A DNA stretch of 64,000 nt from Clostridiales bacterium (GTDB taxonomy: Bacteria; Bacillota; Clostridia; Christensenellales; UBA1242). The stretch is taken from assembly GCA_015055535.1 (NCBI GenBank), contig SVIA01000005.1:3867-67866 (forward strand), written 5' to 3'. The notes beneath the pieces were generated by a model. It was not told the DNA's origin. It saw nothing but the letters and a program-made list of their open reading frames with translations, and did not search any database. Of the stretch, positions 1-64,000 are shown in pieces; the first letter of the stretch is position 1, and each line of letters starts with the position of its first letter. The position numbers were made by a program, and so were the translations under genes.

Positions 1-2022
1 ATTGAAGATAGAATGAATTTGATTGATAGTTTGAATAAAGATGAAAAGATATTTGCAAGTGCTTATTACCTTGCTCTACACGACATTGATAAAAGAAGTT
101 TAAATAGTTCTTTGGAACTAATAGAACAATCACTAAAAAATAACAATTTAGAATCAAAGAGATTAACTAATAAGGAACTTGCTATTTTCTTAAAATACAA
201 TTATGGAAAAGATTTTGATGAACGAGATTTTGATAATTATTTAGAAAAAGATTACATCAAAAATATTTATCCCAATGAGGTTCAATTTAGACCTTTGTCT
301 GTAAAACAAGACAATAAAACTTTAACACATTTTGTTATAACAGATTTTCCATTGAAGGTTGATAATGCTTGGGCACAGGAATTATTTGATATTCCAAATA
401 CAAAAGTTGTTTTAAAAGCTAAACCGGTTGAAAAATATAAAGCTATTAAAAGAATTGATACTGCCATTAATGAATTACTTTCTCAAAGCAATTATGGAAA
501 AGCAAGTTATCAAATAGATAGACAAACACATTTAGAAAGTTTGCAAGTTTTGTTGGAAGGATTACAAAATGACAATGAAGTGTTTTTTGATACAACACTA
601 ATCATTACTGCTTACGATGATTTTAAAGACACAATAAATAAAAAGATTGTGAGAAGGAAATTAAGAGAACTTGGTTTTAAATTTGCCGAAATGTTTGGCA
701 GACAAATTGAAAGTTATTTTTCAAGCAATATCAACACATACAATAAAACAAATATATCTCGTGGATTAAATTCATCTGTTATTGCTTCTTCTTTCCCATT
801 TGTAAGTAATGCGATATTAGATAAAAATGGTTTGCTAATTGGCGAAAATAAATTGCCTACATTTGTGGATTTTTTTAGAAGAGATGACGAAAGAGTTAAT
901 TCTAATACGGTTATAATTGGAAAATCCGGTTCAGGAAAATCTTATGCAACAAAAATGTTGCTTGCTAATTTGGCTAGCGATAATGCAAAGATTTTTATAT
1001 TAGACCCAGAAAATGAGTATGGTAATTTGGCAACAAATCTTAATGGAAGAGTTTTAGACGTTTCTTCTTCAAAAAACGGAAGAATCAATCCTTTTCATAT
1101 CATTATGAGTTTAGATGATGAAAATCAAGATGGAACAAGTAACTCTTTTTATTCCCACCTACAATTCTTAGAAGAATTTTTTAGACTTATCTTGCAAGGA
1201 ATTAATGCAGATAGTTTGGAACTTTTAAATAAAATTATCGTTGAAGTTTACAATAAAAAGAATATTACTGCTAAAACAGATTTAACAACTTTGAAAGCAA
1301 AAGATTATCCAATATTTCAGGATTTAGCTGAAGAAATTGATAACAGAATTGAAAAAGAAAAAGATGAATATAACTTGTCTTGTTATAAAGTTTTAGCAAA
1401 TTATATTAGCAAATTTAGACGAGGCGGAAGAAATTCTGCATTATGGAATGGTTTTACAACATTTAATCCTACTGAAAACTTTGTTTGTTTTAATTTTCAA
1501 AAATTACTTGCAAATAAAAACAATCTTATAGGAAATGCACAAATGTTGTTAGTTTTAAAATGGCTTGACAACGAAATTATTAAAAATAGAGACTACAATC
1601 AAATATATGGGGCTAATAGAAAAATTATTGTCGCAATAGACGAGGCGCACGTTTTTATTGATGAGAAATTTCCTATTGCTCTTGATTTTATGTATCAACT
1701 TGCAAAACGTATAAGAAAATACAATGGTATGCAAATTGTAATTACACAAAACATTAAAGACTTTGTTGGTAGTCCAGAAATTGCAAGAAAATCTTCTGCA
1801 ATAATTAATGTAAGTCAATATTCATTTATATTTTCTCTTTCCCCAAATGATATGACAGACCTTTGCACTCTTTATGAGAAAGCAGGCCAAATTAATGAAA
1901 ATGAAGCAGAAAATATTGTGAATTTACCACGTGGAAGTGCTTTTCTAATAACAGGACCAGCAAATAGAACAAATATTAGAATTGTTGCTACACCACACGT
2001 TAAAAATACTTTTGAAAATTAG
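1..2022 (+). CDS. VirB4/TraE-family conjugative transfer ATPase (5' end cut by window edge)
   Basis: Frame is open back to nt 1. Walker A GKSGSGKS and Walker B-like IIVAIDEAH are present, about 670 aa are visible, and the context is an ICE. Confidence 0.8.
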   Translation: MEDRMNLIDSLNKDEKIFASAYYLALHDIDKRSLNSSLELIEQSLKNNNLESKRLTNKELAIFLKYNYGKDFDERDFDNYLEKDYIKNIYPNEVQFRPLSVKQDNKTLTHFVITDFPLKVDNAWAQELFDIPNTKVVLKAKPVEKYKAIKRIDTAINELLSQSNYGKASYQIDRQTHLESLQVLLEGLQNDNEVFFDTTLIITAYDDFKDTINKKIVRRKLRELGFKFAEMFGRQIESYFSSNINTYNKTNISRGLNSSVIASSFPFVSNAILDKNGLLIGENKLPTFVDFFRRDDERVNSNTVIIGKSGSGKSYATKMLLANLASDNAKIFILDPENEYGNLATNLNGRVLDVSSSKNGRINPFHIIMSLDDENQDGTSNSFYSHLQFLEEFFRLILQGINADSLELLNKIIVEVYNKKNITAKTDLTTLKAKDYPIFQDLAEEIDNRIEKEKDEYNLSCYKVLANYISKFRRGGRNSALWNGFTTFNPTENFVCFNFQKLLANKNNLIGNAQMLLVLKWLDNEIIKNRDYNQIYGANRKIIVAIDEAHVFIDEKFPIALDFMYQLAKRIRKYNGMQIVITQNIKDFVGSPEIARKSSAIINVSQYSFIFSLSPNDMTDLCTLYEKAGQINENEAENIVNLPRGSAFLITGPANRTNIRIVATPHVKNTFEN

Positions 2023-2030
2023 GAGAAAAT

Positions 2031-2996
2031 ATGACAGATTTAAAAACATTTGTATCATTAGATGATTTGGCCAAGTTTGCCGATGACAAATTTGTTCAAA
2101 TGCTAAAAGAAAATAAAGTCAAAGATGTTCTTAAAGCAATTGGATTGTTTTCGGACCAAACAATTACAAACGATATTTTAATTATATCTCAAAATCCAGA
2201 AGCAACAGTTGTAAAAAGATTGTCTGACTGGGGTTACTATAAAAGAAAAGTTAAAGAAAACCAAAAAGGAATAAAAGTTATTTCTCACGTTTTGAAAAAT
2301 TATAACATTGACACAACTGATGAAAATGGAAATGTATTTGCACAAGGTGTAGAAAAAATGGATATTCAAATGGGATTTTTGTTTGATATTTCTCAAACCG
2401 AAGGTAAAGATTATGAATATCTTAATTCAAACAAAGAAAATGTTGCAAAATACTTTGAAGCTGTAAAAGGTGCTTTGGAAAAATCAGTTAGAGGTTATGA
2501 ATTTGAATATAAAGATATTGAAACAAAATCAGATATTGATTTTACAAATAAAAAGATTTTTATCAAAGATGGTTTAAGTATTGATGAAGTTATAAGAACC
2601 TTAATTGATAATGTTGCAACAGTATTAGTTGCCACACGCAAAGAAGAAGGTTTGGCAGATTTCTTTGATTTTGAAAAAAATGGTGTTGTATATGCTGTTA
2701 ATTCAAAGCTTGGTTTAGATTTGCCAGAATATGATTTTTCGCTATCGCTAAATGATGATGGTTTACTTGAATTAAAAAACAATTTACAAAAAGTTCGTTC
2801 GGTTACACATCAAATTCTTCAAAATGTTCAGAATTCAATAGAATATTCTGTTAGAAAGTTGTTAAGAGAAGAAAAATTAGAAAAAGCTGAAGAAACAAAA
2901 GAACAAGAAGAAGTTGTTCAAAAAACCAAAGCAGCTAAAACAACAAAAAATAAAACAAAAACAAAATCAAAACAAAGTGAAAGCGAGGTGGAATAA
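2031..2996 (+). CDS. ArdC-N-like (DUF1738-like) ssDNA-binding/antirestriction-type protein, Lys-rich tail
   Basis: N-terminal segment NDILIISQNPEATVVKRLSDWGYYKRKVKENQKGIKV resembles the ArdC N-domain signature recalled from memory. No HExxH protease motif is present. RBS GGAGAA lies upstream. Confidence 0.4.
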   Translation: MTDLKTFVSLDDLAKFADDKFVQMLKENKVKDVLKAIGLFSDQTITNDILIISQNPEATVVKRLSDWGYYKRKVKENQKGIKVISHVLKNYNIDTTDENGNVFAQGVEKMDIQMGFLFDISQTEGKDYEYLNSNKENVAKYFEAVKGALEKSVRGYEFEYKDIETKSDIDFTNKKIFIKDGLSIDEVIRTLIDNVATVLVATRKEEGLADFFDFEKNGVVYAVNSKLGLDLPEYDFSLSLNDDGLLELKNNLQKVRSVTHQILQNVQNSIEYSVRKLLREEKLEKAEETKEQEEVVQKTKAAKTTKNKTKTKSKQSESEVE

Positions 2997-3259
2997 TGTT
3001 AAATATTGGCGGTGAACTTGCTTTCATTTTGAAAGATATTAATTATTCTTCTAAGCAAGAACTATTACAAAAATTAAGAGATTTAAGAAATGGATTGTCT
3101 AAATATCCAAAAGAAGAAAGACTAAAATTAAGACCAATTCTTGCAGTATCTCTACAACAAGCATTTTATACAAGTGAATATGAACTTTTGAACTATAAAA
3201 ACTTTTGTGATTACAGGAGGAATTATGGACGAGAAGAAAACATTAAGAGTTCTGATTAA
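2996..3259 (+). CDS. Hypothetical small ICE protein
   Basis: 87-aa ORF whose ATG overlaps the previous stop (TAATG), suggesting translational coupling. Confidence 0.4.
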   Translation: MLNIGGELAFILKDINYSSKQELLQKLRDLRNGLSKYPKEERLKLRPILAVSLQQAFYTSEYELLNYKNFCDYRRNYGREENIKSSD

Positions 3260-3653
3260 AGAGCCAGATAAAGCTCCTTATGTAAAAGAAATTGAAGATA
3301 CATTAGAAGCAAAACAAGAAATTGTTGGTGGATTAATTGAATGTGTTGAAATGCCAGATATGAGAAATGTTGACTTGTTTGTAAATGAAGAAGGTAAACT
3401 TGATAATCTAAAAGGTAACTTTTGGTTACCAGAATATGAAGATTGTGTAGTAGGAACCTGCTTTATGGTTGGTTACAATCCTGAAGAATGTGATAATGTA
3501 AGCATTACTGACGAACAAGTTGAACAATGCAAAAAATATATAGAAAACTATGTAATTCCCAAAGGAATGGACTTATATTTAGATTTTAATATTTTGGAAC
3601 CATATATGAAAAATCAGTTTAAAAAAGTTAAAAAACAAAAAATGGAGATGTAA
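3225..3653 (+). CDS. DUF3846-like protein
   Basis: Start moved to the ATG at 3225, which follows AGGAGG. LRVLIKEPDKAPYVKEIEDTLEAKQEIVGGLIE...NEEGKL matches the DUF3846 pattern common in Firmicutes ICEs (recalled from memory). Confidence 0.6.
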   Translation: MDEKKTLRVLIKEPDKAPYVKEIEDTLEAKQEIVGGLIECVEMPDMRNVDLFVNEEGKLDNLKGNFWLPEYEDCVVGTCFMVGYNPEECDNVSITDEQVEQCKKYIENYVIPKGMDLYLDFNILEPYMKNQFKKVKKQKMEM

Positions 3654-3655
3654 TT

Positions 3656-4003
3656 ATGTATGATTTAAAAATATGTAACAAAAAATACGAAGTTGAAGCA
3701 TTTAAAACATCTTATCAAAAAGGCGAAGGTCTTGCGGTTGTATTAGAAAATGAAGGTGAAGAATTTGCTGTAATAACAACAAATCTTCCCGGCAATAAAA
3801 CAGCAAAAGATTGTGCTTTTATAGATAACAATAATTGCAAATGGGCGGAAGATTTTTTGGTAAAACATAATATTGCACACCCAACAAATCGCTGTGTTTT
3901 AAGTGGTTTTTGGATATATCCAGAATATCGTTTTGATTTAACGAAATTAAAAGATTATGAAACCCAAGAAACAAGCAAAAAAAAGAATGATATAGAAATG
4001 TAA
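3656..4003 (+). CDS. DUF4313-like protein
   Basis: AFIDNNNCKWAEDFL...SGFWIYPEYRFD resembles DUF4313 proteins of conjugative elements (recalled from memory). Confidence 0.5.
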   Translation: MYDLKICNKKYEVEAFKTSYQKGEGLAVVLENEGEEFAVITTNLPGNKTAKDCAFIDNNNCKWAEDFLVKHNIAHPTNRCVLSGFWIYPEYRFDLTKLKDYETQETSKKKNDIEM

Positions 4004-4016
4004 TTGTGAGGTATTA

Positions 4017-4910
4017 ATGAAAACTAAAACAATTTCTTGGGGCCAACTATTTATATTATTTGGTGCTGTGTGTTTGTTTTTGTTTGCTTTTACACAAAGA
4101 GTTTCTTTTGAAAGAAAACCTGAAATAAAACCTGTTGAAGGATTTGTTTTTAGCTCATCAACAATTGTTGGTTATACTGGAACTGACGAAGTATTAGATA
4201 TTCCAAATGGATATTCTTATGGACCTACAACAAATTATTCTGGAAGTATAACATTTAATAATCGTAGTGAAGCTTTTAATTTTTTACAGGAGCACTACAC
4301 AACTGGTGCCGCTGGTTATTATGATTTCTATAATCAAATATATCAACAAACATATCCTTGGCAATACACCTATTCAATAGACAAACCAAGTTTTATTGAG
4401 GGTGATGATTTTTTAATTACCGAAATAGCAAGTAGCGCATTTGAAGATAATGAGCATATTAAAAAAGTTATCTTGCCTGACAAATTAGAATCTATTGGAA
4501 ATTTTGCTTTTCAAGATTGTTACAATTTAAAAGAAATTGAATTTGGAGACAGTCTAACCTTTATTGGCGATAGCGCTTTTTGGAATTGTGGTTTTGAAAA
4601 ATTAACTTTACCAGATACGATTGAAACTATATATCCTTATGCTTTTTTCAGGAATAAAAATTTAGTTGAAGTTACTTTACCTAAAAACTTAAAAAATATT
4701 ACTCTTGGAACATTTAATGCTTGTGAAAAATTGGAAAAAGTTATTATTCTTAGTGAATATGATATTGAAGCTTGGCATACCAGCGCTTATCAAACTTTTT
4801 CTAATTGCACAAGCTTAAAATCAATTTATGTAAAACAAAGCAAATTAGAATATTATAAAAATACACACCCTTGGTCTCTTTATGCAACTAAATATAAAAT
4901 TTTAAATTAG
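4017..4910 (+). CDS. Membrane-anchored BspA-type leucine-rich-repeat protein (ICE cargo)
   Basis: N-terminal TM helix, then repeated units such as IASSAFEDNEHIKKVILPDKLESIGNFAFQDCYNLKEIEFGDSLTFIGDSAFWNC typical of LRR_5/BspA repeats. Confidence 0.7.
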   Translation: MKTKTISWGQLFILFGAVCLFLFAFTQRVSFERKPEIKPVEGFVFSSSTIVGYTGTDEVLDIPNGYSYGPTTNYSGSITFNNRSEAFNFLQEHYTTGAAGYYDFYNQIYQQTYPWQYTYSIDKPSFIEGDDFLITEIASSAFEDNEHIKKVILPDKLESIGNFAFQDCYNLKEIEFGDSLTFIGDSAFWNCGFEKLTLPDTIETIYPYAFFRNKNLVEVTLPKNLKNITLGTFNACEKLEKVIILSEYDIEAWHTSAYQTFSNCTSLKSIYVKQSKLEYYKNTHPWSLYATKYKILN

Positions 4911-4918
4911 AGGTATTT

Positions 4919-5884
4919 ATGGAAGCTTACGAATTTGATGAGCTCAAAAGTAATTTAAGAGATTACTTGGAATCCCATAGTATTGATACAAGTAGAATGT
5001 TTAGGTGTATTAATCCATTACACACAGACAGCAATGCTTCAATGAAATACTTTGATGATAATAAGGCTTATTGCTTTGGTTGTGGTGCCACATTTAATCT
5101 TTTAGACGCAATTTCTGTTATGGAAAATGTTGATAAAAAAGAGGCTTTTAAAAGGGCTGTAAATTATTACAAAAGACATACAACAAAACCTACAGGAATA
5201 GTTAAACCAAAAGAAAAAACATTAAAAGAATATAGTTTAAAAGATTATAACAAAGCATTTACCTATTGGCATAATAATCTTTTAACAAATAAAGAGGCTC
5301 AATCTTATTTAAAATCTCGTGGTATTAGTATTGAAACAGCAAAAAAATTTAATTTAGGATTTAATGAATTTCATTTTAAAGATATTTGTTTAAAAGCATT
5401 GGTTATTCCTATAAATCAAAATTGTTTTTCGGCAAGAAATATTGATATTACAAATAAAGAATTTAGATATTATAAACCCAAAGGAGCACGTATTGATATT
5501 TTTAATAAAGAAGCTTTAACAAATAAACAACCTTATTGTGTAATAACCGAAGGTGAATTTGATTGTTTAAGTTTTGAAACAATAGGAATTAATGCAATTG
5601 CTCTTGGAGGTGTAAATAATATTGGAAAATTTACACAATTAGAAAAAGACACAACAAAAACTTATATTCTATCATTGGATAATGATGAAGCTGGAAATTT
5701 AGCAGAAAATCAACTTATAGAATATTTTGATAAAAATAAAATTAATTATGAAATATATAAAAATATGGGTTACAAAGACGCTAATAAAGCATTGGTTGAA
5801 AGTAAGAAATTGTTTGAAATAGGAATAAATAATATAACTCAAAGGATTATAAATAATAATTTAAAAAAACAAGAAGTAATGTGA
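4919..5884 (+). CDS. DNA primase (CHC2 zinc finger + Toprim)
   Basis: Zinc-finger segment CINPLHTDSNASMKYFDDNKAYCFGCGATFNLLDA, plus Toprim motifs ITEGEFDCLSF and SLDNDEAG. Confidence 0.8.
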   Translation: MEAYEFDELKSNLRDYLESHSIDTSRMFRCINPLHTDSNASMKYFDDNKAYCFGCGATFNLLDAISVMENVDKKEAFKRAVNYYKRHTTKPTGIVKPKEKTLKEYSLKDYNKAFTYWHNNLLTNKEAQSYLKSRGISIETAKKFNLGFNEFHFKDICLKALVIPINQNCFSARNIDITNKEFRYYKPKGARIDIFNKEALTNKQPYCVITEGEFDCLSFETIGINAIALGGVNNIGKFTQLEKDTTKTYILSLDNDEAGNLAENQLIEYFDKNKINYEIYKNMGYKDANKALVESKKLFEIGINNITQRIINNNLKKQEVM

Positions 5885-5892
5885 GGAATATT

Positions 5893-6993
5893 ATGCAACA
5901 ACATAATTTATTTGATATGTTGGGTAGCGAATATGATTATTTCAAAACAAAAAACAGTAATGAATGGTATTGGCATTTTAAAGATTATCCAAAATCAAAT
6001 GGACTAAAAGTTTTTAGTTGTTTTGCTTGTGGCGGTGGTTCCACGATGGGATATAAACTTGCAGGTTATGATGTAATTGGCTGTTTAGAAATAGACAAAA
6101 AAATGAACAATGTATATCTAAAAAACCACAATCCACAATACAATTTTTTGATGGATATTAGGGATTTTAATAATTTACCTAACGATAACATACCAAAAGA
6201 ACTATTTGAATTAGATATTTTAGATGGAAGTCCACCTTGCACAACATTTTCTATGGCCGGATTAAGAGAAAAAACTTGGGGAAAAAAGAAAAAGTTTCGT
6301 GAAGGTCAAAAAGAACAAACTCTTGACGATTTATCATTTGTTTTTATTGATACAGTAAACAAGCTTAAACCAAAGTTTGTGGTTATGGAAAATGTTGAAG
6401 GACTTACCAAAGGCAATGCTTGGAAATATGTTCAAGATATATATAAGCATTTTAATAATATAGGTTATAAGGTAAAACATTGGTTACTTAAAGGCGAATC
6501 AATGGGGATACCACAAAAAAGACATAGGGTTTTCTTTATTGCAACAAGACTTGATGTAAATTTGGAAAAACTGGATATGTCTTTTTTATATAAACCTATT
6601 GAATTTGGCAAAATAAAAAGTCCAGAAGGTTCAAAAGTTATTGTTAGTGAAAACTTATTAAGTTTAATAAAACTTGCCAAATATGGCGATAGAAACTTGG
6701 AAAACGCTTGTCTAAAAGCTCGTGGCAAGAGTTCTTTTTTTAATTACTGTTTTGTTTATGATGATGAAGTTGCACCAACATTAACAGCACACTGTAACAA
6801 TATTAGATGGGACACGAAATCTTATTTATCAATTAAAGATATTATTTCAATCTCAACATTTCCACAGGATTATGACTTCTTGTCTAACAATCCAGACAAT
6901 GTTGCTTATATCTGTGGAATGAGTGTTCCCCCATTAATGATTAAAAGAGTTGCTGAAAGATTAACACCTTATTTATTGGAGGAAAAACAATGA
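5893..6993 (+). CDS. DNA (cytosine-5)-methyltransferase, orphan (no adjacent endonuclease)
   Basis: Motif I FSCFACGGGS, motif IV GSPPCTTFS, motif VI VMENVEG and motif VIII QKRHRVFFIA. Start set at the ATG at 5893, after GAGGAA. Confidence 0.85.
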   Translation: MQQHNLFDMLGSEYDYFKTKNSNEWYWHFKDYPKSNGLKVFSCFACGGGSTMGYKLAGYDVIGCLEIDKKMNNVYLKNHNPQYNFLMDIRDFNNLPNDNIPKELFELDILDGSPPCTTFSMAGLREKTWGKKKKFREGQKEQTLDDLSFVFIDTVNKLKPKFVVMENVEGLTKGNAWKYVQDIYKHFNNIGYKVKHWLLKGESMGIPQKRHRVFFIATRLDVNLEKLDMSFLYKPIEFGKIKSPEGSKVIVSENLLSLIKLAKYGDRNLENACLKARGKSSFFNYCFVYDDEVAPTLTAHCNNIRWDTKSYLSIKDIISISTFPQDYDFLSNNPDNVAYICGMSVPPLMIKRVAERLTPYLLEEKQ

Positions 6994-7385
6994 GTAAACT
7001 TGCAGCTTTAAGGAAAGTTAGAAAAGAACTAACTAATATCAAAAAGAATTTTACTTATGACAAATTAGCTGATTACAACAAAATTTATAATGCTTGTGTT
7101 GAATATGACAACAATTATAGTGATTTATATTTATGTGATTATATCAGCGAACAAAATTTTGAAACAGATGACTTTGTATCAGAATTTCTTATTCCACAAA
7201 ACTCTGATAGTCTTGCAAGACTTCGCTGTTTTATCAACTCTACTTATGATGACAATCTATATAAAATAGATGGTTATGGAAATTTAGACAATGTTGAAAG
7301 TGGCGATTTAGAGGATTTGTGTGATGAACTTTTAAAAATGGTAAATGAAAGCCTTGAAGAACTTGAAGGCGACACAGAACTATAA
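6990..7385 (+). CDS. Hypothetical strongly acidic protein
   Basis: 131-aa ORF whose ATGA overlaps the MTase stop. By my count it has about 29 Asp/Glu versus about 13 Lys/Arg. Confidence 0.45.
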   Translation: MSKLAALRKVRKELTNIKKNFTYDKLADYNKIYNACVEYDNNYSDLYLCDYISEQNFETDDFVSEFLIPQNSDSLARLRCFINSTYDDNLYKIDGYGNLDNVESGDLEDLCDELLKMVNESLEELEGDTEL

Positions 7386-7397
7386 AAAGGAGCACGT

Positions 7398-7655
7398 ATG
7401 GAAAACCAAATAAATTTAGACAACATTATTTCATCTGAAATTAAAAGACTAAGTGATAAATATAATAAAGAATATTTGGATTGTGCAGACATTATGCTTA
7501 TTACAGGTCTTGGTAGAGATAATGTAAGAGCTATGATGTCTAAACCAGACTTTCCTAAAATATGTGTTGGAAAACGACGCATAGTAAGTCTTGCTGCCTT
7601 TGTTTCTTGGCAAATGACAAAAGAATTCAGAGGTGAATATGGCAAAAAGAACTAA
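7398..7655 (+). CDS. Excisionase-like helix-turn-helix DNA-binding protein
   Basis: 85 aa, lies immediately upstream of and overlaps the integrase, with an HTH-like LDCADIMLITGLGRDNVRAMM segment. Confidence 0.55.
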   Translation: MENQINLDNIISSEIKRLSDKYNKEYLDCADIMLITGLGRDNVRAMMSKPDFPKICVGKRRIVSLAAFVSWQMTKEFRGEYGKKN

Positions 7656-9030
7656 AAAGGTCGTTGAAAAAACACGAAGAGGAAATGGATTTGGTTCAGT
7701 CTATTTAAGAAAAGATGGTTTATGGACTGGTAAAATTTGGGTAACAGACCCAGAAACTGGTGAGAAAAAACGAAAAACAGTTTATGGAAAAAATGAAACA
7801 GAAGTTGCAGAAAAACTTGTAAGATTGTCAGGTTCTATGGAACCAATGAATGGTATGCTCACAAATAAAAAGTTTGGAACTTTATTTAATGAATGGTTAC
7901 TTGTATTTAAACGAAGTGCTGTATCCCCAAGAACATTTGAGGCGGCTTTAAGAAATTTTAAGCTTTATATTAATCCTTATGTCGGAAATATGTCTTTACC
8001 AGAGGTTACTGCTCCTGTTGTTCAACAAGTAATCAATGAAATGTTTGTAAAAGGAAAATCAGTTAATGCTGTTAAGAAAGTTAAATTCTTATTTAACCAA
8101 TTCTTTGAATATGCTGTGGATTCTGAACTTATTGAAAATAATCCCACGACAAGAGTAAAAATAAGAAATAGAGATATAAAACAAGTCAATCAAGAAAACT
8201 TTTATAAAGCAATACCACAAGAAGAAAGAATGAAGTTTGTAACAGCATTAAATGAAAATGAATTTTTAAAACCTTTGTGTATGACTATGATGTTTGCAGG
8301 TCTTAGAACTGGTGAAGCTTTGGCTTTAAGATGGGAAAATATTGATTTTGAAAATAAGACTATCAAAGTTAGAAATGGTCTTATACAGGTTCCTAATTTT
8401 GATAATAAAGGAAATGTAATATACCGAACCACAGTTATTGGTGATACAAAAACAGCTTGTTCAGTTAGAGAAGTCCCTGTGCCAGATATTCTTTTAGAAG
8501 TATTAAACGATTGGAAAAAATGCCAATGGGTTAGAAAAGAATTGACAGGTGTTGATTTGTTAGCACCAAGTGCAATAGTTTTTAGCAACTATGATGGCAC
8601 TGTAAGGACTTATTCTGGAACAAGAAAGATATTTACTAATTTCGCTAAAAAACACGGCTTCTATGGCAAAATTCATTTTCATACTTTGCGACATACTTAT
8701 TCAACAATGCTGTTTGAGGCAAATGAAAATCCAAAGGTAATACAGGCATTGTTAGGCCATAAATCAGTTAAAACCACTTTAACAGTTTATAATAGTGTTG
8801 ATAAGAGTTATTATAAACAAGCGACAGATAAATTAAATAATTTGTTCAATAGCGAGAAAATGCAAGAATATCACGACCTACAATTAAAGAAGGATATTCC
8901 AGCATTAAAACGAGATATTTCTGAGCTTGAAGATGATTATAGTGACGACCCGGAAATAAGAATGTTAGAGCAAATTCTTGCAGAAAAGAAAGCAAGACGA
9001 AAACAAAAACAAGAAGATTTTGATATGTAA
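7639..9030 (+). CDS. int: Tyrosine site-specific recombinase (integrase)
   Basis: C-terminal catalytic region has GLRTGEALALRW, HTLRHTYSTMLF and LLGHKSVKTTLTVY (R-H-R-Y type). Start set at the ATG at 7639, after GAGGTG. Confidence 0.9.
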   Translation: MAKRTKKVVEKTRRGNGFGSVYLRKDGLWTGKIWVTDPETGEKKRKTVYGKNETEVAEKLVRLSGSMEPMNGMLTNKKFGTLFNEWLLVFKRSAVSPRTFEAALRNFKLYINPYVGNMSLPEVTAPVVQQVINEMFVKGKSVNAVKKVKFLFNQFFEYAVDSELIENNPTTRVKIRNRDIKQVNQENFYKAIPQEERMKFVTALNENEFLKPLCMTMMFAGLRTGEALALRWENIDFENKTIKVRNGLIQVPNFDNKGNVIYRTTVIGDTKTACSVREVPVPDILLEVLNDWKKCQWVRKELTGVDLLAPSAIVFSNYDGTVRTYSGTRKIFTNFAKKHGFYGKIHFHTLRHTYSTMLFEANENPKVIQALLGHKSVKTTLTVYNSVDKSYYKQATDKLNNLFNSEKMQEYHDLQLKKDIPALKRDISELEDDYSDDPEIRMLEQILAEKKARRKQKQEDFDM

Positions 9031-9037
9031 AAAGAAA

Positions 9038-9069
9038 AGTCAGGATTAGATTTGTCCTGACTTTTTTTA
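9038..9069 (+). terminator. Intrinsic terminator after int
   Basis: AGTCAGGA(9038-45)/TCCTGACT(9055-62) stem followed by a T-run. Confidence 0.75.
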
Positions 9070-9091
9070 TTAAAAATTTACTAACCCCAAT

Positions 9092-9232
9092 TGTCCCCAA
9101 ATAGGCAGTTTGATATAGAATTAGGCAGAAAATTTTAGATTTTACTATATTTTAATAAAAAACATAAAAAATCCCCACAACAAATGTGTTTGTTTTCCCC
9201 CAATTATATAGAAATGGGGACAAATGGGGACA
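9092..9232. repeat. Clustered short repeats between int and tRNA-Thr (candidate arm-type recombinase/Xis sites)
   Basis: TGTCCCCA at 9092-99. Its inverse complement occurs in tandem as AAATGGGGACA at 9212-22 and 9222-32. TAGGCAG occurs at 9102-08 and 9122-28. Confidence 0.45.
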
Positions 9233-9278
9233 GAATTTTTTAAAATCTATAAAAATCACTTTTCAAAACATTAAATAA

Positions 9279-9323
9279 AAAAATCTCTAAAAGTGCCTAT
9301 TTATAAGGGTTTTAGAGATTTTT
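9279..9323 (-). terminator. 14-bp perfect inverted repeat 4 nt downstream of tRNA-Thr (likely tRNA terminator, possibly part of att)
   Basis: AAAAATCTCTAAAA(9279-92)/TTTTAGAGATTTTT(9310-23) with a 17-nt loop. A T-run follows on the minus strand. Confidence 0.5.
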
Positions 9324-9327
9324 ACAA

Positions 9328-9403
9328 TGGAGCTGATGACGGGACTTGAACCCGTGACCTCCGCCTTACCAAGGCGGTGCGCTACCGACTGTGCCACATC
9401 AGC
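9328..9403 (-). tRNA. tRNA-Thr (anticodon GGT), CCA encoded
   Basis: Manual cloverleaf: acceptor GCTGATG/CATCAGC, anticodon arm CCGCC-TTGGTAA-GGCGG, T arm ACGGG-TTCAAGT-CCCGT. One A12:C23 mismatch in the D stem. Confidence 0.85.
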
Positions 9404-9476
9404 ATAGCTCCAATAAATGGAATATATTTAGTTGTTTTTGTTTTTTTTAATAATACGATTTTAGGCGTTGAAATTT

Positions 9477-9517
9477 CCTTACCAAGGCAGTGCGCTACCG
9501 ACTGTGCCACATCAGCA
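9477..9517 (-). pseudogene. Orphan copy of the 5' half of tRNA-Thr (positions -1 to ~40)
   Basis: 41 bp identical to 9364-9404 except one G>A change (tRNA C28>T). No 3' half follows it. Confidence 0.8.
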
Positions 9518-9810
9518 TGTGGGGCATAAAGCCCCTTTACTAATTAAAGTTGCATAATTTTTACCTCCTTAAATTAGGGTTTTATTTATTTGACTTTTCC
9601 TTGTCAAAATATTGTTTGAGTTTATTGAGTTTAAATTATAAATTAATTGTTAGTTAAAATTTATATTAATTTGTATTATGTTTGATATCATAATTTATAA
9701 CTTTATTGAAACTAAATTTAAAAATAAATTTTTTATAATATTTTTCTTTGTTCTTGCTAGCTCTTGTATAAAGAAAAACGTTAGTATTTTTTTATTTTTA
9801 CTAATATAAT

Positions 9811-9951
9811 TTACCAATCTTCTCGGCCTTTTGATGGACTTTTTACATCGTCATAATATTCGAAATATTTTTGTTTAAATTTAGCTATTTCTTTTTTCTT
9901 TTTTTCTTTTAATATTTCTTCTTTTGTTTTTGGTTTAATCTCTTTTTTCAT
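9811..9951 (-). CDS. Hypothetical 46-aa Lys/Glu-rich small protein
   Basis: ORF MKKEIKPKTKEEILKEKKKKEIAKFKQKYFEYYDDVKSPSKGREDW, missing from the ORF track because it is too short. It has its own consensus promoter just upstream and no SD. Confidence 0.3.
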   Translation of the reverse strand: MKKEIKPKTKEEILKEKKKKEIAKFKQKYFEYYDDVKSPSKGREDW

Positions 9952-9960
9952 TACGATATT

Positions 9961-9989
9961 AGTATATGTTTTTTTTATGGTTTTGTCAA
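9961..9989 (-). promoter_or_regulatory. Sigma-A-type promoter for the 9951 sORF
   Basis: On the minus strand: TTGACA (9989-9984), 17 nt, TATACT (9966-9961), with the ATG 9 nt downstream. Confidence 0.45.
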
Positions 9990-10045
9990 TATTTTTATTT
10001 TAAGTTATGTATTCATTACTTTAAGTTAAAATGAAAAAATATAAT

Positions 10046-10963
10046 TTATTTTAATCTTAAATCTTTTCCAATTAAATTAAATATTAATGATTGGTTTTTA
10101 TCAATTAATCGACTAAAAAATCTTTCGGTGTATCTAGCTTTTATATCAAGTAATGTTAAATTTGTTGAAAAAACTGTTAGTTTATTGGCTTCTTGTCTTT
10201 CATTTAATATGTGTAGTAAATATTCCAGTGTTACATTTTTATATATATTTTCAGTTCCCAAATCGTCTATAACTAAAATATCGGGATTTAAAAATTTATC
10301 TAAGTTTTTATTTTTGTCAAAGTTTGTGTGATATGTTAAAAGTTCGTTATTTAAATTAAAGCAAGGTATGTATAAGCCAAAGTTATCATTTACAATATAG
10401 GTTTTAAGAAGAGATTTGGCAATAAAAGATTTGCCTGTTCCAGTTTGTCCAGAAAGAAGGATAGTGTTTTTTGCTTGTTGATTAAAATTACTTTGTAAAA
10501 TTTTAATTAAATTTTTAATTTCAACCTCGTTTGAGTAGACTTTTGTGTTTATTTTGTCTAATACGGGATATTCATTTAAGTTAGTTTCTGAGTATGATAA
10601 AAGTCTGTTTATATATTTAGTTTTTAAACAGTCGCATAATTTATCGTTAACAAAGCCTAAATCTTTACAATGTTTGCAATTAAAGTTAGGGGATAGTTTT
10701 GATGTATCTACATTATATTCTTTTAAAAGTTTTATTAAATTTATTTTTGTTTGTTTGATTTCTTGATCTATATTAGTTGTTAAACATCCGCTAATTGACA
10801 ATTTTGCTTTTTCAATTTTAAGTTCACCAAGTTTATTAACAAGAGGTAAAACGCCATCTAAAAAGTATAGATTGCGTAAATTGTTTTTACTTTCTAATAT
10901 TTTAACAAGTCTGTCGTTCTTTTGTTCTTGAACAACTTGAGAAAAAATCTCACTTTTAGTCAT
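10046..10963 (-). CDS. dnaI: Primosomal helicase loader DnaI (DnaC/IstB-like AAA+)
   Basis: Walker A GQTGTGKS, Walker B LVIDDLGTE and an N-terminal Cys cluster CKHCKDLGF..CDC. Overlaps the upstream DnaD-domain gene as in Firmicutes dnaB-dnaI operons. Confidence 0.75.
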   Translation of the reverse strand: MTKSEIFSQVVQEQKNDRLVKILESKNNLRNLYFLDGVLPLVNKLGELKIEKAKLSISGCLTTNIDQEIKQTKINLIKLLKEYNVDTSKLSPNFNCKHCKDLGFVNDKLCDCLKTKYINRLLSYSETNLNEYPVLDKINTKVYSNEVEIKNLIKILQSNFNQQAKNTILLSGQTGTGKSFIAKSLLKTYIVNDNFGLYIPCFNLNNELLTYHTNFDKNKNLDKFLNPDILVIDDLGTENIYKNVTLEYLLHILNERQEANKLTVFSTNLTLLDIKARYTERFFSRLIDKNQSLIFNLIGKDLRLK

Positions 10964-12404
10964 TTAAATTTGTCTCCTTTAAGTTAATAAATAAGTCATT
11001 TAAATCGTCTTCGCTAAAGCTTCGGGTATTCATTTGTAAATTGTCATTATTTTGTTTTGTTGAGTTTGCTGTAATGTTAATTGAAGCTTTGTTTGCATCT
11101 TCAACAGTTTTAATATTATTATCATTAAAATTTTGTAAAATTTTAATTAAATATTTCCATGGTTCTACTTTGCCATTTGAAAGATTAATTGCATATTCTA
11201 AAAGCTCTTGTGAAATTTTATTATTTATAAATGAATTATATAATTCTCTATCTCTATTAGTTACAACAGTATTTAAGTTTAACTTTTTAAATATATTTAG
11301 AATTTTTTCATCTGTTTGTTTATTTTCTTTTGTAAATTTGGCAAAACTTTCAACGCCTACAACTTCATTTGAGTAAAGGTTTTCTATAAAATTATTCATT
11401 TTTTCTAATGTATTTAAGCCATTTTTAAAACAATATGTTGCAATTGAATAAAGTGTTTCATCTGAGTAGCCTTTAGTTAACCAATCGTTTAAGTAATTAT
11501 CTATAAATGGGTCTAAATTTTCTAGGAAAATTCCAAGTTTTGTACAAATTGTTTTAGCAACCGTTTTTAAATGAGTTTGTACGCTTTCGTAACTTGTAAT
11601 TTCATCGTAAGATAAAAATTGCATAGAATGGTATTTTGTTAATTTATTATCAAGAGCTTTCATGCCACCTTTTTTCTTTAGTGTTTCAGCAACTTCAATA
11701 ATAGTTTTATCACTAAAGAAAAATACTTTTGTCCACTTAATATATAAATCTCGTTCATCTAATGTAGCATTTCTTTTAATTCCTAAAACTTTAAAGATAT
11801 CTTGTATTTTTCCGCTTGTTCTTTCTATTTCGATAATTTTTTCTTCAACTTTTTTAGCTGTATATATTTTTTCGCCAATAAAGTTTTTACAAACAGCTAA
11901 AATGTAGTTTGCGTTAGCACCTTTTTCTTTTGTTTGAGAACAATATTTTATAATCATTAAAAGTGCTTCTGGTTCTAAATGATAATTTTCTATTAAGTCT
12001 ACATAACTTTTAAATTCACTTGTAGTTAATTCATGAGTTAATTGCCCTTGACAAAGAACATATAAATCACCATATTTGCCTTCATCAATAGGTTTAAATT
12101 TTGTAGTTTTATTATCTAGTGTTAAATATATTACTTGAAGTTCGTCTAAATTTGATATTTTAACCAAATTTTCTTTTTCTAGTTCAGTATAGGCTTCTTT
12201 AATTTCATCTGCTGATAAATTAAGTGTTTTAGTAAAGTTTGCTATTGTGTTTATATCACTATCTAAAGTAGAGTAATAAAGCCCAAGCAAATAAACTTTA
12301 ATTGCTTGTTCTGTTAAACTTGGCATGTAGTCAGTAATAAAAGAGCTATTTAATAAAATATAACTTGTTTTTTTAAAATCTTCAGATAGTTTTATAAACG
12401 CCAT
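10956..12404 (-). CDS. dnaB: Replication initiation/membrane attachment protein (Bacillus-type DnaB, DnaD-domain; not the helicase)
   Basis: 482 aa, with the size and position upstream of dnaI typical of this gene. Repeated DnaD-like helical regions; assignment rests on synteny and composition. Confidence 0.6.
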   Translation of the reverse strand: MAFIKLSEDFKKTSYILLNSSFITDYMPSLTEQAIKVYLLGLYYSTLDSDINTIANFTKTLNLSADEIKEAYTELEKENLVKISNLDELQVIYLTLDNKTTKFKPIDEGKYGDLYVLCQGQLTHELTTSEFKSYVDLIENYHLEPEALLMIIKYCSQTKEKGANANYILAVCKNFIGEKIYTAKKVEEKIIEIERTSGKIQDIFKVLGIKRNATLDERDLYIKWTKVFFFSDKTIIEVAETLKKKGGMKALDNKLTKYHSMQFLSYDEITSYESVQTHLKTVAKTICTKLGIFLENLDPFIDNYLNDWLTKGYSDETLYSIATYCFKNGLNTLEKMNNFIENLYSNEVVGVESFAKFTKENKQTDEKILNIFKKLNLNTVVTNRDRELYNSFINNKISQELLEYAINLSNGKVEPWKYLIKILQNFNDNNIKTVEDANKASINITANSTKQNNDNLQMNTRSFSEDDLNDLFINLKETNLND

Positions 12405-12549
12405 AAATTTCTCCTTAAAGTAAAAAGTTTAAATATTATATAACGAAATAAAAATTTTTTCAATTTAATATGACAAAATTTTTTAAATTAGTATTTTTTG
12501 TTAATTTTTTATCATATATTTTTTTATCTAACAATAAAAGGAATTTTTT

Positions 12550-14055
12550 ATGAATAAAAAACTTAGTAAAATTTTAATTAGCGTTTTGTTATTAATATTT
12601 ATTCTTCCAATTTTTTCTTCTTGTACTAGTACAAGCTTAGTTACAAAATTATCAAACAATAAAAATGAGTATGAAATAAAAGTCGATATAGATTGTGAGA
12701 ATAAAGCGGCTATGGTTTATCAGAAAACTAAATATATAAATAGAACAAGTGATGTAGCATTAGATAATGTATATTTTCATATTTTCCCCAAAGCATTTAG
12801 TGAAGGAGTAATAAATAAACCTGTTAGTAGTTTAAATACAAAGAAAGCTTATCCGAATGGAGAAAGTTATGGTGAAGTTGATATTAACAAAGTGTATGTA
12901 AATGGAGTAGATGCAGAAACTGAATATTTAAATGTTGATAAAGATATCTTAGTTGTTAATTTAAATGAAAAATTGCTTCCAAATAAAAGCGTTTATGTAG
13001 AATTTCAATATTATTTAAAACTGCCAAACATTTTACATAGATATGGTTATGGAAATAATACAATAAATTTAGGTAATTTTTATTTAATAGCTTGTGTGTA
13101 TGATAAAAATGAAGGTTTCTATTCTAATTCTTATCATTACAACGGGGATCCTTTTTATAGTGATATGGCAAATTATAGTGTAGAAGTTAGCTATGATAAA
13201 AATTATGTTTTAGCAACAACTGGTTATAAAATAAGTGAACTATTACAAGACGATAAAAAAATAGATACTATAAAAGCCGAAGGGGTTAGAGATTTTGCCT
13301 TAATATTAAGTGATAAATTTAAAGTGATTTCAGAACATTACAACGATACTATTGTTAATTATTACTACTTTGATGATAAAAACCCAGAGAAAAGTTTAAA
13401 AGCAAGTGTAGATTCTTTAAAGACCTTTAGCGAACTTTATAGAGAATATCCTTATAAAACTTTAAGCGTTTGCGAAAGTGATTTTGTTTATGGCGGAATG
13501 GAGTATCCAAATTTGGTTTTTATTTCAACAACTCAAGAAAATTATGATGATTATATTTATACCATAGTTCATGAAATTGCCCATCAGTGGTGGTATAATA
13601 TGGTTGGAAATAATGAATATAAATATGGCTTTTTAGATGAAGGATTAACCGAATATTCAACATATTTATTTTACGAACAAAACCTTGAATACAACATGGA
13701 TACAAGAGAGATGATAAAAAATACAACTAATAGTTATTTACTTTTTATTGATGTTTATGAAGAAGTTTTTGGAAAAGTAGATACAAGTATGCTTAGAAGT
13801 TTAAATGAATATAACACAGAGCCAGAATATATTTATATGGTATACGTTAAAGGAGTTTTAATGTATGATAATTTGCGTGAAATTATAGGTCATAATAAAT
13901 TTATAAAAGCATTAAAGTATTATTTCAATCAAAACGTTGGGGAAAATGCCACTCCAGAAGATTTAATTTATGCTTTTAATAAAACATGCGGAAGAGATTT
14001 TGAAAGTTATTTTAACAACTGGTTTAATGGAAATGTAGTTATAGAAAGTTTATAA
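12550..14055 (+). CDS. M1-family zinc metallopeptidase, lipoprotein
   Basis: HEIAH followed 18 residues later by E (HExxH-x18-E), and a signal peptide with lipobox LPIFSSC. Confidence 0.75.
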   Translation: MNKKLSKILISVLLLIFILPIFSSCTSTSLVTKLSNNKNEYEIKVDIDCENKAAMVYQKTKYINRTSDVALDNVYFHIFPKAFSEGVINKPVSSLNTKKAYPNGESYGEVDINKVYVNGVDAETEYLNVDKDILVVNLNEKLLPNKSVYVEFQYYLKLPNILHRYGYGNNTINLGNFYLIACVYDKNEGFYSNSYHYNGDPFYSDMANYSVEVSYDKNYVLATTGYKISELLQDDKKIDTIKAEGVRDFALILSDKFKVISEHYNDTIVNYYYFDDKNPEKSLKASVDSLKTFSELYREYPYKTLSVCESDFVYGGMEYPNLVFISTTQENYDDYIYTIVHEIAHQWWYNMVGNNEYKYGFLDEGLTEYSTYLFYEQNLEYNMDTREMIKNTTNSYLLFIDVYEEVFGKVDTSMLRSLNEYNTEPEYIYMVYVKGVLMYDNLREIIGHNKFIKALKYYFNQNVGENATPEDLIYAFNKTCGRDFESYFNNWFNGNVVIESL

Positions 14056-14120
14056 TTTTTAAAATTAACTATTGACAAAGCAATGTTTTTTTGTTAACCT
14101 TTTGTACGGAGATTAATGAA

Positions 14121-14630
14121 ATGAAATATAGTGAAATAGAACAAATAGTTAAGCATTATAAACATGGTAATATGGCTAAAATATGTATATTTGCCAATCT
14201 ATATATAGCAGAGTGGCAAAGTGAATTAGAGAGTTCTAAAACAAAAGGCACAATAAGTGGAAAGTTAAATGAAGAAATGTATCTTTTAGGTGAATCAGTT
14301 GAATTTGAAGAAAAATACTTTAGTTTGTTTGCAAATTACATGAGTACAACTGAAAGACAAGATCATTTAAGATTTTATGCTAAAAACGTAAGAAAATTAT
14401 ATAATATGACATATGATACACAAGTTTTAAAAGATGCAAAAAACATGTTGTTAAAAAGTATGAAAGAAGTAAATTATTCTCGATCAGAACTTGGCTTAAT
14501 AGTTAAAAGATTAAAGAGTTATAAAAAAGAGTTGATGGAAGATTGGAATATAAATGAAAAGGTTTTACTAGCAAGCAAAGGATTTGTTGTAAAAAACACA
14601 AAAAATAATGACAAAGAGTTAATAAAGTAA
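14121..14630 (+). CDS. Hypothetical protein
   Basis: Start moved to the ATG at 14121, after GGAG. A promoter-like TTGACA-17-TAACCT lies upstream. No recognisable motifs. Confidence 0.4.
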   Translation: MKYSEIEQIVKHYKHGNMAKICIFANLYIAEWQSELESSKTKGTISGKLNEEMYLLGESVEFEEKYFSLFANYMSTTERQDHLRFYAKNVRKLYNMTYDTQVLKDAKNMLLKSMKEVNYSRSELGLIVKRLKSYKKELMEDWNINEKVLLASKGFVVKNTKNNDKELIK

Positions 14631-14640
14631 AAAACAAAAA

Positions 14641-14668
14641 ATCAATACCTATTTGTATTGATTTTTTT
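14641..14668. terminator. Bidirectional intrinsic terminator between convergent genes
   Basis: ATCAATAC/GTATTGAT stem with an A-run upstream and a T-run downstream. Confidence 0.7.
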
Positions 14669-14669
14669 A

Positions 14670-15827
14670 TTATTTTTTATTGTATTCAAAAAGCAATTTA
14701 TGAATTTTTAATGATTCTTCCATTGAAATAGAATTATCAAAAAAGTTGTCAACTGTTTTAATTTTTCTATTTTTTCTCTCTTTTATTAAATTATTTTTAT
14801 CATAAAAATCTCTTGCGTTAAAAAAGTTATAGTAGTGAGTGTGTAATCGATCTTCTACAGTAAAGACAGATAAATCTTTATAAGAAGTTTCTAATAATTT
14901 CTCTACTTGTTTATTATTTTTGTTTTTTATAAAAAAATTTCTAAATAATTTATCATCTTTTTTATTATCAACCAAATAAATTTTTTGATCAGAATGATGA
15001 ATATAAACTTTAGTGTTGTTTTCAAATTCAATTATAGAACGTTTAAAATTAATTTGTTCTTTCCAATTAACAATAATGTTAATATCTGTATTATTTGCAG
15101 AAAACTTATGGTTTGAATAATATGGTAAATCTGCTTTATTATCAATTTTCCATTTAATTTTACAATATTTTATATCATCTAGTTTTATTAAACTATTAAT
15201 CATACTTAAACAATTAATTCCACAGTCTAACCAAGTGCCTTCTAAAGGGATTTTATCTTTAAGTATATGTTTTTTAGTATTATCACAATAAGGGTCGTTT
15301 ACAATTGTAGTAAATTTTTTAATTTTTCCGAAATTAAAAATTAATTCACTTAGTATGTTTTTTAAATATAAAACTTCAGAGCCATAAGCCCAATGAAACA
15401 TTACTAAAAATAAAGAGTTGTTTTTTCTGGCTATTTTATATAAATTATCAAGTTCGGCATAAGTAATGGTAGCCGGTTTTTCAATTAATACATTTATTCC
15501 ACTTTTTAAACAATATTTAGCTATTTCATAATGTGTTTTTGGTGGAGTAGCAATTAAAATTGTATTTAAATTTAATTTTTCTTTATCTTTAATTAATTGT
15601 GTATAGTTAACATATTTTTCTATGTTTAATTTAACGCTGTCCAATTTATTTTTATCTTTGTCGCATACGGCAACAATATTAAAAACATTACTGCTTTGTA
15701 AACCGTTTAAATATTTATCAAATATTGTGCCTGTGCCAATAATAGCTAAACCATTATTAATTTTTTCCATGTGGTTATTATAAAATAAAAAAGATAAAAA
15801 GTAAACAGTTTGTTTGTTATTCGGCAT
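14670..15827 (-). CDS. Gfo/Idh/MocA-family NAD(P)-dependent oxidoreductase
   Basis: N-terminal Rossmann GLAIIGTGTIFDKY and a VLIEKP motif. The true start may be the internal Met at 15770 (MEKINNG). Confidence 0.6.
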   Translation of the reverse strand: MPNNKQTVYFLSFLFYNNHMEKINNGLAIIGTGTIFDKYLNGLQSSNVFNIVAVCDKDKNKLDSVKLNIEKYVNYTQLIKDKEKLNLNTILIATPPKTHYEIAKYCLKSGINVLIEKPATITYAELDNLYKIARKNNSLFLVMFHWAYGSEVLYLKNILSELIFNFGKIKKFTTIVNDPYCDNTKKHILKDKIPLEGTWLDCGINCLSMINSLIKLDDIKYCKIKWKIDNKADLPYYSNHKFSANNTDINIIVNWKEQINFKRSIIEFENNTKVYIHHSDQKIYLVDNKKDDKLFRNFFIKNKNNKQVEKLLETSYKDLSVFTVEDRLHTHYYNFFNARDFYDKNNLIKERKNRKIKTVDNFFDNSISMEESLKIHKLLFEYNKK

Positions 15828-15928
15828 AATAATTAAATAAAATAAAAAAAAGCGATATTTTACTTTGGATTTTTTTATTTTTGGTGTAATATTTTTATAT
15901 CTAATAATTATTTTTGGGAGGGAAAGTA

Positions 15929-18900
15929 ATGAAAGAAAAAGAAAAATTAACGGAAGAAAAAAAGAAATTTCCTTTTGCCGGACTAAAAAAGGGTGTCGCA
16001 GGTGCGGTTTTAGGAGTTTCTCTTTTAGCGTGTTCGGCTGGGTTACTTTCTGGTTGTAGTGCTGGTAAAGATGGATCTACTTGGCATTCTGGCACAGAAA
16101 ACCCTATTACAACTCAACTAGAAGGAAAAGTGGGAGATTTTTATTTAGATGAAGATGATTTTGATATCTATAAATATACTTCTACAGGTTGGAGTTTAAT
16201 AGGAAACATTAAAGGCGCTACTGGTCAACCTGGACAACCTGGTCAACCTGGACAACCGGGTGCAACTGGAGCTACTGGTCAACCTGGTCAAGATGGTCAA
16301 GCTGGTCAAGATGGTGATGTAGTTGTGTTTAGAAAAACTGCAACAAGTATTGAATGGAAGTATTCAAAAGAAGCTGATTCTGAATACAGAACTTTGGTAA
16401 ATTTATCTGAAATTACAGGACAACCTGGACAAACAGGACAAACAGGACAAACAGGACAACCTGGACAAAACGGAGATAGTGTTGTATTTAGAGTAGAAAA
16501 TGGATATATTCAATGGAAATACTCAAAAGCAGAAGATTCAACTTACGTAAATTTAGTTAGTTTACAAACATTAACTGGTGAAAAAGGTGATGCTGGTAAA
16601 AAAGTTGAAATAACGGCAGATACTGAGTACATAAAATGGCGTTATGAAGGCGATAGTGAATATACAAATTTAGTTGATTTATCGTCTTTGAAAGGTTTAG
16701 AGGGAAAATCTGCTTATGAAATTGCGAAAGAAGCAGGATTTGATGGTGATGTAACAACATGGTTAGAATCACTAAAAGGTGAAAAAGGTAATGATGGTGA
16801 TACTATTGTATTACGTGTTACGGATGTTGCTATTGAATGGAAATATTCAAAACAAGCTGATACAGAATATCAAGAATTAATTTTATTGTCTGAAATTGCT
16901 GGTCAAGATGGTCAAGCAGGCCAAAATGGAGATAGCGTTGTATTTAGAGTAGAAAGTGGATACATTCAATGGAAATACTCAAAAGCAGAAGATTCAACTT
17001 ACGTAAATTTAGTTAGTTTAGAAGCTTTAACTGGCGAAAAAGGTAATGATGGTAAAAAAGTTGAAATAACAGCCGATACTGAATTTATTAAATGGCGTTA
17101 TGAAGGCGAAACAGAATACACTAATTTAATTGAAATTGCTTCACTTAAAGGTGAAAATGGAAAATCGGCTTACGAAATTGCAAAAGAAGCAGGATTTGAA
17201 GGTAGTAAAGAAGCATGGCTTGAATCACTTAAAGGCGTAAGTATAACAAAAGTAGAAATAAAATATGAAGTAGATAATTACGGTGTAGAATATTCGGTGT
17301 ACACAATTCATTTTAGTGATGGATCTAAAGATATTATTAAAGTTGAAATGCCAAAAAGAGTAGATTATATTTCTTATGAGGGGGAATATAAACTATTAAT
17401 GTGTGAAGAAGGTAGTGAACCTACTTTAAAACTTAGAGTTTATTTTGAAGATGGAACAAATGAAGAAGTTGATATTACTGATGATATGTTTATTACAGAT
17501 GAAGGTTATGATAAAATCGACTTCCAAACAATTGGAAATTATTATACAAAAATTATGTATCAAGGAAAAGTAACTTATCATACTTTTGAAGTTGTAGATC
17601 CTAACGATAATACAGTTGAATATGTTAATTTAAACTATTCAAACATTGTTTTAAAGCACGATGGGTTAACTTTAGTTACAAATAATTTTAATGGATTAAA
17701 TTTAAGTTATTCATGTGTAAATGGAGAATACGGTAACGTAAATTTAAATGATAATGATGTTACTGTAGACACTTCTAACTTTACATCTGTTGGAGTTCCT
17801 TTTGATGCAACAGTTTCTTATAGAGGTGCTAGTACTAATTTAACAATATTACCTGTTGATGATTTATCTCAATTAACAATCGTTAATGCATATTATTCTG
17901 GAAATACTGGATATAGAAATTGTGTAATAAATGAAAATCCTTTTAACGAAACAGAATGTTTAATTTTCAATGTTTCTCATAGTGAATTAAATTATACATA
18001 TTTTATGCCAGCTACTGCTGATTTATTAATTGATAGTAGTAATAATGTCTTTAATAATACTGTAGAATCAGAAACGACTCAATATTATTTTGATAGTTCA
18101 AAAACATTGGGTTATACTATAAATGATACATTTAACATTGCTGTTTACGACCCAGCTTTGGCAACAATAATGGCTGTTGTTGGTAGTGGTGAATTTAAAG
18201 CAGGCACTGCAAGTATGGCTGACGTTAGTTATTATGCATATATGAATTCAGAGGTTGCGGGTAACGTATCAGTTGCATTAAATTATAGTGATATAACCGT
18301 TACAAGTGGATCAGTAGATTTCAATACAATGGGCACATATTATGTAAACATTTCTTATAAAGATACACAAGGAAGTGTTCAAGTTAAAATTTATGACCCA
18401 GAAGTATGTAATATAAGAGGAATAAGTTTAGATGGTAATGCTTATGATTTACAAATAGATGTAAATGCAACACCAACTGAAGTAAGTGAATATATTGCAA
18501 GTGTATTTGATGATATGGACGCAACAGTATATTATTATGAAAATGTTAATGGAAAAAGTTATAAAGACATTACTATAAGTAGTTCTGACATAGATTATTC
18601 TACATTAGATACATCAATTGTAGGTCCACAAAACATTTATCTTGTTTATTCATTAGATGGTCAAACCGGTGAATACAGAGACGCAATTGTAATTACTGTT
18701 GTTGTAAATATGGAAGAAGCTACATTATTAAATGAATATACTGCTATTAATAATTTAAGTATGTGGTATACTAGCGTAGTAACTTATGATAATGGTTATG
18801 CTATAATGAATAGCAATATGATGGACAGTTGCACTACAAGTTATACTATAGAAGGTAATTTATTTAAATATTATGATGTTAATATGGGTGGTTATGGATA

Positions 18901-19228
18901 TTTTGAATTAGTTGCTCAAGAGTCAGATACTTATAATTCTCTAGATATTTATACTCCAGCTGGTACATTAGAAAAACCTGCTTCAATTCAAGAAACTTAT
19001 TCAGCCGTTATAGATTTTGCAGGTCAACCAATGCCAGTAGAATTTTTAGTGTATGGAGATGAAGATTATACTGGAAATGGTGAATATTTTGCTCAAGTAA
19101 ATGTTAATGGCTTTGGTGTATTCTCTACAATTAAAGTTAATATTGATAGTGATGCAAACACTTTAACATCTATGGGTAAAACATTTAATATTGGTAATGA
19201 TAATTCTTTAACAGAAGTTACAGAATAA
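15929..19228 (+). CDS. Collagen-like repeat surface lipoprotein with repeated ~40-aa modules and C-terminal Ig-like repeats
   Basis: Start at the ATG at 15929, after GGGAGGG. Lipobox LLACSAG/LSGCSAG. GXY tracts (GQPGQPGQPGQPGATGATGQPGQDGQAGQDG). Repeated xVVFRxxxxxIxWKYSK modules and KSAYEIAKEAGFxGxxxxWLESLKG motifs known from phage-tail-fibre-like/collagen-like Firmicutes proteins. Confidence 0.75.
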   Translation: MKEKEKLTEEKKKFPFAGLKKGVAGAVLGVSLLACSAGLLSGCSAGKDGSTWHSGTENPITTQLEGKVGDFYLDEDDFDIYKYTSTGWSLIGNIKGATGQPGQPGQPGQPGATGATGQPGQDGQAGQDGDVVVFRKTATSIEWKYSKEADSEYRTLVNLSEITGQPGQTGQTGQTGQPGQNGDSVVFRVENGYIQWKYSKAEDSTYVNLVSLQTLTGEKGDAGKKVEITADTEYIKWRYEGDSEYTNLVDLSSLKGLEGKSAYEIAKEAGFDGDVTTWLESLKGEKGNDGDTIVLRVTDVAIEWKYSKQADTEYQELILLSEIAGQDGQAGQNGDSVVFRVESGYIQWKYSKAEDSTYVNLVSLEALTGEKGNDGKKVEITADTEFIKWRYEGETEYTNLIEIASLKGENGKSAYEIAKEAGFEGSKEAWLESLKGVSITKVEIKYEVDNYGVEYSVYTIHFSDGSKDIIKVEMPKRVDYISYEGEYKLLMCEEGSEPTLKLRVYFEDGTNEEVDITDDMFITDEGYDKIDFQTIGNYYTKIMYQGKVTYHTFEVVDPNDNTVEYVNLNYSNIVLKHDGLTLVTNNFNGLNLSYSCVNGEYGNVNLNDNDVTVDTSNFTSVGVPFDATVSYRGASTNLTILPVDDLSQLTIVNAYYSGNTGYRNCVINENPFNETECLIFNVSHSELNYTYFMPATADLLIDSSNNVFNNTVESETTQYYFDSSKTLGYTINDTFNIAVYDPALATIMAVVGSGEFKAGTASMADVSYYAYMNSEVAGNVSVALNYSDITVTSGSVDFNTMGTYYVNISYKDTQGSVQVKIYDPEVCNIRGISLDGNAYDLQIDVNATPTEVSEYIASVFDDMDATVYYYENVNGKSYKDITISSSDIDYSTLDTSIVGPQNIYLVYSLDGQTGEYRDAIVITVVVNMEEATLLNEYTAINNLSMWYTSVVTYDNGYAIMNSNMMDSCTTSYTIEGNLFKYYDVNMGGYGYFELVAQESDTYNSLDIYTPAGTLEKPASIQETYSAVIDFAGQPMPVEFLVYGDEDYTGNGEYFAQVNVNGFGVFSTIKVNIDSDANTLTSMGKTFNIGNDNSLTEVTE
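16214..16475 (+). repeat. Collagen-like GXY triplet tracts (nucleotide-level GGT/GGA CAA CCT/ACA/GAT repeats)
   Basis: In-frame runs at 16214-16315 and 16418-16475, plus a shorter one near 16899-16930. Confidence 0.85.
16472..17246 (+). repeat. Internal direct duplication, ~320 bp copies offset by 456 bp
   Basis: 16472-~16790 and 16928-~17246 align with high nucleotide identity, e.g. ggagatag(t/c)gttgtatttagagtagaaa. Confidence 0.8.
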
Positions 19229-19361
19229 TTTATGAACAAAAAATAGGGAGATGAAAAAATCTTCCTATTTTTATATATTTAATAAAAACAGTTTTAAATT
19301 TAAATGCAAACTAAGATAACCGCATATTACATAAAATTATGTTTGTGTGAAAAGTTTTTAT

Positions 19362-19385
19362 AAAAAAAGCCTGCGAATGCAGGCT
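19362..19385 (-). terminator. Intrinsic terminator downstream of tRNA-His
   Basis: AGCCTGC/GCAGGCT stem followed by T7 on the minus strand. Confidence 0.75.
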
Positions 19386-19392
19386 TTATGCT

Positions 19393-19470
19393 TGGGGTGA
19401 AATATCGGATTCGAACCGATGACCTCTGGTGCCACAAACCAGCGCTCTAACCAACTGAGCTAATCCCACC
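19393..19470 (-). tRNA. tRNA-His (anticodon GTG) with encoded G-1 and CCA
   Basis: Manual fold: G-1 plus acceptor GTGGGAT/ATTTCAC, anticodon arm CTGGT-TTGTGGC-ACCAG, T arm TCGGT-TCGAATC-CGAT. Confidence 0.9.
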
Positions 19471-19538
19471 ACGAACTTTTATATAATACAACAAAAGTAT
19501 ATAAAAGTCAAGGAAAAAAAATAATTTTTAAATTAGTT

Positions 19539-20294
19539 TTAAAGCATGTTAGTAAATTCTGGGAAAACTGTATCCATTTTACCTTTATTAAAAGAAACAA
19601 AATTGCTTTTTTCTGTTTCAAATATAGGGAAATCTAAATTTAAATTTAGCTCTTTACTATATTTTTTTAAAAGTTTAACATCTTTTTTAGTTAAAATTAC
19701 AAAATTGTTTTTATTTTTAGATAAATAATTTAATTCAGTAAACATAAATTTTAATTCTTCTGGAATTGCATAGTTATTTTTATCCATTGTTATTTTTAAT
19801 TCTTTTATAGGAGCAGAATAAATTGCAATAAAATTAAAATTAGTATTTAACGAATAAATTAGATGTAGGTCTATAATTTGTTTTTGAATAAATTCAATTG
19901 TTCTTAAAATTAAATTATAAAGGTATTCTATCTTTTTTAAGTATTTAGAAAAAACCCTGATTTCATTATTTAAATGTTTTTCAATTTTAATAAAATATTC
20001 AGAAGAAAGGTTGTTTTTATATTCATTTAATCCCGCAATATTATCTTTAATATTATCTTTTAAACTTTTTTTAACAAACTTTAAACTATTATGTAGTCTT
20101 TCTAAATTATCTATACAAGATAAATAAAAATTTAAACTAGTACTAAATAAATTTCTATTTAAACTTCCAACGATTACAAAATACATATGATTAAAATATT
20201 CAAATTTATCATGATAAAAATTATCAAGTCTTTTTATTGATTTTTCAGAATTTAATTTTTTAATATCTTTAATAATTTTTTTAGCATTATCCAT
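19539..20294 (-). CDS. Hypothetical protein
   Basis: Start moved to MDNAKK (20294) because the track's N-terminal extension covers a promoter: TTGATA (20336-31), 18 nt, TATAAT (20312-07). No recognisable motifs. Confidence 0.4.
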   Translation of the reverse strand: MDNAKKIIKDIKKLNSEKSIKRLDNFYHDKFEYFNHMYFVIVGSLNRNLFSTSLNFYLSCIDNLERLHNSLKFVKKSLKDNIKDNIAGLNEYKNNLSSEYFIKIEKHLNNEIRVFSKYLKKIEYLYNLILRTIEFIQKQIIDLHLIYSLNTNFNFIAIYSAPIKELKITMDKNNYAIPEELKFMFTELNYLSKNKNNFVILTKKDVKLLKKYSKELNLNLDFPIFETEKSNFVSFNKGKMDTVFPEFTNML

Positions 20295-20407
20295 ATATTT
20301 TAGTTTATTATAACTTTTTAGAATTGTCAATATCAAAATTTAAAATGAGGCAAAAAATAGTTAAAATAAAAAAAATAAAAAAAAATAAATTTTTTTGCAA
20401 AAAATCA

Positions 20408-20436
20408 TTGACAAAACTTTTTTAAAGATATATACT
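20408..20436 (+). promoter_or_regulatory. Promoter of the tRNA Val-Leu-Lys operon
   Basis: TTGACA (20408-13), 17 nt, TATACT (20431-36). Confidence 0.7.
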
Positions 20437-20472
20437 ATCAAAGTCAACTTAAAAAGACAACTAATTAAATAT

Positions 20473-20548
20473 GGAAGCATAGCTCAGTTGGTAGAGCATC
20501 TGCCTTACAAGCAGGCGGTCATAGGTTCGAGTCCTATTGTTTCCACCA
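20473..20548 (+). tRNA. tRNA-Val (anticodon TAC)
   Basis: Cloverleaf with anticodon arm TCTGC-CTTACAA-GCAGG, T loop TTCGAGT, CCA encoded. Confidence 0.9.
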
Positions 20549-20553
20549 AACAC

Positions 20554-20636
20554 GCGGACATGGCGGAATTGGCAGACGCGCTAGACTTAGGATCTAGTTC
20601 GAGAGAGTGGGGGTTCAAGTCCCTTTGTCCGCACCA
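20554..20636 (+). tRNA. tRNA-Leu (anticodon TAG), long variable arm
   Basis: Anticodon arm CTAGA-CTTAGGA-TCTAG, class II variable arm, CCA encoded. Confidence 0.9.
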
Positions 20637-20688
20637 AGTTTATTTAACCGGAAAGTTGTAAAACTAACAAATAGTAATTAAATATTAT

Positions 20689-20764
20689 GACTCATTAGCT
20701 CAGTTGGTAGAGCACCTGACTTTTAATCCGGTTGTCCCGCGTTCGAGTCGCGGATGAGTCACCA
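20689..20764 (+). tRNA. tRNA-Lys (anticodon TTT)
   Basis: Anticodon arm CCTGA-CTTTTAA-TCCGG has one U29:C41 mismatch. The rest of the cloverleaf is canonical and CCA is encoded. Confidence 0.85.
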
Positions 20765-20768
20765 AATT

Positions 20769-20792
20769 GCCCCTAAGGGGCTTTTTGTTTTT
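20769..20792 (+). terminator. Intrinsic terminator of the tRNA operon
   Basis: GCCCC-TAA-GGGGC followed by TTTTTGTTTTT. Confidence 0.8.
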
Positions 20793-20804
20793 AAAAGGTG
20801 AAAA

Positions 20805-21512
20805 ATGAATAATAAAATTAAAAGTTTTTTGAAAAGTTTTACATTATTTGAAATTTTTTTAATAACTATAGGAATAACTTTAGTTACAACTTTTTCAATT
20901 GTTTTTGGGGCAAATCCTTTAGCTATTTGTTCTTCGGTTATTGGTATAATAGGCGTGGTATTTATAGCAAAAGGTAGTGTAATAGGCTCTGTATTAGGAA
21001 TAATAATGAGCATATTTTATATAATAGTATCTTATATAAATGGCCTATATGGGGAAGTTGTTTTGTATGTTTTAGTAATAATTCCAATGAATATACTTTC
21101 AATAATTCAATGGTTTAAAAATGTAAGCCAAGATAAAGTAACAATAAAAGTGCAGAAAACAGCTAAAAAAGATTTAATTATTTTAGCCATAGCAACCATT
21201 ATTGCTATTCCTATAGTTTATATAATATTAAAGTTTTTTAATACACAAAGTTTAATTTTAAGTACATTTTCAATTATAATTTCAACTGTAGGTACATATT
21301 TAAATGTTAAAAGAGATAAATTAACTTTTATTGTTTTTATTTTACATAATTTAGTTGTTATTTCTTTATGGATAGTTACAATAATTAATATTCAAAACTT
21401 ATCTTTAATTCCAATAATTGTAAATAGTAGTGTAAACTTGTTTAGTAATATGTATGGTGTTATTAATTGGACAAAAATGCAAAAAAAACAAAATCAAAAA
21501 GGCTCATATTAG
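20805..21512 (+). CDS. pnuC: PnuC-like nicotinamide riboside transporter
   Basis: 235-aa polytopic membrane protein. FTLFEIFL...SSVIGIIGVVFIAKGSVIG...YINGLYGEVVLY...IQWFKN matches the Gram-positive PnuC pattern as I recall it. Confidence 0.6.
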   Translation: MNNKIKSFLKSFTLFEIFLITIGITLVTTFSIVFGANPLAICSSVIGIIGVVFIAKGSVIGSVLGIIMSIFYIIVSYINGLYGEVVLYVLVIIPMNILSIIQWFKNVSQDKVTIKVQKTAKKDLIILAIATIIAIPIVYIILKFFNTQSLILSTFSIIISTVGTYLNVKRDKLTFIVFILHNLVVISLWIVTIINIQNLSLIPIIVNSSVNLFSNMYGVINWTKMQKKQNQKGSY

Positions 21513-21532
21513 AGCTTTTTATTTTTATTTAA

Positions 21533-21955
21533 TTATCGATAAATTTTAGTTGGTTTACCATTTTTATATTTATCATATCCCCACCAACTTGGCATTAAAT
21601 CTTTAAGTTTAATTGTTTTATTTGTTTTAGCATTTAAGCAAATTTCTAAGTCTTTATTATCTTCATCAATTTGCATTAAAAATTCTCGACAAACGCCACA
21701 AGGAAGAATAAGCTCTCCATCTTTATAACATAAAAGTTTAATAATTTTACTTTCACCGTTAGTAATCATGTTACCAGCAGCGTTTCTTTCTGCACAAAAA
21801 CCCATACCGCAATCAGTATCAATATTCACTCCCGTATAAATATTACCATTAGCCGTTTCAATTACAGCACTAACTCCAGCAACTTGCATAAAGGGTGAAA
21901 TATATCTTTCGTTATAAAGTGATTTTGCTATATCTTGCATTTCTAAAAAAGTCAT
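21533..21955 (-). CDS. cdd: Cytidine deaminase
   Basis: Zinc motifs CAERNA and PCGVCREF. Start set at MTFLEMQ, after AGGAGA. Confidence 0.85.
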   Translation of the reverse strand: MTFLEMQDIAKSLYNERYISPFMQVAGVSAVIETANGNIYTGVNIDTDCGMGFCAERNAAGNMITNGESKIIKLLCYKDGELILPCGVCREFLMQIDEDNKDLEICLNAKTNKTIKLKDLMPSWWGYDKYKNGKPTKIYR

Positions 21956-22075
21956 AATAAATCTCCTAAACATATAATTATATTAATATTTTATCAAAAA
22001 AATCTAACTTTAACAATAAAAATAAAGCAAACATATAAATAAAATATAAAAAAATTAAAAAAATAAAAAAAATCG

Positions 22076-22104
22076 TTGACAAACCCAAAAAATTAATATA
22101 TACT
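22076..22104 (+). promoter_or_regulatory. Promoter of the tRNA Gly-Cys-Leu operon
   Basis: TTGACA (22076-81), 17 nt, TATACT (22099-104). Same hexamers and spacing as the Val-Leu-Lys operon promoter. Confidence 0.7.
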
Positions 22105-22122
22105 AAAAAAGTCAAAAGATAT

Positions 22123-22197
22123 GCGGGAGTGGCTCAGTGGTAGAGCGTCGCCTTGCCAAGGCGAATGTCGCGAGTTCGAATCTCGTCTTCCGCTCCA
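22123..22197 (+). tRNA. tRNA-Gly (anticodon GCC)
   Basis: Anticodon arm TCGCC-TTGCCAA-GGCGA, CCA encoded. Confidence 0.9.
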
Positions 22198-22204
22198 AAT
22201 AATT

Positions 22205-22279
22205 GGCACCATAGCCAAGCGGTAAGGCCAAGGTCTGCAAAATCTTTATGCCCCAGTTCGAATCTGGGTGGTGCCTCCA
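22205..22279 (+). tRNA. tRNA-Cys (anticodon GCA)
   Basis: Anticodon arm AAGGT-CTGCAAA-ATCTT, T loop TTCGAAT, CCA encoded. Confidence 0.9.
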
Positions 22280-22299
22280 CTTTTTTTACAAATGAATAT

Positions 22300-22386
22300 G
22301 CCGAGGTGGCGGAATAGGCAGACGCAAGGGACTTAAAATCCCTCGAGAGCAATCTCGTACCGGTTCAAGTCCGGTCCCCGGCACCA
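22300..22386 (+). tRNA. tRNA-Leu (anticodon TAA), long variable arm
   Basis: Anticodon arm AGGGA-CTTAAAA-TCCCT, class II variable arm, CCA encoded. Confidence 0.9.
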
Positions 22387-22425
22387 CATATTGTGTTTTT
22401 GACCTATTAAAACACTATATCTAGT

Positions 22426-22456
22426 AGAGAGATTTTCCTAAATCTCTCTTTTTTTA
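22426..22456 (+). terminator. Intrinsic terminator of the tRNA operon
   Basis: AGAGAGATT/AATCTCTCT stem followed by a T-run. Confidence 0.8.
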
Positions 22457-22473
22457 TAATTTTTCAAAAAAAT

Positions 22474-22496
22474 AAGTGTACAAACAAGTGTACAAA
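22474..22496. repeat. Tandem 11-mer AAGTGTACAAA x2 (each contains palindrome TGTACA)
   Basis: Copies at 22474-84 and 22486-96, separated by one C, just downstream of the tRNA operon terminator. Confidence 0.6.
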
Positions 22497-22833
22497 TTAA
22501 TTTTTTTATTATTAAAATCATTTAGCTTATTTATGCTATAAATAAGGGTATCATTATTTTAATGTATATATGTTGTAGAGGTTACTTTACTTCCTTTTTT
22601 ATGGCCAACAAAACTTTTAATAATAAATTTAGACAAACATTCATCTATAATTTTTAATATAATAGTATATTTCAAAGTTTTAATAAAAAAAATAAAAAAG
22701 ATAGTGAAAACTAATTGCTATCTTTTTATTTGAACTAAAAATTTTGGGGTTATATAGAAAAAATAATTATTTAATAATTTAAACTAAAATGAATTAATAA
22801 TATGAAATAAGTTAATGTTTTGTTAGTATTATT

Positions 22834-23382
22834 CTAATTTTCATTATTTAAAATTTGAACATAAGCATCTTTTAACCTTTTACTAGATATACTAGGTGGT
22901 ACATTTCCACATGAGCCACCAAAAACAGGTATTACAATGCAATTGATATCATTTTTTAAAGCACAAATAAGAGTTGATCTCATACAATAATATACAATCA
23001 TATCATCTAATATAATTGATGGGCTTTGCATAGTAGGTGTATGAATTAAACTTAAATTGGGGATATCTGTTTTTATTATAAAACTTGTTGCAACACCTTG
23101 TTCTCCATAAAAATTTGTTTTTATGTAGTTTTGTACTTTAAGTTGAAAATCCCAACCAAGAATATCTGAAAGTGCAGCATCATATCCACCTCCCATATGA
23201 CCATAAGAGTTTGCTGGACTAACCAAACATTCTATTTCATTCTTGTGTTTATTGTAAAAACTTTTAATATCCTCGTGAATGATTTGTACATTAGAAAAAT
23301 CATTAAAATTTTCCTTAAGTTTTTTGCAAGAGTCCTCATTTGTTTCGACAATGTAAATTTTCATATCTTTAAGTTTTTTCAT
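22834..23382 (-). CDS. Macro-domain-like (ADP-ribose binding/hydrolase) protein
   Basis: VSPANSYGHMGGGYDAALS motif and C-terminal IPVFGGSCG resemble macro-domain phosphate-binding loops (recalled from memory). RBS AGGAGA. Confidence 0.5.
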   Translation of the reverse strand: MKKLKDMKIYIVETNEDSCKKLKENFNDFSNVQIIHEDIKSFYNKHKNEIECLVSPANSYGHMGGGYDAALSDILGWDFQLKVQNYIKTNFYGEQGVATSFIIKTDIPNLSLIHTPTMQSPSIILDDMIVYYCMRSTLICALKNDINCIVIPVFGGSCGNVPPSISSKRLKDAYVQILNNEN

Positions 23383-23658
23383 AAATTTTCTCCTGTTTTA
23401 ACTTATTTTTTAATATGTAATATTTTGTACTTGTAATTAAAATTATAACAATATATAAAACATGTTTTCACTTGTCTTTAAAAACTTAATTGTTATTATA
23501 ATATACCTTTAACACAATCAAAAGTCAAGTGTTTAAAAAGTTTATTAGATTTACTTTTTTAAAACAAAGTTTAATAACATTAAAGTTAAATAAATATTAT
23601 TTTTTATTTGGTATTTACAAAATATTTACATTGTGTTATACTACAATAGAGGTTTAAA

Positions 23659-24102
23659 ATGAAAAAAATTAATATTAATGATTTATATTTAGTTAGAAAT
23701 GGTTATAACAATTTATATAGTTTGGGTATTAAAAATATTAAATTTGGTCCTACAATAAAGGAAGTAGATGTAAAAAATGATAGTGAAATTTATATTGGAA
23801 TAAATTTATTTGGATCGTCACATAAAGTTAGTTCAATTTTATTCAATGATTATTCACAAGAAGCATATTTTAACTCTAAAACTTTTAGTAAGTTAGAAGT
23901 GGGTATTGGTTTTATTAAAAAAATAAAATTTGCGTTAGAATATGATAAAAAATTTCAAAGAGCCTTAAACTTAATGACAGAAGGTTCTAAATATGTTAAA
24001 GAAGAAAAAGATGCTAACGCTTATGCTAAAATGGTACTCGAAAGTTGTTTAATTGAAGAATATAATAATTTGAAAAATTATAACGAAGAAGCAATACGTT
24101 AA
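23659..24102 (+). CDS. Hypothetical protein
   Basis: 147-aa ORF with an upstream promoter TTTACA-17-TATACT and RBS AGAGG. No recognisable motifs. Confidence 0.4.
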   Translation: MKKININDLYLVRNGYNNLYSLGIKNIKFGPTIKEVDVKNDSEIYIGINLFGSSHKVSSILFNDYSQEAYFNSKTFSKLEVGIGFIKKIKFALEYDKKFQRALNLMTEGSKYVKEEKDANAYAKMVLESCLIEEYNNLKNYNEEAIR

Positions 24103-24108
24103 AAAGAA

Positions 24109-24134
24109 AATCGGATAAAAAAATCCGATTTTTT
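24109..24134. terminator. Bidirectional intrinsic terminator
   Basis: AATCGGAT/ATCCGATT stem flanked by A- and T-runs, between convergent genes. Confidence 0.75.
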
Positions 24135-24219
24135 ATTTTATAATTTTAATTAACAAATGCTTTTGTTGTAAAAAATATAATTTATAAGCATATTAGAAAC
24201 AAAAAGGTATCTAAGACGT

Positions 24220-24690
24220 CTAGTTTAGAATCCATAGGGCTGTGTTTAAGCTTGTTGCTATACAAAGCCAAATTGGATAGATTGATAAAATTAATCCATA
24301 CATTGCATCTTCTTTTGCAATTTCAAAAATTAATCTAATGGCAAAAAGAGCATTAATAATTATTATTACATTTCCAATAAATAATTGGTTTAGAGTAAAG
24401 AATACTAAACACCATAAAATATTTAGTACACCATTTATAACAAGTAAAATTATATTTTCTTTGGTAAGTTCAGTTTTGTTTTGCCATTTTATTAAAATTA
24501 TAGCAAAAGCTAAATAAATAACTGTCCAAACTATTGGGATTATAAAAGATGGTATCCACTCAGTTGGTTTTGTTAAACTATCAAACCAACTCATTCCAAT
24601 TTGTGTAAAAATAGTGCCAATAACGGCTACTATTATTATTGATAGTGTTGATATAATATTTCCTTTCTTCATAAAAGTAATATATGCCAA
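24220..24690 (-). CDS. tspO: TspO/MBR family tryptophan-rich sensory protein
   Basis: Five-TM 156-aa protein with WFDSLTKPTEWIPSFIIPIVWTVIY, typical of TspO. Confidence 0.75.
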   Translation of the reverse strand: MAYITFMKKGNIISTLSIIIVAVIGTIFTQIGMSWFDSLTKPTEWIPSFIIPIVWTVIYLAFAIILIKWQNKTELTKENIILLVINGVLNILWCLVFFTLNQLFIGNVIIIINALFAIRLIFEIAKEDAMYGLILSIYPIWLCIATSLNTALWILN

Positions 24691-24789
24691 AATAAATTTT
24701 TTATTATTGATTTTTAAATTTTTTAAAATGTTTGACTTTTTTTATTTTAAAATGTTAAAATTAAGCAAAATAATGAAAGGAGAATTCTT

Positions 24790-25323
24790 ATGGAACTTAA
24801 AGGTAGTAAAACAGAACAAAATTTAATGACAGCTTTTGCTGGAGAAAGTCAAGCTAGAAACAAATATACATACTTTGCTAGTGTTGCAAAAAAAGAAGGT
24901 TATGAACAAATCGCAGAAATTTTTACTAAAACTGCTGATAACGAAAAAGAACACGCTAAAATGTGGTTTAAAGCATTAGGTGAGCTTGGTAATACTTGTG
25001 AAAATTTAAAAGCTGCTGCAGACGGCGAAAATTATGAATGGACTGATATGTATGATACTTTTGCAAAAGTTGCAGAAGAAGAAGGCTTTGTGGAATTGGC
25101 TAAAAAATTTAGAGGTGTAGCACTAATTGAAAAGGCACACGAAGAAAGATTTAGAGCTTTACTTAAAAATGTAGAAATGAAAAAAGTTTTTGAAAAAAGT
25201 GAAATGATTATGTGGGAGTGTAGAAATTGTGGACATTTAGTAATTTCTACTAAAGCACCAGAAATTTGCCCAGTATGTGACCATAAACAAGCTTACTTTG
25301 AAGTAAGAAAAGAAAATTATTAA
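24790..25323 (+). CDS. rbr: Rubrerythrin
   Basis: N-terminal diiron four-helix motifs ([18 protein letters not shown]) plus a C-terminal rubredoxin-like CRNCG...CPVCD. Confidence 0.85.
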
Positions 25324-25330
25324 TATATAG

Positions 25331-25356
25331 CCACACAAATTAATGTGTGGTTTTTT
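25331..25356 (+). terminator. Intrinsic terminator after rbr
   Basis: CCACACA/TGTGTGG stem followed by T6. Confidence 0.8.
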
Positions 25357-25485
25357 ATATAAAAACGTTATTAAAAACAAAATAAAAACATAATTTATTT
25401 TGTAAAAAAAATTTTATAATATTGTAATAAATATTTTGTGAAATTTACAACATTTAGTAAAATAATACTTATAGGAGAAATAAAA

Positions 25486-28242
25486 ATGCTTAAACTAAAA
25501 GATATTACTAAAGTTTATGAAACTCAAGATTTAAAAGTTAATGCTTTAAACGGAATAAATTTAGAGTTTAGAAAAAGTGAATTCGTTTCTATTTTAGGGC
25601 CTAGTGGTTGTGGTAAAACTACACTTTTAAATATTGTGGGTGGACTTGATAGGTATACTAGTGGTGATTTAATTATAAGCAATAAATCAACAAAAGATTT
25701 TAACGATTCTGATTGGGATACGTATAGAAATCATAAAGTTGGTTTTGTTTTTCAAAGTTATAATTTAATACCACATCAAACTGTTTTAGAAAATGTTGAA
25801 ATTGCCTTAACGCTTTCTGGAGTTGGCAAAAAAGAAAGAAGACAAAAGGCAATAGACGTTTTGGAAAAAGTGGGACTTAAAGACAAAATAAAAAATAAAC
25901 CAAACCAACTATCTGGCGGCCAAATGCAAAGGGTAGCAATTGCAAGAGCACTTGTTAATGATCCAGAAATAATACTTGCCGACGAACCTACTGGCGCATT
26001 AGATTCTACAACTAGTGTGCAAATTATGGAAATTTTAAAAGAAATTTCAAATGATAAATTAATTATTATGGTTACTCATAACCCAGAACTTGCTAACAAA
26101 TATTCAACTAGAATTGTTAAACTGTTAGATGGAAATTTGGTTGATGATACCAATCCTTATGTTAGTGAAAATATTGAAACTAATATAGAAGATATTCAAA
26201 AAGAAAATAAAGAAAAATTTTTATCGAAACAAGAAATTAAAGCAAAAAAGAAAGAAGAAAAGAAAAAAAAGAGAGAATTTAATAGAGAAAATAAAAAGAA
26301 AAAAATGTCGTTTTTTACGGCTCTAGCATTAAGTTTTAAAAATTTATTAACAAAAAAAACAAGAACACTACTTGTTTCTTTTGCTGGCTCTATTGGAATA
26401 ATTGGAATTGCTTTAATACTAGCTGTTAGTAGCGGTTTTTCAACATATATAACTAAAATGCAAGAAGATACTTTGTCTACTTATCCTATAACAATTCAAG
26501 CGAAAAACATTGACTTTTCTTCTATTGTAATGTCTATGTTTATGAATAATAATTTAAGTGAAAATGTTACTCACGACAAAGACGGCGTTTATGATAAAGA
26601 TAGTTTTTCTGAAATGATGAGTAATATGGGTAATAACTTAAATGCTAATAATTTAAAGAAATTTTATCAACATATTAATGATAATAAAGAAGAATTAAAT
26701 AATTATATTAATGCTGTTCAAGTTACATATAATATGAATTTAGAATTTTATACAGGTAATCAGATTAATAATATAACAGAAATTAATAATGTACAACCCA
26801 ATAGTAATGCTTTAATGCAAATGATTATTAAATATGCACTATTTTTCTTTGAGGATAAAACTAATGCGGTAGCGGAAAAAGAAATAATTAACAATATTTT
26901 TACCGGCAACTATATAATTTCAAAGCCACAAAACGGCGAAATTGACTATACTTTTATTCGTCAATACGAAGATTTGGCTTATTTAGAAACTGAGCTTGAG
27001 GCTAACGGTAGTATAAAGTTAAATAGTACACAAATTGCAGGGCTTGCTTTTACAATGCTTGGGTTTGAAGGTATGGGTAGTGGCTCAGGTTTAAATTCTG
27101 CAATGAGAATGCTTGGTAATATGGATATTTTCTATGAAATGATTGATAACGATGAATTAATAGAGTCTCAGTACAATGTTTTAGCTGGAAGATATGCTAA
27201 TAATGCAAATGAGGCAATTTTAGTATTAGATAAAAATAATGAAGTTGACGAATATGTATTATATGCTTTGGGTTTAATGCCAGAAAGCGAAATGGATAGA
27301 CTTTTAGAAGGTCATGTAAAAGGAAATCAAATTGATGTTAAAATTGAATATGAAGACATTTTAAATACTGAGTATAAAATTTTAACGGAAAGTGATTATT
27401 ACGTTGAAGATAATGGAAATATAGTTAACTTTAAAACGTTTAATGACACTAGTGACATGACAAAGTATGCAAAATATATTGAATACTATAAAAATGCTTT
27501 AAACAATACTACAAACAAAGTAAAAATTGTTGGTATTGTAAGACTTGATGATAAATCTGATACTGGTTCACTTTCTACCGGTATTGCATATAGAAATAGT
27601 TTAACTAGTCAAATGATTAGTCATCATAACACAAGTGTTGCAACAACTGGAAACATTTTAGAACCAATTGACGAATTGACACCTGAAACTATTAGTATTT
27701 ATGTAAACAAATTTGAATCTAAAGAATTTGTACAAAAATTTATTAACGATTATAACGAAACAGCAGAACAAGGTGATGAAATATCTTATACCGATTATGT
27801 TGGAATGATTATGAGTACAGTTTCAATTATTATTAATGCAATTACTTATGTGTTGGTTGCATTTGTTGGAGTTTCTTTAGTTGTTAGCTCTATTATGATA
27901 GGAATTATTACTTACATTTCAGTGTTAGAAAGAACTAAAGAAATAGGAATTCTTAGAAGTGTGGGAGCTAGTAAAAAAGATATAAAAAGAGTATTTACTG
28001 CAGAAAGCTTTATTATTGGATTATCTAGTGGTGTATTTGGAATTTTAATTTCTTTACTTTTAATTATACCAATTAACATTGTTTTACAACATTTTACAGG
28101 ATTAATAGGAATGGCATCGTTGTCTGTTATACCTGCAATTATATTAATTTTAATAAGCATTGCTTTAACATTAGTTGCAGGGTTAATTCCGTCTAGACTT
28201 GCAGCTAAAAAAGATCCGGTAATTGCGCTAAGAAGTAATTAA
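25486..28242 (+). CDS. Fused ABC transporter ATPase + FtsX-type permease (MacB-like)
   Basis: Start at the ATG at 25486, after AGGAGA. Walker A GPSGCGKTT, signature LSGGQMQR, Walker B ILADEPTGALD, a large extracytoplasmic region and a C-terminal FtsX-like TM bundle. Confidence 0.85.
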   Translation: MLKLKDITKVYETQDLKVNALNGINLEFRKSEFVSILGPSGCGKTTLLNIVGGLDRYTSGDLIISNKSTKDFNDSDWDTYRNHKVGFVFQSYNLIPHQTVLENVEIALTLSGVGKKERRQKAIDVLEKVGLKDKIKNKPNQLSGGQMQRVAIARALVNDPEIILADEPTGALDSTTSVQIMEILKEISNDKLIIMVTHNPELANKYSTRIVKLLDGNLVDDTNPYVSENIETNIEDIQKENKEKFLSKQEIKAKKKEEKKKKREFNRENKKKKMSFFTALALSFKNLLTKKTRTLLVSFAGSIGIIGIALILAVSSGFSTYITKMQEDTLSTYPITIQAKNIDFSSIVMSMFMNNNLSENVTHDKDGVYDKDSFSEMMSNMGNNLNANNLKKFYQHINDNKEELNNYINAVQVTYNMNLEFYTGNQINNITEINNVQPNSNALMQMIIKYALFFFEDKTNAVAEKEIINNIFTGNYIISKPQNGEIDYTFIRQYEDLAYLETELEANGSIKLNSTQIAGLAFTMLGFEGMGSGSGLNSAMRMLGNMDIFYEMIDNDELIESQYNVLAGRYANNANEAILVLDKNNEVDEYVLYALGLMPESEMDRLLEGHVKGNQIDVKIEYEDILNTEYKILTESDYYVEDNGNIVNFKTFNDTSDMTKYAKYIEYYKNALNNTTNKVKIVGIVRLDDKSDTGSLSTGIAYRNSLTSQMISHHNTSVATTGNILEPIDELTPETISIYVNKFESKEFVQKFINDYNETAEQGDEISYTDYVGMIMSTVSIIINAITYVLVAFVGVSLVVSSIMIGIITYISVLERTKEIGILRSVGASKKDIKRVFTAESFIIGLSSGVFGILISLLLIIPINIVLQHFTGLIGMASLSVIPAIILILISIALTLVAGLIPSRLAAKKDPVIALRSN

Positions 28243-28457
28243 TAACTATTAAAACAAACTTACAAATTTTTTTGTAAGTTTTTTATTTATAAATGTATTT
28301 ATAAAAAATTAATTAGTATTTTTATTTGACAGAGTTTTGTCTTATTTTGTAAAATTACAATAGCAAAGTTTTGCGGTCTTTTTGACTGTATATAAATTCA
28401 ACAAATTTAAATAACTACTTTAAACTTGAGCAAAATATATATTGTTAGGGGTATTTT

Positions 28458-31400
28458 ATGAAAAATTTTAAAACAAAAAACATTTTTTTAACAACAATTA
28501 AAAATGTAATTATAGGTTTTATGTTGTTAATTGCATGTTTCTGTGGGGGAATTGTTTATAACAAAACAATTCAAAATAGAAAAAATACAATGCAAAATGT
28601 AATGGCAGCAGAAGCTTTGCCTGGCTATTTGCATAAAGATTGGTTTACTAAATTACAAACAGCTGCAAGCGAAAAAGGTGTTACTATTACTAAAGATTTA
28701 CCAACTTCAATTTATTTTACATCTATAGACCCAGAATATAATACATCAAGCGAAAATATAGTTGGTGTAAGTATTGGAAGTATTTTGGAAACAGATGGAA
28801 CTACTGAAACTTGTGGGGAAAAAGATTATACATCTGATTACAGCTCAACTACAAGTGATGTTATTTGTTATTTAGATACAGCTAGTTATGAAATAGTTAT
28901 TTTTTGTCCTGGAACAATTTTTGCTCCGACAGATAGTTCTGGTTTGTTTGAGAGTTTTACAAATTTAACAACCATAGAGTTTAACAGTGTGTTAGATACA
29001 AGTAAAGTTAGATTTATGGGGTTGGGAGATGATGAATCAGAAACTGGTTTTTCTTACGGTATGTTTCGTTTTAGCACGAGTTTAAAATCATTAGATTTAA
29101 GCGGTTTTGATACAGCTAATGTAACAAATATGAGTCATATGTTTGATCATTGTACTTCTTTAGAAACTATTACATTTGGCTCAGATTTTAATGTTTCAAA
29201 TGTAACAAATATGAGTCATATGTTTTATTATTGTACTTCTTTAGAAACTATTACATTTGGCTCAGATTTTAATGTTTCAAATGTAACAAATATGAGTCAT
29301 ATGTTTGATCATTGTACTTCTTTATTGGAATTAGATTTAACTGGCTTTCAAACATCTTCGTTAAAAAATCTAAATGCTATGTTTGCTAATTGTATTTCTT
29401 TAGAAACTGTTACTTTTGGTTCGAATTTTTATACTGGAATTGTGAAAAGTACAAATTATATGTTTTCGGATTGTAAAGCGTTAAAAAGTTTAGACTTAAG
29501 TATGTTTAGTTTATCATCTTTAACAAATATGGACTATATGTTTTATTCATGTACAAGTTTAGAAAGTTTAAATTTTCACGTAAATATTGGACAAAATCAA
29601 ATATCAGCGTTTTTTCCGTTTGGTGGAGGGATTAATAATTTAAAAGAATTTATTGTGCCTTATAGATACTGTAGAGCGGGATCAGGTGGTGCACCTTCAC
29701 TTACATTTGATTTACCAAGTAGTGGATCATGGTATGATGTAGACAGTAGTAATTTATCAGTTACAACGAGAGAAGCTATTACTACAATTAAGCCAGATGA
29801 ATATTCTTATTATATTGGGCTTGAAGCACCTACAATTTATGAGAATAGAGTGGCAGTTGGATATAATATTACACCAAATTTAAATGGTGGAACAGTAAAA
29901 GGAAATATGCCTATTCAATATTATTATTCAAAAGAAGATATTGTTACAACATTACCAATAGTAGAATATGATGACGCGTATAGCGCTAGATATGTTGTAA
30001 CAAGTAATAATGCAAGTATTACAGATAATTATGTGTTAACTATTCCAGCGGGTACTGCTTCAGAAATAACATTAGATATAATAACTGAAGAAAAAGAAAA
30101 TACTTCATATTTACATAAAGACTGGGCGACAAAACTTGGAATAACAAGATCAGAAATTACAAAAATTACATTTACAAATAAAACTGAGGATATTCCTTCT
30201 GGCATTACTGGGGTAAGCATAAGTAGTTCTTACGCTAATGAGGTTTGTGGTGTGACTGCATATGATGGTTATACATATGATGTTATAGGTTATGTAAATG
30301 GAACTGAAATAACAATTTTCTCTAAAGCTGAAAAAATTTATGCTCCAACAGATAGTACTAGTTTATTTGCTAGTTTTTCAAAATTAACAACTTTAGATTT
30401 TAATAACATGTTAGATACAAGTTTAGTTACAAATATGAACAAAATGTTCAATAACTGTTCAGCTTTAACTAGCATAGATGTAAGTTGCTTTGATACGTCT
30501 AATGTAACCATTATGAGCGGTGTATTCTTTTTATGTTCAAGTTTAATTAGTTTAGATTTAAGTAGTTGGGATGTAAGCTCCGTTACAATGTTTAGTGGTG
30601 GTGGAAATAACCCTCCATTTATGATGGGTAGTAATGCTTTAAAAGAAATTTACGCACCTTATAATATACCAGACGGGCTTGGAGTTACTATACAAGGTGT
30701 AGGTGGTAATACTTGGTATGAAGCAACAGGCATTAATTCAACCACTACTTTAGGTACTGCGGTAACTGATATTACAAATGCAAACTGTTCTACAAGTACA
30801 AGTGTTAAACGCTATGCTGTAGCTTATAGCATAACAAACTCAACAGATAGTAGTGTAAGATATTATTTTTATAGTGGCGAAAAAGACTTTGAGGTTCAAT
30901 TACCTTATTCTACTGATGAAACAAACACAACAGTTTATACAATTACAACAGCTCCAAGTATTGGAAATGCTGAAGTTACTAATTTTAACAAATTATTAAT
31001 AAGTAAAAATACTTATGGAAATATTGTTTTATCATCATCAGATATTATAGCAGAACAAGCTGGTTATTTGCATAAAGATTGGGCAACTAAATTTGGAATA
31101 TCAAAATCAAAAATTACTAAATTTACATTTACTGATGTTGCTCCTGCTGTATTTGATTCTCGAGCAAGCATTGGTAGTATACCAACAACCACAACCGCAG
31201 AAGATGGTTCTATAGTTACAACGTGTGGAACAGCAGATTATGATAATTTAAGTTGTTATGATGTTATAGGTTATTTAAATGGTACTGAGTTTATAATTTA
31301 TTGTCCTTATAAAATTTATGCCCCAACGGATTGTTCTAACTTGTTTTCACAAACTTATGCTACACAAATTGAATTTAACGATTTATTTGATACAAGCAAA

Positions 31401-34400
31401 GTTACAAATATGTATCAGATGTTTGGGAATTTAAATGTAATAAGTAAGTTTACAAGTTTAGATTTATCTGGTTTTGATACAAGTAATGTAACAAATATGG
31501 CGGAAATGTTTTATTTTTGTTATTATTTAGAAAATATAACTTTTGGGGAAAATTTCGATACAAGCAGTGTAATAACTATAAATAAAATGTTTTCATACTG
31601 CCGTGCATTAAAAAATTTAGATTTAAGTGGATTTAATACAAATAGTGTAACGGATATTGATGGTATGTTTTCTTATTGCCAGTCATTAGCCACCTTAGAT
31701 TTATCTAGCTTTAACACTAGTAAAATTACAAAGATGACTAGTTTGTTTCAATATTGTTCAAGTTTAGAAAGTATAACTTTTGGAGAAAATTTCGATACCT
31801 CTAACGTGAAAGGTATGGGTTATCATTCGGACTGGACCCCTGAAGGTATGTTTTATAACTGTTCAAGCTTAACCGAATTAGATTTAAGCCATTTTAATAC
31901 AAGTAATGTAACAAATATGGCGCATATGTTCGATACTTGTTCAAGTTTGAAGAGTATAATTTTTGGAGAAAATTTTGTTACTACAAACGTAACGGATGTG
32001 ACAAATATGTTTCTTTATTGTAAAGAACTAACAACATTAGACCTAAGTGGTTTTGATCTTGGCGGTGTAGGTACAAGTTCCTCAAACATGCTTTTTGGGT
32101 GCACTAATTTAAAAGAATTTTATGCTCCTTACAATGTGAAGGAGACTTTAAGTATGTCTTATGCAGGTAATGGCAATTGGTACTATTATATTGGAAATGA
32201 TTATACATCTATACTTAATTTAGTGGTAAAACAAATAGATGCAAATACTTGTTCAACAAGCACAAGTGCTAAACGCTTTACGTCAGCTTATAGTATTACA
32301 AATGAAACAACAGGTGAAGTTGTCTATTACCTATTTAATAGTTCAAAAGAAATTAAAGTAAATTTGCCTGGTTTAACAGCTTATAAAATTTCTTCTTCTC
32401 CAACAGGTGGAAGTGCTGAAATAGAAAATTTAACAACTTTAGTTTTATCACCAAACACTTATGGAGACATTGTTATTTATTCTACTGAAACCGAAGTTGA
32501 ACAAGCTGGTTATTTGCATAGAGACTGGGCTACAAAACTTGGAATAACAAAACCAGAAATTACAAAAATTACATTTACTAACCAAAAACCTAGCACATAC
32601 AACACTAAAGCAAGTGTAGGTAGTTGTGTAGTGTCTAAAACATATCCAGATGGACGTCCCTATACTACTTGGGGGCATGATGACTATGATGGAATGAGTT
32701 GTTATGATGTTACAGGTTATGTAATAAATACTGAAATTGTAATATATTGTCCTTATAAAATTCATGCTCCAAGATCTTGTATGTATTTGTTTGGTGAAAG
32801 TGATTCTAAGTTGAGTGGATTTACATCTTTAACAACTATAGAATTTAACGATTGTTTTGATATTTCTAAAACACATGATTTACAAAGAATGTTTGATGGT
32901 TGTTCTAGTTTAAAAAGCTTAGATTTATCTAGCTTTGGGGAAAACCAGGCATTTAATATGGACGGAATGTTTGAAGGTTGTTCAAGTTTAGAAAGTATAA
33001 ATTTAAATAATTTAGATACAAGTTCAGTAACACTTATGAGATATATGTTTAAAGACTGTGATAATTTAAAAAATATAATCTTTGGTGAAAATTTTGATAC
33101 AAGCAATGTGACAGACATGCAACTCATGTTTTATAATTGTCCAAAATTAACAAATATATCATTTGGTGAAAAATTTAATACTAGTGCAGTAACAAACATG
33201 TGTGCTATGTTTTACGGTTGCGAAAGTTTAACCGATATATCGTTTGTTAATAATTTTGATACAAGTAGTGTAACTGATATGAGGTCAATGTTTGCTGGAT
33301 GTAATGGGTTAGAAAATATTGATTTAATTAATTTCGATACAAGCAATGTAGAAGAGATGACTTATATGTTTGCTTATTGTGAAAATTTAAAAAGTATAAC
33401 TTTTGGTGAAAAATTTAATTCAAACAAAGTATTAAGTATATCACAAATGTTTGATGAATGCGTAAGTTTAACTTCTGTTACATTTAGCGAAAATTTTAAA
33501 GCAAAAAGTGTAACAGATGCAAGCGATATGTTTAATAATTGCAAAAGTTTAATTGAGTTAGATTTAAGCATGTTTGAAACAGAAAGTTTAATAGATATGG
33601 ATTATATGTTTGATCATTGTTTTAATTTAAAAGTTCTTGATATTAGCAACTTTATTACGTCAAACGTAACAAGTATGTCAGCCACTTTCCAGTATTGTTT
33701 TAGTATTGTTTCATTAGACTTTAGTAACTTTGACCTTAGTAAATGTAATGATCTTGATAGTAATTTTCCACATTTGCCGCGTTTAAAAGAATTTTATGCT
33801 CCATATAAAATAAAAGATGAAATAAATTTAGAGAGGTTTAGTGATTGGTATAAAGAAGTAGATGGTTATATATCTACCGCAGATAAAGTTACTGCTATTA
33901 CTTCAGAAAATTGTTCAACACAAGATTATGCTCAAAGATATTTAGCTGGTCTTCCTGTTGTATATAAAGACAAAGGTGGTTTAGATTTTACTGGAACATT
34001 TGATATTGAAAATTTTGTTCAAGTACAATTATATAACAAAGAAATAACATTAAAAGAACCAACAAAAGAAAAATATATTTTTGAAGGTTGGTATTTAGAT
34101 AGTGAATGTACAAACAAAGTTACAACACTACCAGGATTAACAACTGATAATTTTGAATCTACAACACTTTATGCAAATTATATAAGAAATTCTTATACTG
34201 TAACATGGAAAAATTTAGATGGAAAAGTTTTAGAAATAGATGAAAACGTTGAATACTTAGAAATGCCAACATTTGATTCAAACAATCCTACAATGGCTAG
34301 TGATGCAAAATATTCATATGTGTTTAATGGCTGGACACCAGAAATTGTTCCAGTGACAAATGATGTAGTGTATACGGCTAAATATTTAAAAACACTAAGA

Positions 34401-37400
34401 ACATATACTGTATTTTTCTATATGGCAGAATCATCTGAATTTGATGGAGTACCAACTTGGCCGCATGGTTATATAACTTTCCGCAGTTTAACAGTATTTT
34501 ATGGAACTAAAATTTATATAGAAGATGATGTTTTGTTGGTGGATGCTGATACTCCAGTTAGTGTAACTATTAATCTTCCTGAAGATAACGCACAATATAT
34601 ATATACTTTTGATTATTGGACAGTTTCTGATGGTTATACTATTGTAGGTGATATTGAAATTTTTGGAGTTTATACAAAAGAAGTTAATACTTATTCTATT
34701 AACTTTGAAGTAAACAATAGTGAATATGGTACTGTTTCTCAAAGCATTTTAGAAAATGTACCTTATGGAACAACACTAACTGTAAACGAAAATGAAGTTG
34801 TAGTAAACTTAGATACTCCTGTTACTATTACAGCAAATGTAGTAGAAGCAGATGGATTTATAACAACCTTTGTAGGGTTTGATATAGAAAGCACAGTAAC
34901 ATTAACATCAAATATGTTAGTTAAAGCAAATTTTGATAGAATTAAAGAGGGCTTTATTTTAACATTAGAAAAAGGAACGGGAATTAAAGAGGTAACTGGT
35001 GCAGGCACTTATGCTTATAATGCAGAAGTGGTAATAGAAGCAAAAGTTTTAGAGGGCTACACTTGGTATGGCTGGAGTGGAGACATAACAGAAAGTAATA
35101 AAACCTACACCTTTACAATGCCTGCAAACAATGTAACTCTTACAGCTATAGCTACAGCAAACACAGATACACAATATACAGTTATACATTATCAAGAAAA
35201 TTTAAGTGGAAATTACGAGGTAAAAGAAACTGAGATATTAACTGGTACAACAGATAGTGAAATATTCGCTAGTGTTAAAACATATACAGGCTTTACATTT
35301 GATGAAGATAACGAAAACAATATTAAATCTGGAACAATTTTAGCTGATAATAGTTTAGTTTTAAAATTATATTATTCTAGAAATACTTATACAATTACAT
35401 GGTTAGATGAAGATGGAAAAGAGCTTGAAAAAGATGAATCTGTATACTATGGTGCTACTCCTAGTTTTGATTCGGCTGCTCCAACAAAAGAATCTACAAC
35501 AGAAAATACATTCTCTTTTATAGGATTTAGAAAAGAAAATGAAACAGAAGTAACTAACTTAGAATTAGTAACACAAAATATGACTTATATTGCTGTATTT
35601 ATTGCAAATGTAAGGTCTTATGTTGTTAATATTACAGCAGCCGATAGTTTTGGTTATGTAAACACAAACATTGTGCCAAATGTGCCATACGGAACAGTAT
35701 TAAGTGTTACTAACAATATAATTAATGTTAATAATACAATAGTTATTGCAAGTTCAAAAAATAAAGATGCTCAATTTACATATTTATTTGATTCTTTCAG
35801 TATTAATGATGGTTATGTCGTTACTGGTGATACAAATATACAAGCAAACTTTAAAGCTGTTACAAATACTTATACTATAAATTTAGCAGTTAATAATGAT
35901 AGATTTGGTAGTATTTCAAACAATCAAGTATTAAATGTACCATATGGAACAAAAATATTAATTAATGAAAATACTTTAGTTATTACAGATACAACAATAA
36001 TAGCAACACCAATGCAAGAAAATGAACAATATATATATTCATTTGATTCATTTAGTGTGGTTAATGAATATGAAATAACTAGTAATACAACAGTTACCGC
36101 TAACTTTACACGAGTTGTTAAAAATTATACAGTAACATTTAATGTAGATGATGTAAACTTGGGTACAGTTTCTAAAGATTATGTAAGTGTACCATATGGA
36201 ACGCAAATAAGTATTAATGAAAACAAAATTACATTTAACACAGAAACTCAAATAGTAGTAACAGCAGATACAAAAACTATTTCAGGTTACACAATTACAT
36301 TTAAAAATTTTGGAATAACCGATGGTGTTGTTACAAAAGATATTGTAATTACAGCAAATTTTGAATGTGTAAAAAATAAATATAAAGTACAATTAAACGT
36401 AGGTACTGGTATTGTTAGTGTAACTGGTGCTGGAACATATGAATTTGGTCAAACTGTTACAATTAGTGCAACGGTAGATGTTGGTTATGCATGGAACATG
36501 TGGAATGGAAGCTTTGAAGAAATTTCTCAAACATATTCGTTTGTTATGCCAGCAACAAATATAGCATTAACTGCAAATGCTGTTGTTAATACTGGAATAA
36601 AATATATTGTTGAACACTATCAAGAAGACTTAACTGGAGACTATGAATTAAAAGACGTAGAGAATTTACTTGGAGAAACAAATTCATTAGTTACAGCAAG
36701 TGCAAAAACATATATTGGCTTCACTTTTGATGAAGATAATGAAAGTAATGTTAAATCTGGTACTGTATTAGGAAACGGTAGTTTAGTGTTAAAATTATAT
36801 TATAACAGAAATAGATTTACTATTACTTGGAAAAACGAAAACGGAACTGTATTAAAAACAGATGAAAATATTCCATACGGACAAACACCAAGTTATACAG
36901 GTGAAACTTTAACAAAAGAAGCGACTTTACAATATAGTTATACTTTTGCAGGTTGGACACCTGAAATAGAAGTTGTTACAGAAGATGCCGAATATACAGC
37001 CGTATTTACAAGTGCTATTAATAAATACACTATAACTATAACTTATATGCTTAAAGATGAAATACTAAAAGAAGAAACAAAAATAGTAGATTACAATGAA
37101 GATTACACAATTTATACTTATGATAAAAATTATGTGGTTGACAAAGTAACTTTAAACAATGAAAAAGTTAACGATAATAATAGTGTAGTATTAGAAAATA
37201 TTTCAAGTGATAATAACGTTGTTATTTATTACAAAGAAATAGAAAAAATTAATCCGATAATATTAATAAGCATTATTGGCGGAGTTGTTCTTTTAGTTAA
37301 CATAATTGGTTTAAGTGTGATATTTAAACATAAAAAGAAAAGGGGATTAATAGAAAAAAGCAATGCTTTGATTATGAATAAAAACATGCAAAATCAAAGT

Positions 37401-37598
37401 GCAAATCAAAACATAAACGAAGTGAAAAAAATAGATACAACAAAACCTCAAACAAAAAAAGAGATGGATAGTACTATTTCTATAACTAAACCCATTAATT
37501 TACCTACTAAAAAAGTGGTTTCACCAATTAAAACACCAATAAAACCAAATGCTAATACTAAAGCTCCAATAAAACCAAATATAAAACCTAAAAATTAA
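28458..37598 (+). CDS. Giant (3046 aa) repeat surface protein: 4 supermodules of DUF285/26-residue-type LRR repeats, then Listeria-Bacteroides-type repeats, C-terminal TM anchor
   Basis: N-terminal signal/TM. Four blocks each open with GYLH(K/R)DWATKLGI..ITK(I/F)TFT (nt ~28622, 30106, 31062, 32508), followed by runs of FxxCxSLxxLDLSxF(D/N)TSNVTNMxxMF. From ~33960 come repeats such as YTVTWKNLDGKVL...F.GWTPEI. TM segment ILISIIGGVVLLVNIIGLSVIF with a Lys/Pro-rich tail. No LPXTG. Confidence 0.8.
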   Translation: MKNFKTKNIFLTTIKNVIIGFMLLIACFCGGIVYNKTIQNRKNTMQNVMAAEALPGYLHKDWFTKLQTAASEKGVTITKDLPTSIYFTSIDPEYNTSSENIVGVSIGSILETDGTTETCGEKDYTSDYSSTTSDVICYLDTASYEIVIFCPGTIFAPTDSSGLFESFTNLTTIEFNSVLDTSKVRFMGLGDDESETGFSYGMFRFSTSLKSLDLSGFDTANVTNMSHMFDHCTSLETITFGSDFNVSNVTNMSHMFYYCTSLETITFGSDFNVSNVTNMSHMFDHCTSLLELDLTGFQTSSLKNLNAMFANCISLETVTFGSNFYTGIVKSTNYMFSDCKALKSLDLSMFSLSSLTNMDYMFYSCTSLESLNFHVNIGQNQISAFFPFGGGINNLKEFIVPYRYCRAGSGGAPSLTFDLPSSGSWYDVDSSNLSVTTREAITTIKPDEYSYYIGLEAPTIYENRVAVGYNITPNLNGGTVKGNMPIQYYYSKEDIVTTLPIVEYDDAYSARYVVTSNNASITDNYVLTIPAGTASEITLDIITEEKENTSYLHKDWATKLGITRSEITKITFTNKTEDIPSGITGVSISSSYANEVCGVTAYDGYTYDVIGYVNGTEITIFSKAEKIYAPTDSTSLFASFSKLTTLDFNNMLDTSLVTNMNKMFNNCSALTSIDVSCFDTSNVTIMSGVFFLCSSLISLDLSSWDVSSVTMFSGGGNNPPFMMGSNALKEIYAPYNIPDGLGVTIQGVGGNTWYEATGINSTTTLGTAVTDITNANCSTSTSVKRYAVAYSITNSTDSSVRYYFYSGEKDFEVQLPYSTDETNTTVYTITTAPSIGNAEVTNFNKLLISKNTYGNIVLSSSDIIAEQAGYLHKDWATKFGISKSKITKFTFTDVAPAVFDSRASIGSIPTTTTAEDGSIVTTCGTADYDNLSCYDVIGYLNGTEFIIYCPYKIYAPTDCSNLFSQTYATQIEFNDLFDTSKVTNMYQMFGNLNVISKFTSLDLSGFDTSNVTNMAEMFYFCYYLENITFGENFDTSSVITINKMFSYCRALKNLDLSGFNTNSVTDIDGMFSYCQSLATLDLSSFNTSKITKMTSLFQYCSSLESITFGENFDTSNVKGMGYHSDWTPEGMFYNCSSLTELDLSHFNTSNVTNMAHMFDTCSSLKSIIFGENFVTTNVTDVTNMFLYCKELTTLDLSGFDLGGVGTSSSNMLFGCTNLKEFYAPYNVKETLSMSYAGNGNWYYYIGNDYTSILNLVVKQIDANTCSTSTSAKRFTSAYSITNETTGEVVYYLFNSSKEIKVNLPGLTAYKISSSPTGGSAEIENLTTLVLSPNTYGDIVIYSTETEVEQAGYLHRDWATKLGITKPEITKITFTNQKPSTYNTKASVGSCVVSKTYPDGRPYTTWGHDDYDGMSCYDVTGYVINTEIVIYCPYKIHAPRSCMYLFGESDSKLSGFTSLTTIEFNDCFDISKTHDLQRMFDGCSSLKSLDLSSFGENQAFNMDGMFEGCSSLESINLNNLDTSSVTLMRYMFKDCDNLKNIIFGENFDTSNVTDMQLMFYNCPKLTNISFGEKFNTSAVTNMCAMFYGCESLTDISFVNNFDTSSVTDMRSMFAGCNGLENIDLINFDTSNVEEMTYMFAYCENLKSITFGEKFNSNKVLSISQMFDECVSLTSVTFSENFKAKSVTDASDMFNNCKSLIELDLSMFETESLIDMDYMFDHCFNLKVLDISNFITSNVTSMSATFQYCFSIVSLDFSNFDLSKCNDLDSNFPHLPRLKEFYAPYKIKDEINLERFSDWYKEVDGYISTADKVTAITSENCSTQDYAQRYLAGLPVVYKDKGGLDFTGTFDIENFVQVQLYNKEITLKEPTKEKYIFEGWYLDSECTNKVTTLPGLTTDNFESTTLYANYIRNSYTVTWKNLDGKVLEIDENVEYLEMPTFDSNNPTMASDAKYSYVFNGWTPEIVPVTNDVVYTAKYLKTLRTYTVFFYMAESSEFDGVPTWPHGYITFRSLTVFYGTKIYIEDDVLLVDADTPVSVTINLPEDNAQYIYTFDYWTVSDGYTIVGDIEIFGVYTKEVNTYSINFEVNNSEYGTVSQSILENVPYGTTLTVNENEVVVNLDTPVTITANVVEADGFITTFVGFDIESTVTLTSNMLVKANFDRIKEGFILTLEKGTGIKEVTGAGTYAYNAEVVIEAKVLEGYTWYGWSGDITESNKTYTFTMPANNVTLTAIATANTDTQYTVIHYQENLSGNYEVKETEILTGTTDSEIFASVKTYTGFTFDEDNENNIKSGTILADNSLVLKLYYSRNTYTITWLDEDGKELEKDESVYYGATPSFDSAAPTKESTTENTFSFIGFRKENETEVTNLELVTQNMTYIAVFIANVRSYVVNITAADSFGYVNTNIVPNVPYGTVLSVTNNIINVNNTIVIASSKNKDAQFTYLFDSFSINDGYVVTGDTNIQANFKAVTNTYTINLAVNNDRFGSISNNQVLNVPYGTKILINENTLVITDTTIIATPMQENEQYIYSFDSFSVVNEYEITSNTTVTANFTRVVKNYTVTFNVDDVNLGTVSKDYVSVPYGTQISINENKITFNTETQIVVTADTKTISGYTITFKNFGITDGVVTKDIVITANFECVKNKYKVQLNVGTGIVSVTGAGTYEFGQTVTISATVDVGYAWNMWNGSFEEISQTYSFVMPATNIALTANAVVNTGIKYIVEHYQEDLTGDYELKDVENLLGETNSLVTASAKTYIGFTFDEDNESNVKSGTVLGNGSLVLKLYYNRNRFTITWKNENGTVLKTDENIPYGQTPSYTGETLTKEATLQYSYTFAGWTPEIEVVTEDAEYTAVFTSAINKYTITITYMLKDEILKEETKIVDYNEDYTIYTYDKNYVVDKVTLNNEKVNDNNSVVLENISSDNNVVIYYKEIEKINPIILISIIGGVVLLVNIIGLSVIFKHKKKRGLIEKSNALIMNKNMQNQSANQNINEVKKIDTTKPQTKKEMDSTISITKPINLPTKKVVSPIKTPIKPNANTKAPIKPNIKPKN
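29118..29325 (+). repeat. Near-perfect 81-bp in-frame tandem repeat (about 2.6 copies)
   Basis: Copies start at 29118, 29199 and 29280 (27-aa unit NVTNMSHMF(DH/YY)CTSLETITFGSDFNVS). The only difference seen between full copies is gatcat versus tattat. Confidence 0.9.
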
Positions 37599-37601
37599 TT
37601 A

Positions 37602-37633
37602 AAGCACCCGCATATTTTAGCGGGTGCTTTTTT
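37602..37633 (+). terminator. Intrinsic terminator of the giant gene
   Basis: AAGCACCCGC/GCGGGTGCTT stem followed by a T-run. Confidence 0.85.
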
Positions 37634-37689
37634 ATAATATTTATTCTATATTATTGTCATTTTTTTACATAATTTAATATTAACCAAAC

Positions 37690-37709
37690 AAAAAAGTGGC
37701 TAAGCCACT
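37690..37709 (-). terminator. Intrinsic terminator directly after tRNA-Glu
   Basis: On the minus strand, an AAGTGGC-TTA-GCCACTT hairpin followed by T6. Confidence 0.65.
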
Positions 37710-37784
37710 TGGTACTCCCAAGGGGAATCGAACCCCTGATACCACCGTGAGAGGGTGGTGTCTTAACCGCTTGACCATGGGAGC
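37710..37784 (-). tRNA. tRNA-Glu (anticodon CTC)
   Basis: D arm GGTCAAGCGGTTAAGAC is typical of Glu. Anticodon arm CCACC-CTCTCAC-GGTGG, G1:U72 wobble, CCA encoded. Confidence 0.85.
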
Positions 37785-37881
37785 ATGAAATAATTATATA
37801 ATAAAAATTTTTAAAATGCAATAAATTGTTAAAAATATTACAATTTTTATTTTCTTAAATTAGTTTTAAAGGCAAATATAA

Positions 37882-37910
37882 TTGAAAATTCTACATTTTT
37901 TTGTTATAAT
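37882..37910 (+). promoter_or_regulatory. Promoter of comEC (ATG only 8 nt after the -10 hexamer)
   Basis: TTGAAA (37882-87), 17 nt, TATAAT (37905-10). No SD before the ATG at 37919. Confidence 0.6.
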
Positions 37911-37918
37911 TTGTTTAA

Positions 37919-40141
37919 ATGGAGCGATTTATAAACTTTAGAGCATTTTTATTTGTTTTTATTGGAGCTATTTTAGGTAGCGTTTTTTCGTTTCAAGTTT
38001 TTTCAGAAAATTTAATTTGTTATATAATTACATTTGTATTAACACTATTAGCTTTAATTTATATTATTTTAACTTCATTTTTATCTAAAAACAATAAAAT
38101 TAAATTTATAAATAAGTTTTTGATTTGTATTTTAGTTGGTTTTACTATTTTTTCTAGTTTAAGTAGTATAAATTATTTAACTTTTAATAAAAATTTAGAA
38201 AGCTTAGAAAATGTAAATGTAATAGGTAGAGTATGTACGGTTAATGAAAACGCGGAATATAACTATCTTATTTTGGAAGATTGTAAAGTTATCGATTTTA
38301 AAGAAGAAACAACTTATGGTTTATCTGGTAAAATTAGTTTGGTTGTTTATAGCGAAGATGTTTTTAGTAATTTATCAATAGGCGATAAGGTTAACTACAC
38401 TGGAAATTTAAACAGTAATAAATTAATAGAAAACAATCAATTTAATAGTTATTACTATAAAAACAATATAAAATATTCAAGTTTTGTTAATGATGATGTA
38501 TTTTCGTTTACTGATGGCAATTTGAAATTAGACGAAAATTTTAGAGAAAAAGTTAAAAATATTTTATTTTCTAATATGAGTTATGATAATGCATCAATTT
38601 GTTATGCATCAATTTTTGGTGACAAAACATTAATTGAAGATAAAATTTATGAGAGCTTTTCTTTATCTGGTACCGCACATATTTTATGTGTATCTGGTCT
38701 TCATGTTGGATTTTTAGTTGCATTACTTTATTTTATTTTTAAACTTTTAAAATTAAAACCAAAAGTTATCTTAATTATTTTAAGTATAGTATTGTTTATT
38801 TACTGCTATTTGTGTGGGTTTTCTACAAGTGTAGTAAGAGCAAGTATAATGAGTATTATTTTATGTTTTGCTTCTACCTTTGGAACGCGTTATGATAGTT
38901 TGTCAGCATTAAGCTTATCTGGAATTATAATTTTACTATTTAAACCTTTCTATATTTTTGATCTTGGATTTCAATTAAGTTTTGCGGCTTGTTTTGGAAT
39001 AATTTTACTTACTCCAAGTTTTGTAAGTTTTTTTGAAAAAATCAATTTTAGTAATAAATTTAGCGAAACATTAAGTATAACATTAGCGGCTCAAGTTGGG
39101 ACATTTCCAATAATATTGCATAATTTTGAAAAGATGAGTATGTTGTCGATTTGTGCAAATATAATTATTGTGCCACTTTTTAGTGTTTTATTTACAATTT
39201 TAATTGTATTTGTTTTTATTAATGCAATTTTTCCTATGGGATTTTTGTTTTATTTGGTTGAAATAATTTTAAATTTTATTATATTTTTAACTAAGGGTTT
39301 TGGAAGTGTTTCTAGTATGATTTTTCAAACAAATACATTTTCATTATTCTATAGTTTATTGTTTTATATTTTAGTTTTGTGTTTAAGTAAATTTATTAAT
39401 TTAAAAAATAAATCCAGATTAATATTTATAAGCGTGTTAGTTATAACGTTTTGTTTTTCATTTTTATTACAATATTATCCCAATAATTTTAATTCCAATT
39501 TGCTTTTAAGTACAAATGTTGAAAATTGCAACATAATTACTAATAGTTATAATCAAAAAATTATGATAAATTTGGATGAAAGAACAAACGATGATTATGC
39601 TGTTGTTAATAAAGATTTATTAAATTATAAAATTTTGAAATTAGATGCTTTAATTTTGTCAAACTACTCAGAAAACTCACAAACTTTTGTAGTTAATATT
39701 TGTAATAAATATAATGTAGATACACTTTATTTACCATCTTCGTTAACTTACAATGAAGAAAAATATTTGTTTGAAAATTTAAATTCAACTTTTATTTTTA
39801 AAGCTAAAGACAATTTTTATGGTATAAATAATATTAATTTTAAAATTTTAACAGAGATTAATGGTGTTTATTTAAATGTAATGGAAAATAACCATTCTTT
39901 TACAATGCTAATAGGAAATAATTTAGATAAAACTACGGCTTCTTATTTAATTAGAGAAAATTTAACAGGAAATTTTATAAAATTTAATTATTTAAACAAA
40001 AACTATATTAATAGTGTTGAAAAATTTGATATAATATTTTGTAATAACGCAAATATTCGTCAAACAAACATTTATTCAATAAAAAACTTATCTAAGTTAA
40101 TCGACTTAAACAATTTCAAGGAGAAAATTTATGAAGTTTAA
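37919..40141 (+). CDS. comEC: ComEC/Rec2 DNA internalisation channel protein (C-terminal metallo-beta-lactamase motif degenerate)
   Basis: Competence-domain signature SGTAHILCVSGLHVGF, many TM helices, and conserved synteny with holA. Confidence 0.8.
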   Translation: MERFINFRAFLFVFIGAILGSVFSFQVFSENLICYIITFVLTLLALIYIILTSFLSKNNKIKFINKFLICILVGFTIFSSLSSINYLTFNKNLESLENVNVIGRVCTVNENAEYNYLILEDCKVIDFKEETTYGLSGKISLVVYSEDVFSNLSIGDKVNYTGNLNSNKLIENNQFNSYYYKNNIKYSSFVNDDVFSFTDGNLKLDENFREKVKNILFSNMSYDNASICYASIFGDKTLIEDKIYESFSLSGTAHILCVSGLHVGFLVALLYFIFKLLKLKPKVILIILSIVLFIYCYLCGFSTSVVRASIMSIILCFASTFGTRYDSLSALSLSGIIILLFKPFYIFDLGFQLSFAACFGIILLTPSFVSFFEKINFSNKFSETLSITLAAQVGTFPIILHNFEKMSMLSICANIIIVPLFSVLFTILIVFVFINAIFPMGFLFYLVEIILNFIIFLTKGFGSVSSMIFQTNTFSLFYSLLFYILVLCLSKFINLKNKSRLIFISVLVITFCFSFLLQYYPNNFNSNLLLSTNVENCNIITNSYNQKIMINLDERTNDDYAVVNKDLLNYKILKLDALILSNYSENSQTFVVNICNKYNVDTLYLPSSLTYNEEKYLFENLNSTFIFKAKDNFYGINNINFKILTEINGVYLNVMENNHSFTMLIGNNLDKTTASYLIRENLTGNFIKFNYLNKNYINSVEKFDIIFCNNANIRQTNIYSIKNLSKLIDLNNFKEKIYEV

Positions 40142-41114
40142 AGATTTAAAAAAGAGTTTAACAACAAATTTAAGTTCTTGTTATTTATTATCTTGTGGAA
40201 GTGATGAAGAGGATTTATATTTAAAGGCAAGTGCTAAAAACAATATTATTAAAGCAGCAATAAATGGATTTTTAGATTTAAATTTATCTATTTTTAGTAC
40301 AGAAAATTTAGATGTAAATAACTTTAAAAAAGCGTTAGAGACCATGCCATTTATGAATGATAAAAGAGTAGTTTTGCTTCTTGAAAATGAAGGAAGGAAA
40401 AATGAAAATTTATTAAAATTTTTAATGGAATATTTAACAAAAATGAATTCTTCAACTATTTTAATAATAGACGCTAATTTAAATTCTAATTTTAAAAGTT
40501 TAGAAAAACTTGAAAGTGTAAATGTTGTTGATTGTAGTAGGCTAGATAGAGATATTTTAACTAGTTTTATAATTAAAAATTGTAAAAGCAAAAATGTTGA
40601 AATAGAAAGTAAAGCTGTTGATAAATTAATAGATTTTTGTGACGGCTATATGGTAAAAATTAATTTAGAATTAGACAAAATAATAAGTTTTAAACTAAAT
40701 GAAAAGCAAATTTTTGAAAAAGATATTGAAGAAAACGTAGTAAAAAGTGAAGAATATCAAATTTTTGAATTAACCAATGCACTTTTTAGTAAAAATAGCG
40801 ATAAAGCATTATTTATTGTAGATGATATTATAAAAAACAAAAAAAATATTAACATGATTTTAAATTTAGTGTATAATCATATAAGAAGATTATTTTATGT
40901 TAAAATTAGCAAAACTTCGACTTTGGAACTTTCTAAAATGTTAGAAATTAAAGAATTTGCTGTAAAAAAACTAGTGGAAACTGCTAAAAATATGTCGGCA
41001 AAAAAATTAAGACAAGTTTTGTCTTTGTGTGAAGAAACTGATTTTAATATAAAAAGCGGAAATTTAGATTTAATTAGTGGAATTTATAATTTAATTTTTA
41101 CAATTTTAATTTAG
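40131..41114 (+). CDS. holA: DNA polymerase III delta subunit
   Basis: 327 aa, overlaps the comEC stop, and sits in the comEC-holA order conserved in Firmicutes. Sequence is weakly diagnostic by eye. Confidence 0.65.
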   Translation: MKFKDLKKSLTTNLSSCYLLSCGSDEEDLYLKASAKNNIIKAAINGFLDLNLSIFSTENLDVNNFKKALETMPFMNDKRVVLLLENEGRKNENLLKFLMEYLTKMNSSTILIIDANLNSNFKSLEKLESVNVVDCSRLDRDILTSFIIKNCKSKNVEIESKAVDKLIDFCDGYMVKINLELDKIISFKLNEKQIFEKDIEENVVKSEEYQIFELTNALFSKNSDKALFIVDDIIKNKKNINMILNLVYNHIRRLFYVKISKTSTLELSKMLEIKEFAVKKLVETAKNMSAKKLRQVLSLCEETDFNIKSGNLDLISGIYNLIFTILI

Positions 41115-41121
41115 GAGAATT

Positions 41122-41817
41122 ATGAGTGTATTTAGTATAAGTGATTTACATTTGAGTATTAATAGCGATAAACCAATGGATGTTTTTGGTCCTGTTTGGG
41201 AAAACTCTTTTGAAAAAATTCAAACAGATTGGCTTAACAAAGTGACTGATGATGATATTGTCCTTCTTTGTGGAGATTTAAGCTGGGCAATGAAACTTGA
41301 AGATGCTATTGAAGATATAAAAATGTTAAATAATCTTCCTGGAAAAAAAATACTTTTAAAAGGAAATCATGATTATTGGTGGCAAGGAATTACAAGTTTA
41401 AGAAATGTGCTTCCTAAAAATTTTTATGCTATTCAAAATGATGCTTTAAAAATTGATAATTATATTTTCTGTGGGACTCGTGGCTGGATAATTCCAGAAA
41501 ACAAACAAAATACTGAAGATAACGTTAAAATTTACAAACGCGAAGTTGAAAGATTAAAATTATCTTTTTCTCAAATGCAAAAACTAAGAAATAATGGTGA
41601 CAAGGTTATATGTTTAATGCATTATCCACCTTTTAATCAAAATATAGAAGATACTGATTTTACAAAATTAATAGAAGAAAATAAGGTGGATGCTGTTGTT
41701 TTTGGTCATCTTCACAGCAATTTAAGCGGTTACAAATTAAAAACAAACAAAAACAATATTGAATATTTTCTAACTTCTTGTGATCTTATTAATAATAATT
41801 TAATAAAAATATTATAA
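41122..41817 (+). CDS. Calcineurin-like metallophosphoesterase
   Basis: Motifs SDLHL, GDLSW, GNHDYW and GHLH. Confidence 0.75.
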   Translation: MSVFSISDLHLSINSDKPMDVFGPVWENSFEKIQTDWLNKVTDDDIVLLCGDLSWAMKLEDAIEDIKMLNNLPGKKILLKGNHDYWWQGITSLRNVLPKNFYAIQNDALKIDNYIFCGTRGWIIPENKQNTEDNVKIYKREVERLKLSFSQMQKLRNNGDKVICLMHYPPFNQNIEDTDFTKLIEENKVDAVVFGHLHSNLSGYKLKTNKNNIEYFLTSCDLINNNLIKIL

Positions 41818-41891
41818 ATTTTTAAAAAACTATATACATTTTTAATTTTTTTTGATATAATGAGAAAAAATAAACTAAGGAGAAGTTTGTT

Positions 41892-44213
41892 GTGGAAGGT
41901 GTTTTTCATGGGTTTATAAATGCTATATATTCTTTCTTATTTATGATTTTAAGTTGGTTTAAAGACGTTTTTGATATGTGTTATATAATGGTTAGAAAAC
42001 TAGTTGGTATAGATACATATTATTACAACGGGGTAGAAGTTGGAAATGGCACTTCTGCTGGAACTGTAACTGGCGATATTATTGAAATTTTAATTAGGTC
42101 AGAAATAACTAGAAATTTATTTATAAGTCTATTAGTTTTAGGAATTGTTTTATTATTTATTGTAACTTTTGTGTGTGTTTGGAAATCAGAATGGAGTTCT
42201 TTTGATAAAGAGACAAATTCTAAATCGGCAGTAATTAGAGGAGCTTTAAAGGCACTATTTAACTTTATTGCTGTTCCTGTAATTGCGTTTTTTGGTATTT
42301 TTGTAGGAAATGCACTTTTAAGAGCAATAAACAGCGCTACTGGTGCTGGAGATGATGTTTTAATGAGTGATATAGTCATGACATCTTTAATGACTAATGC
42401 TGTAAGGGTAGACTCTCGTAATATTGGTAAAAGTGATAACTTAGCTCTTAAGAATGCTAATATAGCAGAGGCCGGTGAAAATGGCAAACAAGGTATACTT
42501 AGATACTTTATGAATAACCGTGGTGAAATTGTTGTAACGGATATTTTAGAGGCGTTTAAAAGGAACTGGACTATTTCTGGAGCAGATGCTGGTAAATATG
42601 AAATAAAATCTGATGAAGGTGCAGGTGATTGGTTAGTTGAGTTTTTCGATGATTCAATTGATGTGGATTCAATTAATCGAGAACTTGATAGTGGAACACT
42701 AGTTTTTAGTTATGATGATAAAGAGTTAGTACGTTTCTTTTTTGATTATTCTGAAGTAAACTATGTTTTAGGTTATATTGTTTTAATTATTATGGTGGGA
42801 ACATTACTTAAAATAACATATGGTTTAGTAAAACGTTTATTTGTACTTTTAATTTTATTCATTGTTTCTCCACCTATTGTAGCGTTATCGCCAATAAATC
42901 CGAAATTAATTTCCAATTGGAGAGAAATGTTTATTGGAAATGTTGCTATGGCATATGTATTTATTGCTATATTTAATATTTTCATGTCTATTTACCCATT
43001 GTTTGCAAATATTAGATTATTCGCAGACAATGAAGGAGTATTACAAACATTAGTTAACATATTTACTCCATTATTAGTGATTTGTGTAGGATTATTAACG
43101 ATTACTAGTGTCGAGTCAAGAATTTCGGAATGGATACTTGGTAAAGGATATGATGTTTCTAGTCAATCTGAAGGTGGCTGGAATAAGGCCTTTAGTATGG
43201 CAGGTAAAGCATTAAAACCTATGACTATGCCTGTTAAAGCAGTTGGAAAAGTAAGACAATATGCACACACTGGAGCATATCATGGCATGGGCGCAATGCT
43301 TAAAACAATGGGTAAAGATGCTTTAGGTGTTGGTAAAAAAGTTGCAACTGCTGGTCCACTTAATGAAATGTGGAAAGGTGCTGGGGTAAATAAAGACTTA
43401 TTTAAAAGTTATGCTGCTGTAAACAAAGATAGAAAAGAACTTGGAATTAAAGACACTAAAAAGGCAGTTAAAGAAACCAAAAAAACTATTAATGCTGAAA
43501 TTGATGCTGCTGCAAATCTTCTTGGTATTCAAGGAAATAAAAAAGATAGAGAAAGGCAAATTCAAAGCAATGTTGAAAATTACAACAAAAATAAAGGCAT
43601 TGTAGATTCTTTAAAAGCAGATATAGAAAGTGGCAAAATTGAGAAGGGTAGTGATCAATATAAAGAATATATGGATGCAAAACAAGTGCTTGATCATATT
43701 GAGGCAAGTGGTCAAACTGAAAATATTGAAAGATTAGCTTCTGCTTATGCAGATAAACAAACTCTTGAAAGAAGCGGAGCATATGGGCAAGTAAAACTAA
43801 ACAATGATTTACCACAATATCAAGGAAATAGAGCCGCTGCGGAAGCAACAAGAGAAGTAATGGCTAAATATACTGCACTTAATGATGCAACAGAAGAAGC
43901 AACAGAAGAGGCAAAAGCAGAAGCTAAAGCAGAAACAGAAGAGGCTAAAGCAGAAGCTAAAGCAGAAACAGAAGAAGCAAAAGCAGAAGCTAAAGACGAA
44001 GTACAAAAACAAAAAGAAAGTTTTGATAAGCTTAAAGAAGACTATAAACAAAGTAAAGATAAAGATGCTGCTAAAAAACAAATGCAAGATTTAGATAAAG
44101 CCATAGATAAAATAACTCGTACAAATTCTAACGTAAGAGAACTTCAAGATTTAAAACATGAAATTAAAAAATTATCTTCAAAAATTGATAGACAAAACAA
44201 TAGAAAAAGATAA
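41892..44213 (+). CDS. Uncharacterised polytopic membrane protein with long C-terminal coiled-coil/EAKAE-repeat tail
   Basis: GTG start after AAGGAG. Several TM helices in the first ~430 aa, then a Lys/Glu/Ala-rich tail. No family recognised. Confidence 0.55.
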   Translation: MEGVFHGFINAIYSFLFMILSWFKDVFDMCYIMVRKLVGIDTYYYNGVEVGNGTSAGTVTGDIIEILIRSEITRNLFISLLVLGIVLLFIVTFVCVWKSEWSSFDKETNSKSAVIRGALKALFNFIAVPVIAFFGIFVGNALLRAINSATGAGDDVLMSDIVMTSLMTNAVRVDSRNIGKSDNLALKNANIAEAGENGKQGILRYFMNNRGEIVVTDILEAFKRNWTISGADAGKYEIKSDEGAGDWLVEFFDDSIDVDSINRELDSGTLVFSYDDKELVRFFFDYSEVNYVLGYIVLIIMVGTLLKITYGLVKRLFVLLILFIVSPPIVALSPINPKLISNWREMFIGNVAMAYVFIAIFNIFMSIYPLFANIRLFADNEGVLQTLVNIFTPLLVICVGLLTITSVESRISEWILGKGYDVSSQSEGGWNKAFSMAGKALKPMTMPVKAVGKVRQYAHTGAYHGMGAMLKTMGKDALGVGKKVATAGPLNEMWKGAGVNKDLFKSYAAVNKDRKELGIKDTKKAVKETKKTINAEIDAAANLLGIQGNKKDRERQIQSNVENYNKNKGIVDSLKADIESGKIEKGSDQYKEYMDAKQVLDHIEASGQTENIERLASAYADKQTLERSGAYGQVKLNNDLPQYQGNRAAAEATREVMAKYTALNDATEEATEEAKAEAKAETEEAKAEAKAETEEAKAEAKDEVQKQKESFDKLKEDYKQSKDKDAAKKQMQDLDKAIDKITRTNSNVRELQDLKHEIKKLSSKIDRQNNRKR
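43905..43995 (+). repeat. 33-bp in-frame tandem repeat (EEAKAEAKAET, about 2.7 copies)
   Basis: Units at 43905-37 and 43938-70 differ at one base. A third, diverging copy starts at 43971. Confidence 0.85.
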
Positions 44214-44240
44214 CAATATTTTTGTAAAGTTAAAAATAAA

Positions 44241-44273
44241 AACACTTTATCATAAAACGATAAAGTGTTTTTT
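44241..44273. terminator. Bidirectional intrinsic terminator
   Basis: AACACTTTATC/GATAAAGTGTT stem flanked by A/T runs, between convergent genes. Confidence 0.8.
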
Positions 44274-44316
44274 ATTTAAAATATTTAAAGCATAAATGAA
44301 AGAAAATTTTAAAAAT

Positions 44317-46323
44317 TTAATCGGTTAAATAAAAAGTGCAGGTTGATAGTTTTTTGCGTTTTAATTTTAAAATTTTCCCATTTTCCATTTTATAATAAAA
44401 GCCTTTTTTATAAGGGCAATTATAACAGTTAGCTTTTAATAAATTTTTGAAAGGGCAGTGTCTTAATGTCATGAATGGATAATTTGTTTTTGTAGAAATA
44501 TTGCTTTCAGCACAAATTACAGGTTTGTTATAAACACTTGCTGTATAATTGTTATAAACATTTAAGCCAGCGCCAATTATAATGTTTGTATTAAAACTTA
44601 AAGCGTGATAGTTGTTTGCAATAATATTAACTTTTGTATTATTAATAATATTTTCTAAAAGTTTTATATCTTTTTCAAGCATAAAATTTGGGGTATCTAA
44701 ATATAAAACTTTATTTTCTTTTTCACAAAGCTGTTTTAATTTTAAAATTTCATTTTCATTATATTCACTTGGTGAATATATTATATTTTTATGTGTTAAT
44801 TTTTCATTTAAATTTTCTATTATTTGAAAATCTTCAAATTTTTTTATTTTATAATTATTTGTAATTTTTATTTTTTGTATATTTCTTTCATAACTTTTAA
44901 CTATTATGTTATAAATTTCATCAAAAACTTTTCTTCTAAATTCATTTAATTGTTGTTTTGGCATAAAGATATCATCTAATTTTGTTACATTTAATTTGGC
45001 ATTAAATAAATCGCTTTTATAAAAGTTTTTTTGTAATTCTATTTGAGTTATAGGTGAATTTTTTGCTTTTTCACAAATAGGCCCTACAACTTCATAATTT
45101 TTATCTTTTATTTTAAATTTGGCTTTTATTGGCTTATTTTCTATTGCTTCAATATTTAGTATAATTTCTCTTTTTTTTGCAATATTTAAAAGTTCAGTTT
45201 CTTTATTATAATCGATAATTAAATGTAAGCTATCATTAACATTTAATTTTTGAGTTGTAGTTAAATAGTAAGTATTAGTGTTAATCTGTTTTAAATCAAA
45301 AGCCGTAATAGTGTTTTTTTCTTTAGTTTTGTTAAAAATTTTAAAAGTCGATTTTGGATATAACTTTTCTTTACTTTCAAAATAAATCTCGTTAAATTTT
45401 TTGCCGTAATTAACTTTTGTAATTTTACCTATAAAAATTCCCGTATGATTATTGTATGGAGAAATTATATTTCCATTCCCGTTTAAATAACCTTCTGTAA
45501 ATTCTCTATTAAAAGCGAGTTTTAAATTGTTTTCGTTTACCTTTAAATTGTTTAAAGCATTATAATATTGTTTTGTGGTTTCGCCAACATAATAAGGTCT
45601 TCTTGCTCGACCTTCAATTTTTAGAACATCAACACCAGCATTTTTTAGTTCGGCTAGTTTTTCTATCATATTAAAATCTTTAGCACTAAGCAAATAACCC
45701 TTTTTTAAACTTTTTCCGTCAAACTCAAAAGAATAGGGAAGTCTACAAAGTTGTTTACACTTGCCTCTATTTCCGCTTGCATTAAACAAGTATGAACTCA
45801 AATAACAGTTCCCTGAAAAAGAAACGCATAATGCTCCATGGACAAAATATTCAATTTCAATATTACATGCTTTTTTTATTCTTTTTACTTCATTAAGTGG
45901 AGTTTCTCTAGATAAAACAACTCTTTTTATATTAAATTGTTTTAAAAAATTAACACCTTCTAAATTATGTATTCCCATTTGAGTACTTGCGTGGATTTCT
46001 ATTTGAGGGTAATATTTATACACTAAACTAATTAGACCCAAGTCTTGAATAATAAAAGAATCAACACCCAAATTAAAACAGTCTATTATTAAATTTAGAG
46101 CATCTTGAATTTCATCGTTTGAAAATAAAATATTAATAGCCAAGTTTACTTTAATATTAAAAATATGTGCAAAATCAACTGCTTGTTTTAAATTATCTAA
46201 ATTAAAACAATTTACATTATTTCTTGCATTAAAACTATTTATTCCTAAATATATTTCGTCAGCTCCATTAAAAATGGCGGCTTTTAAACTTTCTTCGTTT
46301 CCTACTGGAGATAATATTTTCAT
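44317..46323 (-). CDS. Peptidase U32 family protein (long form)
   Basis: N-terminus MKILSPVGNEESLKAAIFNGADEIYLG and the Cys-rich central region fit U32 proteins. Confidence 0.75.
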   Translation of the reverse strand: MKILSPVGNEESLKAAIFNGADEIYLGINSFNARNNVNCFNLDNLKQAVDFAHIFNIKVNLAINILFSNDEIQDALNLIIDCFNLGVDSFIIQDLGLISLVYKYYPQIEIHASTQMGIHNLEGVNFLKQFNIKRVVLSRETPLNEVKRIKKACNIEIEYFVHGALCVSFSGNCYLSSYLFNASGNRGKCKQLCRLPYSFEFDGKSLKKGYLLSAKDFNMIEKLAELKNAGVDVLKIEGRARRPYYVGETTKQYYNALNNLKVNENNLKLAFNREFTEGYLNGNGNIISPYNNHTGIFIGKITKVNYGKKFNEIYFESKEKLYPKSTFKIFNKTKEKNTITAFDLKQINTNTYYLTTTQKLNVNDSLHLIIDYNKETELLNIAKKREIILNIEAIENKPIKAKFKIKDKNYEVVGPICEKAKNSPITQIELQKNFYKSDLFNAKLNVTKLDDIFMPKQQLNEFRRKVFDEIYNIIVKSYERNIQKIKITNNYKIKKFEDFQIIENLNEKLTHKNIIYSPSEYNENEILKLKQLCEKENKVLYLDTPNFMLEKDIKLLENIINNTKVNIIANNYHALSFNTNIIIGAGLNVYNNYTASVYNKPVICAESNISTKTNYPFMTLRHCPFKNLLKANCYNCPYKKGFYYKMENGKILKLKRKKLSTCTFYLTD

Positions 46324-46382
46324 AATATTATTATATCATAATATTATTTGTTTTTAAATAAAAATATTAAACTATTTTATTT

Positions 46383-47102
46383 TTAATATAAACTAGAATT
46401 TAAATATTTGATTGTTCCACAAAAAATTTGATAACAAAGTTTTTCTCTAAATTCTTTTTGTTGTAATCTTAGTTCATCTTTTTCATTGCTTAAAAAGCCA
46501 CACTCTACTAAGCAAGCAGGGCAAGATGCGCTATTTAATACTAAATAATCGCCCTCTAAAGATAATTTTCTTGCATCTTCTATATTTTTTACCAATAAAT
46601 CTCTAATACAATTAGCCAGTTTTTTACTATTTTCATCGTTTTGTTTATAAAAAGTTTGTGCTCCTATGCTAGATGTTAGACTAAATTTATTCATATGAAT
46701 AGAAATAAAAATGTCGCAATTACTTTTTTCTATTATTTCTTTTCTTTTAAGCATATCTTCATATTTATCTTCAAGCAATCCATATTCACTTGTTCTAATT
46801 AATTCAACTTTATAATTTAAACTTAAAAAATAAGTTTTTAATGTTTTTGCGTATTCTAAATTTAAATCGCTTTCTTTAACTCCAGTAGTTAGTCCAATAG
46901 CTCCTCCGTCGGGGGAACCATGCCCGGCATCTATTAAAATAAAGGGTGTAGCATAACTAATTGTATTTGCTTTATAACCATTATTTATATTAATATAAAT
47001 AAGATAGAAAATAATTACTAATATAATTGCTAATAGTTTGTAGTTTATTTTTATACTTTTAATCATTATTATAAAGTATTCTAAAAATGATTTTTTTATC
47101 AC
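46383..47102 (-). CDS. N-acetylmuramoyl-L-alanine amidase (Amidase_3, CwlD-like)
   Basis: N-terminal TM helix, LIDAGHGSPDGGAIG, SIHMN, and a length of ~239 aa similar to CwlD. Confidence 0.75.
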   Translation of the reverse strand: MIKKSFLEYFIIMIKSIKINYKLLAIILVIIFYLIYININNGYKANTISYATPFILIDAGHGSPDGGAIGLTTGVKESDLNLEYAKTLKTYFLSLNYKVELIRTSEYGLLEDKYEDMLKRKEIIEKSNCDIFISIHMNKFSLTSSIGAQTFYKQNDENSKKLANCIRDLLVKNIEDARKLSLEGDYLVLNSASCPACLVECGFLSNEKDELRLQQKEFREKLCYQIFCGTIKYLNSSLY

Positions 47103-47159
47103 ATCAAAAAAATTTAAAATATATATTGAAAAAATATTTTTTTGTTGTATAATATTAGT

Positions 47160-47561
47160 ATGTTAGTTTATAGATATTTATCAGAAGAAGAATTAAAAAG
47201 TATACTTGCAAATGACAAATCAAATATAGGTCGCGAATTTTTTACTACAGAATGTAAACAGTTTAATAGTCATAAATATAAAAAAGGAGTTAAATATTTA
47301 CACTTTTTTAAAAATAAAAAAGATATTAAACATATTAAACCAATGAAGGCAAATTCAAATAAAACTTATTATATTTGTGAATTCGATATTCCATTTTTAA
47401 AACTACTTCCACATATTGGTTATGGGGTTTATGCTGGGCATGGATATGATGAATATAATAAAAGCGTTTGCGAGTTTATAATATCTGTTGATAAATTTGA
47501 TACAAAATGGCTTAAAAACTTTGAAAAAGATAAAGAAAAAACAGCATCTTTAGAAAAATAA
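47160..47561 (+). CDS. Hypothetical protein (apparently leaderless mRNA)
   Basis: The track ORF starts at a TTG inside the promoter. TTGAAA (47126-31), 16 nt, TATAAT (47148-53), then the ATG at 47160 exactly 6 nt after the -10 hexamer, with no SD. Confidence 0.45.
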   Translation: MLVYRYLSEEELKSILANDKSNIGREFFTTECKQFNSHKYKKGVKYLHFFKNKKDIKHIKPMKANSNKTYYICEFDIPFLKLLPHIGYGVYAGHGYDEYNKSVCEFIISVDKFDTKWLKNFEKDKEKTASLEK

Positions 47562-47634
47562 TTAAATTTAAATATAATTTTAAAATATTGCAATTAGAAA
47601 ATTTATATGCTATAATAATTTAAAGGAGTTATTT

Positions 47635-49266
47635 ATGGAACTTATTAAAAATATGTTGAAATATTTGTTAATATTATTGGTGATTGTGGTGGGAGCGTTG
47701 TCTCTTGTTGGTGGAATAATGTTTCTTTTCCCAAATATTACTATTTTAAATTTCAAATATATAGCAAATCATACAGATGAATATGTATTGTTTCAAAATA
47801 AGGCTATAACAAAAATTAATGTAGAAACTAATAATTATAACATTATTATAATGCCAAATTCAGAAAAAAATGTAAGCAATAACACACAATTTAAGATTGT
47901 TGTTGATAATGATTTTATGGGATTTGCTAATCAAAATTATGAAATTAAACTTGAAATACCTTCTTCAAGTGATGAAAAAGAATATGTTAATGTTTCTGAT
48001 TTTAATGAAGTAAACTTTGCAAATTTTTATAATGATGGCGAAATTACGTTAAAACTTGTAGAACCAACTGGCCTTGTTTCATATTTAAACTCTCAAATTA
48101 TTTTTTATATTCCAGAAACAGCAACAAATATTGAATATAATGTAAAAACTAATGCGGGAAGTATTTTATTTGCACAAAATTCTAATAATCCGTCAAAAAA
48201 ACTTTCAACTTCAGATATAGATATTCATGTTAGTTCTGTTCAAGGCTCATTTAATTTAGATAATGCTAAAATGGAAGATGGTAGTGACCTTGTCATTTCA
48301 AATTATATTGGAAAAGTTAATATTAATAGTGACAATATTGGAAACGTTATTATTGACTCAAATAGTGGTAATTTTACATTTAAAAACATTGGGTATAACG
48401 GTTTTGATGGTGGTAATTTAACAATTAACGGTAATAATCCGTATGTTAGAGCAAACACAATTTATGGTGATGTGGAATATGATTCTACTACAGGATTTTT
48501 ACAAGCAAAACAAATAAATGGTGATGCTATAATTTCAACAGAAAATGGAATTATTAGAATTGATAAAGCTTTGGGCGGAATTCAATTGTCTAATAATAGT
48601 GGAGAAACAACTATCAAACAAATTGGTGAAGCTGATTCTACTAGTAAATCGGTTTCAATTAATAGCAAAAGTGGAGCAATTACTCTTGGTGGAAGAGTTG
48701 AAACTTCTAGTGATACTGAAGAACAAAAGAAAGAACCAAAAGGAATTTATTGGTTAAATAACATTAACGCACAATCTAGTAAAATTATAATAACTAACCT
48801 TTATGCTTCAGAAAGCGAAATTGTTACAACTACTGGTTCAGTTTTAGTTAATTTTGGAGAAAGTGATGACACTAAAAATTTAAATGTTGAAACAAGATCT
48901 GGTGCAATTACACTAAATAATATTTATGGAAAAATTAATGCTAGCACTCAAAAAAGTTCTAAAATAAAAGCAAGTTTTAATAAAATTGCAACAGGAGAAA
49001 CAAGTACATTTAAGACAATAGAAGGGGCAATTGAATTAACACTTCCAGCACCTACAGATAATACTGAAAAACAATATAATTTATCATTAAAAAGTAGAAG
49101 AAATAGAGTTAATGTAAATATTGGAAATTTCAGCTTAACTTCGTTTGAAGGTGAAAAAGATTCTGATCAGTATTATAACTTTACAAGAGCATTCCCACAA
49201 AATGCAGCTACAACTAATACAATTAGTTTAGTAACAAATAGTGGAACATTAGTTGTAAAAGAATAA
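47635..49266 (+). CDS. Membrane-anchored beta-strand-repeat protein (DUF4097-like putative adhesin)
   Basis: N-terminal TM helix and repetitive G/N/S/T-rich beta-helix-like segments (xxGxIxI). The family call is from memory. Confidence 0.45.
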   Translation: MELIKNMLKYLLILLVIVVGALSLVGGIMFLFPNITILNFKYIANHTDEYVLFQNKAITKINVETNNYNIIIMPNSEKNVSNNTQFKIVVDNDFMGFANQNYEIKLEIPSSSDEKEYVNVSDFNEVNFANFYNDGEITLKLVEPTGLVSYLNSQIIFYIPETATNIEYNVKTNAGSILFAQNSNNPSKKLSTSDIDIHVSSVQGSFNLDNAKMEDGSDLVISNYIGKVNINSDNIGNVIIDSNSGNFTFKNIGYNGFDGGNLTINGNNPYVRANTIYGDVEYDSTTGFLQAKQINGDAIISTENGIIRIDKALGGIQLSNNSGETTIKQIGEADSTSKSVSINSKSGAITLGGRVETSSDTEEQKKEPKGIYWLNNINAQSSKIIITNLYASESEIVTTTGSVLVNFGESDDTKNLNVETRSGAITLNNIYGKINASTQKSSKIKASFNKIATGETSTFKTIEGAIELTLPAPTDNTEKQYNLSLKSRRNRVNVNIGNFSLTSFEGEKDSDQYYNFTRAFPQNAATTNTISLVTNSGTLVVKE

Positions 49267-49303
49267 AATACTAAAACAATTTTGAAATATTTAAAAAAAA
49301 CTG

Positions 49304-49332
49304 TTGACATATAAGTTAATATTTGTTAAAAT
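49304..49332 (+). promoter_or_regulatory. Promoter of the rpmG-secE-nusG operon
   Basis: TTGACA (49304-09), 17 nt, TAAAAT (49327-32). Confidence 0.65.
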
Positions 49333-49334
49333 GA

Positions 49335-49362
49335 ATTAGCATCTTATGGGTGCTAATTTTTT
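49335..49362 (+). terminator. Intrinsic terminator of the upstream gene, overlapping the rpmG promoter/TSS region
   Basis: ATTAGCA (49335-41)/TGCTAAT (49351-57) stem followed by T6. Confidence 0.55.
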
Positions 49363-49376
49363 AGTGAGAGGGAATT

Positions 49377-49526
49377 ATGAGAGATAAAATCACACTAGCA
49401 TGTACAGAATGCAAACAAAGAAATTATGATAATATGAAAAATAAAAAAAATACACCTGATAGAATTGAATTAAATAAATATTGTCCTTTCTGTAAAAAGC
49501 ATACATTACATAAAGAAACTAAATAA
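49377..49526 (+). CDS. rpmG: 50S ribosomal protein L33
   Basis: Not in the ORF track (49 aa). [49 protein letters not shown] has the CxxC...CxxC of zinc-type L33. RBS GAGGG. Sits upstream of secE-nusG. Confidence 0.9.
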
Positions 49527-49537
49527 GGAGTTATTGT

Positions 49538-49762
49538 ATGGCAAAAAATACTAATAAACCAAAAGAAAAAAAAGTTAGAGAAAACAAATTAGCTAAAAAA
49601 ACAAAAGAAACAGTTTCAGAACTTAAAAAAGTAACTTGGCCAAGTTTTGGTACGGTTGTTAAACAAACTGCCATTGTTTTTGGTGTGGTTTTATTTTTTA
49701 CTGTAATATTATTTGGAATAGACCGTTTACTTTCTTGGTTGTTTGGTCTATTAATAGGTTAA
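49538..49762 (+). CDS. secE: Preprotein translocase subunit SecE
   Basis: 74 aa with a basic N-terminus, ELKKVTWPS and a single C-terminal TM helix. Conserved position between rpmG and nusG. Confidence 0.85.
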   Translation: MAKNTNKPKEKKVRENKLAKKTKETVSELKKVTWPSFGTVVKQTAIVFGVVLFFTVILFGIDRLLSWLFGLLIG

Positions 49763-49777
49763 TTTAGGAGTTAGTTT

Positions 49778-50305
49778 ATGGAAATGGATACAGAGGCTAA
49801 ATGGTATGTTCTACATACTATGCCCGGATATGAAAATGTTGCTAAAGAAAATTTAGAAAGAGTTGTAGAAAAAAACAATATCACTCATAGGGTATTTGAT
49901 ATAGTTATTCCAATGGAAGATGCTGTAGAAGAAAAAAATGGTAAAAAAGTAATTGTTACAAGAAAACTTATGCCAACATATTTATTTGTAAAAATGATTT
50001 ACGGTGATGATATTTGGCATAGAATTGTTGGAACAAGGGGAATTACTGGTTTTGTTGGACCAAAAGGAAGACCATTAGAACTTCCTGATGAAGATATTGT
50101 TAAAATGAGACTTGAAAAAACTGAAGTTGACATTACTATTGAAATTGGTGATCAAGTAGAAATATTAGATGGTGCATTAAAAGGCCAAATTGGTAGTGTT
50201 GTTGAAATTAATAAAGAACAATTAACTGCAAAAGTTTCTATTGAAATGTTTGGTAGAGAAAATTTTGTTGATGTTAACCTTGATGAAATTCGTAAAATTA
50301 ATTAG
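49778..50305 (+). CDS. nusG: Transcription termination/antitermination factor NusG
   Basis: KWYVLHTMPGYENVAKENLE NGN domain and a C-terminal KOW (GDQVEILDGALKGQIGSV). Confidence 0.9.
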   Translation: MEMDTEAKWYVLHTMPGYENVAKENLERVVEKNNITHRVFDIVIPMEDAVEEKNGKKVIVTRKLMPTYLFVKMIYGDDIWHRIVGTRGITGFVGPKGRPLELPDEDIVKMRLEKTEVDITIEIGDQVEILDGALKGQIGSVVEINKEQLTAKVSIEMFGRENFVDVNLDEIRKIN

Positions 50306-50315
50306 TGGAGTTTTT

Positions 50316-50474
50316 ATGAACGAAGTTATCTTAGAGGCATTAAAAAATTTAATTAATAATATGGATGCTTTAAACGAAGAATATAATAAAGATTTTGGTG
50401 AAGATTGTCCTTATAAAGCAGATGAAGAATCTGAGAAAATTTTGAGAGATGCTGTTAAAGAAAATAAAGACTAA
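50316..50474 (+). CDS. Hypothetical 52-aa acidic protein
   Basis: ATG at 50316, after TGGAG. MNEVILEALKNLINNMDALNEEYNKDFGEDCPYKADEESEKILRDAVKENKD. The upstream part of the track ORF overlaps nusG in another frame. Confidence 0.4.
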   Translation: MNEVILEALKNLINNMDALNEEYNKDFGEDCPYKADEESEKILRDAVKENKD

Positions 50475-50501
50475 TAAAAATAATACGAAAGTAGGTTTCA
50501 T

Positions 50502-50645
50502 ATGGATAAATTAGATAAACTAAATGAAGCAATGGAAGCATTAAAGGACCTTTATATTAATCAGGTTAAAAATGCTACCCAAAAATATGAAGTTAATTAC
50601 GATTCTGAAAAATTAGACGACAAAGAAGAAAATAAAGAAAAATAA
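50502..50645 (+). CDS. Hypothetical 47-aa acidic protein
   Basis: Not in the ORF track. MDKLDKLNEAMEALKDLYINQVKNATQKYEVNYDSEKLDDKEENKEK. The RBS (TAGG) is weak. Confidence 0.3.
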   Translation: MDKLDKLNEAMEALKDLYINQVKNATQKYEVNYDSEKLDDKEENKEK

Positions 50646-50688
50646 ATTAGAATTTGTATTTAATTGGCGTTAGCCGTTTAAATAAATC

Positions 50689-50740
50689 AGTGGGAGAAAA
50701 ATAAATCTTAATATTTTTCGTTTACCACCAAAAAGGAGAG
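50689..50740 (+). promoter_or_regulatory. Structured leader motif before rplK (candidate L1-binding autoregulatory site, copy A)
   Basis: AGUGGGAGA, inner hairpin GAAAAAUA(50696-703)/UAUUUUUC(50712-19), CGUUUA, outer helix GUGG(50690-93)/CCAC(50725-28), then AAAAAGGAGAG (SD). Confidence 0.45.
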
Positions 50741-50747
50741 AAAAATT

Positions 50748-51173
50748 ATGGCAAAGAAAGTTAAAGCTGTTATTAAACTTCAATTACCTGGCGGAAAAGC
50801 TGTTCCAGGACAAAGCGTTGGTTCTGCTTTAGGACCTCATGGCGTTCCTACAATGGAATTCTTAAAACAATTTAATGAAAAAACTCAAGATAAAGTTGGA
50901 TTTATTATTCCAGTTATAGTTACTGCTTATGAAGATAGAACTTTTGACTTTGTTTTAAAAACACCTCCAGCTGCTGTTTTAATTAAAAAAGCTTGCGGAA
51001 TGGATAAAGGTAGCGCTAAATGTAACAAAGAAAAAGTTGGCAAAATTACAAAAGCTCAAATTGAAGAAATTGCAAAATCAAAAATGACAGACTTAAACGC
51101 TAGTAGCTTAGAAAGCGCTTGCAGTATGATTGCAGGTTCTGCTAGAAGTATGGGCGTAACAGTTGTAGATTAA
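50748..51173 (+). CDS. rplK: 50S ribosomal protein L11
   Basis: [18 protein letters not shown]...ALGPHGV...FNEKT, 141 aa, in the conserved nusG-rplK-rplA order. Confidence 0.9.
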
Positions 51174-51175
51174 TT

Positions 51176-51216
51176 AGTGGGAGAGAATTAGAGTTCTCGT
51201 TAAAACCAAAAGGAGA
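51176..51216 (+). promoter_or_regulatory. Structured leader motif before rplA (candidate L1-binding site, copy B)
   Basis: Same architecture as copy A: AGUGGGAGA, inner hairpin GAGAA(51183-87)/UUCUC(51194-98), CGUUAAAA, UGG/CCA outer pairs, then AAAAGGAGA (SD). Confidence 0.45.
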
Positions 51217-51221
51217 AAAAA

Positions 51222-51911
51222 ATGAAAAAAAGTAAAAGATATGTTGAAACTTTAAAATTAGTTGATAGTTCTAAAGTTTATGAAATTGAAGAAGGTATTG
51301 ATTTAGCACTTCAAACTAGTAAAGCTAAATTTGATGAAACTATTGAACTTCACGTTAAACTTGGTGTTGATGGTAGAAATGCTGATCAACAAGTTCGTGG
51401 TGTTGTTGTTCTTCCAAATGGAACTGGTAAAAGTGTTAAAGTTTTAGTTATTGCTAAAGGTGATAACGCAAATATTGCTGAAAAAGCAGGCGCTGATATT
51501 GTTGGTGCTGAAGAAATTATTGCTAAAATTCAAAATCAAAATTTCCTAGATTTTGATGTTTGTATTACAACTCCAGATATGATGGGTTTAGTTGGTAGAT
51601 GTGCTAAAATTTTAGGACCTAAAGGTTTAATGCCAAACCCTAAAAGTGGTACAGTTACAACAGACGTTGCTAAAGCTATTAACGACGTTAAAGCTGGTAA
51701 AGTTGAATATAGATTAGATAAAGCTAATATTGTTCACGTAATTATTGGTAAAGCTAGTTTCGGTAAAGAAAAATTATTAGAAAACTTTAACGCATTAATG
51801 AATGCTATTGTTAAAGCTAAACCTGCTGCTGCTAAAGGAACTTATTTAAAATCTATAAGTATTGCTAGCACAATGGGACCTGGAATTAAAGTTAATTATA
51901 AAACAAACTAA
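51222..51911 (+). CDS. rplA: 50S ribosomal protein L1
   Basis: 229 aa with KRYVE...[14 protein letters not shown]...QQVRG and typical L1 N-terminal motifs. Confidence 0.9.
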
Positions 51912-51919
51912 TAAAAAGG

Positions 51920-51941
51920 CTCGCGTCTTGCGAGTTTTTTT
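51920..51941 (+). terminator. Intrinsic terminator after rplA
   Basis: CTCGC-GTCTT-GCGAG followed by T7. Confidence 0.8.
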
Positions 51942-51958
51942 AACGAAAAGAGGTGTTT

Positions 51959-52975
51959 ATGAAAATCAAAAATAAATTTTTAAAAGAAAGTTTAAATTTT
52001 GTTTATATTATTGTAGGTATTTTTTTAATGGGTATTGCCTTCAATAGCTTTTTCTATACAAATAACATCGCTCCTGGTGGATTTGGTGGTTTAGCTGCCT
52101 TAATTAGTGATTTATTTGTTAAACTAGATTGGTTTTATATTTCACCTTCTATCATTTATTTGTTTTTTAACCTAATATTAATATTTTTTGCATTTAAAGC
52201 ACAAGGTTTAAAATATTTTTTATACTCTGTATTTGGAATTTTAGTTTATTCTACTTGTATAGAATTTGTTAAATTTAATTTAAATGTTAACGATTTATTT
52301 TTGGCAAGTATATTTGGTGCTTTATTAATGGGATTAGGTATGGGTTTAGTTGTTCGTGGCGGTGGATCTACTGGCGGTGGCGAAATGCTTGGTAAGATTC
52401 TTGCTACTTATAATCCTGATATTAGCATAGGAAAAATCATTTTAATTGTAGACTTTATAGTATTAGCTTTAAGTTTTGCTACTTATGGAATTATAAATAG
52501 CTTATATACATTAATTGCAATATATTTAGCATCAAAAGTAACAGATATAGTTATTGATGGTGGTAAGGGCACAAAAGCTTATTATATTATAAGTGATAAA
52601 CATGAAGAAATTGCAGATGTAATTTTGCATAAGTTATATCGTGGTGCAACTCTTATTGATGGCAAAGGTGTATATTCTAAAAAAGAAAGAAATATATTAA
52701 TGTGCTTGTTAAACAAATATGAGGCACGAAACTTAAGAAAATTAGTTTTTGAAATTGACGATAAAGCATTTTTATTTTGTACAAGCGTAAGTGAAGCTTA
52801 TGGTGAAGGTTTTAGTAAAATTGTAAGTTATTCTAAAGTATTAAAAGTAAAAGCGAAAATTGAAAAGAAAGAAAAAGAAGAAACAGAAAATATAAAATTA
52901 ATAGAAGATATAAATAAAAATGTTATTAGTGTTTCCGATAAGAAAAACGAAGAAGAAATTAAAAATAATGAATAA
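51959..52975 (+). CDS. YitT-family membrane protein (DUF2179 C-terminal domain)
   Basis: Start at the ATG at 51959, after AAGAGG. NNIAPGGFGGLAALISD, GGSTGGGEM, and C-terminal GATLIDGKGVYSKKERNILMCLL...EAYGEGF. Confidence 0.8.
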   Translation: MKIKNKFLKESLNFVYIIVGIFLMGIAFNSFFYTNNIAPGGFGGLAALISDLFVKLDWFYISPSIIYLFFNLILIFFAFKAQGLKYFLYSVFGILVYSTCIEFVKFNLNVNDLFLASIFGALLMGLGMGLVVRGGGSTGGGEMLGKILATYNPDISIGKIILIVDFIVLALSFATYGIINSLYTLIAIYLASKVTDIVIDGGKGTKAYYIISDKHEEIADVILHKLYRGATLIDGKGVYSKKERNILMCLLNKYEARNLRKLVFEIDDKAFLFCTSVSEAYGEGFSKIVSYSKVLKVKAKIEKKEKEETENIKLIEDINKNVISVSDKKNEEEIKNNE

Positions 52976-53110
52976 GTACTTATGTGCTTATTTTTTATGT
53001 GCTTTTTAATGATAATTAATTTTTATAAAAAAAGTTTAATATAAGGTAAAATATATAAAAATGTTAAATAAGTTTAATTAAATGTAATATAAAAAAACAC
53101 CCTAGGGGTG

Positions 53111-53899
53111 TTATTTTCCTAAAAATTTGTTTGTAAACCATAAGAACATACGAGTTGGTAATATTCTTTGAGCAAAATAAAATAATTTATATTTAAAGCC
53201 AATAATTTTCATAGGTTTAGGATTTTTCTTATAACTTTGTTTTAATATTATTTTTGCAACATAATCTGTGCTCATTCGGCTATTATTATCTTCAGTTTTT
53301 GCTAAAGCCTTAGCAGTAGATTCAATAGTATCAGCATAACGTTCATTAGTTGCCATGTTTTTAATTCTATTTTTTTCAAAATTGCTTTTTGTTTGTCCTG
53401 GACAAATTGTTACAACGCTAATTTTACTATTTTTTAATTCCATGTATGCAGATAGGCTAATGCTAGATAAAGCTGATTTACTAGCACAGTAAAATCCGCG
53501 ATAAGGAATAGGAAATAGTGCGCAAACTGAACTAATATTAATGATTTTTGCACCAGATTTCATAAGAGGAAGGGCGTATTTATAACATAGAAATGCACCC
53601 ATAAAATTAACATTCATTAAATGTTCAACTATACTAGATTTTTCAAGTTCTATAGCTCCACTAATTCCAAAACCTGCATTGTTTATTAAAATGTCAATGT
53701 TTGTATATTGTTGTTGAATTGTTTTAAAAGCTAAAATTATATCTTCTTCAATACTAACATCACATTTAATAAAATTATCTAAATTTTTATCATTAGTTCT
53801 GGCTAAGCAAATGGGTATATCACCTTTTTCCTTATACATATTATATAAACACAAACCAATTCCGCTAGAAGCACCAGTAATTACTACAATTTTATTCAT
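53111..53899 (-). CDS. Short-chain dehydrogenase/reductase (SDR)
   Basis: VVITGASSGIG cofactor motif, NNAG, and catalytic YCASKSAL. Confidence 0.85.
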   Translation of the reverse strand: MNKIVVITGASSGIGLCLYNMYKEKGDIPICLARTNDKNLDNFIKCDVSIEEDIILAFKTIQQQYTNIDILINNAGFGISGAIELEKSSIVEHLMNVNFMGAFLCYKYALPLMKSGAKIINISSVCALFPIPYRGFYCASKSALSSISLSAYMELKNSKISVVTICPGQTKSNFEKNRIKNMATNERYADTIESTAKALAKTEDNNSRMSTDYVAKIILKQSYKKNPKPMKIIGFKYKLFYFAQRILPTRMFLWFTNKFLGK

Positions 53900-54093
53900 A
53901 ATTTCCCCTAAAAAATATTTTCAACTATATTATAACACATTAAAAAGAAAAAACAAAACAGAGTAGAATAAATTTGGTATTTTTTTATTTGTATGATAAA
54001 ATTATGAATAATAAATTACATGTTTTAGGGGGTTATTTTTTAAACAATCTTAAAATAAAATGTAAAAATTAAATTTTTAAGGAGAAATGTAAA

Positions 54094-54924
54094 ATGAGTT
54101 ATGCAGACAAGGTGTTTGTAAAAAATGTTAAAGAAATTTTAAAACATGGAGTATGGGATAAAGATAGACTTGTTAGGCCAAAATGGGATGATGGAACGCC
54201 TGCACACACTATTAAAAAATTTTGTTTAGTAAATAGATATGATTTATCTAAAGAATTTCCTATTATAACAATAAGAAAAACAAACTATAAAAATGCTATT
54301 GATGAATTACTTTGGATTTGGCAAAAAAAGAGTAATAATATTAAAGATTTACACAGTCATATTTGGGATAGCTGGGCAGATGAAAGTGGCTCTATTGGTA
54401 AAGCTTATGGCTATCAACTAGGAGTAAAACACCAATATAGTGAGGGTATGTTTGATCAAGTTGATAGAGTAATTTACGATTTAAAAAACAATCCTACATC
54501 TAGAAGAATTATGACGAATATTTATAATCATAGTGAATTAAACGAAATGAATTTATATCCTTGTGCTTATTCAATGACATTTAATGTAACTGGAAATAAA
54601 CTTAATGCAATTTTAAATCAACGCTCTCAAGATATGTTAACTGCTAATAACTGGAATGTATGTCAGTACGCAGTTTTAGTGCATATGATTGCTAAAGCTT
54701 GTAATTTAGAAGTTGGAGAACTAGTGCACGTTATTGCAGACGCTCATATTTATGAAAGACATATTCCAATAGTTAAAGAAATTATAAAACACAAACAATA
54801 TAAAGCTCCAAAGTTTGAAGTTGATGAAAATGTAAAAGATTTTTATGATTTTAAAGTGGATAGTTTTAAATTTGTAGATTATAAATTTAACGATAAAAAA
54901 TATAAAATAGAAGTTGCAGTGTAG
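54094..54924 (+). CDS. thyA: Thymidylate synthase (ThyA)
   Basis: RRIMTNIYN...LYPCAYSMTFNV (catalytic Cys), NQRSQDMLTANNWNVCQYAVL, and DAHIYERH. Confidence 0.85.
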   Translation: MSYADKVFVKNVKEILKHGVWDKDRLVRPKWDDGTPAHTIKKFCLVNRYDLSKEFPIITIRKTNYKNAIDELLWIWQKKSNNIKDLHSHIWDSWADESGSIGKAYGYQLGVKHQYSEGMFDQVDRVIYDLKNNPTSRRIMTNIYNHSELNEMNLYPCAYSMTFNVTGNKLNAILNQRSQDMLTANNWNVCQYAVLVHMIAKACNLEVGELVHVIADAHIYERHIPIVKEIIKHKQYKAPKFEVDENVKDFYDFKVDSFKFVDYKFNDKKYKIEVAV

Positions 54925-54925
54925 T

Positions 54926-55813
54926 ATGGGTTGTGAAATTTGTCCAAGAAATTGTAATGTAAATAGAAACTCTGTTGCAGGTTTTTGTAATAGTACATGT
55001 CTTAAAATAAATAAAGCCATGATTCATTTTTGGGAAGAGCCAATAATTAGTGGGGAAAATGGTAGTGGTACAATATTTTTTAGTGGTTGTAACTTAAAAT
55101 GTATTTATTGTCAAAACTATGAAATAAGTAGTTTAAATAATGGAATTAATATAACAATAAATCAATTGGTTGATATTATAAAAAAACTAGAAGAAAAAAA
55201 TGTAACAAACATAAATTTTGTTACCCCTACTCATTTTACTGATGAAATTATTTCGGCATTAAAAATTTATAAGCCAAAAGTTCCAGTTGTTTGGAATACG
55301 TCAGGATACGAAAAGCCTGAAACAATTGAAAAACTGAAAAATTACGTAGATATCTTTTTATTTGACTTAAAATATTATGATGAAAAATTAAGTTTAGAAT
55401 ATTCAAAAGCTAAAGATTATTTTAAATATGCATCAAACAGTTTAATTAAAGTTAGAGAAATTATTCCTTTAGATATTATTGAAAATAATATTATGAAAAA
55501 GGGAATAATTGTAAGGCATTTGGTTTTACCAAATACAACAAACGATAGCATTAAAATAATTGATTTTATTAACGAAAAACTAGGTAATAAAACTATTGTT
55601 AGTTTATTAAACCAATATACACCTTACTATAAGGCTTTAAATCATCCTATATTAAAAAGAAAAGTTAAAGATATAGAGTATAAAAGAGTGGTAAAACATT
55701 TAATAAATTTAAATTTTGAAAATGCTTATCTTCAAGATAAAGACGCTAGTAATGAATGTTTTATACCAAATTTTGAAGAAGAATTTAATATAACAAAATT
55801 TTTAAATGATTAA
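54926..55813 (+). CDS. Radical SAM protein (PflX-like activating-enzyme family)
   Basis: CNLKCIYCQN (CxxxCxxC) plus an N-terminal CEICPRNCNVNR cluster. The start is either the ATG at 54926 or the TTG at 54914, which overlaps the thyA stop. Confidence 0.7.
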   Translation: MGCEICPRNCNVNRNSVAGFCNSTCLKINKAMIHFWEEPIISGENGSGTIFFSGCNLKCIYCQNYEISSLNNGINITINQLVDIIKKLEEKNVTNINFVTPTHFTDEIISALKIYKPKVPVVWNTSGYEKPETIEKLKNYVDIFLFDLKYYDEKLSLEYSKAKDYFKYASNSLIKVREIIPLDIIENNIMKKGIIVRHLVLPNTTNDSIKIIDFINEKLGNKTIVSLLNQYTPYYKALNHPILKRKVKDIEYKRVVKHLINLNFENAYLQDKDASNECFIPNFEEEFNITKFLND

Positions 55814-55835
55814 TTTTAAATTTTGGCAATTATAT

Positions 55836-55864
55836 TTGACTTAAATTTATTATTGTGTTATAAA
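55836..55864 (+). promoter_or_regulatory. Promoter of the tyrS leader (extended -10)
   Basis: TTGACT (55836-41), 17 nt, TGt-TATAAA (-10 at 55859-64). The predicted +1 is the A of the leader ATG at 55871. Confidence 0.6.
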
Positions 55865-55870
55865 ATTATT

Positions 55871-55915
55871 ATGAAATTAATGCAAAAATCTTATTACTAT
55901 TACTATAAAATTTAG
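55871..55915 (+). CDS. Candidate tyrS leader peptide MKLMQKSYYYYYKI (five consecutive Tyr codons)
   Basis: ATG AAA TTA ATG CAA AAA TCT TAT TAC TAT TAC TAT AAA ATT TAG. No SD, and the ATG coincides with the predicted TSS (leaderless). Lies immediately upstream of the alternative hairpins and tyrS. Confidence 0.55.
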   Translation: MKLMQKSYYYYYKI

Positions 55916-55927
55916 TTCTAGCTAAAA

Positions 55928-55959
55928 GGTAGAAGTTTTTTGCTTATAAGTCTTCTACC
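55928..55959 (+). promoter_or_regulatory. Antiterminator helix of the tyrS leader
   Basis: GGTAGAAG (55928-35) is perfectly complementary to CTTCTACC (55952-59), which is also the 5' arm of the terminator. Confidence 0.55.
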
Positions 55960-55977
55960 ATGTAGAAGATTTTTTTT
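55951..55977 (+). terminator. Intrinsic terminator (attenuator) in the tyrS leader
   Basis: TCTTCTAC (55951-58)/GTAGAAGA (55962-69) with loop CAT, followed by T8 (55970-77). The tyrS SD AAGGAG follows directly. Confidence 0.7.
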
Positions 55978-55988
55978 AAGGAGAAATT

Positions 55989-57209
55989 ATGGATAGATCA
56001 AAATTGTTTGAAACATTAAAAGAACGTGGATATGTTTATCAAATGTCTAACGAAGAAAATGTAAGGAAAATTGCAAATGGTGAACCAACTACTGTATATG
56101 TTGGTATAGATCCAACGGCTGATAGTTTACACATTGGGCATTTCTTTTCATTAATGATGATTAAATACTTTCAAGATGCTGGTCATAAAGTTATTGTTTT
56201 AGTTGGTGGTGCTACAGCGATGGTTGGTGATCCTAGTGGAAGAACTGATTTAAGAAAAATGTTAACAAAAGAACAAGTTGAACATAATTTTCGTGAAGTT
56301 AAATCTTTAATAGAAAGATTTGTTAATACTGATGGCGAAAATCCAGCTATCATTGTTAATAATGCTGATTGGTTTAAAGACTATAGTTATGTAGATTTTA
56401 TGAGAGATATTGGTAAACATTTTAACGTTAACAGAATGTTATCTAATGAAGCTTACGCTAGACGTTTAGAAGAGGGTGGATTAACTTTCTTGGAAATGGG
56501 TTATATGTTAATGCAAGCGTATGATTTTGTTTATTTAAACAAAAAATACGGTTGTACTTTACAAATTGGAGGTTCTGATCAATGGGGAAATATGACTGCC
56601 GGAACTGAACTTAGTAGGAAAATGGCTTTTGAAGATGGTTTAGAACATAATCTAGAATGTTTAACTTGTCCACTGTTAACAAATAGTGAAGGTCAAAAAA
56701 TGGGTAAAACTGCTAAAGGTGCTCTTTGGGTTGCTAGAGAAAAAACAAGTGTTTACGATTTCTATCAATATTTTTATAATGTGCCAGATACAGATACTGA
56801 AACACTACTTAGATTATTTACAAGAATTCCACTAGATGAAATTAAAGAACTTGTAAATTCTGACATTGTAAAAGCTAAAAAAGTTATGGCTTATGAAATT
56901 ACAAAACTTGTTCATGGTAAAGTTGAGGCTGATAACGCTATTAATATGGCAAATAATATTTTTAATAATGCAAACTTTGAAAATATGCCAAGTGAAAATG
57001 TTAAAATTGATAACGAAATTAATGTTGTAGACTTTTTAGCATTAACTTCACTATTTTCTTCTAAAGGCGAAGCAAGAAGAATGATAGAACAAGGTGGAAT
57101 AACAATTGATGATGAAAAAATATCAGATATTAAGCTTGTTTTGAAGGTAAAAAGTGAATATATAATTAAAAAAGGTAAGAAAACTTTTATAAAAGTTCTA
57201 AATAAATAA
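55989..57209 (+). CDS. tyrS: Tyrosyl-tRNA synthetase
   Basis: HIGH motif (SLHIGHF), KMSKS-type KMGKT, a C-terminal S4-like domain, 406 aa. Confidence 0.9.
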   Translation: MDRSKLFETLKERGYVYQMSNEENVRKIANGEPTTVYVGIDPTADSLHIGHFFSLMMIKYFQDAGHKVIVLVGGATAMVGDPSGRTDLRKMLTKEQVEHNFREVKSLIERFVNTDGENPAIIVNNADWFKDYSYVDFMRDIGKHFNVNRMLSNEAYARRLEEGGLTFLEMGYMLMQAYDFVYLNKKYGCTLQIGGSDQWGNMTAGTELSRKMAFEDGLEHNLECLTCPLLTNSEGQKMGKTAKGALWVAREKTSVYDFYQYFYNVPDTDTETLLRLFTRIPLDEIKELVNSDIVKAKKVMAYEITKLVHGKVEADNAINMANNIFNNANFENMPSENVKIDNEINVVDFLALTSLFSSKGEARRMIEQGGITIDDEKISDIKLVLKVKSEYIIKKGKKTFIKVLNK

Positions 57210-57217
57210 TAGCAAAT

Positions 57218-57245
57218 AAAAAGGCAGATATAATTCTGCCTTTTT
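57218..57245. terminator. Bidirectional intrinsic terminator between tyrS and the convergent small gene
   Basis: AAAAAGGCAGA/TCTGCCTTTTT stem. Confidence 0.75.
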
Positions 57246-57468
57246 ATTTTTTAAGTTTTTTAGAAATAGCGTTTAACTCTTTTGCTTCATTTAAACATAA
57301 TTTATATTTTTCAGTTAATTCTTCAATTTTTTTTAAGGTGTTTAAATTTGTTCTATCTTTATTATATATTTCTATTAAAGCTTCTTTTTCTTTATTTATT
57401 TTATTTATAGTATTTAAATTTTCATTTATTAATTTCGTTACTTCAACTAAATTATAATAATTTTTCAT
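57244..57468 (-). CDS. Hypothetical 74-aa coiled-coil protein
   Basis: Start set at MKNYYNL, after a strong GGAGGA RBS. Overlaps the stop of the upstream 727-aa gene by 17 nt. Confidence 0.5.
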   Translation of the reverse strand: MKNYYNLVEVTKLINENLNTINKINKEKEALIEIYNKDRTNLNTLKKIEELTEKYKLCLNEAKELNAISKKLKK

Positions 57469-59635
57469 TTTCTTCCTCCAATTTAAATATACAATATTGT
57501 TCATCTTGCCAATCACCTTTATATTCGTAATTTTCAGAAAACTTTTTAAAGTTTAAACCTTTTAATAAATTTTCTTCTTTTAATATATTGTATTTATAAA
57601 ATATATTTGTAAATTTATTATATTTTCCACCAATATTTATTTGTTTGATTTTATTTTCAGGATGATTTTTATTATAAGTGTTTACAAAGGCCTTTATTCC
57701 TTTTAAAAAAGTTAGAAAAACCTTTTCACGTTCTAAAGGATCTAAAATATTTGTTGTTAATGAACCTGTATTTACTACACCATAGCCTTGAGTAGGATTG
57801 ATATAGAGTGTAAATTTTGAAACAATTTTACCAGCTTCATTTTTGATTACCAAATTTTTCACATCTGGGTGAATTATACTTGCAATCATTATTCCTTCAC
57901 CAGAGCCATCAATATGAGCACAGCAAGAACAGTAGTATCCAAGCATTAAATTTTTAGGATCATTTTTCTTTAGCCATTCGTAGCTATAATCTTTTTTTAG
58001 CGTTTTTGTAATATCATTTAAACTTTCTAAATTAAGTTTTAAAATTTCTTCTTCAATTTTATTAGCCACTGAGAAAATAGAAGCATCTTCAATTTCAATA
58101 TCTTGAAAGTTATTTTTTTCTACCATTTTATTATATTTTTCTATAATTGAAACACCCAATTCAAAATCTTCCTGATTATTTGAAAATTTAGCAATTTCAT
58201 TTGCAATGTTTTGAGTTTTCTCTGTTACGCCATCAAAAATAGTTGGAGTTAAATAATTTTTAAATTTTTCTACCGTTGGCTTTAGTTGCCTGTGTTGAAC
58301 ATTTTTTGATACATTGTTTATTTGAATTTCTTCAAAATTATTATAAGCTTCAGAAAATATGTCGTAACCTTCTGCATATAAAGAAAGCAGTTTTGTAAAA
58401 TTTTCTTTTTTTGTTATAAATTCAGAGTATTCTTGATTAAAACCTTTTAGTTCCATTTTTTGAAACATACTTATAAAAGTTGTTAAGCTAACTGTATTTG
58501 TAATTAAAATTTCTTCTATAAAATTTGAAATTTTATTTCCAAATTGTTTGTTTTCACTAAAAACTCCCAAATTATAACATGCAATTATAAAAGTTTGTTC
58601 GTCGTATTGATCAAGGTTTGTTGCAAATAATTTTTCTAATCTTTTATAAAATTTAAAATTAGATTTTTTAAAAATTTCATCTTGCTTATATCTAATAAGC
58701 AATTTTGCAAAACCATAAGGAATTTTAATGTATTTTTCAATACTATTGTTTAAGCTGTTTAATTTATTATATTCGTCAGAAAATCTTACTGAATAATTTT
58801 TAAAGCCAGACAAATTTAAACTAAAAATTGTATTAACACTTTCATTAGAAATAATTTCAATTTCCACACTTTTCAATTGTTTGCAAAACATTAATAAATT
58901 TTCATCCAAATGAACCATTTTATATGTAGACAATTTAAACTCTTCTAAATTATTGCAGTTAGAGAAGGCAATAGGCTCAATTTTTTCTAATGTTTTTGGA
59001 AAATTAATATTTTTTAATTTTATACAATGAGAAAAGCAGGAACTTCTAATTAATTTTACATTTTCGGGTATGGTTATACTTGTAAGGCCAATGCAAGTGT
59101 CAAAAAGACCCATAGATAATTCTGTTAAACTATTAGGTAGTTGTATATTTTTTAATTTAAAACAACTAGCAAAACAAAAATGACCAATTTCAACAACGGA
59201 ATTGGGAATAATAACATTATCTAAGTTGGGACAATTTTTAAAAGCATAGCCTTCAATAATTTTTAAATTTTTATTAAAGTGTATTTTTTTAAGATTTTTA
59301 CAATCTTGAAAACAACTTTGTTCTAATCTTATTATATTTTGTGGTAATTTTACATATTCTAAATTTAAACAATTACAAAAAGTTGATGGCCTTAAAGTTT
59401 TAATATCGGCATCTATTATTATATTTTTAATATATGGGTTATTTATAAACGCTTTTTCATTAATTTCTTTTACATTTTTATTAATTATAACAGTATTTAC
59501 ATTTAAATTTGAAAAAGCATTAGAATCTATAATTGTAATATCATTAGGTACAACAAAAACACGTTCGCCATTAATAAAGCTAACGTCTTCATTATTTATT
59601 GTTGTTAATTTTTTTATTTTTGAAAAGATTCCCAT
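57452..59635 (-). CDS. BspA-type LRR protein with large uncharacterised C-terminal domain
   Basis: N-terminal ~270 aa hold LRR_5-like repeats (IDSNAFSN..., IEGYAFKNCPNLDNVIIPNSV...). The C-terminal ~450 aa match no family I recognise and include GYYCSCCAHIDGSGEGIM. Confidence 0.6.
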   Translation of the reverse strand: MGIFSKIKKLTTINNEDVSFINGERVFVVPNDITIIDSNAFSNLNVNTVIINKNVKEINEKAFINNPYIKNIIIDADIKTLRPSTFCNCLNLEYVKLPQNIIRLEQSCFQDCKNLKKIHFNKNLKIIEGYAFKNCPNLDNVIIPNSVVEIGHFCFASCFKLKNIQLPNSLTELSMGLFDTCIGLTSITIPENVKLIRSSCFSHCIKLKNINFPKTLEKIEPIAFSNCNNLEEFKLSTYKMVHLDENLLMFCKQLKSVEIEIISNESVNTIFSLNLSGFKNYSVRFSDEYNKLNSLNNSIEKYIKIPYGFAKLLIRYKQDEIFKKSNFKFYKRLEKLFATNLDQYDEQTFIIACYNLGVFSENKQFGNKISNFIEEILITNTVSLTTFISMFQKMELKGFNQEYSEFITKKENFTKLLSLYAEGYDIFSEAYNNFEEIQINNVSKNVQHRQLKPTVEKFKNYLTPTIFDGVTEKTQNIANEIAKFSNNQEDFELGVSIIEKYNKMVEKNNFQDIEIEDASIFSVANKIEEEILKLNLESLNDITKTLKKDYSYEWLKKNDPKNLMLGYYCSCCAHIDGSGEGIMIASIIHPDVKNLVIKNEAGKIVSKFTLYINPTQGYGVVNTGSLTTNILDPLEREKVFLTFLKGIKAFVNTYNKNHPENKIKQINIGGKYNKFTNIFYKYNILKEENLLKGLNFKKFSENYEYKGDWQDEQYCIFKLEEENEKLL

Positions 59636-59862
59636 TTAAATTATTATATCATAGTTTTATATTTTGTCAATGTTAAAATAAATTGTGATATTAAAGATTT
59701 CTTTGTTTAAAAATTTCATGTTTTTAAATATTGAATAAATAGTATATTTAATATAATTTATTAAAAATATTAAAATTAATTATATATTTTTACATTTATA
59801 TAGAACAATCAATAGTTTTATAAAAATGGGTAAGAAAGAGTAAAATAAAATTTTTTTATTTA

Positions 59863-60126
59863 TTAACCCAACCCCATAAACTTTTTAGCGACAAGACAAC
59901 CATTGCAAAAAAGGCGCATATTAAAAAATCCCATTTTTGCTTCTACTATAATTTTTTTATCACTTGTGTTTATTTCACCTTTTAAACAAAATCGCGTTGC
60001 AATCAACCCAGAATATTGATCTACTACTTTTCCATTAATTACAAGAGAACAAACATTTGGAGAGTTAAAAATTTGAATTATATTTTCATTTTCTGTATAT
60101 TGTATTTTTAATTTGCCTAAATCCAT
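59863..60126 (-). CDS. Hypothetical 87-aa protein
   Basis: Start moved to MDLGKL, after AAGGAGAA. The longer track ORF runs into the tRNA-Ser gene. Confidence 0.45.
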   Translation of the reverse strand: MDLGKLKIQYTENENIIQIFNSPNVCSLVINGKVVDQYSGLIATRFCLKGEINTSDKKIIVEAKMGFFNMRLFCNGCLVAKKFMGLG

Positions 60127-60173
60127 ATTATTTTTCTCCTTATAAGATTGATTTGAAACAATGTATAAAATAT

Positions 60174-60261
60174 TGGCGGAGAAAGGCGGATTCGAACCGC
60201 CGGTACCGGTTAGTACACTTGTTTTCGAGACAAGCACATTCGACCACTCTGACATTTCTCC
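60174..60261 (-). tRNA. tRNA-Ser (anticodon CGA), long variable arm
   Basis: Acceptor GGAGAAA/TTTCTCC, anticodon arm CTTGT-CTCGAAA-ACAAG, CCA encoded. Upstream promoter on the minus strand: TTGAAA (60296-91), 16 nt, TATAAT (60274-69). Confidence 0.9.
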
Positions 60262-60457
60262 GTAATTAATTATAACATAAATTTTTATATTTTCAAATAA
60301 TTTAAAATTACTTTTTATTTATACAATTTTGATTGTTTAAATTGTTAATAAATTTATAGGAAGATTTTTTTGCTATTAAGTTCTAATTAAAATTTAAAAA
60401 GCATATTGACAATAAAAAGTTTTTATGTTAATATAATAACGTTTATAGGAGATAAAT

Positions 60458-60859
60458 ATGAAACAATTTTATACATTTGTTGGAGCGATAATGAATAGAG
60501 ATAATATGCCTTGCTTTGCAACACCAGTTTATGTTAATAATGGTAAATTCTTTATTCAAGAAGTTGATAATAAAAAAATCACATTAAAAGAAGTTAATAG
60601 TAATTTTTTTGTTTCTGATAAATTTGTAAGACCTGTTAGATATCATTTTTCAGAAGACTATATTTCTAATAATGCTTTATATTGTTACGCTTTTGATGAA
60701 AATAAAAGATGGATTGGTAATCATAAAGAAATATCAGATTTTATTGAAGAAAATTACAAAAAATATAAAGGCAAATTTAAAAATCCTTTTGTGCTAGCTG
60801 AAGTTGTTGAGTTTGTTGGCATAGAGAAAAAAGGCCTAAGTGATGTGTTTGAATTATAA
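60458..60859 (+). CDS. Hypothetical protein
   Basis: 133-aa ORF with promoter TTGACA-17-TAATAT and RBS AGGAG upstream. No recognisable motifs. Confidence 0.45.
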   Translation: MKQFYTFVGAIMNRDNMPCFATPVYVNNGKFFIQEVDNKKITLKEVNSNFFVSDKFVRPVRYHFSEDYISNNALYCYAFDENKRWIGNHKEISDFIEENYKKYKGKFKNPFVLAEVVEFVGIEKKGLSDVFEL

Positions 60860-60885
60860 AAAATAGCATAATTTTATGCTATTTT

Positions 60886-61848
60886 TTATTTGTTTTCATT
60901 ATTATTTTCACTATTGTTAATATCTAAAGTATCAACTTTAATATTTTTATTTTTTCCTTTTTTAGGTGTACGTTTTTTTCTTGCAAGTTTATCAACAAAC
61001 TCTTCGATTTTTTCTCTGTATTTAACACTAAAAACAAAAGATATTATTAAAAGTAAAATTAAAATTGGCCAAACAATTAAACCATAGCCACTAAATGGTA
61101 TTAATGTCCCGCTTCCTAAAAAACATGTACAAATTATTCCAATTGGTCTTGTTATTAAATTTGTGAAAAAGAAAAAATCAAAACTCATGTTAGTTACACC
61201 TGCAGCCATGCATAAAATATCATCTGGAAAAATTGGGAATAACATCATTAAAAAGAAAATATATTTTCCATTTGTTAATTTTTTTGTCCATTTTTCAGCA
61301 TCTTCTTTTCCAGCTATCCAACAAAGTAGTTTTTTCCCAAATTTTCTTCCAAGGAAAAAAGCAAAAATGCTACCAAGCATAATAGAAATTAAACTCACAA
61401 AAAATGTAGTCCAAGGTCCAAAAATTAGTGCACCAGCAACTGTAGTTAAAAATGCGGGTATTGGCAAAAATGTAACTTGTAAAAATTGAATTATTATAAA
61501 AATAAATATACTCAATTTTCCACCAGATAAAATAAATTCTTTAACATCTTCTAAACTATTAAATTTATCTAATAATCCTGTATATTTTAAAATAAAGTAT
61601 CCACCTAAAACAACAATAGAAACTAAAATAGTTGCTATTAGTGCACGAAAAATTTTACCTCTTTTTGTTGAATTATCTAAAATTTTATGTTGATTTATTT
61701 TTTCACCCATTTTAGATTTAGTTTCGTTTAGTTTAGAAAAATTTTCTTCTTCTTTAATTAAAACATCTTCATTTTTATTAAGGTTATAAAATTCTTTATT
61801 TAAAATATTTTCTTCTTTTTTAACAATTTCTTTTTCTTTTTTATTCAT
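60886..61848 (-). CDS. TVP38/TMEM64 (DedA-related, SNARE-associated) family membrane protein with Lys/Glu-rich N-terminal extension
   Basis: VTFLPIPAFLTTVAGALIFGPW...LGSIFAFFLGRKFGKK is typical of the family. Confidence 0.65.
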   Translation of the reverse strand: MNKKEKEIVKKEENILNKEFYNLNKNEDVLIKEEENFSKLNETKSKMGEKINQHKILDNSTKRGKIFRALIATILVSIVVLGGYFILKYTGLLDKFNSLEDVKEFILSGGKLSIFIFIIIQFLQVTFLPIPAFLTTVAGALIFGPWTTFFVSLISIMLGSIFAFFLGRKFGKKLLCWIAGKEDAEKWTKKLTNGKYIFFLMMLFPIFPDDILCMAAGVTNMSFDFFFFTNLITRPIGIICTCFLGSGTLIPFSGYGLIVWPILILLLIISFVFSVKYREKIEEFVDKLARKKRTPKKGKNKNIKVDTLDINNSENNNENK

Positions 61849-61947
61849 AATGTAACTATAATTATATTATATTCAAAATTTATAATTTAAACAACAGAAT
61901 TTTTAAATATAAATAACAATTTTTTATAATAAATCATATTTATTTTT

Positions 61948-62616
61948 ATGACAAACAAAAAAAAGTTAAAAGAATTTAAATCGCGAGGCATTAAAATTAT
62001 AAACGAGGCCTCTGTTTTTATTGATGATAGTGTAACAATTGGAAATAATGTTACAATTTATCAAAATAATGTAATAATTAAAAATTCAGTTATAAAAGAT
62101 AATTGTATTTTAGAAGAAAATAATCATATAGAGAATTGCGAGATTGGAGAAAACAATATAATATCTAACAGTTACATGAAAGATAGCAAAATTATGAATA
62201 ATAATTCCATTGGTCCATTTTCAAGATTAAGAGAAGTAGACATAAAAAATAATACTAAAATAGGAAATTTTGTTGAAATTAAAAAAAGTATAATTTCTAA
62301 TGGAACAAAAATTTCTCATTTAACTTATGTTGGAGATGCTTTTATAGGAGAAAATACAAATATTGGTTGCGGTGTTATTTTTTGTAATTACAACGGAAAA
62401 TACAAATTTAAAACTACTATAGGAAATAATTGTTTTATAGGAAGTAATTGTAACTTAGTCGCGCCAGTTGTTGTGGGAGATAATGCTTTTATTGCTGCAG
62501 GATGCACTATTTATAAAAATATTGATGAAAACAAATTTGTTATTTCTAACAGAGAATTAAGTATTAAAGAAGATTATAAAAAAATACATATAAAAAATAA
62601 TAAAACTAAGAATTAA
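61948..62616 (+). CDS. Left-handed beta-helix acetyltransferase corresponding to the C-terminal (GlcN-1-P acetyltransferase) domain of GlmU only
   Basis: [66 protein letters not shown] closely resembles the GlmU C-terminal domain. At 222 aa there is no N-terminal uridyltransferase domain. Adjacent to glmM. Confidence 0.65.
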
Positions 62617-62625
62617 GGGGGATAT

Positions 62626-63927
62626 ATGATTTATTTTGGAACAGATGGAATAAGAGGTGTTGCAAACAAAGAGCTTACAGTGGAGCTTTGTTATAAATGC
62701 GGTTTAGCAATAACCAAAGTTATAAAAGAGCCTAAAATTATAATTGCTACAGACACAAGAGAAAGTAGAGATTTAATTAAAACTTCTCTTTTGAGTGGAT
62801 TATTATCTGGTGGGGCTTATGTTGTAGACGTTGGAATTGCTCCTACTAGTATGGTTTCATTTTTGCTAACTAAACTCAAGTTTGATTTTGGTATTGTTAT
62901 TTCGGCATCACATAATCCAAGTGAATATAACGGAATTAAAATATTTGATAAATTTGGTCAAAAATTAAGCGACAAAATAGAAGAGGAAATTGAATATCAT
63001 ATAATTAACACAAACAGTAATTTAAATGGTAAAATAGGAACTTATAGAAAAGATGAAAAATTGCAAAAAGAATATATTAATTACATTATTGAAAATGTAG
63101 ATGTTAGATTTAACGATTTAAAAATTGTTTTAGATTTGGCAAATGGTGCAAGTTTTAAAGTGGCACCCATAATTTTTAAAAAACTTGGTGCAAAAGTTAT
63201 AACTATTAATAATTATTCTAATGGAGAAATTAATGAAAATTGCGGAAGTTTGCATATAGATGGACTAAGAAAAAAAGTTTTATTAGAAAAAGCTGATGTT
63301 GGCTTTGCTTTTGACGGCGATGCTGATAGATTAATGTGTATAGATAATTTTGGAAATATTGTAGATGGCGATAAAGCAATTTTTTTATTGGCAAATTATT
63401 TGAAAAAGAAAAAACAATTAAAAAACAATATTGTTGTTGGTACAACGCAAACAAATTTAAAAATTGAGGATAGATTAAAAAATAAAGGTATTAAATTTTT
63501 ACGCAGTGATGTTGGTGATAAATATGTTATTGAAAAAATGAAAGAGTATAAGTCTAATCTTGGTGGAGAGCAAAGCGGTCATATAATTTTAAGTGATATT
63601 TTACCTACTGGTGATGGAATATTATCAGCTGTAAAAATTTTAGAAGTTATAAAACAAGAAAAAAAATCGTTATATAAATTAACTCAAATAAAACTAATGC
63701 CGCAAAAATCTATTAATGTAATTGTAAAAGATAAAGCGAGAATAAAAAATAGTGAAGAATTAAACGATTTAATAAAATCTTTACAAAAAAATTTTGATGG
63801 TCGAATTATTGTAAGAGCAAGTGGAACTGAAAACAAAATTAGGGTTTTAGTAGAAGGAAAAAGTAAAAAACTATTAAATGAAATTAGTGGTAAAATTGTA
63901 AATTTAATAAATAAACTTAATATTTAG
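62626..63927 (+). CDS. glmM: Phosphoglucosamine mutase
   Basis: GTDGIRG, active-site SASHNP, FDGDADR and GGEQSGH. Confidence 0.9.
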   Translation: MIYFGTDGIRGVANKELTVELCYKCGLAITKVIKEPKIIIATDTRESRDLIKTSLLSGLLSGGAYVVDVGIAPTSMVSFLLTKLKFDFGIVISASHNPSEYNGIKIFDKFGQKLSDKIEEEIEYHIINTNSNLNGKIGTYRKDEKLQKEYINYIIENVDVRFNDLKIVLDLANGASFKVAPIIFKKLGAKVITINNYSNGEINENCGSLHIDGLRKKVLLEKADVGFAFDGDADRLMCIDNFGNIVDGDKAIFLLANYLKKKKQLKNNIVVGTTQTNLKIEDRLKNKGIKFLRSDVGDKYVIEKMKEYKSNLGGEQSGHIILSDILPTGDGILSAVKILEVIKQEKKSLYKLTQIKLMPQKSINVIVKDKARIKNSEELNDLIKSLQKNFDGRIIVRASGTENKIRVLVEGKSKKLLNEISGKIVNLINKLNI

Positions 63928-64000
63928 TTTGAAATAAAAAGCTAAAATGTTATAATAACTATATGCAAAATAAATATTCAAAAAAAGATAGCGCATTATC

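Follow-up and report, generated by a model that had tools for sequence, protein, structure and literature searches.

The stretch of DNA analysed here (64 kb, hereafter the window) comes from an uncultured gut Clostridia bacterium. All the features described below lie on its forward strand. At 55989-57209 the window carries tyrS, whose 406-aa product matches the TIGR00234 tyrS equivalog in a profile search (406 bits, cut-off 114) and is 100% identical to the NCBI entry 'MAG: tyrosine--tRNA ligase [Clostridiales bacterium]'. No aminoacyl-tRNA synthetase (aaRS) genes besides tyrS were found in the 64 kb. The ATG of tyrS at 55989 follows an AAGGAG sequence at 55978-83, read as its Shine-Dalgarno (SD) element, and a radical SAM gene upstream ends with a stop codon at 55813.

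Between the two genes lies a near-consensus sigma-70-type promoter (55836-55864), with the -35 box TTGACT at 55836-41, a 17-nt spacer and the extended -10 element TGtTATAAA at 55856-64. Judging from this promoter, transcription probably starts at about 55871, which is the A of the ATG of a 14-codon small ORF (sORF; MKLMQKSYYYYYKI plus stop, 55871-55915, stop codon TAG at 55913-15). Its codons at 55892-55906, TAT TAC TAT TAC TAT, form the only run of at least five Tyr in any of the six reading frames of the window. Downstream of the sORF, GGTAGAAG at 55928-35 is followed by a T6-G-C tract at 55936-43 (together segment 2, 55928-43), and CTTCTACC at 55952-59 (segment 3) can pair with GGTAGAAG over 8 bp to form an antiterminator of -10.4 kcal/mol. 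The antiterminator shares a strand with an intrinsic terminator at 55948-55977 (5' arm 55948-58, loop CAT, 3' arm 55962-72, T8 at 55970-77; -10.9 kcal/mol), in which GTAGAAGA at 55962-69 and the T8 tract behind it make up segment 4. The two helices are therefore mutually exclusive, and comparison of the alternatives shows them to be nearly equal in energy.

The original prediction had placed the promoter, the sORF, its Tyr codons, the switch arms and the tyrS SD and ATG at these coordinates, and all of them are borne out in the sequence, as are the 8-bp antiterminator and the T8-tailed terminator ahead of the SD and ATG. The terminator was found again independently by a consensus scan, with 11 pairs at 55948-55972; over 55000-57600 terminator scanning gave three sites, compared with 0.3 expected from shuffles. 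No other terminator of the window is both over 100 nt away from the ORF preceding it and immediately 5' of a gene, and no further attenuator-like 5' terminators were found in the 64 kb.

Firmicutes aaRS genes are textbook T-box territory, and the T-box riboswitch (RF00230) is the usual control of tyrS in this phylum. In good agreement with the predicted absence of a T-box, an Rfam search of the whole 64-kb window at the gathering threshold returned tRNAs only, with no T-box or other leader family, and a search of 55700-56100 at E<=10 returned only chance hits (E >= 1.4), none of them RF00230. The window leader resembles a T-box in its position 5' of tyrS, in its terminator/antiterminator output and in the signal to which it would respond, the charging of tRNA-Tyr. 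It differs in lacking Stem I, the specifier and the T-box sequence, in its length (~118 nt, as compared with ~200-260 nt) and in that it would sense tRNA charging through a translating ribosome rather than by direct tRNA binding.

Conservation of the leader upstream of tyrS

We collected 16 distinct tyrS loci (the window and 15 others, with TyrS identities of 60-100%) from uncultured Christensenellales-like Clostridia that share the promoter, the Tyr-run sORF, segment 2 with its T-tract, segment 3 and the terminator with its T-run. Thus the sORF, both helices and the T-run, whose conservation upstream of tyrS orthologues had been proposed as a check, are kept in the 15 other loci irrespective of the gene further upstream, which may be a radical SAM gene, comEC (L165/166) or others (L168, L169, L014, L016, L021). 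A hairpin with a T-run occupies this position in all 16 members, the register of the stem differing between two clades, and all 16 share the motif GG(T/C)(A/G)GA(A/G)(G/A), behind which come T5-7 and a G.

These comparisons bear on whether the hairpin and T8 might simply be the terminator of the thyA/radical-SAM operon, the sORF being spurious or encoding a small peptide with another function, e.g. a precursor modified by the adjacent radical SAM enzyme. Scanning the window, we found no separate terminator between the radical SAM stop codon (55813) and the tyrS-leader promoter, so the hairpin probably also halts read-through from upstream; furthermore, a radical SAM gene beside a short aromatic-rich peptide resembles RiPP loci. 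However, the leader stays with tyrS where the upstream gene differs, every family member has a promoter that separates the sORF from the upstream gene, and the Tyr run is the only conserved part of the peptide. The radical SAM protein, for its part, weakly resembles glycyl-radical-enzyme activases, below all equivalog cut-offs, and gave no SPASM-type match. We rejected the RiPP precursor, since the sORF is kept without the radical SAM gene and the enzyme is not of the SPASM/twitch type, and we consider coincidence or another function extremely improbable.

The relatives of the window also allow a comparison with T-box control. No T-box was detected at E<=0.01 in L011, L013, L161 and L175, which have the same leader architecture as the window (type 1). 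Full-length T-box matches with E values of 1e-11 to 1e-20 are found 5' of tyrS in other tyrS relatives of 67-74% identity (L002, L005, L007, L009, L010, L172, L173, L176). Among the closest TyrS relatives (72-74% identity; L001, L003, L006, L008, L084), the gene is preceded either by a T-box or by no leader whatever.

Runs of (TAY)>=4 are 105-fold enriched 5' of tyrS: over 159 tyrS loci, the 350 nt preceding the gene contain 0.84 of them per kb, compared with 0.008 per kb elsewhere. Within the 16 leaders the number of Tyr codons ranges from four to seven through in-frame indels, TAT and TAC interchange freely, and the N-terminal residues of the peptide vary. Such a leader could be translated and yet report general translation capacity (ribosome availability, inhibitors or (p)ppGpp-type stress) rather than Tyr-tRNA, in the manner of the Firmicutes leader peptides that sense antibiotics; the Tyr run would in that case be a stretch that happens to be slow or structural. 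It is indeed antibiotics that the known Firmicutes ribosome-mediated attenuators mostly sense (bmrCD, vmlR, tlrB; PMC6851288). Moreover, the Tyr codons are constrained by pairing with GGUAG, and TAC makes up 35% of Tyr codons in the leaders as compared with 16% in the genes of the window, so part of the Tyr-codon conservation is structural. Yet the run is always Tyr and always 5' of tyrS, in three independent architectures; its length varies but its identity never does, and since the residues outside it are unconserved, no arrest motif is evident in the peptide. All this makes a sensor of general translation capacity unlikely.

Initiation at the sORF appears to be unusual. The promoter, TTGAC(A/T)-17-TAnnnT, ends exactly 6 nt 5' of the sORF ATG in 14/16 loci (L012 being scored by eye), and an SD ahead of this ATG is missing in 15/16 loci, having been gained in L170. 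Since the -10 box ends so close to the ATG, we consider the sORF to be probably leaderless, a reading founded on promoter geometry. The missing SD also fits a switch made of RNA only, in which alternative pairings of (UAY)n and GGUAG are set by a protein or by direct binding of tRNA-Tyr, the ORF being incidental and untranslated; (UAY)n is complementary both to the tRNA-Tyr anticodon GUA and to segment 2. Such a switch does not account for the retention of an ATG 6 nt past the -10 box together with an in-frame stop codon, for indels in multiples of three, or for the canonical SD that precedes the Tyr-run ORF in L170 and in all loci of the other two architectures that carry Tyr runs 5' of tyrS (types 2 and 3), and no Rfam family matches it. 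We therefore hold it to be very unlikely.

Competing helices and ribosome position

Scored over the 16 sequences, 97.7% of the cells of the antiterminator are paired, compared with 44-66% when the partner is slid, and RNAalifold returned the antiterminator as the sole consensus helix. The antiterminator and terminator stems are nearly invariant across the family. A column-wise test found no double-sided covariation in the antiterminator, the changes being one-sided and wobble-compatible, and the support for this helix is therefore conserved complementarity, not covariation. Overall, support from covariation is modest.

The minimum free energy (MFE) structure of the ribosome-free leader contains a further helix, P1, in which the body of the sORF pairs with the whole of segment 2 (55882-98:55928-43). 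The 5' arm of P1, GCAAAAAtCTTaTTACT at 55882-98 (segment 1), falls within the sORF, where it covers Tyr codons 1-2 as well as the first base of codon 3. The predicted energy of P1 is -9.1 kcal/mol, or -11.3 kcal/mol with the apical hairpin. The P1 topology is found in the MFE of 15/16 members, as is the pairing of GGTAG with the Tyr codons and of the T-tract with the A-run of the ORF; z is <= -2 in seven members, and the P1 of the window is a weak one (z = -0.5). MAFFT alignments misaligned the A-run and T-tract arms as well as the two terminator registers and were thus unusable for P1 and the terminator, so covariation of P1 was assessed by shuffling after anchoring the loci with a pairing-independent rule. 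At the base of P1 the covariation score was 0.43 against 0.29, a value reached by 170/5000 shuffles, which is suggestive of covariation, with the proviso that the shuffle support for P1 and for the 1b:2 helix described below is ~0.03-0.08 and that the shuffles ignore phylogeny. In our folding models the main anti-antiterminator is this pairing of the ORF body, Tyr codons included, with 55928-43.

The original prediction had instead assigned that role to TTCTA at 55916-55920 (1b), located in the apical part of P1, which can form a 5-bp mini-helix with TAGAA at 55930-34. The helix exists as a weak one (-1.7 kcal/mol); as the main switch we rejected it because of this low stability and because 1b lies outside a Tyr-stalled ribosome. 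Over the family 93.7% of its cells are paired, with compensatory changes at two pairs; the covariation measures were reached by 36-39/500 shuffles and the percentage paired by 64/500. Since 1b:2 covaries in L016, L168, L169 and L175, we retain it as a helix that may serve as an auxiliary or pause hairpin. The T-tract behind segment 2 may likewise be a pause site for RNA polymerase, by analogy with tlrB (PMC6851288).

In our models a ribosome extends no further than ~55904-55914 when its A site holds one of Tyr codons 1-4, and no further than ~55916-17 when it holds the last Tyr codon. Contrary to what had been proposed, a ribosome stalled on the Tyr codons thus leaves 55916-20 uncovered. When the positions of a ribosome on any Tyr codon were masked, the probability of the antiterminator (segments 2:3) was 0.84-1.0 in all members but L169, for which it was 0.22 with the ribosome at the last Tyr codon. 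The ribosome-free probability was <= 0.11 in 9/16 members. For a window transcript ending after segment 3, at equilibrium and free of ribosomes, the antiterminator wins (P = 0.98), as it does in L015, L016, L168 and L013, and the off state in the window must therefore be under kinetic control.

A ribosome at the sORF stop codon had been expected to sit on or close to the antiterminator arm and so to favour termination. We discarded masking of this arm as a general rule: it holds for the short-gap members L161, L170 and L163 only, and in the window the gap is 12 nt and segment 2 is left uncovered. Termination in the window would thus depend on timely release of the ribosome or on the putative pause.

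Discussion

Taken together, the T-box searches, the helix energies and the conservation of the leader support the core of the original prediction, i.e. regulation of tyrS by a ribosome-mediated Tyr-codon attenuator instead of a T-box. We put the probability at about 80% that the element is a classical ribosome-mediated transcription attenuator which ties tyrS expression to the supply of charged tRNA-Tyr, a reading built on sequence comparison and folding models.

From the elements, their conservation and their predicted energies we infer the following course of sORF translation, stalling, pausing and regulatory response. Transcription would start on the first base of the sORF ATG or right beside it, making the sORF leaderless, and the transcript would contain four competing segments: 1 (55882-98), 2 (55928-43), 3 (55952-59) and 4 (55962-77). 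When Tyr-tRNA is ample, the ribosome would complete the 14 codons and depart, allowing segment 1 to pair with segment 2, with GGUAG directly on the UAY codons. With segment 2 occupied, segment 3 would pair with segment 4, and transcription would stop at T8, which lies 11 nt short of the tyrS start codon. If Tyr-tRNA runs low or TyrRS is poorly active, the ribosome would stall at any of the five Tyr codons and occupy segment 1; segment 2, thus released, would pair with the newly made segment 3, the terminator would be blocked and tyrS would be transcribed. Firmicutes such as B. subtilis reportedly uncouple transcription from translation, which counts against an attenuator of this kind. The T-tract after the 1b:2 hairpin may pause RNA polymerase and let the ribosome keep pace.

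A precedent for such synchronisation is the B. subtilis tlrB (yxjB) leader, which combines a leader peptide with a NusG-dependent pause: a hairpin and the T-rich tract after it pause RNA polymerase and synchronise it with the ribosome (PMC6851288). A small hairpin with a conserved T6 tract is also found at the corresponding site of the window leader. What tlrB responds to is an antibiotic, by means of an arrest motif in its peptide; the window leader would sense amino-acid supply, and its pause is putative.

The overall design is that of the trp, his, pheA, thr, leu, ilv and pheST attenuators of E. coli and Salmonella, the last of which (with the pheM leader) also has an aaRS target. These, too, have a short ORF with a run of cognate codons and four alternating segments that make up the anti-antiterminator, antiterminator and terminator, with the codons in segment 1, a terminator just before the gene and stalling that leads to readthrough. 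Here, by contrast, the amino acid is Tyr, the gene is tyrS, the host belongs to Clostridia and the sORF, instead of being SD-led, is probably leaderless; by way of a GUA that resembles an anticodon, segment 2 pairs straight with the regulatory codons, and the leader has no similarity to any Rfam leader family.

Among Gram-positive bacteria, classical attenuators have been predicted by comparative genomics upstream of Streptomyces trpS and leuS (PMC1262725). They share with the window a leader-peptide attenuator on an aaRS gene and differ from it in belonging to GC-rich Actinobacteria and in the amino acids concerned. The same 2005 comparative survey described Firmicutes aaRS genes as T-box regulated, with 'none by classical attenuation' (PMC1262725). 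In Firmicutes, His-leader attenuators have been predicted in the B. cereus group, Peptostreptococcaceae and Erysipelotrichales, in lineages without the usual T-box or repressor control, with three to five tandem cognate codons and with terminator and antiterminator hairpins; their targets are operons for his biosynthesis instead of an aaRS gene, and they form a separate sequence family (PMC9413887). Leaderless initiation has a counterpart in the polycysteine sORFs of mycobacteria, which a preprint describes as 5'-AUG leaderless ORFs with a run of codons for a single amino acid that act as amino-acid-responsive attenuators of downstream genes; by that account they are actinobacterial, Cys-specific and linked to biosynthetic operons, whereas the window combines Tyr with tyrS (bioRxiv 10.1101/834739).

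The arrangement had been thought not to be described before, and in line with this we found no Tyr-run leader peptide or tyrS attenuator in the literature searched, though a mention in Lopatovskaya et al. 2010 (PMID 20198868) is possible. On balance, we lean slightly towards an undescribed family of probably leaderless Tyr leader peptides, with at least three architectures, having replaced the T-box on tyrS in a Christensenellales-like clade of Clostridia. The first architecture in this reading would be the four-segment switch of the window; the second, a six-segment cascade driving two tandem terminators, followed by a second small ORF; and the third, a T-box and, behind it, a Tyr-run uORF overlapping the start of tyrS.

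Annotation pipelines miss the element, as there is no Rfam model and the sORF has only 14 codons; the 16 collected loci could seed a covariance or sORF model. If our interpretation is true, orthologous tyrS genes can be placed under Tyr-run leader-peptide control instead of a T-box, conserved over a sizeable clade of uncultured gut bacteria, and tyrosine would be added to those amino acids that have a leader peptide of their own. The element would also provide a case of an antiterminator strand complementary to the regulatory codons themselves, and would make tyrS a natural system in which ribosome-based and tRNA-based sensing of one signal can be compared. Finally, sensing of an amino acid by the translating ribosome, aided by a T-tract pause, would be operating in Firmicutes that are assumed to rely on ribosome-independent riboregulators, which bears on whether the coordination of transcription and translation in Clostridia is sufficient for ribosome-mediated attenuation.

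Results

The original prediction placed a Tyr-codon leader-peptide attenuator before tyrS, and its description of promoter, short ORF (sORF), switch segments and tyrS proved correct base for base. A -35 element (TTGACT, 55836-41), a 17-nt spacer and an extended -10 element (TGtTATAAA, 55856-64) precede the sORF MKLMQKSYYYYYKI (ATG at 55871, TAG stop at 55913-15), which contains five Tyr codons (TAT TAC TAT TAC TAT, 55892-55906). 3' of the stop lie TTCTA (segment 1b, 55916-20), the antiterminator 5' arm GGTAGAAG (55928-35) with a T6 tract and GC (55936-43), segment 3 (CTTCTACC, 55952-59), the segment 4 arm GTAGAAGA (55962-69) and the T8 run of the terminator (55970-77). AAGGAG and the ATG (55989) of a 406-aa gene follow. 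This gene is tyrS (NCBIfam equivalog TIGR00234, 406 bits versus a cut-off of 114), and its product is identical to the NCBI protein 'MAG: tyrosine--tRNA ligase [Clostridiales bacterium]'. In the window (G+C 26.5%), none of the six reading frames has a run of at least five Tyr other than that of the sORF. A consensus terminator scan, which gave 3 sites in 2.6 kb versus 0.3 expected, places an 11-pair hairpin at 55948-72, the only terminator in the window that is both far (137 nt) from the preceding ORF and directly before a gene; the fold of 55910-55980 has z = -2.8 against dinucleotide shuffles.

As anticipated, the tyrS leader matches no T-box model: Rfam at gathering threshold returned ten tRNAs only for the whole window, and a search of 55700-56100 relaxed to E<=10 returned chance matches only. 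In eight loci from other Clostridia (L002, L005, L007, L009, L010, L172, L173 and L176; E = 4e-11 to 4e-20; TyrS 67-74% identical to that of the window), this tool does detect full-length T-boxes directly 5' of tyrS, so a T-box in the window would have been detected. Five loci among the closest relatives (L001, L003, L006, L008 and L084; TyrS 72-74%) have neither T-box nor leader peptide; in the first four the SD of tyrS lies within a few bases of the preceding gene, and in L084 the gap is ~35 nt. These tyrS genes may be second copies or be expressed from within operons.

Our comparison drew on 160 tyrS loci, taken from collections of genomes and metagenomes, and on contigs encoding the closest TyrS proteins. 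The arrangement is kept in every one of the seven distinct loci with 84-90% TyrS identity (L161, L163, L165, L166, L168, L169 and L170), in L175 (64%) and in L011-L016 and L021 (60-65%), so that the Tyr-run sORF and hairpin predicted to recur before related tyrS genes are both present in 15 other loci, whose records are titled Christensenellales, Christensenella, Catabacter or 'uncultured Clostridia'. Common to this family of 16 are a TTGAC(A/T)-17-TAnnnT promoter followed by a short Tyr-run ORF, a segment 2 of GG(T/C)(A/G)GA(A/G)(G/A), then T5-7, then G, a segment 3 of CTTCT(A/G)(C/T)C (bulged variant CTTCTAGCC in L016), and 3' of it a hairpin and T-run. In the peptides (MVNNKNLYYYYIFAF, MIKSKNSYYYYYYYL, MMISKNYYYY(Y)G, MCISKNYYYYV, MIFSKKYYYYYYC, MQKVYYYAYTLKF, MKIFKNSYYYYYF, MISLAKLYYYYEIV and MI(K/N/M)xNYYYYY(N/K)F) the Tyr run alone is conserved. 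It varies from 4 to 7 codons, always by whole codons, TAT and TAC swap freely, and start and stop remain in frame; at the sequence level, this pattern is typical of a translated regulatory ORF and not of a functional peptide. The same frame conservation speaks against a switch that operates as untranslated RNA, as do the SDs of L170 and of two other Tyr-run architectures on tyrS (see Discussion). Across the 159 loci whose tyrS start could be mapped, runs of (TAY)>=4 are enriched 105-fold upstream of tyrS (43 in 51 kb, versus 14 in the remaining 1.74 Mb, counting both strands), and this strict Tyr/tyrS association makes a sensor of translation in general less likely than one of Tyr-tRNA.

The leader accompanies tyrS despite differing upstream genes: radical SAM in the window, L161, L163 and L175, ComEC in L165, and others elsewhere. 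Two further explanations fail on this point, namely an upstream-operon terminator beside a spurious ORF, and a RiPP precursor of the adjacent radical SAM enzyme, which moreover resembles a glycyl-radical activase. That 299-aa protein is encoded in the region 54094-55813, where the thymidylate synthase gene (54094-54924) overlaps its gene by 11 nt; no terminator of its own separates it from the tyrS promoter. Radical SAM and tyrS are syntenic as called genes in L161, L163 and L175, and similar upstream coding sequence suggests the same for L011-L013 and L015. On the other side, a perfect 15-bp hairpin (AAATAAAAAGGCAGA...TCTGCCTTTTTATTT, 57214-57249) with T-runs flanking on both strands looks like a bidirectional terminator, separating tyrS from convergent minus-strand genes (a 90-aa ORF and a 727-aa BspA-type leucine-rich-repeat protein at 57452-59635). 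Elsewhere, the window starts with a TraG/HerA-type P-loop ATPase (13-2022), suggestive of a conjugative element, and contains a 1104-aa ORF without a Pfam match (15914-19228) and, mid-window, a 3046-aa ORF (28458-37598).

The two alternative helices originally described are evenly matched: -10.4 kcal/mol for the antiterminator (55928-35:55952-59) and -10.9 kcal/mol for the terminator (55948-72). TTCTA:TAGAA, proposed as the anti-antiterminator that tips this balance, is by comparison marginal (-1.7 kcal/mol), and it is also misplaced. If the ribosome's leading edge is placed at the toeprint distance (PMC6851288), 15-16 nt from the first base of the P site, a ribosome with its A site on Tyr codons 1-4 reaches 55904-55914, and on Tyr 5 55916-17; a Tyr-stalled ribosome thus leaves TTCTA exposed. 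In the ribosome-free leader fold the ORF body (GCAAAAA-u-CUU-a-UUACU, 55882-98) pairs with segment 2 (GGUAGAAG-u-UUUUUGC, 55928-43), forming a helix, P1, of -9.1 kcal/mol (-11.3 including a small apical hairpin). The GUA within GGUAG is complementary to UAC, and GGUAG pairs directly with the Tyr codons; the partner of the conserved T-tract is the A-run of Lys/Asn codons. This topology is the MFE in 15/16 family members; seven leader folds reach z <= -2 against shuffles, the window only -0.5. Segment 1 in these folds is the regulatory codons plus their 5' neighbours, and would therefore be covered by a ribosome stalled on any Tyr codon. The attenuator reading is supported, with P1 replacing TTCTA:TAGAA as anti-antiterminator. 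TAC makes up 35% (27/78) of leader Tyr codons in the window and 15 relatives versus 16% (126/787) in the window's long ORFs (binomial p = 5e-5, which overstates significance as the sequences are not independent); the excess fits selection for stronger G-C pairs with GGUAG, or for the codon that tRNA-Tyr(GUA) reads fastest.

Covariation, the other expectation for the switch arms, has modest support. The arms are complementary across the family: the antiterminator is 97.7% paired in the 16 sequences (44-66% with the partner strand slid) and is the sole helix in the RNAalifold consensus, but its changes are one-sided and wobble-compatible only, and shuffles do as well. In L016, GGTAG becomes GGCGG, TTCTAGC becomes TTCTGGC and CTTCTACC becomes CTTCTAGCC, so that both partners of the altered base are compensated, with a bulge that counts as a mismatch in the column test. 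The 1b:2 helix is 93.7% paired with two compensatory pairs; its covariation measures are reached by 36-39/500 shuffles and its percentage paired by 64/500. For the P1 base, the arms were anchored without reference to pairing (four bases 5' of the A-run, and four from the first non-T after the T-tract); across 11 distinct rows, 72.7% of cells are paired versus 61.8% in shuffles, with G-C, A-U and G-U at one position, A-U/U-A swaps at two others, and a covariation score of 0.43 versus 0.29, reached by 170/5000 shuffles. These figures ignore phylogeny and are suggestive, not decisive.

We folded each member's transcript to just past segment 3 with ~27 nt masked as ribosome. Whether the A site was on the first, the middle or the last Tyr codon, segment 2 holds segment 3 with a probability, P(2:3), of 0.84-1.0 in all 16 members with one exception (L169 at the last Tyr codon, 0.22), and the modelled 'on' state is robust. 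In ribosome-free transcripts P(2:3) does not exceed 0.11 in nine members, is 0.2-0.3 in two, and is high in the other five, among them the window (0.98). The predicted 'off' state of the window must therefore rest on kinetics, with P1 formed before segment 3 exists; over the whole leader, P1 and terminator together (-22.2) are much more stable than the antiterminator by itself. Since a ribosome at the sORF stop leaves segment 2 uncovered in the window (gap 12 nt), termination would need its departure before segment 3 emerges. By analogy with the B. subtilis tlrB leader, where a NusG-dependent T-rich pause synchronises ribosome and polymerase (PMC6851288), the invariant T5-7 tract that follows segment 2, with the small 1b:2 hairpin ahead of it, is a candidate RNA polymerase pause site that could buy this time.

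In 14/16 members (L012 read by eye) exactly 6 nt separate the end of the -10 hexamer from the ATG, without an SD; the distance is 9 nt in L013 and 17 nt, including AAAGGAGA, in L170. The usual distance from -10 box to start site being 6-8 nt, the transcript probably starts at the A of the AUG and the sORF is probably leaderless. If so, ribosomes could load once the 5' end exits the polymerase, and read-through transcripts from the upstream operon, with an internal AUG and no SD, would default to termination.

Discussion

We consider a functional Tyr-responsive leader-peptide attenuator likely, with a probability of about 0.8. It would work as the classical attenuators do (trp, his, pheA and, for an aaRS, pheST), and as in the trp and his leaders, segment 1 consists of the regulatory codons and their 5' neighbours. 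Attenuators have been predicted for Streptomyces trpS and leuS, and Firmicutes aaRS genes described as T-box controlled, 'none by classical attenuation' (PMC1262725); His-leader attenuators are predicted on his operons of a few Firmicutes (PMC9413887), and mycobacteria have leaderless poly-Cys sORF attenuators (bioRxiv 10.1101/834739). We found no Tyr-run leader peptide or tyrS attenuator in the full-text articles searched, a set that did not include the survey of Lopatovskaya et al. 2010. What is new is Tyr as the amino acid, tyrS as the target in Firmicutes, the probable leaderless start, and the pairing of an antiterminator strand with the regulatory codons.

In other uncultured Firmicutes, tyrS is preceded by two more types of Tyr-run uORF leader. 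In Christensenella-like MAGs (L018, L026, L029, L034-L036, L038, L041, L044, L048, L052, L055, L056, L065, L066, L069, L098, L109 and L140), an SD-led sORF (MKNLFAxTSYYYYYI) lies ~230-330 nt upstream of tyrS with six alternately complementary segments (GCTATATGTAGAAG-T4; CTGTCATATAGC; GCTATGTGGCAG plus T-run; TCTGCCAC...GTGGCAGA plus T-run), giving two tandem terminators, both of which one antiterminator could disarm in cascade. Downstream of the two terminators is a second SD-led sORF (M..[KR][TI]YA..G..), the codons of which form a GC hairpin (ACGCCC-N4-GGGCGT) without a T-run. The other type, in the last ~150 nt before tyrS of metagenome contigs (L118, L126, L128, L130, L132, L134, L135, L137, L138, L141, L142, L150, L152-L155 and L157), has a T-box-like leader (conserved core motif GGTGGTACC) and its terminator, then a strong SD (AAGGAGGTG) and a 31-33-codon uORF (MDSDYYYY(Y)FDDCNLINYTNYLGGNKNGKEII) that crosses the tyrS SD and ATG and ends 20 nt into tyrS, out of frame with it. 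Here a tRNA-sensing riboswitch and a Tyr-run uORF appear, judging by sequence, to stand in series on one tyrS. Together, these architectures suggest that ribosome-based Tyr-tRNA sensing on tyrS originated or diversified more than once and is compatible with a T-box-like leader on the same gene.
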